Assembly (NCBI GenBank): GCA_030390025.1
Contig: CM059432.1
Location: 57,414,001-57,478,000 of the forward strand
Length of the DNA: 64,000 nucleotides
Direction of reading: 5' to 3'
Source: Squalus acanthias
Lineage: Eukaryota
Below the pieces are notes generated by a model. It worked only from the letters and a program-made list of their open reading frames with translations. It had not been told where the DNA came from and ran no database searches. This document shows, piece by piece, positions 1 through 64,000 of this stretch. The number at the start of each line of letters is the position of its first letter. The first letter of the stretch is position 1. A program made the translations under genes and the position numbers.

Positions 1-819
1 CACTGTGACCTTCACTGCCACCGACAGAGACGTCCTGGACCTCAGCTGAGGCTGCAGATCTGGCTGCAGCAGGTGGCAGAGCTCAGTGACCACCTCCTTG
101 CTGAATCGCAGCCTTCGCAAACACAGCTCCTCGGACATATGGATGTAGGAGAGCTGTTCACGATATACCCTGGGAGGGTAAGCTCTCCTGTACATGCGCC
201 TGATGGCCCTCCTCCGTCTGGCCATCATTGCCACTCTCTGTCTGCGTCTCACTATCCTCCGATTCAGCTGGAGCAGGACGACGCCCCCAATCATTGCAGC
301 CCCCATATTCTCTTTGCCAGAAAAGTAATGAGGTACAGCAACTAAAGTAGCAACAAAGTTAGGATGAACTAGGCCAAACTACCTCACAAAGCGTTGAGTC
401 AATGTAGAAGTCTCTCTCTCTCTCTCTCCGAATCTCTCTCTCTCTCTCAGAACGAGTGGTGCATAAATGTCGACCACAGAAAAAGACAGGAAGAGGCCCC
501 CTTTAAATAGCGCCCCCCCCAGCCCCACACCGATTGATAACGTTCCAGTCTTCCGGTCGTTGGAAGCGCCAGGCGGTAAGGCAGGGGGCGCCACTCAATT
601 TCCGCTCCGGGGCGCCCCAAGGGCGTTGCACCATGGAATGACGTCACAATCTGCGCGCGCAGGTGGTCGCAGCGGTAAGTTTTAGCGCCGCCGCACAATC
701 TCAAGTTAAGTTCTCGAGCGGCGCAAACAGCGCTGCGCCCGGGCGTTAGCGGCTTAACGCCCCATTAGCGCCCTCTTAAGGCGCTAACGGGAGGCGCAAC
801 CAACTGAATTTTTACCCCC
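1..819 (-). mobile_element. PIF/Harbinger DNA transposon, terminal part with transposase N-terminus (continues beyond window start)
   Basis: Minus strand of 1-113 reads RLRFSKEVVTELCHLLQPDLQPQLRSRTSLSVAVKVTV, matching the HARBI1-like transposases at 29735 and 58375. The end ...caactgaatttttaccccc matches the TIR of the 9265-10162 element. Confidence 0.85.
410..448. repeat. interrupted (TC)n microsatellite
   Basis: Two tc runs separated by cgaa. Confidence 0.9.
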
Positions 820-820
820 T

Positions 821-1538
821 GGTGTCCTTGTACATGAGTCACTGAAAGTGAATGTGCAGGTGCAGCAAGCCATTAGGAAGGCAAATGGTATGCTGGCCTT
901 CATTACAAGAGGATTTGAGTACAGGAGTAAAGAGGTCTTACTCCAATTATATAGGGCCTTGGTGAGACCATACCTGGAGTACTGTGTACAATTTTCTCTC
1001 CTTACCTAAGGAAAGATATACTTGCCATAGAGGGAGTGCAACGAAGGTTCACGAGATTGATTCCTGGGATGGCAGGACTGTCGTATGAGAAGAGATTGAG
1101 TAAACTAGGCCTGTATTCTCTTGAATTCAGAAGAATGAGAGGGGATCTCATTGACGCATACAAAATTATTACAGGACTTGATAGGGTGGATGCTGGGAGA
1201 ATGTTTCCCTTGGTTGTGGAGTCTAGAACCAGGGGCCACAGCCTCAGGATAAAGGGTAGGCCATTCAGGACTGAGATGAGAAGAAATTTCTTCACACAGA
1301 GGGTGGTGAATTTTTGGAATTCTCTACCCCAGAGGACTGAGGAGGCTCAGTCATTGGGTATATTCAAAACAGAAGTCAATAGACTTCTGACTAGTAAAGG
1401 CATCAAGGGATATGGCGATAGGGCTGGTGAATGGAGTTGAGGCAGAAGATCAGCCATGATCTCATTGAATGGCGGAGCAGGCTCGAAGGGCCGAATGGCC
1501 TACTCCTGCTCCTATTTCTTCTGTTCTTCTGTTCTTAT
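821..1538 (+). mobile_element. CR1 LINE 3' fragment (ORF2 C-terminus, 3' UTR and ttcttatg-type tail)
   Basis: ORF 1036-1440 has QRRFTRLIPG..LYSLEFRRMRGDLI..RNFFTQRVVN, followed by the tail gaatggcctactcctgctcctatttctt. Confidence 0.95.
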
Positions 1539-1599
1539 GACTCCCTGAGAGACCATGGTGACCCAGACCTGATGCCACATGTGATGGGCGATCTGGCAG
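1539..1599 (+). mobile_element. Harbinger Myb-gene last-exon fragment
   Basis: Encodes RDHGDPDLMPHVMGDLA, matching RDCGDPDLMPCVMGDLA at 62329-62562(-). Confidence 0.85.
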
Positions 1600-3362
1600 T
1601 TATAGTTTGAAATTGTTGAATTCAATGTTGAGTCCAGAAGGCTGTAAAGTGCCTAATCGAAAAATGAGGTGCTGTTCCTCGAGCTTACGTTGAGCTTCAT
1701 TGGAACAATGTTAGAGGCCAAGGACAGAGAGATTAGAGTGGGCATAAGGCGGAGAATTAAAGTGACAGGCGACCGGAAGCTCAGGGTCACCCTTACAGAC
1801 TGAACGGAGGTGTTCTGCAAAGTGGTCGCCCAATCTGTGTTTGGTCTCCCCAATGTAGAGGAGACCGCATTGTGAGCAGCGAATACAGTATATTAAATTG
1901 CAAGAAGTACAAGTAAATCGCTGTTTCACCTGGAAGGGGCGTTTGGGGCCCTGGACAGTGGGAAGGGTGGAGGTAAACGGGCAGGTGTTGCATCTCCTGC
2001 GCTTGCACAGGAAGGTGCCGGGCGATGGGGAAGGGCTGTTAGGGGTGATTGAGGAGTGGACCAGGGTGTCGTGGAGGGAGCGGTCCCTTCGGAATGCTGA
2101 AAAGGGAGGTGAGGGGAAGGTGCGTTTGGTGGTGGGATCACGCTGGAGGTGGCGGAAATGGCGGAGGATGATCCGTTGAATGTGGAGGCTGGTGGGATGA
2201 ATGGTGAGGACAAGGGGAACCCTATCGTGGTTCTGGGAGGGAGGGGAAGGGGTGAGAGCAGAAGTGCGGGAAATGGAACGGACACGGTCAAGGGCCGTGT
2301 CAACCACAGTAGAGGGGAATCCTCGGTTGAGGAAAAAGGAAGACATGTCGGAAGCACTGGTATGGAAGGTGGCATCGTCAGAACAGATGCGGCGGAGACG
2401 GAGAAACTGGGAGAATGGAATAAAGTCCTTACAGGAAGCGGGGTGGGAGGAAGTGTAGATCAGGTAGCTGTGGGAGTCAGTGGGCTTGTAGTGGATGTTT
2501 GTCGATAGCCGATCGCCAGAAATGGAGACAGAGAAGTCAAGGAAGGGAAGAGAAGAGTCGGAGATGGACCATGTGAAGCTGAGGGAAGGGTGGAAATTGG
2601 AAGTAAAGTGAATGAACTTTTCTAGTTCAGGGCGAGAGCAGGAAACGGCACCAATACAGTCATCAATGTACTGGAAAAAGAGGTGAGGGAGGGGACCTAA
2701 GTAGGACTGGAACAAAGAATATTCCACATATCCCATGAAAAGGCAGGCATAGCTAGGGCCCATGCGGGTTCCCATAGCAACACCTTTAACTTGGAGGAAG
2801 TGAGTGGAGTCAGAGGAGAAGTTGTTCAATGTGAGAACAAGTTCAGCCAGGCGGAGGAGGGTGGTGATGGATGGGGACTGGTTGGGCCTCTGTTCAAGGA
2901 AGAAGCAGAGCGCCCTTAGGTCGTCCTGGTGGGGGATGGAGGTGTAGAGGGATTGTACGTCCATTTTGAAAAGGAGACGGTTGGTGCCAGGAAACTGGAA
3001 ACTGTTAAAGTGGCGGAGGGCATCGGAAGAGTCACGAATGTAGGTGGGAAGAGACTGGACAAGGGGAGAAAAAATAGAGTTGAGATAGGAAGAGATAAGT
3101 TCCGTGGGGCAAGAACAGGCTGAAACGATGGGTCTACCCGGGCAGTCCTGTTTGTGGATCTTGGGAAGGAGGTAGAAGTGGGCTGTGCGGGGTTGGGGGA
3201 CTATGAGGTTAGCGGCCATGGAGGGAAGATCTCCAGAGGAGATGAGGTCAGTGACAGTCTTGGAAACAATGGCGTAATGTTTGCTAGTGAGGTCATGGTC
3301 CAGGCAGAGGTAGGAGGAGGTGTCGGAGAGTTGGCGTTCAGCTTCCGCATGGTAGAGGTCGA
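1600..3362 (-). mobile_element. Penelope-like element, 5'-truncated, RT plus GIY-YIG endonuclease
   Basis: ORF 1711-3456 contains YLLPKIHK..PGRPIVS, GVAMGTRMGPSYA, YIDD and IYCIRCSQCGLLYIGET. The first ~30 aa of the ORF appear to be flank read-through. Confidence 0.93.
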
Positions 3363-3730
3363 TATACTCTGTATACTGGCACCAGAAATATATGAAATAC
3401 TGCCACATTAATTCAGTTTGCTTTACAGAAAGCAAACTGAAATACGATTTTTCCAAGACTAGGTGCAGTTTCAGACAATAAACCAGTTTAAATACATGAA
3501 TGAATAGTATACAGTTTTCACTCTGAGAATGATCAAATTCCCCACGCTCCTCAATTATGAAGAATAATAAAGTCTCAACTTACTAACTGTATAAACATGA
3601 GCTCACCTCCTCGAGCTAAACTTCTGAAGCTAAGCTGGCCCAGACTCTTAAAGCACAGACAGCTTATTGCTACTGTTGTGAGAACTGACAGATTACCCTC
3701 TGTCTGGGAGAGAGAAAGCCACCTCCTCAG

Positions 3731-6150
3731 TCGCTAAAGTAAATGTTGGTCCCTTAGAGGATGAGACTGGGGAATTAATAATGGGAAACAGGGAAATGGC
3801 AGAGACTTTGAACAAATATTTTGTATCTGTCTTCACAGTAGAAGACACTAAAAGCATGCCAATAATAGTAGATAATCAAGGGGCAAAAGGGAGGGAGGAA
3901 CTTAAAACAATCACTATCACTAGAGAAAAAGTACTTGGCAAACTGATGGCCTGCATCCTAGGGTCTTAAAAGAAGTGGCTACAGAGGTAGTGGATGTATT
4001 GGTTGTAATCTACCAAAATTCCCTGGATTCTGGAATGGTCCAAACGGAATGGAAAACCTCAAATGTAGCGCCCCTTTTCAAGAAAGGAGGGAGACAGAAA
4101 ACTATAGGCCAGTTAACCTAACATCTGTCATTGGGAAAATGCTGGAATCCATTATTGAGGAAGTAGTAGCAGTACATTTAGAAAATCATAATACAATCAA
4201 GCAGAGTCAACCTGGTTTTATGAAAGGAAAATCATGTTTGACAAATTTACTAGAGTTCTTTGAGGATGTAACAAGCAGGGTGGATAAAGGGGAACCAGTA
4301 GATGTAGTGTATTTGGATTTTCAGAAGGCATTCGATAAGGTGCCGCATAAAAGGTTACTGCACAAGATAACAACTCACGGTGTTGGGGGTAATATATTAG
4401 ATTGGATAGAGGATTGGCTAACTAATAGAAAACAGAGGCCGCGATTTTATTAATAGAGGCGGCTTGAGTGCGGGACAGCTGGTTTCCAGCTTCCAGTCCT
4501 GCCCCCAGCTGCATCCGCTTCACAGACGTGATTTTCCTTTGATTGACCTTGTTAAGCCCACCCTGTGGGCTTGCCAGCCAATTAACAGGAAGCGGGTCCC
4601 ATGACGTCTTTTGATGACATGTCATCTGCCAGCTTCCTTAAAGGGACCACGCACAATTTTATTTTGACAGTTGATTTCTCAGTGTTTGACAGCATTGAAG
4701 TGCTGCAAACACAGACAATCACTGCACAAGGTGACCTCTTGCACCCAGGCTCTCCAAAGACTCCCTCCATAGGCTGGAATAGATGGCAGCTGCAGGTAAG
4801 GTGACAGAAGAGATCTGTCACTGGTGAGAGAGGTTCTCCCAATGAGGTGGCACTGGACATGGATTTAAAAACTTGTAAGCTAAAGAAATCTGTAAATGTA
4901 TTAAAAATGCAGTATCCAACATTTTCTTTCCTCTGAGACTCACCATGTGCAACATTGGATCCTTCACACCACTTCTGCGGCTGTCATCAATCCAGAAACA
5001 CTACAGCAGACTCACAACACGCCACACTTACCTGGCATGGTGTCCAGACGTCGGGAAACTGAGCGCTGACAAAATCGCGGCCAGAGTCAGAATAAATGGG
5101 TCATTTTCAGGTTGGCAAACTGTAACTAGTGGGGTGCCACAGGGATCAGTGCTGGGGCCTCAACTATTTACAATCTATATTAATGACTTGGATGAAGGGA
5201 CCGAGTGTAATGTAGCCAAATTTGCTGACGATACAAAGATAGGTGGGAAAGCAAGTTGTGAGGAGTACACAAAGAGTCTGCAAAGGGATATAGATAGATT
5301 AAGTGAGTGGGCAAAAATTTGGCAGATGGAGTATAATGTGGGAAAATGTGAGGTTATCCACTTTGGTAGGAAGAATAAAAAAGCAAAATATTATTTAAAT
5401 GGAGAGAGACTACAGAATGCTGCGGTACAGAGGGATCTGGGGGTCCTTGTACATGAAACACAAAAAGTTAGCATGCAGGTACAGCAAGTAATAAGGAAGG
5501 CAAATGGAATACTGGCCTTTATTGCAAGGGGGCTGGAGTATAAAAGTAGGGAAGTCTTGCTACAACTGTACAGGGCGTTGGTGAGACCACACCTGGAATA
5601 CTGCATACAGTTTTGGTCTCCTTATTTAAGGAAGGACATACTTGCATTGGAGGCAGTTCAGAGAAGGTTCACTAGGTTGATTCCTGAGTTGAAGGGGTTG
5701 TCTTATGAGGAAAGGTTGAGCAGGTTGGGCCTATACTCATTGGCGTTTAGAAGAATGAGAGGAGATCTTATTGAAACATATAAGATTCTGAGGGGGCACG
5801 ACAAGGTAGATGCTGAGAGGATGTTAATCTAGAACGAGGGGGCATAGTTTCAGAATAAGGGATTGCCCATTTAAAACAGAGATGAGGAGGAATTTCTTCT
5901 CTCAGAGGGGCGTGAATCTTTGGAATTCTCTACCCCAGAGAGTTGTGGAGGCTGGGTCATTGAATATATTCAAGGCGGAGATAGACAGATTTTTGAAAAA
6001 CAGGGGAGTCAAGGGTTATGGGGAACGGGCAGGAAAGTGGAGTTGAGGCCAAGATCAGATCAGCCATGATCATATTGAATGGCGGAGCAGGCTCGAGGGG
6101 CCGAATGGCCTACTCCTGCTCCTATTTCTTATGTTCTTATGTTCTTATGT
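3731..6150 (+). mobile_element. CR1 LINE, degenerate ORF2 RT region to 3' tail, split by a MITE at 4437-5082
   Basis: [32 protein letters not shown] and KFADD motifs in ORFs 4049-4453 and 4945-5832; tail (ttcttatg)n at ~6126-6150. Confidence 0.95.
4437..5082. mobile_element. non-autonomous Harbinger-type MITE
   Basis: Perfect 12-bp TIR ggccgcgatttt/aaaatcgcggcc, flanked by AGA on both sides, interrupting CR1 at RKQR|VRING. Confidence 0.85.
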
Positions 6151-6959
6151 TTATGTCTATGAGATGGTGGGAGTGGCTTGAGCCACCAAGCTGTCAATCA
6201 AAGTTATCACCCTTGGGCTACACTTTGATGTGTGAGCAGAAGGCTATGGATTTTTCCATGGGTTGGCTGAGCTGGACTTTTCAATTTGTACTATTTATGT
6301 GATTTAAATTGAATGGAATTCAATGACACCTGGACCCTCAGTGTTGCAAGGAGTGATCTTCTCACAATGACACACATTGTTTGAGGTAGTACACAGTAAG
6401 TTTCCTTTTAAATAGCTAATTAACACTTCAAAACAGTAAATTTACCAGCCTGGTCCCAACTGCTAGATTACTGTTGAGTAAAAATACTCAATCTACATTA
6501 CAAAAATAGCATAAATTCAAAAGTCCAGCTCAGACAACCCAGAGAAATCTATTTTACAGAGTAACATGCTAACAGGTGCAGGCAGGAGAAGACTTTTGGT
6601 CCATCTAGCCCACCTACCCACAGTATTCCCTTGGTGCATTTCTAATAACCATAAGTCTCAATGTGTTACGAGATGTCAGATTCCTTGAACGTATGTGTTG
6701 CAAACAAACTGAACCATGTGGAACGAGTTGCGTTGAAGCATGCAGTAACATTATGGAAAGGGAAATCGGGAGGGGTGGATAACGGGTGGCCGATCCAATA
6801 CTGCCCATTTGATACCTCCGTCGAAGTTGTAAGTTCCAGCGATGCGTTTTAGGATGCCAGGTTACAAAATCTTGATTAACCTCTCTAAACTGAAAACTGT
6901 ACCAATTTATTCCCCATCACTTTCCTATCAGTTCCACAATGAACTGTCTGCCATCTAGA

Positions 6960-7600
6960 TTCTTGCCCAAAGCTTGGAAATGTTATCTGTATGTTTCTCC
7001 ACTAAGGTCATAATGTTTAAGGATCAAATTCTTGACTTCATGAAAGTCCATTCCTTTATTTGAAGCCACTCTTACAAATGCAACTTGAGTCTTGCTGTCA
7101 ACAGTGTGGCAAGAGTAATTGCATACAGTTGCTTTGAAGACTGGCAAATCCTGGCTATACTGTCAAAGCTGACAAGGTATTAATCTGTATCATCATCACA
7201 TTTTGGTCACTGATGGTTCCTTTCCCCTCACTATATGTCCACAATCTCTAATCTTCTGGTTCATGCTCCACTCTAATGTATCATTCATGACTGTTTCTTT
7301 TCCTTTTGGTTTCCCCTTTATCTTTTTCTGTGACAATCGCCCATCCATCAAGCTTACCCTGTCTATTTGTAGGCTACTTGTAAAGATTTGACAACTCAAC
7401 CATTGGTTTAGTTCTTGTTATTTCCTTTCTTCTTCCCTGTGCTATTCTTTTTATTTTCTTCTTTCAGCATCGGCTGTCTAAGTAAGTCTGCCATAGCTGA
7501 AGGCTTCTTTACATTTGGGAGATTTTCTTCCATTTCACACCAAATTGGCTTCTCACTTATCTTGTCAGATACTTTTTCTTCCTGAACAAGCTTGACTTAA
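6960..7600 (-). pseudogene. decayed Gypsy (Gmr1-like) gag / SCAN-related remnant
   Basis: Hand translation of 7197->6970 gives DDDTD*YLVSFDSIARICQSSKQLYAITLATLLT/frameshift/KTQVAFVRVASNKGMDFHEVKNLILKHYDLSGETYR*HFQ. This resembles the Gypsy gag pattern YL..FE..A..LLTGKAQ.AY..DY..VK..IL..Y.L..E.YRQRF. Confidence 0.6.
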
Positions 7601-7749
7601 TTTTCTTCTTGTGTCCAGTGGTTAGCAAGATTACAAAGTACAGCAGGGTACCACAGAATTACATAGTTTTGTAATTATAACAATGAAATAGAGTAAAAGC
7701 ATTTGCAATACATATATTTCATGTAAATAAAGTTCAAATTGCACATGTA

Positions 7750-8960
7750 TTAGAATTGCAAAAGCTCTAGTCATGCTTAAAGGAAGGTTCAGGTCCTTGG
7801 ATAGGTTAGGGGGATGTTGCAGTATGCTCCTAACATTGTGCTAAAATTTATAATAGCCTGCTGTATCCTCCACAATTTTAGCAGTCCAGAAAGGCCTACA
7901 GATTGACATTTCTGAGGAGGAGGACAGGCAGAAGCTGAACCCCTTTAGGCAGAAGGTCAGGGAGATGAAGAGAATACAGCAGGATCACAGTCAGCAGCAG
8001 TAAAACAGACTTATTTGTGACATCTTCAGTGATGTATGATCCAAATCTTCCCAGTGCACCTCTACAATCACCATGATAATCTATATACAACCTCCAGTTA
8101 TTCACTCAAGTCACACTAATCATATTTACACACATCAGTTACTGGAAGAACCTAAGCCAGAAAACAAAATTCACAGTTCCAGTGCCAATTTATCTTTTAC
8201 TGAGACTCGACATGAAGACGTAATACTTTGCAGCATGCCAATAAGGTTCTGGAACATAATGTATTAAAAAAAATCATTCGGATACCATGCCTACCCATTT
8301 CAACTTCAACTTTGGCCTATTCTTACACTTCTTCTAAGTGCCACCTAAGAGCCTGGGGTCTGCTATGTGAACCTTATAATGAACCTCTTGGGATGGAGGT
8401 GGCCCTCCCTTCAGGGCTGCTGAGTCATAGAATGAAACCGTGACAGACTTTATCCCTGGGACTGGCTCCTCAGGATCCTGGGCTTGCAGCCCTATTCCCA
8501 ACTATGAAGGGACTGAACAGAGAACTCTTATATGTTGCTGTCGGAGCGCCCTCCAGCTATCCTACTGAAATTGGGAACAGGATACTGGTGGGAGAACAGA
8601 CCTACTGGTATCACCAATATCCCTGAAACCCTGAGAGAGTATACCAGATATCCTGCAAACCCCAATATATCGCTGCCCAAGCGCTGAAGGCCAAGCAATC
8701 ATTGCCTCCACAATGGAGGCACTGACCTGTATGTGGGACATTTGCAAAAGTTCCTGGAACTGCCACTCGTTGTTTGAACTTCTTCTGCCATAGCCACTTC
8801 CTTCCGTATCTCACATGCTTCAGAGTTTGCTGGATGCTTGCCACCAACCCCAAAAATTGTATCCCTTCTCTGTCTCACTTCAGTTAAGATATTTTCCAAC
8901 TTTCTTCCACTGAAATTTGTTGCTCTATCTGATGAGTTTCCCAGGCCTCTAACGGTGTTT
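7750..8960. mobile_element. old Harbinger remnant: transposase C-terminus (+) and Myb/SANT gene (-)
   Basis: From ~7773 the + strand reads MLKGRFRSLDRLGG/LQYAPNIVLKFIIACCILHNF. ORF 8699-8899(-), ENILTEVRQRRDTIFG, is Myb-like. Confidence 0.7.
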
Positions 8961-9020
8961 GTAGCCTATTGCTGGCAAGATCTATGTCACTGTCCCATGG
9001 AAATCCCGCCTCACCACACT

Positions 9021-9441
9021 TCTGGTGGTGGAGTGGGTACATCGGTATTTGGGACCTGAGTGTAGAACACTTTTAACATGGACCATAGTCTAAATAACAC
9101 AGATTAATGTGATTATTTTCAGGAGTTTCAAAAGAGAAATTATCAGCCATTAAATGAAACCATGGCAAATAATTCCTTTGGTGACACTGTACCCTGGAAA
9201 AGCTGAATGTCACTTTATACGATGAATGATATTGTAATGGACTTCTAGGACTGCAAGAAACTAAGGGGGAAAAATTCAGTATCGCCCCGTTTGGGGCGCA
9301 ATTATCGGCCGGGCGCAAAGATTAGCGCCTGGCGCTAATTATCGCCTCCGACTGCAAACTTGACTTTTATCGCCCCCGGAGGTGATTGGAGCGCTAAATC
9401 AGGCGCTACACATCTGTCTTAAGGCCCAAAGGCCGAGGAGC
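9021..9441 (+). repeat. 421-bp direct duplication, copy 1 (copy 2 at 12273-12693)
   Basis: Colinear at a constant offset of 3252; about five substitutions counted by eye. Confidence 0.95.
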
Positions 9442-10162
9442 GAGGCGCTAACTCAGAGCGCTGGCGAAGCTCATGTGATGTCAGTCAGCAATGGAACACA
9501 GACACAATGGCCCCGGCCAGTTCTTAAAGGGGAGGGTTGATCTTGCTTTCCATCCACATCCTGCTCATTGCAGCCTTGAATCTCGGCCTGGAGAGACCTG
9601 CACATCAAATTTGCTGGAAAGAACAATGGAGAGTACCAGGGAAAGAGCTCAGAGTGCAACCCCCACAGTCTCTTCTAAAACGATGCAAGGAAGGGCAAAT
9701 CAAAATGAACCTGCAAAGTGCTGCTCAGTACCCAAAACTCCTTCACACAGCGTTGAATCTCTCCAGAAGTCCCTCTCTCTCTCTCTCTCTTAGAATGCGT
9801 GGTTCAAAAATGTCACCAACAAAAAAAGGCAGGAAAGCGGTCGCCTTTAAATAGCGCTCCCCCAGTCCCTTCCTGACTGCAAAACGCTCCCCTCAACCTG
9901 TCATTGCTAGCGACAGGCGGTAAGGCAGGGGGCGCCACTCAATATCCGCTCCGGGGTGCTACCAGGGCGTTGCGCACTCTACTGATGTCATGATCTGCCG
10001 GCGCAGGAAATCGTGGCGGTAGTGTTTAGTGTCGCCGCAAAATGTCTAGTTAATTTCGCGAGCGGCGCAAACATCACCGCGCCCGGGCGCTAGTTGTTTT
10101 GCGCTCCATTAGCGCCCTCTTAAGGCGCTAACGGGAGGCGCAACCAACTGAATTTTTCCCCC
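9265..10162. mobile_element. non-autonomous Harbinger element
   Basis: Perfect 16-bp TIR GGGGGAAAAATTCAGT and TAA TSD; the right part is homologous to ~500-819. Confidence 0.92.
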
Positions 10163-10164
10163 TA

Positions 10165-12272
10165 AGTATTAATCAACAAATAACAAGAGCTTGTAACAAA
10201 GGTAATACAATAATCATGGGGGACTTTAATCTTCATATAGACTAGGCAAATCAAATTGGCAAAGATAGTTGGCAAAGATGGAGGATGAGTTCATAGAATG
10301 CATTCGAGACAGTTTCCTAGAACAATACGTCATGGAACCAACCAGGGAACAGGCTATTTAAGATCTTGTATTGTGTAATAAGACAGGGTTAATTAGTAAT
10401 CTCATAGTAAAGGATCCTCTGGGGAAGAGTGATCATAATATGGTAAAATTTCATGTTGAGTTTGAGAGTGAAATACTTCAGTCAGAAACGAGAGTCTTGA
10501 ACTTAAATAAAGCCAATTACATAGGGATGTGGGACGAATTAGCTAAGGTAGATTGGGAAATTAGATTAAAAGGTATGACGGTCTTCTCTCTTAGGCAGTC
10601 CCTCGGAACCGAGGATGACTTGCTTCCACATTAAAAATGAGTTTGCAGGTGACTGATGAGTCCAATGCGGGACCTACAGTCTCTGTCACAGGTGGGGCAG
10701 ACGGTGGTTGAAGGGGCGGGTGGGTGGGGTGCTTGGGTTGACATGCGCTCCTTGCACTGCCTGCACTTGGCTTCCGCTTGCTCCCGGTGAAGAGACTCAA
10801 GGTGTTCGGCGCCTTCCCGGATGCTTCTCCTCCGCTTTGTGCGGTCTTGGGCCAGGGATTCCCAGGTGTCAGTGGGGATGTTACACTTTTTCAAGGAGGC
10901 TTTGAGGGTGTCCTTGAAGCGTTTCCTCTGCCCACCTGGGGCTCTCTTACCGTGCCGGAGCTCCGAGTAGAGCGCTTGTTTTGGGAGTCTCGTATCGGGC
11001 ATACGGACAATGTGACCTGTCCATCGGAGCTGATCGAGCGTGGTCAAAGCTTCGATGCTGGGGATGTTGGCCTGAGCAAGAACACTGACTCTGGTGCGCC
11101 TATCCTGCCAATGGATTTGCAGGATCTTGTGGAGGCAGCGTTGGTGGTACCTCTCCAGTGCTTTGAGGTGCCTGCTGTACATGGTCCATGTCTCTGAGGC
11201 ATACAGCAGGGCGGGTGTCACTGCTGCTCTGTAGACCATGAGCTTAGTGCCGGGTTTGAGGTCCTGGTCTTCAAACACTCTCTTCCTCAGGCGACCGAAG
11301 GCTGCACTGGCACACTGAAGGCGGTGTTGGACTTCGTCGTCGACGTCTGCCCTTGTTGACAGTAGGCTTCCGAGGTATGGAAAGTGGTCCACGTTGTCCA
11401 AGGCCTTGTCGTGGATTTTGATAATCGGGCGGCAGTACTGTGTGGCGGGGCCAAGTTGGTAGAGGACCTTTGTCTTACGGATGTTTAGTGTAAGGCCCAT
11501 GCTCTCGTACGCTTCGGTGAAGGTGTTGACGATGGTTTGGAGTTCGACCTCCGAGTGAGCGCAGACGCAAGCATCGTCTGCATACTGAAATTCGACGACA
11601 AAGGATGGGACGACCTTGGATCTGGACTGGAGGCAACGGAGGTTGAACAGTTTCCCGTTTGTTCTGTAAATTAGCTCCACTCCAGTGGGGAGCTTACTGA
11701 GGGTAGATAAGCAGTGACAAACATGTAAAGAAATATTCCAAAATTCTCAACAAATATACATTCCATTGAGAAATAAAAACTCCATGGGAAAAGTGATCCA
11801 TCCATGGCTAACTAAAGAAGTTAAGGATAGTATTAGATTAAAAGAAGAGGCTTATAATTAAAGCGGTAGCTGCAGAGATAGTGGATGCACTGGTGTTAAT
11901 TTTCCAGAATTCCCTAGATTCTAGAACGGTCCTCAAGGATTGGAAGGCAGCAAACATAACCCTGCTATTTAAGAAAGGAGGAAGAGAAAAAACGGGGATT
12001 TACAGATCAGTTAGCCTGACATCAGTAGTGGACAAAATGCTAGAATCTATTATTAGGGACGTGGTAATATGGCACTTAGAAAATAATAATAGGATTGGAC
12101 TGAGTCAACACGGATTTATGAAAGGGGAATCGTGTTTGACAATTCTGTTAGAGCTTTTTGAAGATGTAACTAGTAGAATGGATAAGGGGGAACCAGTGGA
12201 TGTAGTGTATTTGGATTTTCAAAAATCATTCGATAAGGTGCCACACAAGAGGTTATTACACAAAATTAGGAC
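10165..12272 (+). mobile_element. CR1 LINE internal fragment (endonuclease to RT), interrupted by an RTE
   Basis: KDPLGKSDHNMV in ORF 10371; YLDFQKSFDKVPH in ORF 11881; the CR1 resumes at ~11702 after the RTE. Confidence 0.9.
10583..11701 (-). mobile_element. RTE-clade LINE, 5'-truncated, RT C-terminus and 3' end
   Basis: ORF 10631-11680 has YRTNGKLFNLR, QYADD, VDHFPYLGS, LLYASETWT, DTRLPKQALYSEL and a C-terminal CPTC..H zinc-finger-like motif. It ends in an RTE-type 3' sequence gcaagtcatcctcg..gagggactgcc. Confidence 0.9.
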
Positions 12273-12693
12273 TCTGGTGGTGGAGTGGGTACATCGGTAT
12301 TTGGGACCTGAGTGTAGAACACTTTTAACATGGACCATAGTCTAAATAACACAGATTAATGTGATTATTTTCAGGAGTTTCATAAGAGAAATTATCAGCC
12401 ATTAAATGAAACCATGGCAAATAATTCCTTTGGTGACACTGTACCCTGGAAAAGCTGAATGTCACTTTATACGATGAATGATATTGTAATGGACTTCTAG
12501 GACTGCAAGAAACTAAGGGGGAAAAATTCAGTATCGCCCCGTTTGGGGCGCAATTATCGGCCAGGCACAAAGATTAGCGCCTGGTGCTAATTATCGCCTC
12601 CGACTACAAACTTGACTTTTATCGCCCCCGGAGGTGATTGGAGCGCTAAATCAGGCGCTACACATCTGTCTTAAGGCCCAAAGGCCGAGGAGC
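12273..12693 (+). repeat. 421-bp direct duplication, copy 2
   Basis: Near-identical to 9021-9441. Confidence 0.95.
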
Positions 12694-12836
12694 CCGCTGG
12701 GCGGGCTTAACAAGGTCAATCAAGGGAAAATACAGTGGGTTGGCCACAAGTCGATGGAGGCGGGACTACAACCCAAAAACTGGGAGTCCCGCCTCCATCA
12801 CGTCCCCATTGACAAAATCCAGCCCTAGGTGTCTAT

Positions 12837-13640
12837 GGGCTGGATTTTACCAGCCCTGAGGAGGCGGGTTTGGAGGCGGGACTACTGGGATAATGGAAAA
12901 AATTGGGAGCGGGTCCCAACCCGCCTCCGAACCATCTTCCCGGGAGGCGGGTCCCCGACTCGCGCAGGGACCCGTCTCCTAGCAGCAGGGAGGGGGTTAG
13001 AGCCAATTAACTGCCTGTTAATAGGTAGTTAACAGGCAGTTAAGAGGCTTTTCCCCATTTTCAGGGGAAACCCTGCCAGGGTCAGCGAGGCGAGCTGTGG
13101 GTCTGCTGCAGTGTAAGTGTGAAAATGTCAGCTGCAGAGGTAGTGTGATGGGTGCAATGGTGCACAGGTAAGTATGACAGGTGAGAGAATGTCGTGAGAA
13201 ATATTTTTATTCTGTTTATGTGGATCTGCAGGTGACAAGTTTCTGTGAAGCCTCATCTGATCAGCAGAATTGACAGATGGCTTCTGCAATCTCAAATGCA
13301 GCTGCCATCTGTTTTCTCCTAAGGAGAGAGTCATTGGTGAGCCTGGGTACAAGAGCTCACCTTTGGACAGTGATTGTCAGTGTTTGACAGCACCCCAATG
13401 CTGTCAAACACTGACAATTCATCTGTCAAAAAATTAACAAAAGCGACAGATGAAGCGCCATGCACTGACGTCATCTGACACCGGCTTTCCCTTAATTGGC
13501 TGGCAAGCCTGCAGGGCGGGCTTAACAAGGCCAATGAAGGGAAAATAGCATCAGGTTGTCAGACGTCGCTGGGGGCGGGACTAGAACCCGGAAACCAGCA
13601 GTCCCGCTCCCAACATGCCTCCTCAGGTAAGATCCCGGCC
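12837..13640. mobile_element. Harbinger-type MITE related to 4437-5082 (opposite orientation)
   Basis: Imperfect TIR ggctggatttta/taagatcccggcc; ~13300-13600 is reverse-complement-similar to ~4480-4800. Confidence 0.7.
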
Positions 13641-13672
13641 ATAGTCTCAGGATAATTGGTTGGCCATTTAAG

Positions 13673-14078
13673 ACATTGAAACATAGAAAAATAGGAGCAG
13701 GAGTAGGTCATTTGGCCCTTCAAACCTGCTCCGCCATTCAATATGATCATGACTGATCCTCTATCTCAATACCATATTCCCGCTCTCTCCCCATACCCCT
13801 TGATGCCTTTTGTGTCTAGAAATCTATCTATCTCCTTCTTAAATATATTCAGTGACTTGGCCTCCACAGCCTTCTGTGGTAGAGAATTCCACAGCTTCAC
13901 CAACCTCTGAGTGAAGAAATTTCTCCTCATCTCAGTCCTAAATGTCCTACCCCATATCCTGAGACTGTGACCCCTCGTTCTAGAACCCCCAGCCAGGGGA
14001 AACATCCTCCCTGCATCCAGTCTGTCTAGCCCTGTCAGAATTTTATACTTTTCAATGAGATCCCCTTTCATTCTTCTG
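13673..14078 (-). mobile_element. CR1 LINE 3' fragment
   Basis: ORF 13766-14071 GDLIEKYKIL..RNFFTQR, with a CR1 tail at ~13673-13720. Confidence 0.93.
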
Positions 14079-14079
14079 A

Positions 14080-14352
14080 AAGACTGAGGTGAGGAGGAAT
14101 TTCTTCCCTCAGAGGGTTGCGAATCTTTAGAATTCTCTACCCCAGAGGGCTGTGGATGCTGAGTCGTTGAGTATATTCAAGGCTGAGATAGATAGATTTT
14201 TGGACTCTAGTGGAATCAAGGGATATGGGGATCGGGCGGGAAAGTGGAAATGAGGTCGATGATCAGCCATGATCTTATTGAATGGTGGAGCAGGCTCGAA
14301 GTGCCGTAAGGCCTACTCCTGCTCCTAATTCTTATATTCTTGTGTTCTTATG
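14080..14352 (+). mobile_element. CR1 LINE short 3' fragment
   Basis: gaggaggaatttcttc..cagagg through to the tail ctcctgctcctaattcttatattcttgtgttcttatg. Confidence 0.9.
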
Positions 14353-14359
14353 TACACAG

Positions 14360-15680
14360 CTGGAAATAAACTAACCCCCACTAACAGTCTGCAACATATG
14401 GGAATGGCCCATAAAGGGACTGATTGTTGCCTCGCTACCGCCCCAATTTTTAGTGTGAACAGAGTGGTAGTGAGATTATTATTATTTTTTAAACTAACGC
14501 TATGGGATTTTTTAGTGGACCTTGATATAGGTGGCTAGCGATTCCATCCAAAACAAGAAGGAGCCTAATACATATCTGTGAATTAGGCTCCTAACAGGCC
14601 TTTAGGACCCAGCCACCATGTTGGTCTCCACCCAAGATGCTATCGCCAGCTAATCAACCCACCCACAAACCATGGGTAGCTACTTCCGGCGATATTTAAA
14701 GGGGCCCTCTCTCAGGTAAAATGCTGGAAATATCTGGGAGACATTTTACTTCTATTATATTGTTGTTTTATGGCTACTTGGACCATTTCAAAGTGCGATT
14801 AGTGGCTGTACAATGTTCTCAACCCTTAAGGGGCTCAGGCAATGCACTTTTTTTCATCATGGCAATTCCACTCTGGCCAGAGGAACAGGAAGAGCAGCAG
14901 CAACCGGAGGAAGCAGCAAACTGAGCTGCAGCTGCAAGGAAAGCAAATAGAAGGAGGTGTACTCGCAGGAATGTATAGGCTGGGACAACATACCTGTAGT
15001 TCTCTGAGAACTAGTGCACAAGGAGTCTGCACTTCTCTAGGGAGACTGTCACAGAGTTGTGTCATCTCCTTCAGCAAGACCTGCAACCAACTGCCACAGA
15101 TAATACAGCATTACTGTTGCAGTCAAGGTCACAGCAGCCCTGAACTTCTTTCCCTCTGGCTGCTTCCAGGCTGTCACAAGGGATATCAGTCAGTCTACAT
15201 TAAGCAGGTGGCTGATGCCATGTTTGATAGAGCAAATATTTTCATCACGTTTCCCATGGTCATCCGAAAGCAGTAGCATAGGGCTCTGAGATTCGCATAG
15301 ATTGCAGGCATCCCCCAAATCCGAGGCCTCATTGATTGCACGCATGTCGCCCTGCACACTTCTTCAGATGAGCCCAGTGCCTTCATGAATCGCAAGGACT
15401 TACACTCCATTAACGTGCAACTAGCATGTGGTGACCAGCGGCACATCCTGCAGGTCTGTGCCTGCTATCTTGGCAACTGCTGTGATATTTTATCTTGTAC
15501 CAAGCTTCCTTCTTCCACTCTTCAATAAAGCACAGCATATGAGGCATTGGCTGCTTGAGTACAAGGGTTATCCCCTGTGCACTTGGCTCTTGACTCCTCT
15601 CTGGAACCTAATCTTGGCAGCCGAACTTCACTATAATCAGATTCATTGCTTAACTAGAACTCTCATTGAACAGACCATTG
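14360..15680 (+). mobile_element. degenerate Harbinger with frameshifted transposase
   Basis: Fragments AVKVTAALNF, GLIDCTHVAL, NRKDLHSINVQLAC, WLLEYKGYPL and RTLIEQTIG across ~15120-15680. Confidence 0.8.
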
Positions 15681-16960
15681 GATCATTGGGGGATCGGATA
15701 ACAGGGAATGGGATCATGGGGGGATCGGATCATGGGGGAGATTGGCTCGCGGGGAGATGGGATCGCGGGGGGATGGAATCGTTGGGGGTTCGGATCGCCG
15801 GGGTATCGAATCACAGGGGGATTGGATCGTGGGGGATCAGATTGTGGGGGGATCAGATTGTGGGGGATTGGATCACTGGGGGGGATTGGATCATGGGGGA
15901 ATCAGATCGCCGGGGTATCTGATCACCGGGGGATTGGATCGCAGGGGGATTGGATCGTGGGGGATCAGATTGTGGGGGATTGGATCACTGGGGGGGGATC
16001 GGATCGTGGGGGAATCAGATCGCCGGGGTATCGGATCGCCGGGGGATTGGATCGCAGGGGGATGGATCGTGGGGGATTGGATTACTGGGGGGGGGATCAG
16101 ATCATGGGGGAGTCGGATCATGGGGGATTGGATGATGGGGGGATAGGGTAGCTGGAGGTGTCAGATCACGGGGGGATCAGATCGCCGGGGGATCGGATCA
16201 CGGGGAGAGCGGATCGTGGAGGATCGGATTGTGGGGGAATCGGATCGCCGGGGGATCGAATCACAGGGGGATCGGATCGCAGGAGGATCTGATTGCGGGG
16301 GGATTGGATCAAGGAGGATCAGATCATGGGGGGGATAGGATAGCTGGGCGGATCAGATCGAGGGGGGATCGGATCAAGGAGGATCGGATTGTGGGGGAAT
16401 CAGATCAAGGAGGATCGGATTGTGGGGGAATCGGATAGCCGGGATATCGAACCGCGGGGGGGGGTCGGATCGCGGGACGATTGGATCGTGGGGGGATAGG
16501 ATAGCTGGGGTGATCGGGGCATGGGGGATGGGATCGTGGGGGGATCGGATCATGAGGGATGAGATCGGGGGGGGATCGGATAGCGGGGGGTGTCACATCA
16601 CGGGAGGGTCAGATCACGAGAGATCAGATCATGGGGGGATCAGATAGCGGGGGATCGGATCGCGTGGGTGATTAGATCGCAGGGGATCGGATCTCAGGAG
16701 ATTGGATTGGATTGTGGAGGGATCGTATTGCGGGGGAAGGGATTGCTGGGGGGATCGGATCATGGAGGAGTCGGATCACGGGAGGGATTGGATCGTGGGG
16801 AGATTGGATCAGGAGAATCGGATCATGGGGGGTTTCAGATCGTGGGGGTATTGGATTGTGGGGGGATCGGATTGTGGGGGGATCGGATTGCGGGGAGCAT
16901 TGAATTGCGGGGAAGTTGGATCATGTGAGGGTCAGGATGCGAGGGGTTGGCATCGGCTCA
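15680..16960 (+). repeat. G-rich minisatellite, ~15-16-bp unit GGGGGATCGGATCG(C/T)G
   Basis: Continuous degenerate tandem array of ggggatcggatc-like units with strong G-strand bias. Confidence 0.92.
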
Positions 16961-19051
16961 CGGTCAGTATCGGACCGCGGGGCGGGGGTAAGGCAGATCA
17001 TGGCAGGTTAGCTTGGAGGTTGAAGGTCCGGGGGCAAGCTCTCCTGCTCCTCCTTGCCCACAAGCAGTGCTGGATTGAGCAGTTCTTGCCTCCCTTTACC
17101 TGCTGGCTTTCCTGAGCCCTGGGAAACCAGGCCCGCAGCCATTAAATCCAAATGATTGCTAAAACCTGAGTCACACTGCCTCATTAACATATTATGATTC
17201 CTGACCCACCTCCCTAGAGCTGATTAATCACTCGCGCCCCCAACCTGCCCCAATTAAACCAGAAGTAGGCTCATTCGCGGTGAGTTGGGCTCTAGTTTCC
17301 CATTTTTAGAATTTAAACCCCCTAGCCCCTCTCCCATCCATCCTGGGGGTCGGGTGGTGGGGGTGGGGGTGATTAAAATTCTTCCTACAGTGTTTTAACT
17401 TTACACGAAAGGACACCTGCCTCCATTCTAACAACAGTGCCTGTCTGCTCCAGCTCCAGTCCCAGTTCTGACTCCAACCTCAACTGAGGCCCATCCAACA
17501 CTTGCTCTTCGGAGAGCTAGAATCAGTAGCATTGGTAAGGGTGGCACTGTTGTCAGTGGCACTCTGCCCATTAAAATCAGAGGATTCAAATGACCTATTC
17601 TGCAGGGAGGTGTGAGAATGCAGCAAATTTGCATCTACTGATTTGTTCCTCCTTCACTTTTGTCCGCCTGTCTGTCCTCACTTTTCTTTGCTTTATTTTT
17701 CCCTGCCCTTTTTTTTCCTTGTATCTTTCTACTATTTGGCTCAGAAGTTTCCTTTTCATTCTGATTCCTAGAGCATTGGAGCTGTCACCTGAAGAGACTG
17801 CAGCGTGCAGTGTGGAGAAATGAGGGAGTCTATCAATGAAAATGAGCATAGGAGCTGGATTTAAAAGAGCGTGGGGAATGGGATCTTAAAAAGAGTTGAA
17901 CTTCAAAAAGAACACAAGGGTGGAACTTTGGGAGTGGCATTTCAAAATTGATGCTATAAATAAAGTGAGCAGGCTATTGACAAGCCAGATCCTGTTCAAT
18001 GTTGGGACTGTCCTAACCATCCTGGGCAGTGGTTGCACCACTGGCTGGCTACAGTCCCACTCTTCTCACTCTTGCTGCTCCCCACTCACCAAAGATCATC
18101 AGTTGGAGCGGAACCAAAGCAAAGAAGACTTTCAGACATGTGATGGCGGCTCCGACCTGATGGAAGGTGAACATCAAGACAAGTGATCATTTGTTATTTG
18201 TTATATTAATATATTTATGATATATTGTACCAGAAAACATGTGCATTGAGACCATCACAGTATAACAAATGACTAAAATCCTGGGTACACCACTGCTTAC
18301 ATTCATGGCATGAGCTTGGAGCTCTGCGTTAAGTGTATGCAATTCTCATGTATGAGGGACAAATAACCAAGTTATGGTATTATAATATTTAATGTTGAGT
18401 TATTTTATATTTAGAAATTCCATACACTTAAAGCTGCAGTGTAATGGTTAAAAGAGATAAAACACTCCACCTTGGTGGAATTCATTGTTAAGGATCCTTT
18501 ACCTATGTGATTAAAAAGGGCCAGAAAAAACACTAAAGTATAAAGGACAAGGTGCCAATTATCTCTGGCACAGCACTCAATGACAATTAAGTCCAATGTT
18601 TAGATTATACAAATAGAATTTTGGCTGAGAAGGATAATTAAGGCGTCAGTCTCTAATTTCTCACAGACAAAATGGCAACTTAATTTTCATCAACGAACTG
18701 GAGGTAGAACAAAGGGAACTGATTTATTTCTCTTAACAAAGAATAAGTGAATTATTCTCAAACCTTAAAAAAGGAGAGCTACTATTAGTAATGAACAAAT
18801 GGCACATGTTTCAGCTTTGTTATTGAAGCAAAGGTATGAATAGGATATTTGGATCTATTGTTATTCAAACCAAATGGACACAACAGGCTAGTTGACATCA
18901 TTTTAAGTCTCATCTGAAGTAACAATTTAAGTTCCATCAGAAAGGTAAGATAAGATCAAGCCTCCTTCAGGTTGCTTCATTTACATGTGTGACTAATTTA
19001 TTCTGAGAAGCCGCACAACACCAGGTTATAGTCCAACAGCTTTATTTGAAA

Positions 19052-19088
19052 TCACAAGCTTTCGGAGCACTGCTCCTTCGTCAGGTGA
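19052..19088 (-). ncRNA. minimal hammerhead ribozyme motif (Penelope pLTR)
   Basis: Minus strand tcac-CTGACGA-a-ggagca g tgctcc-GAAA-gctt-gtga: core boxes, stem II, palindromic AAGCTT stem III and tcac/gtga stem I. Confidence 0.78.
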
Positions 19089-21360
19089 AGTGAAGAAATG
19101 CATATAGGCACAGCATATATAGTCAGAGAACACTGCCAGACGACTACAGTTAATCTTTCTAACTGCCCTTTATCACACCTCAGCAGAGAGACAATCACGG
19201 CAATCAAAGGTGCGGATGGTGTCTAAACAGGTCAGTCAGGAAGACATTACATCAAAGACGATAGCAAAATACAACAAAGACAATGAGGTGGGGTCACAAG
19301 GGGTCAAATGTGGCAGATGCTGGGGTCTGCATGGAAAACAAAAAACGTTTTACTTTTTTTGCTGGAAATCACAGCAGGTCCGGCCGCATCGGTGTAGAGA
19401 GAACAAGCCAACAACAACTCGAGTCTGGATGACTCTACGTCAGGTGGGGTTACATGTAGCGTGACATGAACCCAAGATCCCGGTTGAGGCCGTCCTCATG
19501 GGTGCAAAACTTGGCTATCAGTTTCTGTTCGACGATTTTGCGTTGTCGTGTGTCTCGAAGGCCACCTTGGAGAACGCGTACCCGAAGATCGGAGGCTGAA
19601 TGTCCTTGACTGCTGAAGTGTTCCCCGACTGGGAAGGAACACTTCTGCCTGGCGATTGTTGTGCGGTGTCCGTTCATACGTTGTCTCAGTGTCTGCATGG
19701 TCTCGCCGATGTACCATGCTCCGGGGCATCCTTTCCTGCAACGTATGAGGTAGACAACGTTGGCCAAGTCACATGAGTATGTACCATGTACCTGGTGGGT
19801 AGTGTCCTCACGTGTGATGATGGTATCTGTGTTGATGATCTGGCATGTCTTGCAGAGGTTGCCGTGGCAGGGTTGTGTGGTGTCGTGGTCGCTGTTCTCC
19901 TGAAAGCTGGGTAATTTGCTGCGAACGATGGTACTTTTGAGGTTAGGCGGCTGTTTGAAGGCGAGTAGTGGAGGCGTGGGGATGGCCTTAGCGAGGTGTT
20001 CGTCGTCATCGATGACATGTTGAAGGCTGCGAAGAACATGGCATAGTTTCTCCGTTCCGGGGAAGTACTGGACGACGTAGGGTACTCTGTTGGTTGTGTC
20101 CCGTGTTCGTCTTCTGAGGAGGTCTATGCGATTTTTCGCTGTGGCCCGTCGGAACTGTCGATCGACGAGTCGAGCATCATATCCCGTTCTTACGAGGGTG
20201 TCTTTCAGCGTCCGTAGGTGTCCACCTATGGACACCTACGGACGCTGAAAGACGCCCTCGTAAGAACGGGATATGAAGCTCGACTCGTCGATCGACAGTT
20301 CCGACGGGCCACAGCGAAAAATCGCATAGACCTCCTCAGAAGACGAGCACGGGACACAACCAACAGAGTACCCTACGTCGTCCAGTACTTCCCTGGAGCG
20401 GAGAAACTACGCCATGTTCTTCGCAGCCTTCAACATGTCAGCGATGACGACGAACACCTCGCTAAGGCCATCCCCACGCCTCCACTACTTGCCTTCAAAC
20501 AGCCGCCTAACCTCAAACAGAGGTTCGCAGCAAATTACCCAGCTTTCAGGAGAACAGCGACCACGACACCACACAACCCTGCCACGGCAACCTCTGCAAG
20601 ACATGCCAGATCATCAACACAGATACCATCATCACACGTGAGGACACCACCCACCAGGTACATGGTACATACTCATGTGACTCGGCCAACGTTGTCTACC
20701 TCATACGTTGTAGGAAAGGATGCCCCAGAGCATGGTACATTGGCGAGACCATGCAGACACTGTGACAACGTATGAACGGACACCGCACAACAATCGCCAG
20801 GCAGGAGTGCTCCTTCCCAGTCGGGGAACACTTCAGCAGTCAAGGACATTCAGCCTCCGATCTTCGGGTAAGCGTTCTCCAAGGCAGCCTTCGAGACACA
20901 CGACAACGCAAAATCGTCGAACAGAAACTGATAGCCAAGTTCCGCACCCATGAGGACGGCCTCAACCGGGATCTTGGGTTCATGTCACGCTACATGTAAC
21001 CCCACCTGACGTAGAGTCATCCAGACTCGAGTCGTCGTTGGCTTGTTCTCTCTACACAGATGCGGCCGGACCTGCTGTGATTTCCAGCAAAAAAAGTAAA
21101 AAGTTTTTGGTTTTCCATACAGACTCCAGCATCTGCCACATTTGACCCCTTGTGACCCCACCTCATTGTCTTTGTTGTATTTTGCTATCGTCTTTGATGT
21201 AATGTCTTCCTGACTGACCTGGTTGGACACCATCCATACCTTTGATTGCCGTGATTGTCTCTCTGCCGAGGTGTGATAAAGGGCAGTTAGAAAGATTAAC
21301 TGTAGTCGTCTGGCAGTGTTCTCTGACTATATATGCTGTGCCCATATGCATTTCTTCACT

Positions 21361-21397
21361 TCACCTGACGAAGGAGCAGCGCTCCGAAAGCTTGTGA
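21361..21397 (+). ncRNA. minimal hammerhead ribozyme motif (Penelope pLTR)
   Basis: tcac-CTGACGA-a-ggagc agc gctcc-GAAA-gctt-gtga. Confidence 0.8.
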
Positions 21398-21954
21398 TTT
21401 CAAATAAAGCTGTTGGACTATAACCTGGTGTTGTGCGACTTCTCACTTTTGTCCACCCCAGTCCAACACCGGCATCTCTGCATCATAATTTATTCTGGGG
21501 TACAGGTTTAGTATGTAAGTGAAGCCGCTTCCGACGGATGCTACATTTGGAGTGTAAATCGGGTGTGAAAGAACTGACTCTGAAGCGAAATGGCATGAAA
21601 CTCTATCCTCCAGGGAGTTTCACTCTGTTTTGTTCCATTGTCATTTCAGCCCCTGACACAGGCTGCACTTGCACTATACTGCAGCGCAGGTGTAAAGTGA
21701 AACTGCTTCAAATGTGGTGTAAATTCACTTTAGGTTCCACAAAAAAGGACTGCAAACATTTTCTTGTATTGAGAAATTATTGGAGTGGAATTATGGACAA
21801 TTCTGAACCCTTTTAGCCTATGGAACTGTAGCCAAGGCTCAACGATGGTGAAATTGGTCTTCACCAGTAGCACAAAATGGACTCCTAGTGAATCGGCAGC
21901 CCGTTTTAGACCGTGCACGATTTTCTTTTCCAAAGACGCTGCCCTGAAGAATTA

Positions 21955-23195
21955 TCATAGGATTATAGAATGGTTACAGCACAGAAGGAGGCCATTCGGC
22001 CTGTCGAGCCCGTGCCAGCTCTCTGCAAGAGCACTTCAGCTAGTCCCACTCCCCCACCCTTTCCCCGTAGCCCTGTAAATTTTTTCCCCTCAGGTACTTA
22101 TCCAATTCCCTTTTGAAAGCCATGATTGAGTCTGCCTCCACCACCTTTTCAGGCAGTGCATTCCAGATCCTAACCACTCGCTGCGTAAAAAAGATTTTCC
22201 TCATGTCGCTTTTGGTTCTTTTGCCAATCACCTTGAATCTGTGTCCTCTGGTTCTCGACCCTTACGCCAATGGGAACAGCTCCTCTCTGTCTAGACCCCT
22301 CATGATTTTGAACACCTCTATCAAATCTCCTCTCAACCATCTCTGCTCTAAGGAGAATAACCCCAGCTTCTCCAGTCTATCGATGTATCTGAAGTCCCTC
22401 ATCCCTAGAATCATTCTCGTAAATCTTTTCTGCACCCTCTCTAAGGTCTTCACATCCATCCTAAAGTGCGGTGTCCAGAATTGGACACAATACTCCAGTT
22501 GAGGCCGAACCAGTGTTTTATAAAGTTTCATCATAACTTCCTTGCTTTTGTACTCTATGCCTCTATTTATGAAACCCAGTATCCCTTATGCTTTTTTAAC
22601 TGCTTTCTCAACCTGCCCTGCCACCTTCGATGATTTGTGCACATATACTCCCAGGTCTCTCTGTTCATGCACCCCCTTTAGGATTGTACCCTTTAGTTTA
22701 TAGTGCCTCTCCTCGTTCTTCCTACCAAAATGCATCACTTCGTACTTTTCTGCGTTAAATTTCATTTGCTACGTGTCCGCCCATTTCACCAGCCTGTCTA
22801 TGTCTTCTTGAAGTCTACCACTATCATCCTCACTGTTCACTATACCTCCAAGTTTAGTGTCATCTCTAAATTTTGAAATTGTGCCCTGTACTACCCAAGT
22901 CCAAATCATTAATATATATCAAGAAAAGCAGTGGTCCTAGTACCGACCCCTGGGGAACACCACTGTATACCTTCCTCCAGTCCGATAAAGAACCATTCAC
23001 CACAACTCTCTGTTTCCTGTCACTTAGCCAATTCCGTATCCATGCTGCCACTGTCCCTTTTTTTCCATGGGCTTCAACTTTGGTGATAAGCCTATTATGT
23101 GGCACTTTATCAAACGTCTTTTGGAAGTCCATATACACCACGTCAACCTCCTTGCCCTCATCAACCCTCTCCGTTACCTCATCAAAAAACTCGAT
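21955..23195 (-). mobile_element. CR1 LINE (RT to 3' tail), 5'-truncated
   Basis: ORFs 22866-23282, 22262-22534 and 22040-22231 carry [24 protein letters not shown] and LEYCVQFW. Confidence 0.93.
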
Positions 23196-23630
23196 CTTCT
23201 TGCAGAGATGTCCTGGGGCTGTGATAATTGACCTTTGACAACCATGACCACCTTTCTGCATCTCACGTATGACTTCAGCCACTGAAGGGTTTTCCCCTTG
23301 ACCCCCATTGACCTCAGTTTTGCTCAGGCTTCTTAGTGTCAGTCAAATGCTACCTTGATGTTGAGGGCACCTAATCTCACCTCTCCTCTGGCATTCAGCT
23401 CTTGCAACTGTGTCTGACTCAAGACAGTGACAAGGTCAGGAACAGAAAGGTTCTGGCAGAATCAGAACTGAGTGTCAGTTGCTTGAATGCACTATTGATT
23501 ACTTCTTCAATCACTTTGAAGAAGATTGGGAAGTTTCTGATAGGGTGGCAATTAGCCGAGTTAGATTCATCCTGCTTTTTTGTGCATAGGTTATTTTTTA
23601 CTTTGTCAGGTAGATGCCAGTCATAGCTAC
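23196..23630 (-). mobile_element. old CR1/L2-group LINE fragment
   Basis: KKQDESNSANCHPI resembles the K.DKSNPANYRPISL motif. It looks like the same family type as 53250-53980 and 59056-59258. Confidence 0.55.
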
Positions 23631-23689
23631 ACTGAAATTTTATTTTAAATTGATTTAATGTAATATAACAAAAATACATTATTATTTTA

Positions 23690-23800
23690 AGAAAGAACTT
23701 GCATTTATATAGTACCTTTCACATCCTTAGGACATCCTAAAGCACTTTGGAGCCAATGAAGCACTTTTTTTTGAAGTGTAACCACTGTTGTAATGAAGGC
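23690..23800 (-). mobile_element. SacSINE1/DeuSINE-like SINE 3' fragment
   Basis: agaaagaacttgcatttatatag..cctttcac..ggacatcctaaagcacttt..gccaatgaag..tttgaagtgta..cactgttgtaatg resembles, from recall, the shark DeuSINE 3' region with an L2-like tail. Confidence 0.65.
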
Positions 23801-24032
23801 AAACTTTTGGGGAAAAAAAGAGGAAATATTTAACCTATTTCAAACCAGCGGTGAATCACTGAATATATTATAGAACTAGAAAATGCTTGGCTTCTACCCA
23901 GGGTTCCCTATTACTGAACAACATATAGGAATTTTTTAAAAGTCCACATCAGTAGTCCATCTTGTTTCATGTTCAATCCTTATTAACTTCTATCTATCCT
24001 TCCATGTTCCCCCAAATTTCCTTAAACATTTG

Positions 24033-25115
24033 GGCTTAGAAATTCAAGGGTTTAGCGTCACCTGTTACCGCCAGATTCTGGCGGTCAAATGGTGGCCGCC
24101 GCATTATCAACAGCTGCTGGCGGGTCCCGCGGCGGACGCCATTTTCAGCAGGTTGGCAGCGCTGCCGTTGCCTGCGGTCGCCGAAAGTATTTTAATGAGT
24201 TGGAGCATGACGTCAATCGTGAGTTGACGCCCACTCATCCATTTTGGATTTCGCCCACTTTAAAGCACGCCAGTGCATGCTAAAAGTGTTTCAGCAGTGT
24301 TACCGGCCATGAGGAGTCTGGCAGGACTTGGCAGATTGTATACGAGGATGGAGGCTGACAAGTGGAAAACACCTTTTATAGTTTCATTTTTTGCCCATCA
24401 TGGTTGGGGCGCGGTGGAGGGGTGGGGGGTGGGGGGTGGCGGGTTGCATTTTCTGGGGGCTTTCCGGGAGGCCTACAGTATTTATGGGTCAGTAAATGAA
24501 TGGGTGAACTCCATTGCAACGTTTGAAGATCAACTCTGATAAGATTTATTTTATCTTTATGATAGCATCACCAGAACACCACCTCCTAGCAAATCTGGAC
24601 TCAACTGCTTAAGATTATCAGGAATTATAATTAATTTACTCAAAATTCCATAACCAATTATTTATCAAATAATTATTTTGTGTCGAGTATGCAAGACCCA
24701 CTAACAGCTGGCACGATTACTACACAACACTTTCATGAGTAACCATTGGGAAAGATTAGTGTTACAGAGAATGCAGATGCATTCATTTCGTGAACTATTA
24801 AAAAAATCACCAAACATCGGGTGATAGGTAATATTTTTGTAGCAAGTACGGCAACTGTTTCGTACATGGCCTACAGCTTCACTCCTTTCTTCCCCGTTTC
24901 CCTTCACTGCAAGCGGGAGACAGACGTGACCTTCAGCGTCCTGCTGAGCTTAGCGCTGGAAAGAGCGCGTTACACCAGAAAATCAACGCCACGCTGATGT
25001 TAATGAGCAGGCTGCACCAAAATACCGGTACTGCCTGCGCTCTCTCGGCCGGTGGCCATTACCTTTGGCCGCAGCTGCTACTGGCAGGTTTCCAGTGTTC
25101 TCGAATTTCTAGGCC
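24033..25115. mobile_element. Harbinger-type MITE
   Basis: TIR ggcttagaaattc/gaatttctaggcc (12 of 13 match), TSD TTG. Confidence 0.82.
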
Positions 25116-26489
25116 TTGATCTTCCTGCTTTACCGAATGTCAACCTTACCAGGTTCACATTATCCCGAAGTGTATCATGTTTTAGATTGTCAGTAGTACC
25201 AAAAAAAAGCTTAAGATGAGTAAACTAGAGAGGACCCCAGTGCTCAGCCCAGAAAGCTTTTATTTTAGTAGAATACCATAAAATGTAAGGTGCCCCATCT
25301 TCCATGCATTTTCAGCAAGTTGCCCTTAAGACAAGAACCCATTTTTATTTGTCTGGTCAGCATCAAATATGCTCAATATAGAATTTGTATCAGAATAAAT
25401 CATAGCCTAACAGCTTTGAAAGGGCAAATTTTGCAATTCTGGGAATGTTGCGCGTGAGCGCACTTATACAACTGGAGTGCTGATTCTGAATTTTGATAAT
25501 TTACGTGTGATCCCTGCTCTCCTTGGTGGTAATTTTGACTTTGGACAATCGTATAAAATGGACGATATCGATTTAGCCATCCGTTATAAATCTCTCAATT
25601 ATGATTTTCATTTCCATTGACTTCAGTAAGTTGAGTTTGCACAAGCAGTATAATAACATGGGCACCACTGAATTCAGAGCATGCAGCACTTAAAATGATG
25701 ATGCTTAAAATTAAAGAGATGAAACCACTTAAAGGTAAGTGTGCATATATAGAGGGATAAAAATATTGGAGCCTTTTTCAGGGTTCAAAAATGGTCACAG
25801 CAGTTTTGAGTCTTGGCAAAGGCTCTATGGAAGGAGGAGGATAATTGACCCATGAGGTTGAAAGGACAGATAAAGCAATGTAGAGACACGTGGAGTCTGT
25901 TGGCAAATGGTGGTGTGGTATTACTGTAAACATTACAAAACATAACCTCAACCGTGAAGTACTATACGGAAGGTGTTTTAAAAACACAAACTTACTGGAA
26001 AGAGTGCAAAAATGGCTATTCTTTTCCAAAGACTGAATAAAAATTTTAGAAATGTGAAATAGTGTCTTGCATAAAATATTGCATTAGAACGGTTCTTTAA
26101 TATAATTAAAAAAACTTTTCTAAAGGTTATTGAAAAGCTCCTTTGCTCATGGAACTCCCTTTTTCTCCTTCCAAATGGGCAACAAAGACAAACCGACACA
26201 AACCCCGTCTGAAATGTATCCGGTATATTTGGGGCGTTGTTGAGATTTCTACAGAAAATAGGCATAAGTGTTTCATCTCATGTAAATGAGAAGAGGGCAT
26301 AACAGCAGGGCAGAAAGGAATTGGTACAGGGCCTGCTCTCCCAATTTAGTGCTCTCTCTGTGCCAATGGCACACCTCTGTTCTGACACACAGGGCCGCTG
26401 ATGGTTCATGTGCGTTCCTCCATATGTTCTTATACACACTATTCAGCAGGTATGTATACAATATTCCTAGAGTAAAGAATTGATACAAA

Positions 26490-28445
26490 GGGGTAAAAAT
26501 TGGTCTACGCCCGTTTGCGGGCACTGAATCGGCACTGCTCACACAGCCCATGTCTTGACACATGGGCACTGTTTAGTAGTGAAGTTGGTCCCCATGCCTA
26601 ATTATCATTGAATACGTGGGCTCTCAGCGCTGCTTGTACTGTTTATTGGCAGCTTGCCTAATTGGAGGTCTGAAAATGACGTATCCATGACGCTATTTAA
26701 AGGCAGCCTGCATCTCTTAAGGGGTGAATACTGCTGAACACTGGAATCTGCTGTGGATACGTCAGCCATGCCTTATACAGCTTCTGGGAGGGCATGATTC
26801 TTAGATGCTGCACTGGGGGTCTTGGTGGAGGCTGGCCACAGGACTATTGAGGTGCTGTCGCTGCCGGGGGGTAGGGGGGTGGGGGCATGAAAAGTTTCCA
26901 GACAAGTGGCCAGGCAGCAGTGGCAGAGGAGGTCAATGACAGAAGCATTGCACCCAGGACATGGCTGCCATGCCACAAGAAATTCAATGACATCACCAGG
27001 GTTGCTAAGGTAGGACTCCTGACTCAGATCTCACACTACTCTCAGCTCTGCACCACCTGTAGCCCCACTACTCACAAGCCATCTCGCCCCTGCTTCCCTT
27101 CACTCTCCGACAATCACTGCACCACACTTCATTCCACCTCCTTCTGCTATTACTCACAGACCTGTTGCTCTCCTTACTTTTACTTCCTTCACTTTCCACA
27201 CCTCTGTCACATTTCACACAACACCCACACTATTCGACCATAAGATGTACATCCTCAAAACATCTCACTAGGCTACCACCTCTTTCTTGCAGGACAAATA
27301 GGCGCATAATACAAGGGAGCATGCACAGATAGGAGGAAGATGAGCCTAAATCCATGTCTTGTCCTCTTCCACTCAAGGAAGAGGTCCTGGACATTGTGGG
27401 TAGGGGGTGGGTGAGGCTCGCAGCCACTGGTGAGGCAGGATGACACATCCCACAGGGTTTTTGTGCATCTTACCCTCTTCCCATCGCACACCAATATCAC
27501 CCTACATACTCTGCATAACCAAGTGCAGCTGCTTTCAGCAGACATTCATCTCTCTCTCTGCCTACCCTTGATACTAACTGCCTTTCTCTTCTATTTCAGG
27601 TGCAGAAGCTGTACAGGACCCTAGGTGAGCAGAGAAAGAGGAGGGCGGCACAATAGAACCTCTCCTTGATTAATTACAGTCTGACAGTTCTGGCAGCTGG
27701 GACAATTGGTCTCTGCCTCTCTTCCTCATCTTCCTCATCACCTTCAGGCTCCTGCACTTCTTCCTCCCCGGTGGTTCCAAGGGTTGTCTCCTTCGGAGGG
27801 AAAAGCTATGGAGCATGCAGCAGAAGACCACGAATCTGGAGACTTGATCTAGCTGTATTGCAGAACTCCTCCCAAATGGCCGAGGCAGTGGAACCTCTGC
27901 TTGAGAAGACCGATGGCCTGCTCAATCAGAGTCCTGATGGATGCATGTCTCCAATTATAGCACTCCTCAGATTCTGTGCTCAGGTTCCTAATAGGAGTCA
28001 TGAACCCTGTGCTCAAGACATACCCCTGTCCTCTAGCAGCCAGCCTGACACCCTTGCGGGTGGAATAGAGAGGGTATTGAGGACTGGCACAGGATGAAGG
28101 TGGCATGAGTATTGCTAGGAAACTGGGCACAGACCGCCATGATGCACTGGCTGTCATCACACACCACCTGCACATTGTAGGAATGGAATCCCTATCTGTT
28201 GACATCCATGCCCAGGTATTGATGTGGAGCACGAAAGGCGATGTGGGTGGAGTCAATTATTCCTTGCACTTGTGGGAGCCAGCATTCTTGGTGATGCCCC
28301 TGGCTCTTGCATCCTGCCTCGCTTGGGGAATCAGGTGAAGCCATTCCTCCTGGAGTAAAGAGCCTTGGTGACATACTGAGTGATGTCACCTGTTGGAGCC
28401 TGGAATGACCCTGTAGCGTAGAAATTCAAGGCCACAGTAACCATG
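26490..28445. mobile_element. degenerate Harbinger: Myb/SANT gene (+, ~26770-27640) convergent with transposase (-, ~27690-28445)
   Basis: TIR-like start ggggtaaaaattgg; AEEVNDRSIAPRTWLPCHKKFNDITR; minus-strand VQGIIDSTHIAFRAP and RTLIEQAIGLLKQRFHCL. Confidence 0.82.
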
Positions 28446-29662
28446 GTAACGTTATGCATGATCTACGTTAGAAATCGGTATGTAGTGGACCTGTTATGTG
28501 CTGCTTGGGTTCCAATTGTTTCTTAAACTCAGTGAGCATCTGGTTATTGCAAATTTTTTTTAAATGAAAACATTTAAATGCAGCCCCAGGAGTTCTCCTT
28601 GGCTCATTTTCACTTATGCCAGGATGTGCCCCAACCCCAGTTGCAGATTTTTGCCTCTAAATATCAGAAAAAACTGGATGAGTTCGAATGAGCATATATT
28701 CTCTTTATCTTTAAATAAATCACTGATTTTGTGAGCTCCTACCTTCCTCCAACCCTGAAAGCAAGAGGTTTGATCAACAGTCACAGAATGGGACTCCCCA
28801 TAGAAGAGAATTCCCTGAGCCAGAAACATAAATCTTTAATAAGCAATCCAAAGCCAAAACATCGCTGTAGGCAAATGTATCAACTTCTTATCTGCCTTGT
28901 TCCCTGGCTTAAATACAAGGAATAACAGGGCTGATTATGTCATCGGCTGTGCCAGCAATTAGCTGAGTGTGGCACATACAGGCAGGTGAGCAGACATTAC
29001 GCTCAAACAGAAAACATGCAGTTGTTGAAAGACAGAAAAGCCTGGATTTTCCAGTCAGGGCTACTCAATATAGAAAAGACAGACTCTGGGCTTCGCCAGG
29101 CTTGCAGGCTTCCTCCAGGTGCAGGGCATTATGGACTCCACACACACACCGCTTTGTGTGCTCCAACACAAGGGGGGAGAAATTTGGTACATTAGCGCCT
29201 CTAGTTAGCGCCTGGCGGGGGTGCTAATGGAGTGCTGAGGCAGTAGCGCTGCGGCAAGGAGAAGCCAGCGACACATGCCAAATCCGGCCCCACCACAGCG
29301 CAGCTGCTACGAGTTAGTGCCGGGGACTTCAGCGCCAGGCAGATCGTGACGTCATTCGCTGGATGCCCAATCTGCAAAATTCATTGTTGCCCCCTGCCTT
29401 AGCGCCTCGCCCCGACAGCGACAGGGAGAGGAGGCGTGAAGCAGTCAGTAGCCGGCTTCAGGGGCGCTACTTAAAGGGATCATGAGTAATGAGTTGCAGC
29501 TCTCAGGTTAGTGCTGTTTCACTGCTTCCTTGTCAGTTTCACATTGTGCAACAGTTTAATTCAGTCATTTAAAGGTTGATTAGTCTCCGGAGCATTGTGG
29601 CTACTAAAAATTAGTTACATTTATTCTGACAACATATCAAAGTACTACACTTGGTTACATTA

Positions 29663-30847
29663 ATGGGGGCTGTACTGGCAGTCGACCTTGCCCTCCAGGA
29701 TCTATAGCAGAGGGAGCGTAGGCAGCGAGAAAGATTGGAACATGTGCCCAGAGGGAGGAGGAGGGCCATGAGGTCTCTCAACAGGAAGCCTTACTCTCCG
29801 AGGTTATTCCGACAGCACTTCTCCTACCTTCAATTAAACACGGAGCAGTGTATTAGAAGGCTCCGCTTCACCAAGGAGGTGGTCACAGAACTCTGCCGCC
29901 TCCTGCAACCAGACCTCGAGCCTCAGATCAGGACGAGGATGGCTCTCTCAGTGGCAGTCAAGGTCACCGTCGCCCTCAATTTCATCGCCAGCGGATCCTT
30001 CCAGTCTACAACAGGAGATATAGGTAACATCGCGCAGTTCACCATCCATCTCTGCACCCGGGAGGTCACAGAGGCTCTCTACAGTAGGAGAAGGGACTAC
30101 ATTTCCTTCCCCATCACTAGAGAGAAACAGGACGAACGTGGATGTGGCTTTGCCAGGATAGCGGGATTCCCCATGATGCAGGCCGCTATTGACTGCACCC
30201 ACGTGGCTTTGTGGGCACCGCATAACAATCCTGAGATCTTCCGTAACCGCAAAGCCTACCACTCACTTAATGTGCAGTTGGTGTGCGACCACATACAGTG
30301 AATCCTCAATGTCAATGCCCGCTATTCTGGCAGCAGCCACGATGCTTTCATGCTGCGCCAGACCGGTGTGCCAACACTCTTCCAGACACCACATCAAGCT
30401 CGTGGCTGGCTGGTTGGAGATGAGGGTTATCCGCTCTCTACCTGGCTCATGACTCCCCTCTGCAACCCCAACACTCCTGCCCGGCACTCACATAATGAGA
30501 GCCATGCCAACACCAGGAACATTATCGAGCAGACCATCGGGGTGCTCAAGCAACGGTTCCACTGCCTTGACCGCTTGAGAGGTGCCCACCAGTACTCAGC
30601 TGAGCGGGTGCCCCATTTCGTCATGGTGTGCTGCATGCTTCACAACTTGGCCATCATGAGGGCCCAGCCCTTGCCACCAGGGATTGCGGGACCACCTCAG
30701 GAGGAGGAAGAGGGAGAAGAGGAGGACGAGGAGGAAGAAGAGGAAGAGGAGGAGGAGGAGGAACAGGAGCGAGGGAGGAAGCAGCCACTCAATCAGACTT
30801 CCGGAAGGGCGGTCCGTGACCGCCTCATCAGACAGCGGTTCCAATAA
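29663..30847 (+). pseudogene. Harbinger (HARBI1-like) DDE transposase, single frame with two in-frame stops
   Basis: ATG at 29663, TAG at 29705, TGA at 30299. Motifs AIDCTHV, NRKAYHSLNVQLVCD, GSSHDAF, GDEGY, RNIIEQTIGVLKQRF, CCMLHN and an acidic tail. Confidence 0.92.
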
Positions 30848-31987
30848 ATTAAACCCCAGATCTCCGTTGCTCACCACATCCCCATCATTCCATCTCTGTC
30901 GCAGGCCATTTCACAGCGCAAAGCTGAAATGGGACACAAAATAATCCAAACTGAATTAATAAATTTATCAATAATCAGTTAACATATATTTACAACAGCA
31001 ATATTAACTATTCTCCCTTGTGCAATCCCTTAATGCCTGCCGTTACTGTGCCTTTGCCTACTCTAGTGCTCCTATGAAGTGTTGGCCCAGTGGCTGCAGC
31101 ACAGCCGGTGTAAGGCTGCTGAGTGTCCGTGCGGGAGACTTCAGATGGCGTTGCAGGCTGCCCTCCACCAGCTCTGGGCCTGGAAGGCCCGACTGTAGAC
31201 TACACCACCTCAGCATGGGCGGCAGCAGTCTGGGATGGCTGGATGACAGGCGGTGAAAAGGGCAATGGCCAGCGATGGGAGCAGGAATGCTGTCATCCTG
31301 AGAGAGGACAGCAGGTTCCTGCTCCACTGACCCACTGCCACTCCTCCGGGGCACACCTCAGCATCCCTAGCAATCTGTTGGAGCGAAGATTGCTGGCCTG
31401 CTGCAACACTGTGAAAGCCCAGGTCGACGGTGGTAGACCCAGCCATGATGACAGCAGTCAGAGCTTGTGTGGCATCAAGCTGAAACTGCATGAGAGCAGT
31501 CTGAGATTGGATGCCACCAAGCATAGACTGCTTTACAGCACTAAGAAACATAGAAACATAGAAGATAGGAGCAGGAGTAGGCCATTCGGCCCCTCGAGCC
31601 TGTTCCGCCATTTAATGAGATCATGGCTGATCATCCAAATTCGGTACCCTGTCCCTGCTTTCTCCCCATATCCCATGATCCCTTTAGCCTTAAGAAATAT
31701 ATCTAACTCCTTCTTGAATATATTTAATGAATTGGCCTCAACTGCCTTCTGTGGTAGAGAATTCCACAGGTTCACCACTCTCTGGGTGAAGAAATTCCTC
31801 CTCATCTCAGTCCTAAATGGCTTACCCCTTATCCTTAGACTGTGACCCCTGGTTGTGGACTCCCCCGCCATTGGGAACATCCTTCCTGCATCTAGTCTGT
31901 CTAGTCCTGTTAGAATTTTATAAGTTTCAATGAGATCCCCTCTCATTCTTCTAAACTCTAGCGAATATAAGCCTAATCGACCCAATC

Positions 31988-34900
31988 ACGAGCAAATTTG
32001 GCTAGGGTAAATAAAATCAGAGAGTTAAATGCGTGGCTCAAAGACTGGTGTGGGAGAAATGGGTTTTGCTTCCTGGGACACTGGCACCAGTACTGGGACA
32101 GGAGAGAGCTGTTCCGTTGGGACGGACTTCACTTGGCCAGTGCTGTGACTAGAGTCCTGGCGAATCGAATAACTAGGGCTGTAGAGAGGGCTTTAAACTA
32201 ATTAGTGGGGGGGAGGTTTCAAGAGAGCAAAAAATAAAAATGTCAGCGGAGAAGGCAATAGAGCAAAGTAGCAGTGGGGTAATTAAAAACCAGAGCATGT
32301 CAGGAAGGGACAGAATATATAAAGATAAAGGTAAAGTAGTAAAGGGAGTAAAAGCAGGAATAAATTGTCACAAAACATATTTAAAAGTTCTTTATCTGAA
32401 TGCACGCAGCATTCGTAACAAAATAGATGAGTTGACGGTACAAATAACTACGTATGGGTATGATCTTGTGGCCATTACAGAAACATGGCTGCAGGGTGAC
32501 AATGACTGGGAATTAAATATGCCAGGGTATTTAACAATCAGGAAGGACAGGCAGGAAGGAAGAGGAGGTTGTAAGGGTTTGTTGTGCCTGTCTCTCAGAG
32601 ACGGTGCTGGTGCGAGGTTAGGCCTTCGTTGCCTAATACTATTGCTTGCTCTGGTCTCCGGCCAGCCTTTTTGCAATAAGCACCTGTGAGTGGTTCGACC
32701 CACTCGCCCTTACAGTTCTAACACTGGACTTAGGTGCAGGGAGCAGTAATGTAGAGAAAACTCAAATAGACCCGGTTGAATAGTGCGAAATGGAAATCTT
32801 TATTGCATAGCGTCCAAAATCATGAAGTACATGTCATAGGCGCAAATTAATGAGAGTACAAGTATACATACATTCATAAAGCTTGGTCTATGGAAATGAA
32901 GAACGCACGGCACATCGTAAAAAGGGGAACACATTATACTTTAACCTTAATAACCACCCTTCCTTAACAATACCTACACTACGTCTAGATTTGTAGGATC
33001 GGGAAACATGCTCACCACTCGTGTTACTTCGGAGAATTTTAAAGTGAGGCACTCGGCTCGTTTCGCTGCAGCGCCTGACTGTCACGTGTTTGAAAGGGTC
33101 TCTGTACCCCACTTGTTTACTTTCGCTGCTGCGACAAGCAGGCCAGGCTCCCTGTTGTCATGAAGAACTCGACAGAACTCGGACACAGTTCAAAGAAGAG
33201 TCTTCCTGTGCTCGACACCGGTTGTCGGTAGACTTCAATGAAGAGTTCTTTATTTATATTTTCGGGCGCGGTCGGGGTTTACTGACCATGGCGGCACGTG
33301 AATTCTTCTTCTTTTCTTCTCGTCTCGTCTCTTCGGGCCTCCGGGTCCAAACACCGTTTACCGACCCTCGGGATGGTGCACCCGGTCACTTGCCCTTGTC
33401 GGGGCGGCTCGTTCCGATTGAGCTCCACCCAACATTCGAATAACCGACCAGTACGGCTAAAAGTCAAGAGTCAACAAAGTCCAGAGAAACACAGAAGGCT
33501 GCTCGTCCAGCAGAGCGATATCCAAGGATCAGAGCCAGCCGGGAGAATAAGAGTCGAATCAAGAGAATAAGAGTTCAGCCCGAGTCAAGAGACCGATGGA
33601 CATTTGTTCACTATAGTTATAGTGCTGTGTTCCCTTATCTCCCGCTCAAATCTTAATGTTTGTCCTTTGTGTAATATTGGCGCTCAAAACTCCCAGCATG
33701 GGGCGATTCTTCTCTTTAATGGGTTTCGGTAGCACCTGAAACTGGCCAACTACCCGTTAATGTTTTCCCCATTGTTGACCCAGCCAGGATTGTATGAATC
33801 ATCTCCCTGACTGGTTTTTGGGGGCCCCCGAATACTGACTTAATCACCCGTCAATGTCTCTCTCATTGTAGAGCCATGGGGGTATTTGTGTATTGATGTG
33901 TCTGGATGGGCCTTCGATTGCCCAGTACAATGGTCCTTACTTGTGCATGGAAAACGATTCCAGCACTTATATCTTTGCTATTGTCACAAATGCAAATGGG
34001 TTGCATCCTGTCTTTATCAGTGTTTATTGAGTATGATCCAATCTTATATTGAATGTTTATTCGACGCCATCTTGTCTGCCCACTGTATTTCTGGAAGCTT
34101 CTGCCACGATGTGCGGTGGCCATTTTACAGGCTTCTGTGTCCTTTATAATCATGACAGCATTTTGTTTAATAAAACTGATCAAACGAATCTGCTTCTCTT
34201 ATGTTATTTCGAATCGCGATAATTTTGAAACTTTACAAGGTGGGGTGGCTATGTTAATAAAGGAAGGAATCACTATATTACAGAGAAATGATATTGGGTC
34301 AAAGGATAAGGATAATGAAACAGTTTGGGTGGAGATAAGGAATAATAAGGGGAAAAAAACACTAGTGGGAGTAATATATAGGCCTCCTAATAGTTGCAAC
34401 TCTGCTGGAAGAAGTATTAATCAGGAAATAGTTGGGGCATGTAATAAGGGAACAGCTATAATTATGGGGGATTTTAACTATCATATTAACTGGACAAATC
34501 AAATTGGGCAGGGCAGCCTTGAGGAAGAGTTTATTGAGTGTATTAGGGATGCATTTTTTGAGCAGTATGTAACTGATCCTACAAGGGGGCAAGCAACCTT
34601 GGACCTGGTCCTGTGTAATGAGTCAGGATTAATTAATAATGTCCTAGTTAAGGATCCCCTTGGAATGAGTGACCATAACATGGTTGAATTCCATATCCAA
34701 TTAGAGGGTGAGAAGGTTGGTTCTCAAACAAGCGTGCTGAGCTTGAATAAAGGAGACTATGATGGTATGAGAGCAGAATTGATTAAAGTGGACTGGGAAA
34801 ATAGATTAAAGGGTAAGACAGTACATGAGCAGTGGTGTTCATTTAAGGAGTTATTTTACAACTTTCAAAAAATATATATTCCACTGAGGAAAAAAGGGTG

Positions 34901-37060
34901 TAAAAGAAATGACAGCCATCCGTGGCTAAGTAAAGAAATTAAGGATAGTATCCAACTAAAAACAAGGACATATAAGGTAGCCAAACTTAATGGGACGATA
35001 GAAGATTGGGAAGTCTTCAAAAGACAGCAAAAAGTAACTAAAGGATTGATTAAGAAAAGGAAGATAGATTATGAAAATAAATTAGCAAAAAATATAAAAA
35101 CAGATAGCAAGAGTTTCTATAGTTATATAAAAAGAAAAAGGGTGGCTAAGGCAAACGTAGGTCCCTTAGAGGATGAGACCGGGAAATTAATGGTGGGAAA
35201 CATGGAGATGGCAAAAATGCTGAACAAATATTTTGTTTCAGTCTTTACGGTAGAGGACACTAAGAATATCCCAACACTGGACAAACAGGGGGCTCTGGGG
35301 GGGAGGAGCTAAATACGATTAAAATCACTAAGGAATTGGTACTCAGTAAAATAATGGGACTCAAGGCGGATAAATCCCCTGGACCTGATGGCTTACATCC
35401 TAGGGTCTTGAGGGAAGTGGCAGTAGGGATTGTGGATGCTTTGGTAATAATTTTCCAAAATTCCCTGGACTCAGCAAAGGTCCCGGCAGATTGGAAAACT
35501 GCTAATGTAACACCCTTATTTAAAAAGGGTAGTAGGCAGAAGGCTGGAAAATATAGACCAGTTAGCCTAACATCTGTGGTGGGTAAAATTTTGGAGTCTA
35601 TTATTAAGGAGACAGTAACGGAACATTTAGATAAACATAATTTAATAGGACAAAGTCAGCATGGCTTTATGAAGGGGAAGTCATGTCTGACAAATTTGCT
35701 TGAGTTCTTTGAGGACATAACGTACAGGGTGGATAAAGGGGAACCAATGGACGTAGTGTATTTAGACTTCCAGAAGGCATTCAACAAGGTGCCACATAAA
35801 AGATTATTGCTCAAGATAAAAAATCACTGGATTGGGGGGAATATTTTGGCATGGGTGGAGGATTGGTTATCTAACAGGAAGCAGAGAGTTGGGATAAATG
35901 GTTCATTCTCAGACTGGCAACCAGTAGCCAGTGGTGTTCCGCAGGGGTCGGTGCTGGGTCCCCAACTCTTTGCAATCTATATTAACGATTTGGAGGAGGG
36001 GACCGAGTGTAACATATCAAAGTTTGCAGATGATACAAAGATGGGAGGGAAAGTAGAAAGTGAGGAGGACATAAAAAACCTACAAGGGGATATAGACAGG
36101 CTGGGTGAGTGGGCGGAGATTTGGCAGATGCAATACAATATTGGAAAATGTGAGGTTATGCACTTTGGCAGGAAAAATCAGAGAGCAAGTTATTATCTTA
36201 ATGGCGAGAAACTGGAAAGTACTGCAGTACAAAGGGATCTGGGGGTCCTAGTGCAAGAAAATCAAAAAGTTAGTATGCAGGTGCAGCAGGTGATCAAGAA
36301 GGCCAACGGAATGTTGGCTTTTATTGCGAGGGGGATAGATTATAAAAACAGGGAGGTATTGCTGCAGTTATATAAGGTATTGGTGAGACCGCGCCTGGAA
36401 TACTGCATACAGTTTTGGTGTCCATACTTAAGAAAAGACATACTTGCTCTCGAGGCAGTACAAAGAAGGTAAACTCGGTTAATCCCGGGGATGAGGGGGT
36501 GGACATATGAGGAGAGGTTGAGTAGATTGGGACTCTACTCATTGGAGTTCAGAAGAGTGAGAGGCGATCTTATTGAAACATATAAGATTGTGAAGGGGCT
36601 TGATCGGGTGGATGCGGTAAGGATGTTCCCAAGGATGGGTGAAACTAGAACTAGGGGGCAAAATCTTAGAATAAGGGGCTGCTCTTTCAAAACTGAGATG
36701 AGGAGAAACTTCTTCACTCAGAGGGTAGTAGGTCTGTGGAATTTGCTGCCCCAGGAAGCTGTGGAAGCTACATCATTAAATAAATTTAAAACAGAAATAG
36801 ACAGCTTCCTAGAAGTAAAGGGAATTAGGGGTTACGGGGAGCGGGCAGGAAATTGTACATGAGGCTGAGTTCAGATCGGTCGAGGCCCTGTGGGTGGCGT
36901 AGCGGGCCCAGGGGCTGAGTGGCCGGGTCCTGCTCCTACTTCTTGTGTTCTTTAGATTTGAGGTGAGGATCAGATCAGCCATGATCTTATTGAATGGCGG
37001 AGCAGGCTCGAAGGGCCGATTGGCCTACTCCTGCTCCTATTTCTTATGTTCTTATGTTCT
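31988..37060 (+). mobile_element. CR1 LINE with ORF1 esterase C-terminus and near-complete, disrupted ORF2 (APE plus RT)
   Basis: ORF 31998-32201 has ELNAWLKDWC..DGLHL (SGNH-type). ORF2 has LYLNARSIRNK, ITETWL, GDFN, SDHN and KFADD, with a frameshift near 35300 and a stop at 36470. TSD aatc. Confidence 0.95.
32570..34237. mobile_element. probable solo LTR (1668 bp)
   Basis: Starts TGTAAGGGTTT and ends AAACTTTACA (imperfect inverted termini), with 4-bp TSD AGGT. It interrupts CR1 APE at EGRGG|GVAMLIK and has no coding similarity. Confidence 0.8.
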
Positions 37061-40000
37061 AATCTCTCTTCATACGTCATTCCTGCCATCCCAGGTATCA
37101 GTCTGGTGAATTTTCGCTGCACTCCCTCCATGGCAAGAACATCCTTCCTCAGATAAGGCGACCAAAACGCCACACAATACTCAAGGTGTGGTCTCACCAA
37201 GGCCCTGTACAACTGCAGCAAGACATCCTTGTTCCTGTACTCGAATCCTCTCGCTATGAAGGCCAACATACCATTTGCCTTCTTAACCGCCTGTTACACC
37301 TGCATGCTTACCTTCAGCAACTGGTGCACAAGGACACCCAGGTTTTGTTGCACTTCCCCTTTTCCCAATCTATTGCCGTTCAGATAATAATCTGTCTTTC
37401 TGTTTTTGCCACCAAAGTGGATAACCTTGCATTTATCCACATTATACTGCATCTGACATGCATCTGCCCAATCACCCAACCTGTCCAAATCATACTGGAG
37501 TTTCTCTGCATCCTCCTCACAGCACACACGCCCACCCAGCTTTGTGTCGTCTGCAAACTTGGAGATATTACATCTAGTTCCCTCATCTAGATCATTAATA
37601 TATATTGTGAATAGCTGGGGTCCTAGCACCAATCCCTGCGGTACCCCACTAGTCACTGCCTGCCACTCGGAAAAAGACTCGTTTATTCCAACTCTTTGCT
37701 TCCTGTCTGCCAACCAGTTCTCTATCCAAGTCAGTACCTTACCCCCAATCCCATGTGCTTTAACTTTGCATGCTAATCTCTTATGCGGGACCTTATCGAA
37801 AGCCTTCTGAAAGTCCAAATACACCACATCCACTGGTTCTCCCTTATCTATTCTACCAGTTACATCCTCAAAAAATTCCAGTGGATTAGTCAAGCATGAT
37901 AAGACATTGCATCACTTCTGCCTGTGTTGCAATGGAAGCTACCAGATCGCCCATCACACGTGGCATCAGGTCTGGGTCGCCATAGTCTCTCAGGGAGTCA
38001 TAAGAACAGAAGAACATAAGAAATAGGAGCAGGAGTAGGCCATTCGGCCTTTTGAGCCTGCTCCGCCATTCAATGCTGATCTTCTGCCTCAACTCCATTC
38101 ATCGGCCCTATCGCCATATCCCTTGAAGCCCTTACCAGTCAGAAATCTATCGACTTCTGTTTTGAATATACCCAATGACTGAGCCTCCACAGCCTTCTGG
38201 GGTAGAGAATTCCAAAGATTCACCACACTCTGTGTGAAAAAATTTCTTCTCATCTCAGTCCTGAATGGCCTACTCTTTATCCTGAGGCTGTGGCCCCTGG
38301 TTCTAGACTCCCCAGCCAAGGGAAACATTCTCCCAGCATCCACCCTATCAAGCTCTGTAATAATTTTGTATGCTTCAATGAGATCCCCTCTCATTCTTCT
38401 GAATTCAAGAGAATACAGGCCTAGTTTACTCAATCTCTTCTCATATGACAGTCCCGCCATCCCAGGAATCAATCTCGTGAACCTTCGTTGCACTCCCTCT
38501 ATGGCAAGTATATCCTTCCTTAGGTCAGGAGACCAAAATTGTACACAATACTCCAGGTGTGGTCTCACCATGGCCCTATCTAATTGGAGTAAGACTTCTT
38601 TACTCCTGTACTCAAATCCTCTTGTAATGAAGGCCAGCATACCATTTGCCTTCCTAATGGCTTGCTGGACCTGCACATTCACTTTCAGTGACTCATGTAC
38701 AAGGACACCCAGGTCCCTTTGAGAATCTGCATTCCCCAATCTTTCATCATTTAGGAAATACTCTGCCTTTCTGTTTATTCTACCAAAGTGAATAACTTCA
38801 CATTTATCCACATTATATTCCATCTGCCACGTTCTCGCCCACTCACTGAGCCTGTCGTGATCCCCTTGAAGCCTCTTCACATCCTCTTCGCAACTGACAG
38901 TGCCACCTAGTTTTGTATCATCAGCAAATTTGGAAATGTTACATTTAGTCCCCTCATCCAAATCATTGATATAGATTGTGAATAGCTGGGGCCCAAGCAC
39001 CGAGCCTTGCGGTACCCCACTAGTCACAGCCTGCCATCCTGAAAAAGACCCGTTTATCCCTACTCTTTGATTTCTGTCTGTTAACCAATTCTCAATCCAT
39101 GCTAGTATATTACCCCCAATTCCATGTGCCCTAATTTTGTTCACCAACCTCTTGTGTGGGACCTTATCGAAGGCCTTCTTAAAATCCAGATACACCACAT
39201 CTACCGGTTCCCCTTTGTCTACTCCACTAGTTACATCCTCAAAGATCTCCAATAGAGTCATAGAGTTATACAGCACAGAAAGAGGCCCTTTGGCCCATCG
39301 TGTTCGCGCCGGTCATCAAGCCCTGTCTATTCTAATCCCATTTTCCAGCACTTGGTCCGTAGCCTTGTATGCTATGGTGTTTCAAGTGCTCATCTAAATG
39401 CTTCTTGAATGTTGTGAGGGTTCCTGCCTCTACCACCCTTTCAGGCAGTGAGTTCCAGATTCCAACCACCCTCTGGGTGAAAAAGTTTTTCCTCAAATCC
39501 CCTCTAAACCTCCTGCCCCTTACCTTGAAACTATGCCCCCTGGTTATTGACCCCTCTACTAAGGGGAAAAGCTCCTTTCTATCTACCGTATCTATGCCCC
39601 TCATAATTTTGTACACCTCAATCAGGTCCCCCCTCAGCCTTCTCTGCTCTAAGGAAAACAACCCCAGCCTGTCCAGTCTCTCTTCATAGCTGAAGCACTC
39701 CAGCCCAGGTAACATCCTGGTGAATCTCCTCTGCTCCCTCTCCAATGCAATCACATCCCTCCTATAGTGTGGCGACCAGAACTGCACACAGTATTCCAGC
39801 TGTGGCCTAACTAGCGTTTTGTACAGCTCCATCATAACCTCCCTGCTCTTATATTCTATGCCTCGGCTAAAGAACGCAAGTATCCCATATGCCTTTTTAA
39901 CCACCTTATCTACCTGTCCTGTTGCCTTCAGGGATCTATGTACATGCACACCAAGGTCCCTCTGATCCTCTGTCCTTCCTAAGATCCTACCATTCATTGT

Positions 40001-41233
40001 GTATTCCCTTGCCTTGTTAGTCCTCCCAAAATGCATCACCTCACACTGTTCAGGGTTAAATTCCATTTGCCACTGTTCTGCCCATCTAACCATCCGTCTA
40101 TATTGTCCTGTAGCCTGAGGCTTCCCTCCTCACTATTTAGCACTCCACCAATTTTCGTGTCATCTGCGAACTTACTGATCATACCTCCTACATTCATATC
40201 TAAATCATTAATGTACACTACAAACAGTAAAGGCCCCAGCGCCGATCCCTGTGGTACACCACTGGACACAGGCTTCCAGTCACAAAAACAACCTTCGACC
40301 ATCACCCTCTGCCTCCTGCCACTAAGCCACTTTTTGATCCAATGTGCCAAATTGCCCTGGATCCCATGGCTCTTACCTTCTTGACCAGTCTCCCATGTTG
40401 GACTTTGTCAAAAGCCTTACTGAAGTCCATGTAGACTACATCAACTGCACTACCCTCATCCACACACCTAGTCACCCCCTCGAAAAATTCAATCAAATTG
40501 GTCAGACATGATCTACGCCTGACAAAGCCATGCTGACTATCCCTGATTAATCCCTGCCTCTCCAAGTGGAGACTAATTCTGTCCCTCAGAATTTTTTCCA
40601 ATAATTTCCCTACCACTGATGTTAGGCTCACTGGCCTGTAAATCCCTGGTTTATCCCTACTACCCTTCTTGAACAATGGTACTGCGTTAGCTGTTCTCCA
40701 CTCCTCTGGCACCTCCCCTGTGGCCAGAGAGGTTCTGAAAATTTCTGTCAGAGCCCCTGCAATCTCCTCCCTTGCCTCACACAGCAGCCTGGGATACATC
40801 CCGTCAGGGCCTGGGGATTTATCCACTTTTAAGCCCGCTAAAACCGCTAGTACCTCCTTCCTCTCAATACTAATTTGTTCAAGTATATCACAATCCCCCT
40901 GCCTGATTTCTATGCCTACATCACCCTTCTCCATAGTGAACACAGATGCAAAATATTCATTTAAAACCTCACCTACATCTTCCGGCTCTACAGACAGATT
41001 GTCACTTTGGTCCCTAATGGGCCCTACTCTTTCCCTGGTTATCCTCTTGCCCTTAATAAACTTATAAAACACCTTGGGATTTTCCTTTATTTTGCCCGCC
41101 AGTGTTTTTTCATGCCCCTTCTTCGCTCTCCTAATTTATTTTTTAAGTACCCCCCTGCACTTTCTATACTCCTCTGGGGCTTCCACTGTTTTTACTCCTT
41201 TGTATCTACCAAAAGCCTCCCTTTTTTTCCTAA

Positions 41234-41848
41234 AATGAGAAGTCGCTCAACACCAGGTTATAGTCCAACAGTTTTATTTAAAATTACGAGCTTTCGGAGC
41301 TCCGCTCCTTCTTCAGGTACAAGTACAGTGAGGGAATCGATTACACAGTATATATACACAGAAAACAATTTGTCTGCAGAGATACAATCTGTTAGGGAGG
41401 CATTACATCAAAGACACATCAGAGTACAGCTAAGACAATGAGGTGGGTCACAGGGGGTCTAGCGTGTCAAATGCTGCAGTCTGCAGTTAAGCTTTTAACT
41501 TTTTTTTTAAAACTGGAAAAACAGACAATGATGTCGAGTCACGTTCTGTAGCGTGACATGAACCCGAGATCCCTATTGAGGCCGTCCTCATGGGTGCGGA
41601 ACTTGGCTATCAGTTTCTGCTCGATGATTTTGCGTTGTCGTGTTTCTCAAAGGCCGCCTTGGAGAACGCTAACCCGCAGATCCGAGGCTGAATGTCCTTG
41701 ACTGCTGAAGTGTTCCCCGACTGGGAGGTAACAATCCTGCCTGGCGATTGTTGCGCGGTGTCCGTTCATACGTTGTCTCAGTGTCTGCATGGTCTCGCCG
41801 ATGTACCATGCCGCGGTGCATTCTTTCCTGCAACGTATGAGGTAGACA
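41234..41848 (-). mobile_element. Penelope-like 3' fragment (GIY-YIG end plus pLTR)
   Basis: VYLIRCRKECTAAWYIGETMQTLRQRMNGHR; 10-bp TSD tttttcctaa; same family as 19006-21485. Confidence 0.9.
41284..41320 (-). ncRNA. minimal hammerhead ribozyme motif
   Basis: Minus strand tac-CTGAAGA-a-ggagc gga gctcc-GAAA-gctc-gta. Confidence 0.72.
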
Positions 41849-44800
41849 TTTTTCCTAATCCATTCTTGTATATCCCTTGACATCCAGGGTTCCCTGGGCT
41901 TGTTGGTCCCACCCTTGACCTTTACGGGAACATGTTGGCGTAGTACTCTCTCTATTTCCTTTCTGAAAGACTCCCATTGCTCTGATGTGGATTTTCCTAC
42001 AAGTAGCTGATCCCAGTCCACTTTGGCCAGATCCTGCCTTATCATATTAAAATCGGCCACCCCCCAATTTAGAACCTTTATTTCCGGTCCATTTTTAGGT
42101 TTGTCAAACAGGATTTCCTTTTCATAAATCCATGTTGACTCTGCCCAATCTTACTATTAGTTTCTAAGTGCCCAGTTATTGCATCCATTATTATAGATTC
42201 CAGCATTTTCCCAACTACTGATGTGAGGCTAACAGGTCTGTAGTTCCCCGTTTTCTCTCTCCCTCCTTTCTTAAATAGTAGGGTACATTTGCTATCCTCC
42301 AATCTGCAGGAACCGTTCCAGAATCTATAGAATTTTGCAAGATGACAACCAATGCATCCACTATTCCAATGGCCACCTCTTTCAAAACCCTAGGATGTAG
42401 GTCATCCGGTCCTTGGAATTTATCGACTTTTAGTCCCATTAATTTTGCTAGTACTGTTTTTTTACTAATAATAATTTCTTTAAGTTCCTCATCCTCGTCA
42501 CACCCTTGGTTTTCTCGTATTTCTGGGAGGTTTTTTGTGTCTTCCTCCATGAAGACAGAAACAAAGTATTTATTTAATTTCTCAGCCATTTCCTCATTCC
42601 CCATTACAAATTCTCCCGTCTCTGACTGTAAAGGACCTACATTTACCTTCGCCAGTCATTTCCTTTTCACATAGCTATAGAAGCTTTTACAATCCGTTTT
42701 TATATTTTTCGCTAGTTTGTGCTCATATTCCATTTTCCCTTTCTTTATCAATTTCTTGGTCCCCCTTTGCTGAGTTCTAAAAAGATCCCAATCCTCAGGC
42801 TGACCGCTTTGTCTGGCAACTTTATAAACTTCCTCCTTTGACTTAATACTAGTTTTAATTTCTTTTGTTAGCCATGGTTGGATCACTTTTCCTTTTGGGT
42901 TTTTATGCCCCAGATGAATATATGTTTGTTGCAAATTATGCATTATTTCCTTGAATGTTCGCCATTGTATGTCCACTTTCATACCTTTTAGTGTAGTCTC
43001 CCAATCTACCATGGCCAACTTGTCCCTCATTCCCTTGTAGTTTCCTTTGTTTAGATTGAAGACCTTAGTTTCAGATTGGACTACATCACTCTCAAAGTTA
43101 ATGTAAAATTCAATCATATTATGGTCACTTGTCCCTAAAGGCCCCTTTACCACAAGATTATTGATTAGCCCTTTCTCATTACACAGTACCAGATCCAGAA
43201 TAGCCTGTTCCCTGTTTGGTTTCTCCACATACTGATCCAGGAAACCATCTCGCATGCATTCCAAGAATTCGTCATCCACACTATTAGTGGTAATTAGATT
43301 TGCCCAGTCAATATGTAGATTAAAGTCCCCCATGATTACCGTATTGCCCTTGTTACATGCACTTCTAATCTCTTGATTGATACTGTGCCCTACATTACCA
43401 TTACTGTTTGGTGGTCTATACACAACTCCCTCCAATGTTTTCCGCTCTTTTCTGTTTCTTAGCTCCACCCAAACTGATTCCACTTCTACATCACGATCTG
43501 CCAAGCCAAGATCTTTTATCTCTACCGTACCGATCTCATCCCTTATTAACAGCGCTACGCCACCTCCTTTTCCTTTTTATCTGTCCTTCCTAAATGTTGA
43601 GTATCCTGGAACATTCAGTTCCCAGCTTTGGTTACCCTGCAACCATGTCTCTGTAATGGCAATTACATCATACCCATTTACTTCTATTAGTGCCATTAAT
43701 TCATCCACCTTGTTGCGAATGCTACGTGCATTTAGATAAAGTGCCTTCAACTTTGCCTGTTTAATATTTTTCTGCACTTTGACCCTCTTTACTGTTGGAC
43801 TTTGTTTCTGCTCCCTACTAGTTTTGCTGACTACTTTTCTAACTTGCACTTCCAGCTTTGTTTCTAGCTGCCTGAGTCTACCATGCTTTGCAGACTGGAA
43901 ATGATGGGCTCCATGGTGTGCGCAGAGGCTTGTGCAATGTTGGAGGCGGACTCCTCCACACTCCTTACCATTGCCGACAGGCACTCGGGCACCCTCATCA
44001 TTGCACCTATCATCTCCGTGTGCATGCCCACCACCCTTCTTCTAAAGGCCTCCCCATCGAGTTTCTCATCTGAGTCCTATGCAGCAGAACTCGCGCGCAA
44101 ACTCACCCTCTGGGGAGCTGGCCCCGAGCTACCCTTTTCCCCTGGCCTTGCTGCAGCTTGCTCGTTCCCGGTGCCTCACCCTATGCAGATTCTGCTACTA
44201 TACTAACCTCGAAAGAATGAGTAGTGCCAGTATCTGAGCTGGTGCCTTCGGGTGAGACAGGTGTGTTCTTTCTCCTCCTCTTCTCCCGCCTCGCTCTCTA
44301 AGGTGCCCTCAGGGACAGGCTGCTCAGGTGCTTGCTCATTATCTGAAAGCATAAAGGCACAAGAGTTGGGTTAAGGTGAGGGGAGAGGGGCAGGAAGGGA
44401 GAAATAGATGCATACAGCATGATTAGCTGGAAAGTGCGAAAGGCTTGTGGTGTGAGGGGGAAGTGGGATGTGAGAAGAAGGAATAGGGATGAACATAATG
44501 TTGTTGTCCCCAAAGGGGTGAACATCACTGGTGGCCACGGCACCCACCACCTGGTGCCGAATAATCTCCAGTACTCGATTTTCCAGCGCAGACAGTGGTT
44601 GGGTGTCGGCTTGTCCCCCGATTGTGTGCTCCTGCTCCCTCCTGTTGTGAGCAACCTTGGCCTGCAAGAGAAAAGAAAGTGTGTGAGTGAGTGTGCAGCA
44701 ATATGTTTGGGTGATATGCCTGCCATAGTTGAATAGCTGTCATTGTGTGCAAGGTGTGAGATGTGGGTGTGAATGTTGTTAGGTAGAGATTGTTGGTGGG

Positions 44801-47686
44801 TGAGCGCTGGGGCTGTGGTGCTTTGGCCAGTGTGTGCAGACTGTGGTTCAGACAGTGGTATGTAGCATTTGTTGAGGCATTGACTCATCCTGACTGCCTG
44901 AGTGAGGTTGTAAAATTTCTTCCTGCACTGTGTGTGGGTTCTGGGGACCACACTGCTGCCCGAGACATGCTGAGCAACCTCCCTCCACATGGCACGGATG
45001 ACTTGCGGTGAAGGCCTCCTGCCATTTGCCGGGTAGAGCACCACCCTCCGTCTCTCCACAGCAGACAACAACTCTTCCAATGCTTGGTCTGAATATCTGT
45101 GGGCTCTCTCCCTGGGGCGTGGATCTGTACATCATGGCAGCTGCTTGAGTCGTCCAGCTCCTTGGGCTTGGCCTGTTCCTGCTTGCTGACACAGGTTCAC
45201 AGCCAGCAGTACTGAGAATCAGATTCTGCAGCATCAATGAACCTCCCCTTTAAGAACTGGAAAGTGTCTGTAACAATGATGACATGCAATTAGACTGCAC
45301 CTCATATTGGTTAGCGCTTTGAATGTAGCGCCACTGAGCTAGGTCATTAGCACTTGATTTAGCACTTCAATCCTTTCTTTGAGCGACGATACTCAATTTC
45401 ATGTGCAGCATGATTCATTAGCGCCAGGCGCTAATTCTCAAACTTTTCAAAAGTTACTGCCCATTCCTGGGCTATAATGAATTTCTCCCCCAAGATCCCA
45501 GAGCATACATGAACAGAAAAGGGCTTTCACTCGCTGATAATGCAGCTGGTGTGTGATGAAATGCAGTGCATCAGACATCCTGGCAGTCCAATGCATTGAG
45601 CAATTGCTGGTGCACAGCTATCATTCTCCTTTTAAAGGCTGGTCTTCTGTAGTAGAGCTAGGATGCAAGCTTTCCCTCTGGAGAGCTGTGTCCCATGCCA
45701 TACTTTTTCCCCTGCCCTTGCTCCTGCTCACCTGTATTCGGTGAATCACCTAGCGCAGACTCCTGTAACTCACTCCCTACTGTACGTTGGGTGTCGCTTT
45801 CTGAGCAAATACTTGGAAGGGTAAGAGAAAGTGATGGTGTATCTTCCAAAGGCTGTCCTTCTCTTGCTCCACTACAGCTGGGCCCAGGACTTACGAGGGA
45901 ACTGGAAAGATCGGAGATAGACAACTGGCATTTAGTGGCAAGGGAAAGCAGTAGCAGATAAGTGGCAGCTCTATGCACCGCAAGGTTGTCATGTAGAGTA
46001 TGTGAAGGAGAGAGTTCAGTGTCAAGAGAAAAGGAGGTGAGGTAGCCAATCACCCTGTGGGACATTTCCTGCACCCTTGCCATCTGTCACACCTCACGCC
46101 CTCCCTCTGCCAATGACATCAATGGCTGCCTTTTCCGTTGGTCTGAGGATTTGCGTAGCTTGTTGCCTTCCTTTGGTTCTTGTCATGTCTCTCTTGTTGT
46201 GCACCCGCTTTTCCTGTGAGAAGAGTGGGAGCGTGTTTGTGTGTGGCCTATTGAAGGGATATGATGGTGTCTGTGTCATATTAGCATAATGCGCATGGTG
46301 AGAGAATGAAGAAGTAGGTGTGGGAAGAAGGAATATAATTGTGAGGGCAGGAGCAGGTGCAGAGTGTTCAAGTGGAAGCAGAAGGAGGTGCATGGAAGAG
46401 TACTGTTCTCATTTGAGGACAGAGATGGGACAGGAATGTTTGTTAGATCTGGGGATACAGCAGAGTGGTGCAGGGTTGTGCAGAGAGTAAGAGAGCTGTA
46501 AATGAGAATCTTACCTTAGCATCTCTAGTCAAGTCATTGAATTTCTTCAAGCATTGCTGCCAGGTCCTAGGTGTAGCGCTTCTGGCATTGGCTTGTTCTG
46601 CAACCTCTGACTACAGTTGAGGGGTTATTTTACTGGGGCGCCCTGGGTCTGTTTGTGGGGAAAAGCTTCCTTCCTCCTGGCCAGGACCTTCCCAGCATCA
46701 GCATCATCTAAGAAGCAGGGGGCCCTGGCAGCAGTAATTTTCCATAAATTCAGCAGTTCATGCAGTACAGAAGGCAGCATTAACCAAATACACTCCCCCT
46801 TTAATCGTGGGAGTTCTGCCGAATTTGGTGCCCCCGCCCCCCCCCCCCCCCCACACCCCCCACAAGCCCAGGTAGTGCTGACAGCTCACTCTTACCATCG
46901 AAATGATGCACACACCTCAATGTGATTCGTGCCTTATAACATTGGCTTCAGGCACGCTCAGCGAATATCCCGTGCACTTCACGCCCATTTTGCGCAAAAG
47001 TTGAAAACCCCCTTGACCACATTTATCCCAATTTACACAGGATATACTGCAGGAAACAAAAATTATTCAGTCTTGAACAAACTCATAGTCAATTCAACAT
47101 AAAAAATAGCACTTTCATAAATGGATATCTTGTGCTTGCATGTACCTAGGCAGCCACTTACAATACTAAAATATCTATATTTTTTATGGAAAATGTTTCA
47201 AAGTCTATACCAGCAAAATAGTGTTAATGGACAATCTTTCCTATGAAAACAAAATAATGAATAAATGGAAAGGTCATTACTGCCACTGTAGATCTAAAAT
47301 AAATCTATGCCTTCACATATGAAGTAAACATTAAAGAGAAGCTCACTCGACTCTGCCAAACACCTTTTCTGCAGTGATGGAGACAGTAGCACCCACAACT
47401 GATAGCCACACACAGTGACAAAATCAAAGGAATGTTAGAGTATCTGCAGAATTAATACTTCTAAGAAATTCTACCTGGGAATATAACAGGATAAGGCAGA
47501 ACCATCTCCAATCTATTAGCTCAAACATTGGACAAAATCTTACAATCTGTATTCATGAGTGAGATGGGTCAGTAACTCCCGAATTTATCAGAGCCTTGTT
47601 AAAAAAAAAGCCATGGCTGTGAAATTCTGGTCTGAATGATTGGATTATTTAAAGATACTTGTTCTGTAACATATAACATAGGTAAT

Positions 47687-48447
47687 GGGCCAAAAATTCG
47701 TCCTTCCCGGGTGAGTACACAGTGCGTACTCACCCGTAAGACGTCCCGAAGTGCCGGTTTCCTGCATGCACTGCGGATGCGCGGGAAACCGGAACTTCCG
47801 GTCTGGTGAAGGGGGCGGTTCCTAGGTGAACCGCGTGCGCGGTAGAGGCTGCGCGCATGCAGCAAACCTAGATTTTTTTTCAGGTTTCTACGGGAGGGTA
47901 AGTAGTGAAGAACCTACGCTTATGAAAAGGAGGCGCAAGACCCATTTTCAACAAGGTAAGTGGTTAATTAAGTATAATTAAAAAAAATTTCAACAGGTTT
48001 ATCTTTTTTAGATACTTTAAAGAAAGGTAAGTTTATTTTTATCACTTTTAAAAAGTATTTTAATTTTTTCAAAAATGTAAATTTTTGTTTAAAGTGGTTA
48101 ATTTATTTAACTATAGTTATTTTATAAATGTGATGGTTTTTAAAAAATTTATTTTAAGTTTAGCTGTTCTTTTGGGGCCGATTTCAATTCACAGATTTGA
48201 CAGGTCTCCTGTCAAATCTATGAATGAAAGATGGTCTGCTGCCATTGGCTCTCCATGGCCCACGTGATCCCAGGGGACGCATCGCACTAACTGCGCCCCT
48301 GGGACATGCAAGCACTGCGCGCCGGCACTTGGAGCAGGCCCAGGAGCTGAAGTTCCCGTGGGCCCAAAACACAACGGCAGGCGCGGTAGGTAAGTGCGCG
48401 TGCGATCCTTACCCCCGCGGCAAGCCGGAGAGGTGAATTTCAGGGCC
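47687..48447. mobile_element. Harbinger-type MITE with AT-rich core
   Basis: Imperfect TIR gggccaaaaattc/gaatttcagggcc, TSD AAT. Confidence 0.72.
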
Positions 48448-48949
48448 AATGAAATTTCAACAAGGAAGGCTCTTTTGAAAGGGGCTAAATTCTAACATGT
48501 GCAGTTAATAAAAAAGTCTCCCCCCACCAACCCCCGATCACCTTTAATAGTCTTTTGATCCCTGGTAACAGTACTGTTGTTTTTTAATACTAGAGTATTC
48601 TGATACATAACACCCTGGATTTCCTTGTGTTCAGCTCTGCTGCTGTCCACCTGCAAGCTGATTCCTGACCTTGTTCCACTATCTGCATGCTTCCCCGCCC
48701 CCCACTTCCAGCAGAGATCACGACAGGCAGACTCAGCATAGTCAATTCCCGTGGCTGCCCACCCCGGTGTTATTACGCCCAGAAATATAAAGAAGTTTGA
48801 GCCAGCAGGTTTAGTGATCCCCATGGAAATTAAATCCCTATTTCAAAGACTTGCATCTCCATCCAAATCAAGGACAGTTCAGACGCATCAACGGTTTAAA
48901 AATTAAAATGTCTTGCTGCTTATTCCAAATTTGTTTGAGGGTTAAGCAA

Positions 48950-49830
48950 GCAAGAACTAGGCTATTTCGGTCAGATGCTGTTACCTCCAGAGGCAGAAAG
49001 CCCTCCAGGCGACACCTCCGCTGTCAGTGAGAAGAGGTTGCTGAGGAGGTCAATGCCAGGAGCATAGCTCCCAGGATATGGCTGCATGTTGAAAGAAATT
49101 CAATGAATTCACCAGAGTTGTCAAGGTAACAATACTGCTCTCTTGCTCTCTGCTCACACGCTCACTACCTCCAGCCTCACTACTCACAATACTCCCCTCC
49201 CCACTTTCCTTCACTCTCCTACAATCACTGCCCCACATTTTACTCTACCTCCTTCTCCTGATACTCACACACTCACCACTATTGCAACTCTCACTTCCCA
49301 CACCTTGCAACTTACACACTGCATACCAACTATTATTACCATGACAGGCACATTCTCTAAACACCTCATATGAATGTCACTAGCACATTCCCTTCTTTCT
49401 TGCAGGAGAAATTTACACACAACTTGCAGCAGGACACTGCCACCTACATATCCTCTCCTCTGTGGAAGAAAATCTGCTGGCCATCTTGGGCAGGGAGAGA
49501 GCTATGGCCGAGGCAAGTGGCAACACTGGAAGAGATGTTGCCCAGGGTTTCTTACAGCCTTATCTTCTTTTTGCCTTCTTACTCATATTTCACCCTACAC
49601 ACACTGCATGACAAACAGCAGCTGCTTTTACCAGCTACTTCTTCCTCTGCTCTCCTTTCACATTAAAAGCTAACCCTTGTCTCGATCTTTCATTTCAGGT
49701 GCTAAAAATGCTGACTTCTAGGGCCCAGGCTAGCGAAGAAGATTGATGGGCATATACCAGGATATGCTAGGTGCACTAGACAGCCTGCCAGTGGGCTTGC
49801 GCACAATGGCTCATAGCATAGAGGTTACTA
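48950..49830 (+). mobile_element. degenerate Harbinger Myb/SANT gene remnant
   Basis: gaggaggtcaatgccaggagcatagctcccaggatatgg..aagaaattcaatga followed by an intron pattern as at 26900-27600; MMGIYQDMLGALDSLP matches the Myb last exon. Confidence 0.65.
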
Positions 49831-50127
49831 TAAGCGGTCTGAGTGTCTTACGATGCACCGCCTGCCATATTGGATGTCGAGGTGCCCGTTTTATACCTGT
49901 AAAACGGGCACAGGGCCAATTAATTTCTAGACCACAGTACAGGCACACTGCTGCACATGAATTGCTTGGACCGCTTATGGGAGTGGCCAGCATCATTGCA
50001 TACAAGAGAATACCTAAGATATACCTGAAACTCGTAAAACAAATCCAGACCACTTCAGGAATCATATCTGGCCCCACATGCAAATTTCTGTGTTACACTT
50101 AAAGAAAATTTTTTTTTTTAAAGGAAA

Positions 50128-52807
50128 CGTTTGGGAAATTGGGCATGTTAGTGCCAGCCGTTAAGACCGGAAGAAAAATTGACAGCCGCCTCGTTTCCGC
50201 TTGCTTCCGGCGGGTCCTGCGGCGGCCGCCATTTTGAGCAGGTCGGCAGTGCTGTTGTTGCCTGCGCTTGTTGCAGTGTTGCAGATGTGGAAATGAGACA
50301 GATTGTGACGTCAATAAGTGTGCAACGCTGATTTGACACATGATCTGCCATTTTGGACGTCACCACTCCTTTTAGAGTTCTCACCAAATCACGACCAGTT
50401 GAACATGCGTTCAGCAGCAGGAAGGATCCCCCACCAGCCCTATTCAAAGGGATCATCAACAACTTGCAGCTGACGTGCTCTTTCATTTATACTGGCTCTG
50501 TGTAAGTTTGTGCAACTGTTTGGCACTTTCTACAGTTATTTAAAGCTGCTGAGGTGACAGGGAATGTTGCTGCAAGTGGAGAATGTCTTGCTTCTCATTT
50601 AAAGGGTTCTGCTCACATCACTTGTTTACAGTCATGGAGGCTCCACTTGCAGTCGCCCTCGCACTCGAGTATGACAGGGAGATTGAGTGGAGGCAGTGAA
50701 GAAGAGGACAAGATGCTCGCAGAGGGAGGAGCAGGAGGGGCAGGAGGGCTCTCAGCAGGAGGCCTTACCCACGTAGGGTCTTCCGAGATCATTTCTCCTA
50801 CCTGCACTTAAGCCAGGAGCAGTGTATTAGGAGGCTCTGCTTTACCAAGGAGTTGGACACAGAACTCTGCCACCGCCTGCAACCAGACCTGCAGCCTCAG
50901 AGCAGAGCAATGACAATGCTGCCAGTGGCCCTCAAGGTCACAGTGGCCCTCAATCTTTTCGCCACTGGATCTTTCCAGTCTGGAGCAGGAGACATAGCTA
51001 ACAACTCCCAGTTCGCCGTCCATCACTGCACCCGGGAGGTCACAGAGGCTCTGTACTCCAGGAAAAGGGACTCCATTGTCTTCTCTCTAAACAGAGAGAA
51101 GCAGCAGGAGAGTGCGCGTGGCTTTGCCAGAACATCGGGCTTCCCACCACCAACTGCACACACGTGGCTTTGCGGGTACCGCATACTAATCCTGAGATGT
51201 TCTGTAACCGCAAAGGCTACCATTTACTTAATATGCAGTTGGTGTGCGACCACACCCAATGCATCATGATGGTGAATGCCCGCTTTCCTGGCAGCAGTCA
51301 TGATGCCTTCGTCCTGCGCCAGTCCGGTGTGCTAGCAATCTTCCAGCCACATGTCAAATCTGAGGGTATCTGCTCGGAGACAAGGGCTATCACCACTGCA
51401 CCTGCCTGATGACTCCCCTCCACAACCCTACCACTCGTGGCCAGCAATCATATAATGAGAGCCATGCTGCCCTCAGGAACCTCATCGAGCAGACCATCGG
51501 GGTGCTCAAGCAACAGTTCCGCTGCCTTGACCACTCGGGAGGAGCTCTCCAGTGCACGCCGGAGCGGGCGTCCCATTTCATGGTGGTCTGCTGCATCCTC
51601 CACAACTTGGCCATCATGAGGGCGCAGCCCTTGCCACCATGGGTTCCGGAACCACCTCAGGAGGAGGAGGAGGAAGAGAAAGAGGAGGAGGTGGAGGAGG
51701 AAGATGAAGACGAACAGGAGGAGGAGAAAAGGAAGAGGAGGTAGGGAGGAGGCAGGCAGCAGATCCTTGTTCCGGACGGCTGTCCGCGAGCACCTCATCA
51801 GTCTCCGGTTCCAATGTCTGAAACTCCAGATCCCCATTGCTCACCACTTCCCCATCTTACCATCCCTCTGTCACGGAACATCACAGCGTCCTCCTGGGAA
51901 CAAAGCTGAAATGAGAGCCACCACAAAACAAACATTCCAAACATAATTTATTAAGTTATCAAATCCAAATCAAAACAATAACGTCAACTAATTCCCTTAG
52001 TGCCTGTCTTTCGTGTTCCTTTTCCTACTCTAGTGCTCCTATTAAGTGCTACCCCAGTGGTTGCAGCATGGCTGGTGAAAGGCCGCTGACTTTCAGTGGT
52101 GGAGACTGCAGATGGCCTTGCAGGACGATCTTGAGCAGCTCTGGGCCTAGAAGGCCCGGCTGTAGACTGCACCACCTCGACATGGGCAGCAGCAGTCTGG
52201 GCTAGCTGGATGACAGCAAGGGCACTGGCAGAGTGACAGTGGTGGGAGAACAAATGCTGTCACCTTAGAGAGGACAGCAGGTTCTTGCTCCACGGAGCCA
52301 CTGCCATTCCCCCGGGGCGGCGCCTCAGCATTCTTAGCCATCTCTTTGGGGACAGATTACTGGAGTGCTGTCAGACCCTGCAAGCCCCTTTCCACACTCG
52401 TAAACCCAGCCACGATGGCAGCAGTCTGAGCTTCCACTGCAGCACTGAGACATCGGGTCGCTTCCGCCTGTGCTGCAATGGAAGCTGCGAGATCGCCCAT
52501 CACATCCAGCATCATGGTTGGGTCCACAAGCTCTCTCATGGAGTTGGCCACCATTTCCATCCTGGAAATCATGGGCTCCAAGCTCTGCGCAAAGCCCCGT
52601 CTAATGTTGGAGCCGGACTCCTCCATGGTCCTTGGCACTGACAAGACGCTCTCTGGCAGGCTTGCCATTGCACCAAGGATTTCTGTGTGCATGCCCATCA
52701 CCCTTCTTCTGAAGGCCGCCCCAGCGACGTCATTATCTGATTCCTGTGCAGCAGAACTCGTGCTCCTGCCCGCGCCCATTTTCGGGCCTTATCCAATTTC
52801 CAGGCCA
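50128..52807 (+). mobile_element. Harbinger with frameshifted transposase (+, ~50635-51820) and internally deleted Myb gene (-, ~51984-52770)
   Basis: ORFs 50853, 51164 and 51409 have VALKVTVALN, NRKGYH, GSSHDAF, IEQTIGVLKQ and CCILHN. Right end is ccaatttccaggcc; the left boundary is uncertain. Confidence 0.85.
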
Positions 52808-53249
52808 AACTGTCATTAGCTTTTAACTGATCTGAGGGATGTGCCAATCTGCAGCAATTAAGCATTGTGGCCTTAGAGGGGTTTGCCAGATGATGTAACG
52901 CAACAGAATAATGCATTGTATGTAATGTGGTATAATGATTCTGTCATTATAAAACAGCATAAATCTCTGACTTACTCTAAGCATTGTTACACAAGATCTT
53001 CCAGTAGTAAATATATATAGCAAGCGGATTTATATCCTACAAGTCAGTTGACCTGCTAACTCATAGATAAGGTAATTTATGAGTTCTGGTCAGTATTACA
53101 AGATCATACCCCATAGCTTCTCATCATCTTATCTGTTTATCACACACATTAGGTAATTAATTAAACTGATAGATGTAAGTTACTTTAAATGGGAATGCTA
53201 AATTAATGTGCAATTGCAATTAGTTCTGCTGATCTTTCTTCTTTATAAT

Positions 53250-53980
53250 TCATTCACTGGATGTGGGCGTCGCTGGCAAGGCCAGCATTTATTACCCATC
53301 CCTAATTGCCCTTGAGAAGGTGGTGGTGAGCCACCTGCTTGAACCGCTGCAGTCCGTGTGGTGAAGGTACTCCCACAGTGCTGTTAGGGAGGGAGCTCCA
53401 GGATTTTGACCCAGCGACGATGAAGCAACAGCGATATATTTCTAAGTCAGGATGGTGTGTGACTTGGAGGGGAATTTGGAGGTGGTGGTGTTCCCATGCG
53501 CCTGCTGCCCTTGTCCTTCTAGGTGCTAGAGATCGTGGGGTTGGGAGGTGCTGTCGATGAAGCCTTGGCGAGTTGCTGCAGTGCATCTTGTAGATGGTAC
53601 ACACTGCAGCCACAGTACACTGGTGGTGGAGGGAGTGAATGTTTAAGGTGGTGGATGGGGTGGCAATCAAGCGGGCTGCTATGTCCTGGATGGTGTCGAG
53701 CTTCTTGAATGTTGTTGGAGCTGCACTCATCCATGCAAGTGGAGAGTAATCAATCACACTCCTAACTTGTGCCTTGTAGATGGTGGAAAGGCTTTGGGGA
53801 GTCAGGAGGTGAGTCACGTGCCGCAGAATACCCAGCCTCTGAACTGCTCTTGTAGCCACAGTATTTATGTGGCTGGTCCAGTTAAGTTTCTGGTGAACGG
53901 TGACCCCCAGGATGTTGATGGTGGGGGATTCAATGATGGTAATGCCGTTGAATGTCAAGGGGCGGTGGTTAGACTTTCTC
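53250..53980 (-). mobile_element. CR1/L2-group LINE 3' fragment
   Basis: ORF 53302-53958 has ILGVTVHQKLNWTSHI, IYKAQVRSVIDYSPLAW and KLDTIQ, a non-LTR RT C-terminal region. Confidence 0.82.
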
Positions 53981-54089
53981 TGAAGGTTTTCCCCTCACAG
54001 TATTGCCTATTCTCAATTATGATGTCATCTCAAAGAAACCAAACTATTTAATGAAAGTGATTTTGAACAATTGACTTTGTAAGGATTAT

Positions 54090-54847
54090 GGGGGAAAACT
54101 TCAGTTGGTTTGCGCCTCCCGTTAGCGCCTTAAGAGGGCACTAATGGGGCGCAAGGCAACTAGCGCCCGGGTGCGGTGCCGCCCATGCCTCCCGCGAAAT
54201 TCAGCGGGAGGTTAGCGGCGGTGCTAACCGGTAGCGCCCTGTGGCGCTGCGCCGCCGGCGATGACGTCATCGCCGCTTGCACTCCGGCCACGATCTTCAG
54301 TAGCGCCCCTTGACTTACCGCTGGACGCTATGTCCGACGGGGTCAGGGGGGCCTACCTGTGGCCGGGGCGGCGCTAGTTAAAGGGGAGGTGGCGGGCGGT
54401 CATTTTTTGTTGCTGGCCGCCTGCCAGCACCTGCCCCCGTTGCTGTCCCCGGCCCCCGTGAAGCCCCCCCCGCGAAGTGCCAGCTGCGCTCCAAGAGCCC
54501 GGCACTTCTCTTGAGTGCCGCCTCTTTTGCCGGCACTCCTGATCCCCGGGGGCCCAGCTGGGCTCTGGTTCACGCTGCGCAAGGCCCCTACCCTTTAAGA
54601 AGGGGAGGAAGGCCTGCAATACCGCGGTGCGACGTGCCGCAGCGCCTGGCGCTGCAGCACATAGCGCCACGATATTGACTCGCAGCGCCCCAAGATGGAT
54701 GCAGGGCGCTTCCAGTAGCGCCCCGCTTCCCTCTTGGGGCGCAACCACTCAATTTCCAGCACGGGGGCGCTAATTTTTATGGGGTGCTAAAAGTAGCGCC
54801 CCGGCGAAGTTAGCGCCCCAAAGGTGGCGCGACTCAATTTTTCCCCC
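54090..54847. mobile_element. GC-rich non-autonomous Harbinger element
   Basis: The left end gggggaaaacttcagttggtttgcgcctcccgttagcgccttaagagggc closely matches the reverse complement of ~10110-10162; right end caatttttccccc. Confidence 0.85.
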
Positions 54848-55189
54848 CATATGTCAACATAATCATTCTGGGCTAGGGGGTTGGACAACACACCAATGCT
54901 TTGTTTGATAATGCTTTGACACATTCTGCTACTACTTCATTATGCAATTCATCTGAAAGGAAAGGTCAGTTATGTTTACGTAATATTGGTATCTGTGAAG
55001 TATCCTTAGGGAGGCATTTGCTAGCTTTATTAACTGAATTATTTTACATGTATTCAAACCATATTATAGCTCATTCGAGCAGGCAAAGTAATACTTCTTA
55101 TTGAGCTCTTTACTGACTATTATGAAGCTTCAAGTGATGTCAGAACCACTACAACTAGTTTTGCAAGAAAAGTAAATTTTTTGGTATGT

Positions 55190-55470
55190 ACAACAACTTG
55201 CATTTATCTAGCACTATTAGCATAGTAAAATGCTTGAATGTGCTTCACAAGAGCGATTATTAAACAAAATTTGACACCGAGCCACATAAGGAAATATTAG
55301 GACAGGTGACCAAAAGCTTAGTTGAAGAGATAGGTTTTAAGGAACATCTTAAAGGAGGAGAAGGAGGTTGAAAGGCAGAGAGGATTAGGGAGGGAATTTC
55401 AGAGCTTAAGGCCTAGGCAGCTGAAAGCATGGCCGTCAATGATGGAGCGAAGAAAATCGACAAATATTAA
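55190..55470 (-). mobile_element. L2 LINE 3' end
   Basis: acaacaacttgcatttat..gacaccgagccacataagg..ggtgaccaaaagctt..ggttttaagg..gggagggaatttcagagc, recognised from recall as a typical L2 3' end. Confidence 0.7.
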
Positions 55471-55604
55471 GGACATCCATAACAACATAAAACAATTTGT
55501 TCATAAAAAGTAGTACAGCACAGATAAACCAGTTGTATTGGGTCTGATGGCTAGGTTAACAAGTAACCTATGATAACTGACCGTAGCAGAGAATTGCCAC
55601 TGTA

Positions 55605-56900
55605 GTTCATAGGAACACAGGAACAACAGTAGCCCATTTAGCTTCTCAAGCCTGTTCCACCATTCTATTAGACCATGGCTGATCTGTACCTCAACTCCAT
55701 CTACCCACCTTTGCTCCATATCCCTCGATACCCTTACCTAACAAAAATCTATCGATCTTAGTATTGAAAATTTTAATTGTCCCAGCATTCACAGCCTTTT
55801 GGGGGAGAGAGTTCCAGATCTCCACTACCCTTTGTGTGAAAACGTGCTTCCTGATTTCACTCCTAAATGCCCTAGCTCTAATTTTAAGATTATGCCCTCT
55901 TGTTCTGGATTCTCCCACCAGAGGAAGTAGATTTTGTATACTATCGAATCCCTTTATCATTTTAAACACCTCAAATAGATCACCCCTCAAGCTTCTAAGC
56001 TCAAGGGAATACAAGTTAGTTTATGCAACCTGCTTTCATAATTTAATCCATTAAGCCCTGGTATAATTCTGGTGAATCTATGCTGTATCCACTCCAAGGC
56101 TAATATATTTATCCTGAGTTTTGGTGTCCAAAACTGAACGCAATGCTCCAGATGGAGACTGACTAAGGCACTGAACAACTTAAGCATAACTTCCTCACTT
56201 TGGCATTCCAACTTGAAATATAGGTCAACATTCCATTAGCCTTTTGATTACTTTTTTTTAACCTGTGCACTAGCTTTTAATGATAATGGATGCCTAAAAT
56301 ACCTTTGCTCCTCCACAGTTCCTAGTCTCTCACCAATAAGAAAATATTTTGATTTTACTTTTTCAGATCCAAAGTGGATAACCTTGCACTTCCCCACATT
56401 GAACTCCATCTTCCATAGTTTTACCCACTCACTTAGCATATCTATGTCCCTTTGTAACTTCCTGCTCCCATCTACACAACTTACTCTGCCTCCTAACTTA
56501 GTATCATCTACAAACTTGGATATACAACTCTCTATTCCTTCATCCAAGTCATTGATGTATATGGTGAAGAGGTGAGGCCCCAGTACAGTTCCCTGGGGAA
56601 CACTTGTCACATTCGACCTATCAGAGAACATTCCATTTATCCTTACCTCCAACCAATTACTAATTAATGTCACAAGGTTACTTCCAAGTCCATGTATTCT
56701 CATTTTTGCTAATAATCTCTTATGCGGAACCTTATCAAATGCCTTCTGGAAGTTCATATAGGCAACATCGATAGACACTCTCTATCCACCATGCCAGTGA
56801 GTTCCTCAAAAAATTCAATCAGATTAGTCAGACATGACCTACCTTTCACAAAACCATACTGATTCTCTTTGATCAGCTGAAACTTGTCCAAGTACTCAGT
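55605..56900 (-). mobile_element. older CR1 LINE (RT to tail)
   Basis: ORFs 56248-56778, 55987-56211 and 55691-56014 with FQKAFDKVPH, KFVDDTKL and HLEHCVQFW. Confidence 0.92.
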
Positions 56901-57695
56901 TATTCTGGCTCAACAAGCTTACCAGTATAATAGTGATATTTTAGAAGCTAACTTTTGTGTTTTTCTTGTGATGTTCTAACTGTTTTGCATCATCATGTTT
57001 AAAATATCAACAGTTTCCAATCTATTTTTGAGGCAGTCTGATGCTTTGCACTCAGTCACTGTGAAGAAAGCAATATTTCCAAATTCAATAGATCATGACA
57101 ATGGTAACAATCCTAAACTAATTTTAAATGAAAAATCTATTAGCCTGAAGCAGAGATTTCAAACCAATTGTATAACTAATACTGTGGATTTAGTGATATA
57201 ATCTGATGTTGCAGCCCAGAATTTTATTTATTTTTTGAAAAGAAATCCCGGAGGTTACTATTAACTCCTACAATATGAGAGTTCTTAAAAGTATCTGTGC
57301 CATTTGGATACGTTTTTAAGTTTTCTAATTATGACATTGTAAAATAGTTTCTGTGAATATTTTATGCAGCAATAATGGGGATTATTATGAGGGCCATTAG
57401 GTCACAGGTGCCCGCTTTTCTCTCTTCTTGAAATATCCTTAGCAGGGAGGAATGAAAATGAGTAACAAATATTCAAATATTTAAAAAAGTACTTTTGGCA
57501 CTCCACTTGTTTAAATTTCTAGCCCTTTGACTGTTTGGAAATGCACATTTAAAAGCAAAACAAAACGAATTTAAAAAGAAAACTTAAATTGTAGGTTTAT
57601 GGTGTTACTGGTGGCTTCCTCGGCTCTAGAAACCTGTAATGGCCCATCAAAGTCAGGTCTGTAAGCAGAAGCAGATGGAGATGCTTAAATTCTAT

Positions 57696-59898
57696 GGGGG
57701 AAAATTGGGCTTTGTAGCGCCCTTGTTTTAGGCACTAATCGGCCTCCTAAATGTTGAAAATTGGGTCCTAGATGCGCGCGCACACTTCCAACCAGAAGTG
57801 TGCCGGATGCCATCTTGGTACAGTAGTTTGCCCACACACACCTAATGACCGCCGGGAGCATGCAGATCAGGTAGATTTTGACGTCAATCAGTGTGCAACG
57901 CTGCTTTGATGCCAGCGCTGCCCTCTCTTAACCACCCACAGCTGAACAGGCATTCAACGGCATGAAGAACTCCCCCACCAGCGCTACATAAAGTGATTAT
58001 GAACTACTTACAGGTTAGTTACTGGATTATTTCTTCTGGAGGCTGGTGCAATTCTACGTGTTTTTGCAGCTTTCCTATACTTGCGTAAAGTTGCAATAGT
58101 GTACAGGGAGTGGTCTGGCTGATGCTGAATTACTTTTTGGGTGGTTTAAAGGCTTGTGCTGAAATAAGTTGCTCCCAGACATGGGTGGCCTGGTAGGCCT
58201 TCCTCTTGGAATTGAACATGACTGGGAGAATGAGGAGAGGCCACGCAGAGCAGGACAAGCTGCTAGAAGAGGGAGAAGTAGGAGGGGGAGAAGGGCTCTC
58301 AGCAGGAAGCCATTCCGCCCAGCGGGGGATTTAAGGGGCAATTCTCTTACCTGAATTTCAGCGAGGACCAATGCATGAGACGTCTTCGCTTCACTAAAGA
58401 GGTTCTGACTGAAATCTGCCAAATGCTGCTGCCACAACTGCAACCTCAAAGCAGGGCAAGAACCGCATTGCCAGTGGCTGTCAAGGTGACCGTGGCTCTT
58501 AACTTTTATGTGTCTGACTCCTTCCAGGCTGCTGCTGGAGATATAAGCAACATCTCGCAGTTTGCAGTACACTGCTGCATAAAGGAGGTCACTGAGGCTC
58601 TCTATACACAGAGGGACAGCTTCATCCCATTCCCTCTTGCCAGAGACAAGCAGGCGCAGCGAGCACGAGGGTTTGCAATGATTGCAGGATTCCCCATGGT
58701 GCAGGGTGCCATTGACTGCATGCGCAATGCATTGTGTGTGGCTCAGGCGAACTCTGCCATTTTCCTGAACCGAAAGCGATTCCACTCCTTCAATGTGCAG
58801 CTGGTGTGTGACCACAGGCAGCGCATCATGCAGGTGAATGCCAATTATCCTGGCAGTAGACATGATTCTTTCATTCTGCGGCAGACCTCTGCTCCAGCTG
58901 TATGTAACCCACCACGGCAAGTCAAAGGCTGGCTACTGGGCGACAAGGGTTATCCACTCATGACATGGCTCATGACTCCGGTCCGGAACTCACGCTTATG
59001 TGCACAGCAGACATACAATGAGAGCCATCCTGCCACAAGAAACATTATAGAGCACAGTCCTGCCTCATCCAGTCGTGCATGGTGATGGACAATTAAACAA
59101 CTAATGGGAGGAGGAGGCTCCATGAATATCCCCATCCTCAATGATGGCGGAGCCCAGCACATGAGTGCAAAAGACAAGGCTGAAGCGTTTGCAACCATCT
59201 TCAGCTAGAAGTGCCGAGTGGATGATCCATCCTCCTGAGGTTCCCACCATTACAGAGATTTTTGTTAGGTGGGTGATGGGGGTGTAGAGAATTGAGCAGT
59301 GGATGACGCTATTGACGCACTAAGTGGGATAGGCAATTTGAGGATGAAGTCACTCACCTTGGCAACTCATGTGAGATCATTAAACTTCTTCCTGCACTGC
59401 ATCCATGTTCAACGAGCAACACTCCTAGCATTGACATCCACCGCTATTTCTTCCCACTGCCTCCTGAACATGTGTCTGGAGGGCCTCCTGCCCCACTGCG
59501 GATATAGGACATCACTCCTATTTTCCATCGATTCTACTAAGGCCTCCAGCGCATGGTCTGAAAACCTTGGTGACCACTCTCTAGTATGTTCAGCCATTGC
59601 TCAGAGTATCCCAGCACTGATTCCATTTTGAATAAACTCCCACCACTTGTTGCAGCCACAATGCATCTCCCCTTTAAGAGGTGCAGGCTGCCTTTAATTA
59701 GCGCTAGACACTCACAATATCAGGCCTCCTGCTGATGCATGCAGCTAATGAACAGAACGGGTAGCGCTGGCTGCACGCAGCAATCAAAGAGCAGGCAGGA
59801 TGAATTTAACGTGCCGTCTGCAACGCAATGAACGGGCGTGGAATAATCATGCACCACAATCCCTGCGCCCATTTTCAGGTCTTATCCAAGTTCTCCCT
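57696..59898 (+). mobile_element. Harbinger with transposase (+, ~58181-59055), central deletion or LINE fragment, and Myb exon 1 (-, ~59340-59597)
   Basis: ORF 58375-59085 has GAIDC, NVQLVCD and GDKGYPL. ORF 59409-59597 has PRFSDHALEALVE..WEEIA. TIR-like ends gggggaaaattgg/ccaagttctccct. Confidence 0.87.
59056..59258 (+). mobile_element. CR1/L2-group LINE internal fragment
   Basis: Reads SSRAW*WTIKQLMGGGGSMNIPILNDGGAQHMSAKDKAEAFATIFS, a LINE ORF2 linker region. Confidence 0.6.
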
Positions 59899-59965
59899 TG
59901 TATCTCTAACCATTTACAGGTGCAGGGATCACATCACAATGGGACAGATTTCCTCTGCACACATT

Positions 59966-60708
59966 GGCCGGAATTTTCAGAGGTAAGAACGGGTGGGTTG
60001 GAGGCGTGGGGGGAAAGTGAAAGTTGTGCAAATGTAAAACCTGACCCCAACCCGCCTCCAACCTGCCCACTTTCACCTTTCACTCAGGTGGGACAGGCTG
60101 CCAGCCCGCTGCCAAGAAGCGGGTTGGCAATTTAAAAATGATAATGAGGCCTGAAGCCTCTACTTTAACTTGCTTTGTAGGTTTCACTGCAGGCGGCCGG
60201 GGATCCCGGGGCTAGGGATTCCCGGCAGCTGCAATGAGGCGACCTCAGCCTTGGGGAGCAATCCTTTTGGCCGGGAGGAGCAGGAGTGCTTCCTCCCGGC
60301 TCACCAAGCACCCCCACCATCAGCCTGCCTCTCCCTGGGGTTGGGGATCGGACCGCCCCAGAGATCAGACCGCCCCCCCCCGGGCCTGGAACATCCCCCC
60401 ACCCCCTTGGATCGTGACTCAGCCCCGGGGTCGGGGATCGGATCCCTCCCTAGGGAATCAGACCCGCCCCACTGGGGGATCGGACACCCCCCCCAACCAT
60501 CCTGGGCCCAGCACTTACCTTGTCCTGTGGCCTCCTGGTCTGCGTTCCCCACACAACTGGAAGCCAGCCTGTCAATCAGTGGAGAAGTGTCGCACACACG
60601 CTGTAGAGTTAAAACTCCACAGCGTGCTGGGAAACCCGAACATCCAGGTTTCCCGCTGTCTCCTGGGTCCCCCCACACCGTGCGGGTGGGACCCGGATAA
60701 TCCAGCCC
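59966..60708. mobile_element. Harbinger-type MITE with a short internal GGATC repeat tract
   Basis: Imperfect TIR ggccggaatttt/ataatccagccc, TSD ATT; ggggatcgga units at ~60340-60490. Confidence 0.72.
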
Positions 60709-60867
60709 ATTGTGTGCAACAAAATCATAAACCTGCCTTTCATAAAATGTTTTATAATTTTATTATACTTAATATGTTGTATCTGGGCAATTAAAATGTA
60801 ATATTTAAGGTTTGCATGAGCAGCTAGTAGTATAGAATTGAAGGTTTTCTTTCTTCTAGTACACTTT

Positions 60868-63800
60868 GAGGGAAAAATTTGTCCCCTTAGTGCCTTCCAT
60901 TAGCACCAGCAGATGGCGCTAATGGGGCGCTAGAGCAGTATCGCCGGGGCGAGGCAAATCCAATGCCGCATGCCAAATCACGCCCCCGTAGCACCGCCGT
61001 TATCGCCGAGAACGTCAACGCTAGGTGGATCATGACATCAGTGAGTGTGCAACGCTCACTGACTGCCCGATCTGCTAAATTGATTGTCGCCACCTACCTT
61101 AGTGCCTAGAGTAAACACTGACAGGGAGAGCTGGCGTGAAGCACCAGGAAGCCAGCTCCAGGGACGTTATTTAAAGGGATCATTAGTAATGACTCGCAGC
61201 TGTCAGGTTAGTGCAGTTTCAATGGTTTCTGGTCAGTTTCTCATACTCCAACAGTTTGATTTAGTAATTTCAATTTTCTTTTGTATCAGGAGTGTTGTGG
61301 CAACTAAAAAGTAGCTACATTTATTCTTCAAAAAATCAAACTGCTACACTTGGTAACATTAATGGGGGCTGTACTGGCCACCTCACTTTCCAGGATCTAT
61401 GGCGGAGGAAGCGTAGGCAGCGAGAATGATGGGAACATGTGCTCAGAGAGATGAGGAGGGACACCAAGGCTCTCACCAGGAGGCCTTACCCTCCGAGGGT
61501 ATTCCGAGACCACTTCTCCTTCCTTTAATGAAGTGAGGAGCAGTGTATTAGATGGCTCTGCCTCACCAAGGAGGGGATCACAGAACTCTGCCACCTCCTC
61601 CAAACAGACCTCCAGCCTCACACCAGGATGACTTAAATCCCAGATCCCCTTTGATCACCATATCCCCATCCTTCCATCCCGCTCACAGGCTGTTTCAGAC
61701 CGCAAAGCTGAAATGCCAGACACCACAAAAGAATGGTAAGTGAATTAATAAAATTATCAAAAATCAGTGAACACATATTTACACCAAAAATATTAACTAT
61801 TCACCCTTGTGCAATCCCTTAGTGCCTCTCGTTACTGTGCATTTGTCCATTCTAGTGCTCCTACAAAGTGTTAGCAGCACGGCTGGTGGAAGACTGCGGG
61901 AGACTTCAGATGGCCTTGCAGGATGCCTTCGACCAGCTGGAAGGTCCGGCTGTAGACTGCACCACCTCAGCATGGGCGGCAGCAGTCTGGGCTGGCTGGA
62001 TGACAGGCAGCGACAAGGGCAATGACGGAGTGGCAATGGTGGGAGCAGGAATGCTGTCATCCTGAGAGAGGACAGCAGGTTCCTGCTCCACTGACCCACT
62101 GCCACTCCCCCGGGGTAGCACCTCAGCATCCCTAGCCATCTGTTGGAGCACAGATTGCTGGCCTGCTGTGACACCGTGAAAGCCCCGGTCGACGGTGGTA
62201 GACCCAGCCACGATGGCAGCAGTCAGAGCTTGTGTGGCATCAAGCTGAGCCTGCATGAGAGCAATCTGAGATTGGATACCACCAAGCATAGACTGCTTTA
62301 CAGCACTAAGACGTTGTGTCGCTTCCACCTATGCTGCAGTGGAAGCTGCCAGATCGCCCATCACACACGGCATCAGGTCTGGGTCACCACAGTCTCTCTG
62401 GGAGTCTACCATCCTTTGCAGACTGCAAAAGATGGGCTCCATGGTGTGCGCAGAGCCTTGTGCAATGCTGGAAGCAGACCCCTCCACACTCCCTACCATT
62501 GCCGAGAGGCTCTCGGGCACCCTTGCCATTGCATCTATCATCTCCATGTGCATGCCCAACACCCTTCTTCAAAATGGCTCCCCATCGAGGCCCTCATCTG
62601 AGTCCTGTGCAGCAGAACTCGCGCGTAAACTCGCCCTCCGGGGAGCTGGCTCCCGAGCTACCCTTTCCCCCTGGCCTTGCTGTAGCCCACTAGTTCCACA
62701 CTGCCTCACCCTGTGCAGATCCCGCTAGTATACTAGCCTCTAAAGAACACGTAGTGCCAGTATCTGAGCTGGTGCCAGCGGGTGAGACATGCAGTGACGC
62801 AGTGTGTTCTTCCTCCTCCTCTTCTCCCACCTCGCTCTCTACCGTGCCTCAGGGACAGGCTGCTCAGGTGCTTGCTGATTATCTGAAAGCATAAAGGCAC
62901 AAGAGTCAGGTTAAGCTGAGGGGAGGGGGACAGGAAGGGAGAAATGCATGCATACAGCATGATTAGCTGGAAAGTGTGACACGCTTGTGAGGTGAGGAGG
63001 AAGTGGGATGTGAGAAGAAGGAAAAGGGATAAACATACTATTGTTGTCCCCAAGAGGGTAAACGTCGCCGGTGGCCACGGCGCCCACCACCTGGCACCCA
63101 ATAATCTGCAGCACTTGATTATCCAGTGCAGACAGTGTTTGGGTGTCGGCTTGTCCCCCGCCTGTGCGCTCCTGCTCCCTCCTTTTGTGAGCCACCATGG
63201 CCTGCAAGAGAAAGGAAAGTGTGTGAGTGAGTGAGTGTGGAGCAATGTGTTTGGGTGATGTGCCTCCCATAGTTGAATAGCTGATATTGTGTGCAAGGTG
63301 TGAGATGTGGGTGTGAGTGTTGGTAGGTAGAGATTGTTGGTGGGTGAGTGCTGGGGGTGTGGCGCTTTGAGCAGTGTGTGAAGAGTATGGTTTAGATGGT
63401 GGTATGCAGCATTTGTTGAAGCATTCACTCACCCTGACCATACGAGTGAGGTTGTTAAATTTCTTCCTGCACTGTGTGGGGGTCCTGGGGACCACAGTGC
63501 TGCCCAAGACGTGCTGCGCTACCTCCCTCCACATGGTGCGGAAGACTTGTGGTGAGGGCCTCCTGCCACTTGCTGGGTAGAGCACCGCCCTCCGTCTCTC
63601 CAAAGTGAAAGCCAATGTCTCCAATGCTTCATCACAGAATCTGTGGACTCTCTCCCTGGGGCATGGATCTACCATGAGTACACCTGGTTCAGTCCTCTGG
63701 CTCCTTTTCCTTGTCATGCCTCTCCTTGCTGAGTCAGCTGCACAGCCAGCAATGCTGAGAATGAGGTACTGCAGCATCAATGAACCTTCCCTTTAATTAC

Positions 63801-64000
63801 TGAAAAAAGCCTGTGGCAATCATGACTTGTGATTAGACTGCACCTGATATTGGTCCACACTTTGAGTGTAACGCCAATGAGCTTGGGCTTTAAGACTTGA
63901 ATTAGGGCGCCAATCATTTTTTTGAGCAGTGAGCACGAATTTTGCGTGCCGTCTAAAGCATTAGTGCCTGCCGCTAATTCTCCAACTTTTCTACTGATAC
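60868..64000 (+). mobile_element. Harbinger of the same family as 29173-45491; transposase deleted after ~61630, Myb gene uninterrupted
   Basis: Colinear with 29173-29930, 30850-31545, 37899-37999 and 43874-45460. The right TIR probably lies just beyond the window. Confidence 0.88.
61797..63676 (-). pseudogene. Harbinger Myb/SANT-like DNA-binding gene, three exons (~63676-63433, 63201-63039, 62882-61797), with disabling mutations
   Basis: Exon 1 reads RFCDEALETL..RRAVLYP..WREVAQHV..RTPTQCRKKFNNL. Donors gtgagt (63432) and gtatgt (63038); acceptors ctcttgcag (63202) and gctttcag (62883). The last exon is split over several ORFs. Confidence 0.78.

Follow-up and report, generated by a model that had tools for sequence, protein, structure and literature searches.

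A 2.5-kb palindromic insert at 18994–21497 of the window (the whole 64,000-nucleotide stretch of Squalus acanthias contig CM059432.1 analysed here) is a single insertion of a Penelope-like element (PLE), and we put at about 60% the probability that reverse transcription was primed separately from the two nicked target strands, each using a different one of two RNA start sites, after which the cDNA ends were joined. This twin-primed reading draws on the pairing of outer ends across the family (77 of 78 insertions), arms that are not nested, a contrast in target-site duplications (TSDs), uncorrelated arm lengths and discordant haplotypes between partner arms. The head-to-head layout is the commonest form of PLE insertion in our sample and has already been published. 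At this locus it consists of the following parts:

18994–19005, plus strand: left copy of the 12-bp TSD, whose last 2 nt (TG) are also the outer end of the left arm
19004–20224, minus strand: left arm, a 5′-truncated PLE copy whose outer end is the short (tail-less) family 3′ end
20225–20227, no strand: junction insert of 3 non-family nucleotides (CCT)
20228–21445, plus strand: right arm, a 5′-truncated PLE copy
21446–21485, plus strand: 40-nt tail, spanning the interval between the two family 3′ end sites
21486–21497, plus strand: right copy of the 12-bp TSD

The TSD sequence, TAATTTATTCTG, is found at 18994–19005 and 21486–21497 and nowhere else in the window, which bears out the original prediction of one insertion event; the first T of the right copy also matches family sequence. 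The two arms, each about 1.22 kb and inverted in alignment, are 96.4% identical over 1221 columns and differ by 36 substitutions, the right arm having also lost a net 4 bp near 20518–20522. The family tail is present beyond the right arm only, and both the paired arms and this one-sided extension of about 40 nt had been described correctly. A 4-nt spacer had also been proposed: a short non-family spacer does exist, but it measures 3 nt (CCT), since upstream of the break the family has ...GAACGCGA/TGGACACC and the A at 20228 is thus family sequence. Similarly, the arms had been said to be truncated at the same base; their ends lie within 1 nt, but the right arm exceeds the left by 1 nt at the centre and starts at 20228 or 20229 depending on whether that A is counted. 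The hexamer CACCTA, which lies across the central junction, recurs 10 nt downstream, and CCT may possibly be a templated insertion from this repeat. A DNA stem of 20 bp with a 4-nt loop is predicted at the centre. A stem-loop is also predicted at the tail, which supplies its 3′ side and, in near-full-length family copies, stops at the ATG of a long open reading frame. Both arms belong to one subfamily, with 7-nt and 22-nt insertions common to both, and not to different subfamilies, the sign named beforehand for two separate insertions.

An assembly artefact is unlikely as the origin of the palindrome, since the arms bear separate mutations and a single TSD encloses both. In contigs from two samples, the left flank continues 28 nt into the left arm, the bar for bridging being 31 letters; the central junction is unspanned among the contig pieces listed, X1 being covered in part. 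The same junction was found at none of the other loci among the 40 scored of 692 candidates.

Judged by its sequence, the insert is a dead, 5′-truncated, endonuclease-bearing PLE with a Neptune/Nematis-type linker. The coding remnants of the left arm are:

19450–20223, minus strand: open 3′ remnant of an ORF, 257 codons plus stop, the C-terminal part of a polyprotein
19843–19869, minus strand: CX2-5CxxC linker (CHGNLCKTC) within this remnant
19705–19755, minus strand: sequence VYLIRCRKGCPGAWYIG of the CCHH in the GIY-YIG-type endonuclease of this remnant

The right-arm remnant is frameshifted by the net 4-bp loss and has its stop codon at 20997–20999. The endonuclease of the remnant had no Pfam match at E 0.001, and GIY-YIG was among its nearest Atlas clusters (score 0.96, family share 13–27%), while the long family copies L118 and L110 match RVT_1 (Pfam); a PDB sequence search returned weak matches only (E 0.067 and 0.3). 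Taken together, the RVT_1 and GIY-YIG assignments give a single ORF with reverse transcriptase (RT) followed by a C-terminal GIY-YIG endonuclease, as in EN+ PLEs, and VYLIRCRKGCPGAWYIG with its downstream histidines agrees with the endonuclease definition in the consulted part of PMC8557442. A copy of the 3′ end precedes the ORF in L118 and L110, forming the pseudo-LTR or partial tandem of this group, and the inverted 5′-truncated copy with a one-sided 30–40-bp tail is a further EN+ PLE feature. The CX2-5CxxC linker between RT and endonuclease is that of Neptune/Nematis and is absent in Penelope/Poseidon, so that CHGNLCKTC sets the family apart from the latter clade.

Each arm also carries a candidate ribozyme:

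19052–19088, minus strand: minimal hammerhead of the left arm, with helix I TCAC/GTGA, core CTGACGA, helix II GGAGC/GCTCC, GAAA and palindromic AGCT
21361–21397, plus strand: minimal hammerhead of the right arm, with a cut predicted after 21393 on the scheme in the excerpted text of PMC4209133

These motifs, which had been predicted for both arms, are called on position and conservation across family copies and not on the loose hammerhead pattern, whose 7 matches in the window are not above chance (4.5 expected). The cores CTGACGA...GAAA lie at 21365–21389 (plus) and 19060–19084 (minus); CTGAYGA...GAAA recurs in 145 of 171 anchored family ends, and among 155 parsed ends GCTT is present in 145 and TCAC/GTGA in 142. 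The helices show few changes across family copies, which are too alike for covariation to be scored. An Rfam search gave no hammerhead match and, at E up to 1, only four miRNA-model matches, all below gathering scores and two of them at the palindrome centre; single-strand folds were no better than shuffles. The minimal PLE definition is matched in its CUGANGA/GAAA/UH core, helices I and II and palindromic 15.2–16.2 positions. As in the examples of the excerpted PMC4209133, helix I is short, an unpaired base precedes helix II, the closing pair is G-C and 15.2–16.2 is palindromic, whereas helix II has 5 bp against the 7–8 bp described for Schistosoma and the cut-site base, unlike theirs, is U. 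Minimal PLE hammerheads did not cleave in vitro as single motifs, according to the same excerpt. A tandem cis-dimer is impossible here because each strand has one sense copy, and in the predicted read-through duplex the hammerhead would be paired with its own antisense copy. The hammerheads are passengers inherited with the terminal repeat and are expected to be inactive in the head-to-head layout.

Earlier suggestions of an endo-siRNA, ADAR or ribozyme role find no support at this locus, given this predicted pairing, the host-gene search and the spectrum of arm changes. Across 43 window ORFs and 120 short frames (unmasked window, 10 kb each side), only RT, endonuclease, DDE and Myb/SANT transposon families were recognised, and no host gene was found, although short or divergent exons would escape such a search; the insertion site could lie in a long intron. 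Derived arm changes are mostly C>T/G>A, with A>G making up 4 of 23 left-arm and 1 of 15 right-arm changes, and an ADAR scar was rejected on these counts. No RNA data set is among the listed carriers, and a run guessed to be RNA (X17) contained family pieces only, without flank; neither result bears on expression one way or the other.

The family was sampled in two sets drawn from contig C1 and the start of C2. A subfamily 24-mer has 972 exact matches, the first 100 of which gave 81 insertions; a sister-subfamily 22-mer has 2979 matches, the first 100 of which gave 82 insertions once 4 duplicated copies and 1 match that the other set also contained were set aside. Head-to-head layout was found in 95 of these 163 insertions. 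Among the 78 with scorable outer ends, 77 pair a tailed with a tail-less end and one pairs two short ends; no tail/tail pair occurs. Single-arm copies divide into 32 with the tail, 34 with the short end and 2 unscored, and since 9 of the 14 with a TSD of at least 10 bp end at the short site, this site works as a primary start. TSDs of at least 10 bp accompany 72 of 93 inverted insertions vs 14 of 67 single-arm copies (Fisher p = 1e-12); because the calls tolerated 8-nt offsets and one mismatch, a few of them are probably spurious. Capture of both target ends seems to be confined to insertions in which two arms form. At the 5′ ends of single-arm copies, inverted remnants were at best 4–8 nt long and at scattered distances in 32 of the 33 examined, and were dismissed as chance matches.

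Arm lengths within an insertion vary in either direction. In 40 of 77 insertions it is the tailed arm that reaches further 5′; the tail-less arm does so in 36, with a lead above 50 nt in 28 of them, and there is one tie. There is no positive correlation between the two lengths (Spearman −0.16, n = 68; +0.10, n = 20, both arms passing the probe), and where the long arm is at least 1 kb, the short arm has a median of 0.21 of its length (n = 16; KS against uniform, p = 0.03). Near-equal arms, with 5′ ends at most 20 nt apart, make up 14 of 95 cases vs 3.3 by permutation (0 of 20,000 shuffles), an excess that one subfamily shows strongly (10 of 48) and the other weakly (4 of 47, p = 0.09); the palindrome studied here, with 1.2-kb arms, is the longest near-symmetric case sampled, the next having 736 nt. 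Partner arms have rare variants in common (23 in 23,023 nt vs 2 in 64,940 nt for random pairs) and are discordant for common haplotypes at 6.9% vs 41.6% for random pairs; at least three discordant markers were found in 10 of 67 loci, and at locus L057 the arms differ in the 22-nt subfamily indel. In our palindrome, minority alleles are common to both arms, one of them nearly private (20921/19528), and the arms are discordant at 20648, 21109, 21125, 21222 and 21343, where both alleles are common in the family (chance P ≤ 2e-4). A noisy first haplotype table, built from a multiple alignment with gap markers, had given 1 of 27 discordant and was replaced by a substitution-only table giving 5 of 24, with all five confirmed site by site. 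These five polymorphic differences contradict arm identity at birth, unless conversion followed.

On the twin-primed route, the endonuclease would make a staggered cut about 12 nt apart. One target 3′ end would start copying at the far RNA site and yield the tailed arm, and the other would start at the near site, about 35–40 nt upstream, and yield the tail-less arm, the two reactions being coupled, probably inside a single protein dimer; their template would usually be the same RNA or a sister one. Each cDNA would stop independently, and at the palindrome both would have stopped alike, likely at a common broken RNA 5′ end; host end-joining would then fuse the two cDNA ends with the addition of 3 nt, and gap filling would complete the palindrome. 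These steps are inferred; the anatomy, the TSD, the two family 3′ ends, their pairing and the sample statistics are demonstrated. In the available portion of PMC11167929, an anole PLE protein, for which a dimer is predicted, cuts both target strands in vitro and extends each of them, copying from two neighbouring RNA sites with the tail between them; no strand difference in start site was seen, and that portion does not report how starts pair per event. The protein belongs to the Penelope/Poseidon clade, and the family under study lies outside it.

The original prediction favoured fold-back or self-primed synthesis, an idea that is not new, since self-priming was already guessed in the part of PMC3846280 consulted. 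A cDNA begun at the tail site would prime itself at its 3′ end and copy back to the short site, with later central deletions making the arms unequal and gene conversion making them different. We consider this origin unlikely, though several observations suit it: rare variants common to partner arms, microhomology at 54 of 95 head-to-head centres, the CACCTA duplication and predicted 20-bp stem with its 4-nt loop, and the fragility of long palindromes with short spacers described in the accessible text of PMC7999016. The excess of near-equal arms is likewise a fold-back expectation, and twin priming must add the assumption of a common RNA end; so is the junction of L045, which coincides with a 3-bp stem and 12-nt loop in family sequence. 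At the palindrome itself, the tailed arm is longer by 1 nt, and fold-back is geometrically allowed. However, fold-back requires the second copy to be contained within the first cDNA, and this nesting, true here, is false in 36 of 77 family insertions. One-sided central deletions in an unstable palindrome could yield non-nested arms, but they would have to be large, leaving 100–260 nt of one arm beside 1.1–3 kb of the other. Moreover, short-start copies occur alone with intact TSDs, yet short/short pairs number only 1 in 78; better TSD retention in two-armed insertions goes unexplained; and the five discordant sites, which ectopic gene conversion could produce, require conversion at the palindrome.

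A DNA hairpin or inverted-repeat intermediate tailed on both arms, from which the endonuclease trims either tail during integration, is quite improbable in our judgement. It would yield one tail per insertion on either arm; the tail is ascribed to EN-mediated resolution in the excerpt of PMC8557442, and a D. virilis endonuclease required the tail region for cleavage, as cited in the portion of PMC11167929 used here. That same portion, in contrast, identifies the tail in vitro as the interval between two reverse-transcription starts, and unequal, uncorrelated arms and discordant haplotypes would still need extra steps. Least credible, and very improbable, are two independent insertions, a pre-existing inverted copy mobilised as one RNA unit, or an assembly artefact. 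The roughly 3% difference between arms, with its five polymorphic sites, and the centre unspanned in the listed contigs would fit, but one TSD encloses both arms, the layout recurs in 95 of 163 insertions, the junction is absent elsewhere among the 40 candidates scored of 692, no one-arm A-to-G excess is seen, and separate mutations per arm speak against a read chimera.

In LINE-1 twin priming, the second target strand primes a second cDNA whose end is joined to the first, leaving a 5′ inversion within one TSD; the two pieces come from neighbouring stretches of the RNA that do not overlap, and the second start is internal and variable. Twin priming as proposed here is alike in its second-strand primer, joined ends and inversion within one TSD, whereas both starts are fixed within about 40 nt, the same stretch is copied twice and the outcome is the majority class. 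The LINE-1 process is mentioned in the consulted part of 10.1101/2024.12.14.628481. Closer relatives are the inverted EN+ PLE insertions in the excerpts of PMC8557442 and PMC3846280 (Pen2a_Av in the latter), which have an inverted 5′-truncated copy head to head, a 30–40-bp tail at one end, a TSD, a hammerhead in the terminal repeat, plus a GIY-YIG endonuclease at the C terminus; in our case, both arms are 1.2 kb with ends at most 1 nt apart. [quoted passage not shown] S2 of PMC11167929. PAc, the Poseidon element of Anolis carolinensis, also has AT-rich targets and a tail that lies between two 3′ end sites, on a predicted stem-loop, and its tail ends 85–92 nt past the predicted ribozyme cut (computed from positions in the available text of PMC11167929) vs 92 nt here; it belongs to the clade without the CX2-5CxxC linker. 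The main text of PMC11167929 uses "inverted" once, for a blocking group, and does not treat inverted insertions.

Ordinary in itself, the locus is of value as one fossil product among thousands bearing on how PLEs make inverted, tailed insertions. Extrapolation from the contigs sampled gives a few hundred near-symmetric hairpins of the two subfamilies across the genome, a resource for studies of palindrome survival and a hazard for short-read assembly. More tentatively, and at somewhat less than even odds, PLE integration as such may be an obligately asymmetric twin TPRT, in which a dimer assigns the strands to two fixed RNA starts, the second reverse transcription solves the second strand, and a dimer sometimes holding two different RNAs, as the five discordant sites suggest, would produce recombinant insertions. 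Sharp predictions for the existing in vitro PLE system follow from the pairing rule, from the independence of arm lengths and from the TSD contrast.

The hairpin is a head-to-head insertion of a Penelope-like element (PLE), with the following parts.

18994: start of the first copy of the 12-mer TAATTTATTCTG, the target-site duplication (TSD)
19004-20224, minus strand: left arm
20225-20227: CCT at the centre
20229-21445, plus strand: right arm
21446-21485, plus strand: tail
21486: start of the second TSD copy

The 12-mer occurs only at these two places in the window, and the arms between its copies are 96.4% identical (they differ by 36 substitutions, and the right arm has lost a net 4 bp), which bears out the original prediction of one TSD around two inverted arms. 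The extension claimed for the right arm alone was also recovered, as 40 nt past 21445 that match family sequence. Truncation of both arms at the same base holds to within 1 nt, but the supposed 4-nt spacer shrinks: because 29 other family copies read GAACGCGA followed directly across the break by TGGACACC, or a close variant, only CCT is foreign to the family. Since the arms carry separate mutations and one TSD encloses both, we argue that the hairpin is a real structure and not an assembly product. In two samples, contigs extend out of the left flank and 28 nt into the left arm, and the centre is unbridged among the contig pieces listed. At window position 18719, contigs of both samples have G where the assembly has C.

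In the left arm, a remnant of 257 codons is still open and encodes a CX2-5CxxC linker followed by a CCHH-bearing endonuclease of the GIY-YIG type; the remnant was placed near GIY-YIG-bearing clusters in the Atlas, and the endonuclease had no Pfam match. Two longer family copies, L118 and L110, contain an RT domain and a pseudo-LTR ahead of the ORF. By the definitions in PMC8557442, this linker marks Neptune/Nematis, contrary to Penelope/Poseidon, and thus points to the former as the probable affiliation. Family copies end at either of two 3' sites, a tailed one (21485) and a short, tail-less one about 35-40 nt upstream; the right arm ends at the former and the left arm at the latter. In the near-full-length copies (L118:3638-4309 and L110:2980-3762 (-)), the tailed-end site coincides with the ATG of MATIDTT..., and the L118 frame upstream of that ATG is open through the tail region.

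The hammerhead ribozyme predicted in each arm fared unevenly: the motif agrees with the minimal PLE hammerhead, and family copies conserve it, whereas the pattern alone is no more frequent than chance and has no Rfam match. Its isolated fold is unremarkable, and a predicted co-fold of the outer ends of both arms pairs 41 of the 42 displayed positions at the motif with the antisense arm. According to PMC4209133, a single minimal motif gave no cleavage and dimers had low activity; a read-through transcript of the hairpin has one sense copy. If transcribed, the site can fairly be predicted to yield a long duplex. Screens of 43 window ORFs and of 120 short frames from unmasked parts of the window and its 10-kb flanks revealed no host gene, and the arms bear no RNA-editing scar. 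No RNA sample was listed as a carrier, which counts neither for nor against transcription.

The window holds further repeats, including another copy of this family.

41232-41848, minus strand: older, internally deleted copy, 80-92% identical to the right arm, with the short 3' end and a variant hammerhead core at 41292-41316
9021-9320 and 12273-12572: direct repeat, 99% identical, its copies 3252 nt apart on either side of an RT-bearing frame (10631-11746)
13361-13432: small palindrome, ~70 nt, weak miRNA-model match
54671-54756: small palindrome, ~86 nt
15670-16945: G-rich tandem array of a 16-nt GGATCG-type unit, ~1.3 kb
15301-15525, 27849-28256, 29708-30301, 44298-45131 and 62911-63792: DDE_Tnp_4 and Myb/SANT-like frames in several repeats

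The direct repeat could represent the LTRs of a young element, and DDE_Tnp_4 with Myb/SANT-like frames is the two-gene combination that characterizes DNA transposons of the Harbinger type.

The head-to-head layout is already described in PMC8557442 and PMC3846280. It accounts for 48 of 81 insertions of this subfamily (from the first 100 of 972 exact 24-mer matches) and 47 of 82 of a sister subfamily (from the first 100 of 2979 22-mer matches, excluding one match that was the partner arm of locus L057 and four copies in segmental duplications), with TSDs mostly of 12-14 bp. Near-equal arms, with 5' ends at most 20 nt apart, occur in 14 of the 95 inverted insertions, where permutation gives 3.3; this subfamily shows a strong excess (10/48) and its sister a weak one (4/47, p 0.09), and the window hairpin is the longest near-symmetric case in the sample. 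Four loci (L053, L103, L114 and L203) are composite insertions that carry additional short terminal repeats, inverted or in tandem; in two of these loci a single TSD encloses all the parts. On contig C1 the same PLE insertion appears three times each at L133-L135 and L147/L217, so local segmental duplications there are younger than the insertions.

How do two arms come to share one TSD? The original prediction invoked cDNA fold-back, and self-priming was proposed for inverted PLE copies in 2013 (PMC3846280). Fold-back could explain the class if later central deletions unbalanced equal arms, as the fragility of short-spacer palindromes (PMC7999016) would allow, and if conversion from other copies made discordant sites. 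It is consistent with near-equal arms being more frequent than expected, with microhomology at 54/95 centres, with a small hairpin at the L045 junction that family sequence templates, and with the nested arms of the window hairpin itself. However, fold-back demands that the second arm be nested in the first cDNA, and in 36/77 inverted insertions it is the tail-less arm that extends further 5' (by >50 nt in 28). The short site is a primary start, because 9 of 14 single-arm copies with intact TSD end there; fold-back from such starts should yield short/short pairs, and one was seen.

Coupled twin priming, in which each nicked target strand would prime reverse transcription at one of the family's two start sites, fits the end pairing, non-nesting, TSD contrast, arm lengths and template data. 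A tailed end is paired with a tail-less one in 77 of 78 scorable inverted insertions (17 of the 95 had an unscorable outer end), and among 68 single-arm copies the two ends are equally frequent (32 and 34). TSDs of at least 10 bp are kept in 72/93 inverted versus 14/67 single-arm insertions. Partner arm lengths show no positive correlation, and partners of arms of at least 1 kb have a median 0.21 of their length. As a side observation, single-arm TSDs tend to be shorter (8/14 of 10-11 bp) than two-armed ones (65/72 of 12-14 bp). For a related PLE, PMC11167929 reports two start sites mapped in vitro and a protein that cut and extended both strands. Equal arms would arise where the two enzymes each reach the end of a single RNA and run off it, an assumed step.

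Partner arms usually have one template lineage in common: they share 23 rare variants in 23,023 nt versus 2 in 64,940 nt for random pairs, and marker discordance is 6.9% versus 41.6%. Ten of 67 loci are discordant at three or more markers. L057 (contig C1, near 60.985 Mb) is the clearest candidate for an event that used two different RNA templates: within one 12-bp TSD, its head-to-head arms are told apart by a 22-nt subfamily indel and by a diagnostic base next to it. Both arms of the window hairpin carry the same minority alleles at some positions, one of these alleles nearly private, but they are discordant at five sites outside CpG, each with two alleles that are common in the family; four left-arm alleles match the L063 haplotype and three match L129 and L077. 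Point mutation alone would give these sites with P 2e-4 or less; a noisier first haplotype table scored the arms as concordant. We give coupled twin priming a probability of only about 0.6, because that table, the fold-back-type data and the scope for later deletion or conversion count against it.

A literature search that covered paper listings and the main text of papers cited here showed no proposal of coupled twin priming for PLEs, and a keyword search of 10.64898/2026.07.22.740005 gave nothing relevant. The layout, tail and hammerhead of the hairpin are already published and the locus is ordinary within a known class; the mechanistic pattern behind that class is testable.
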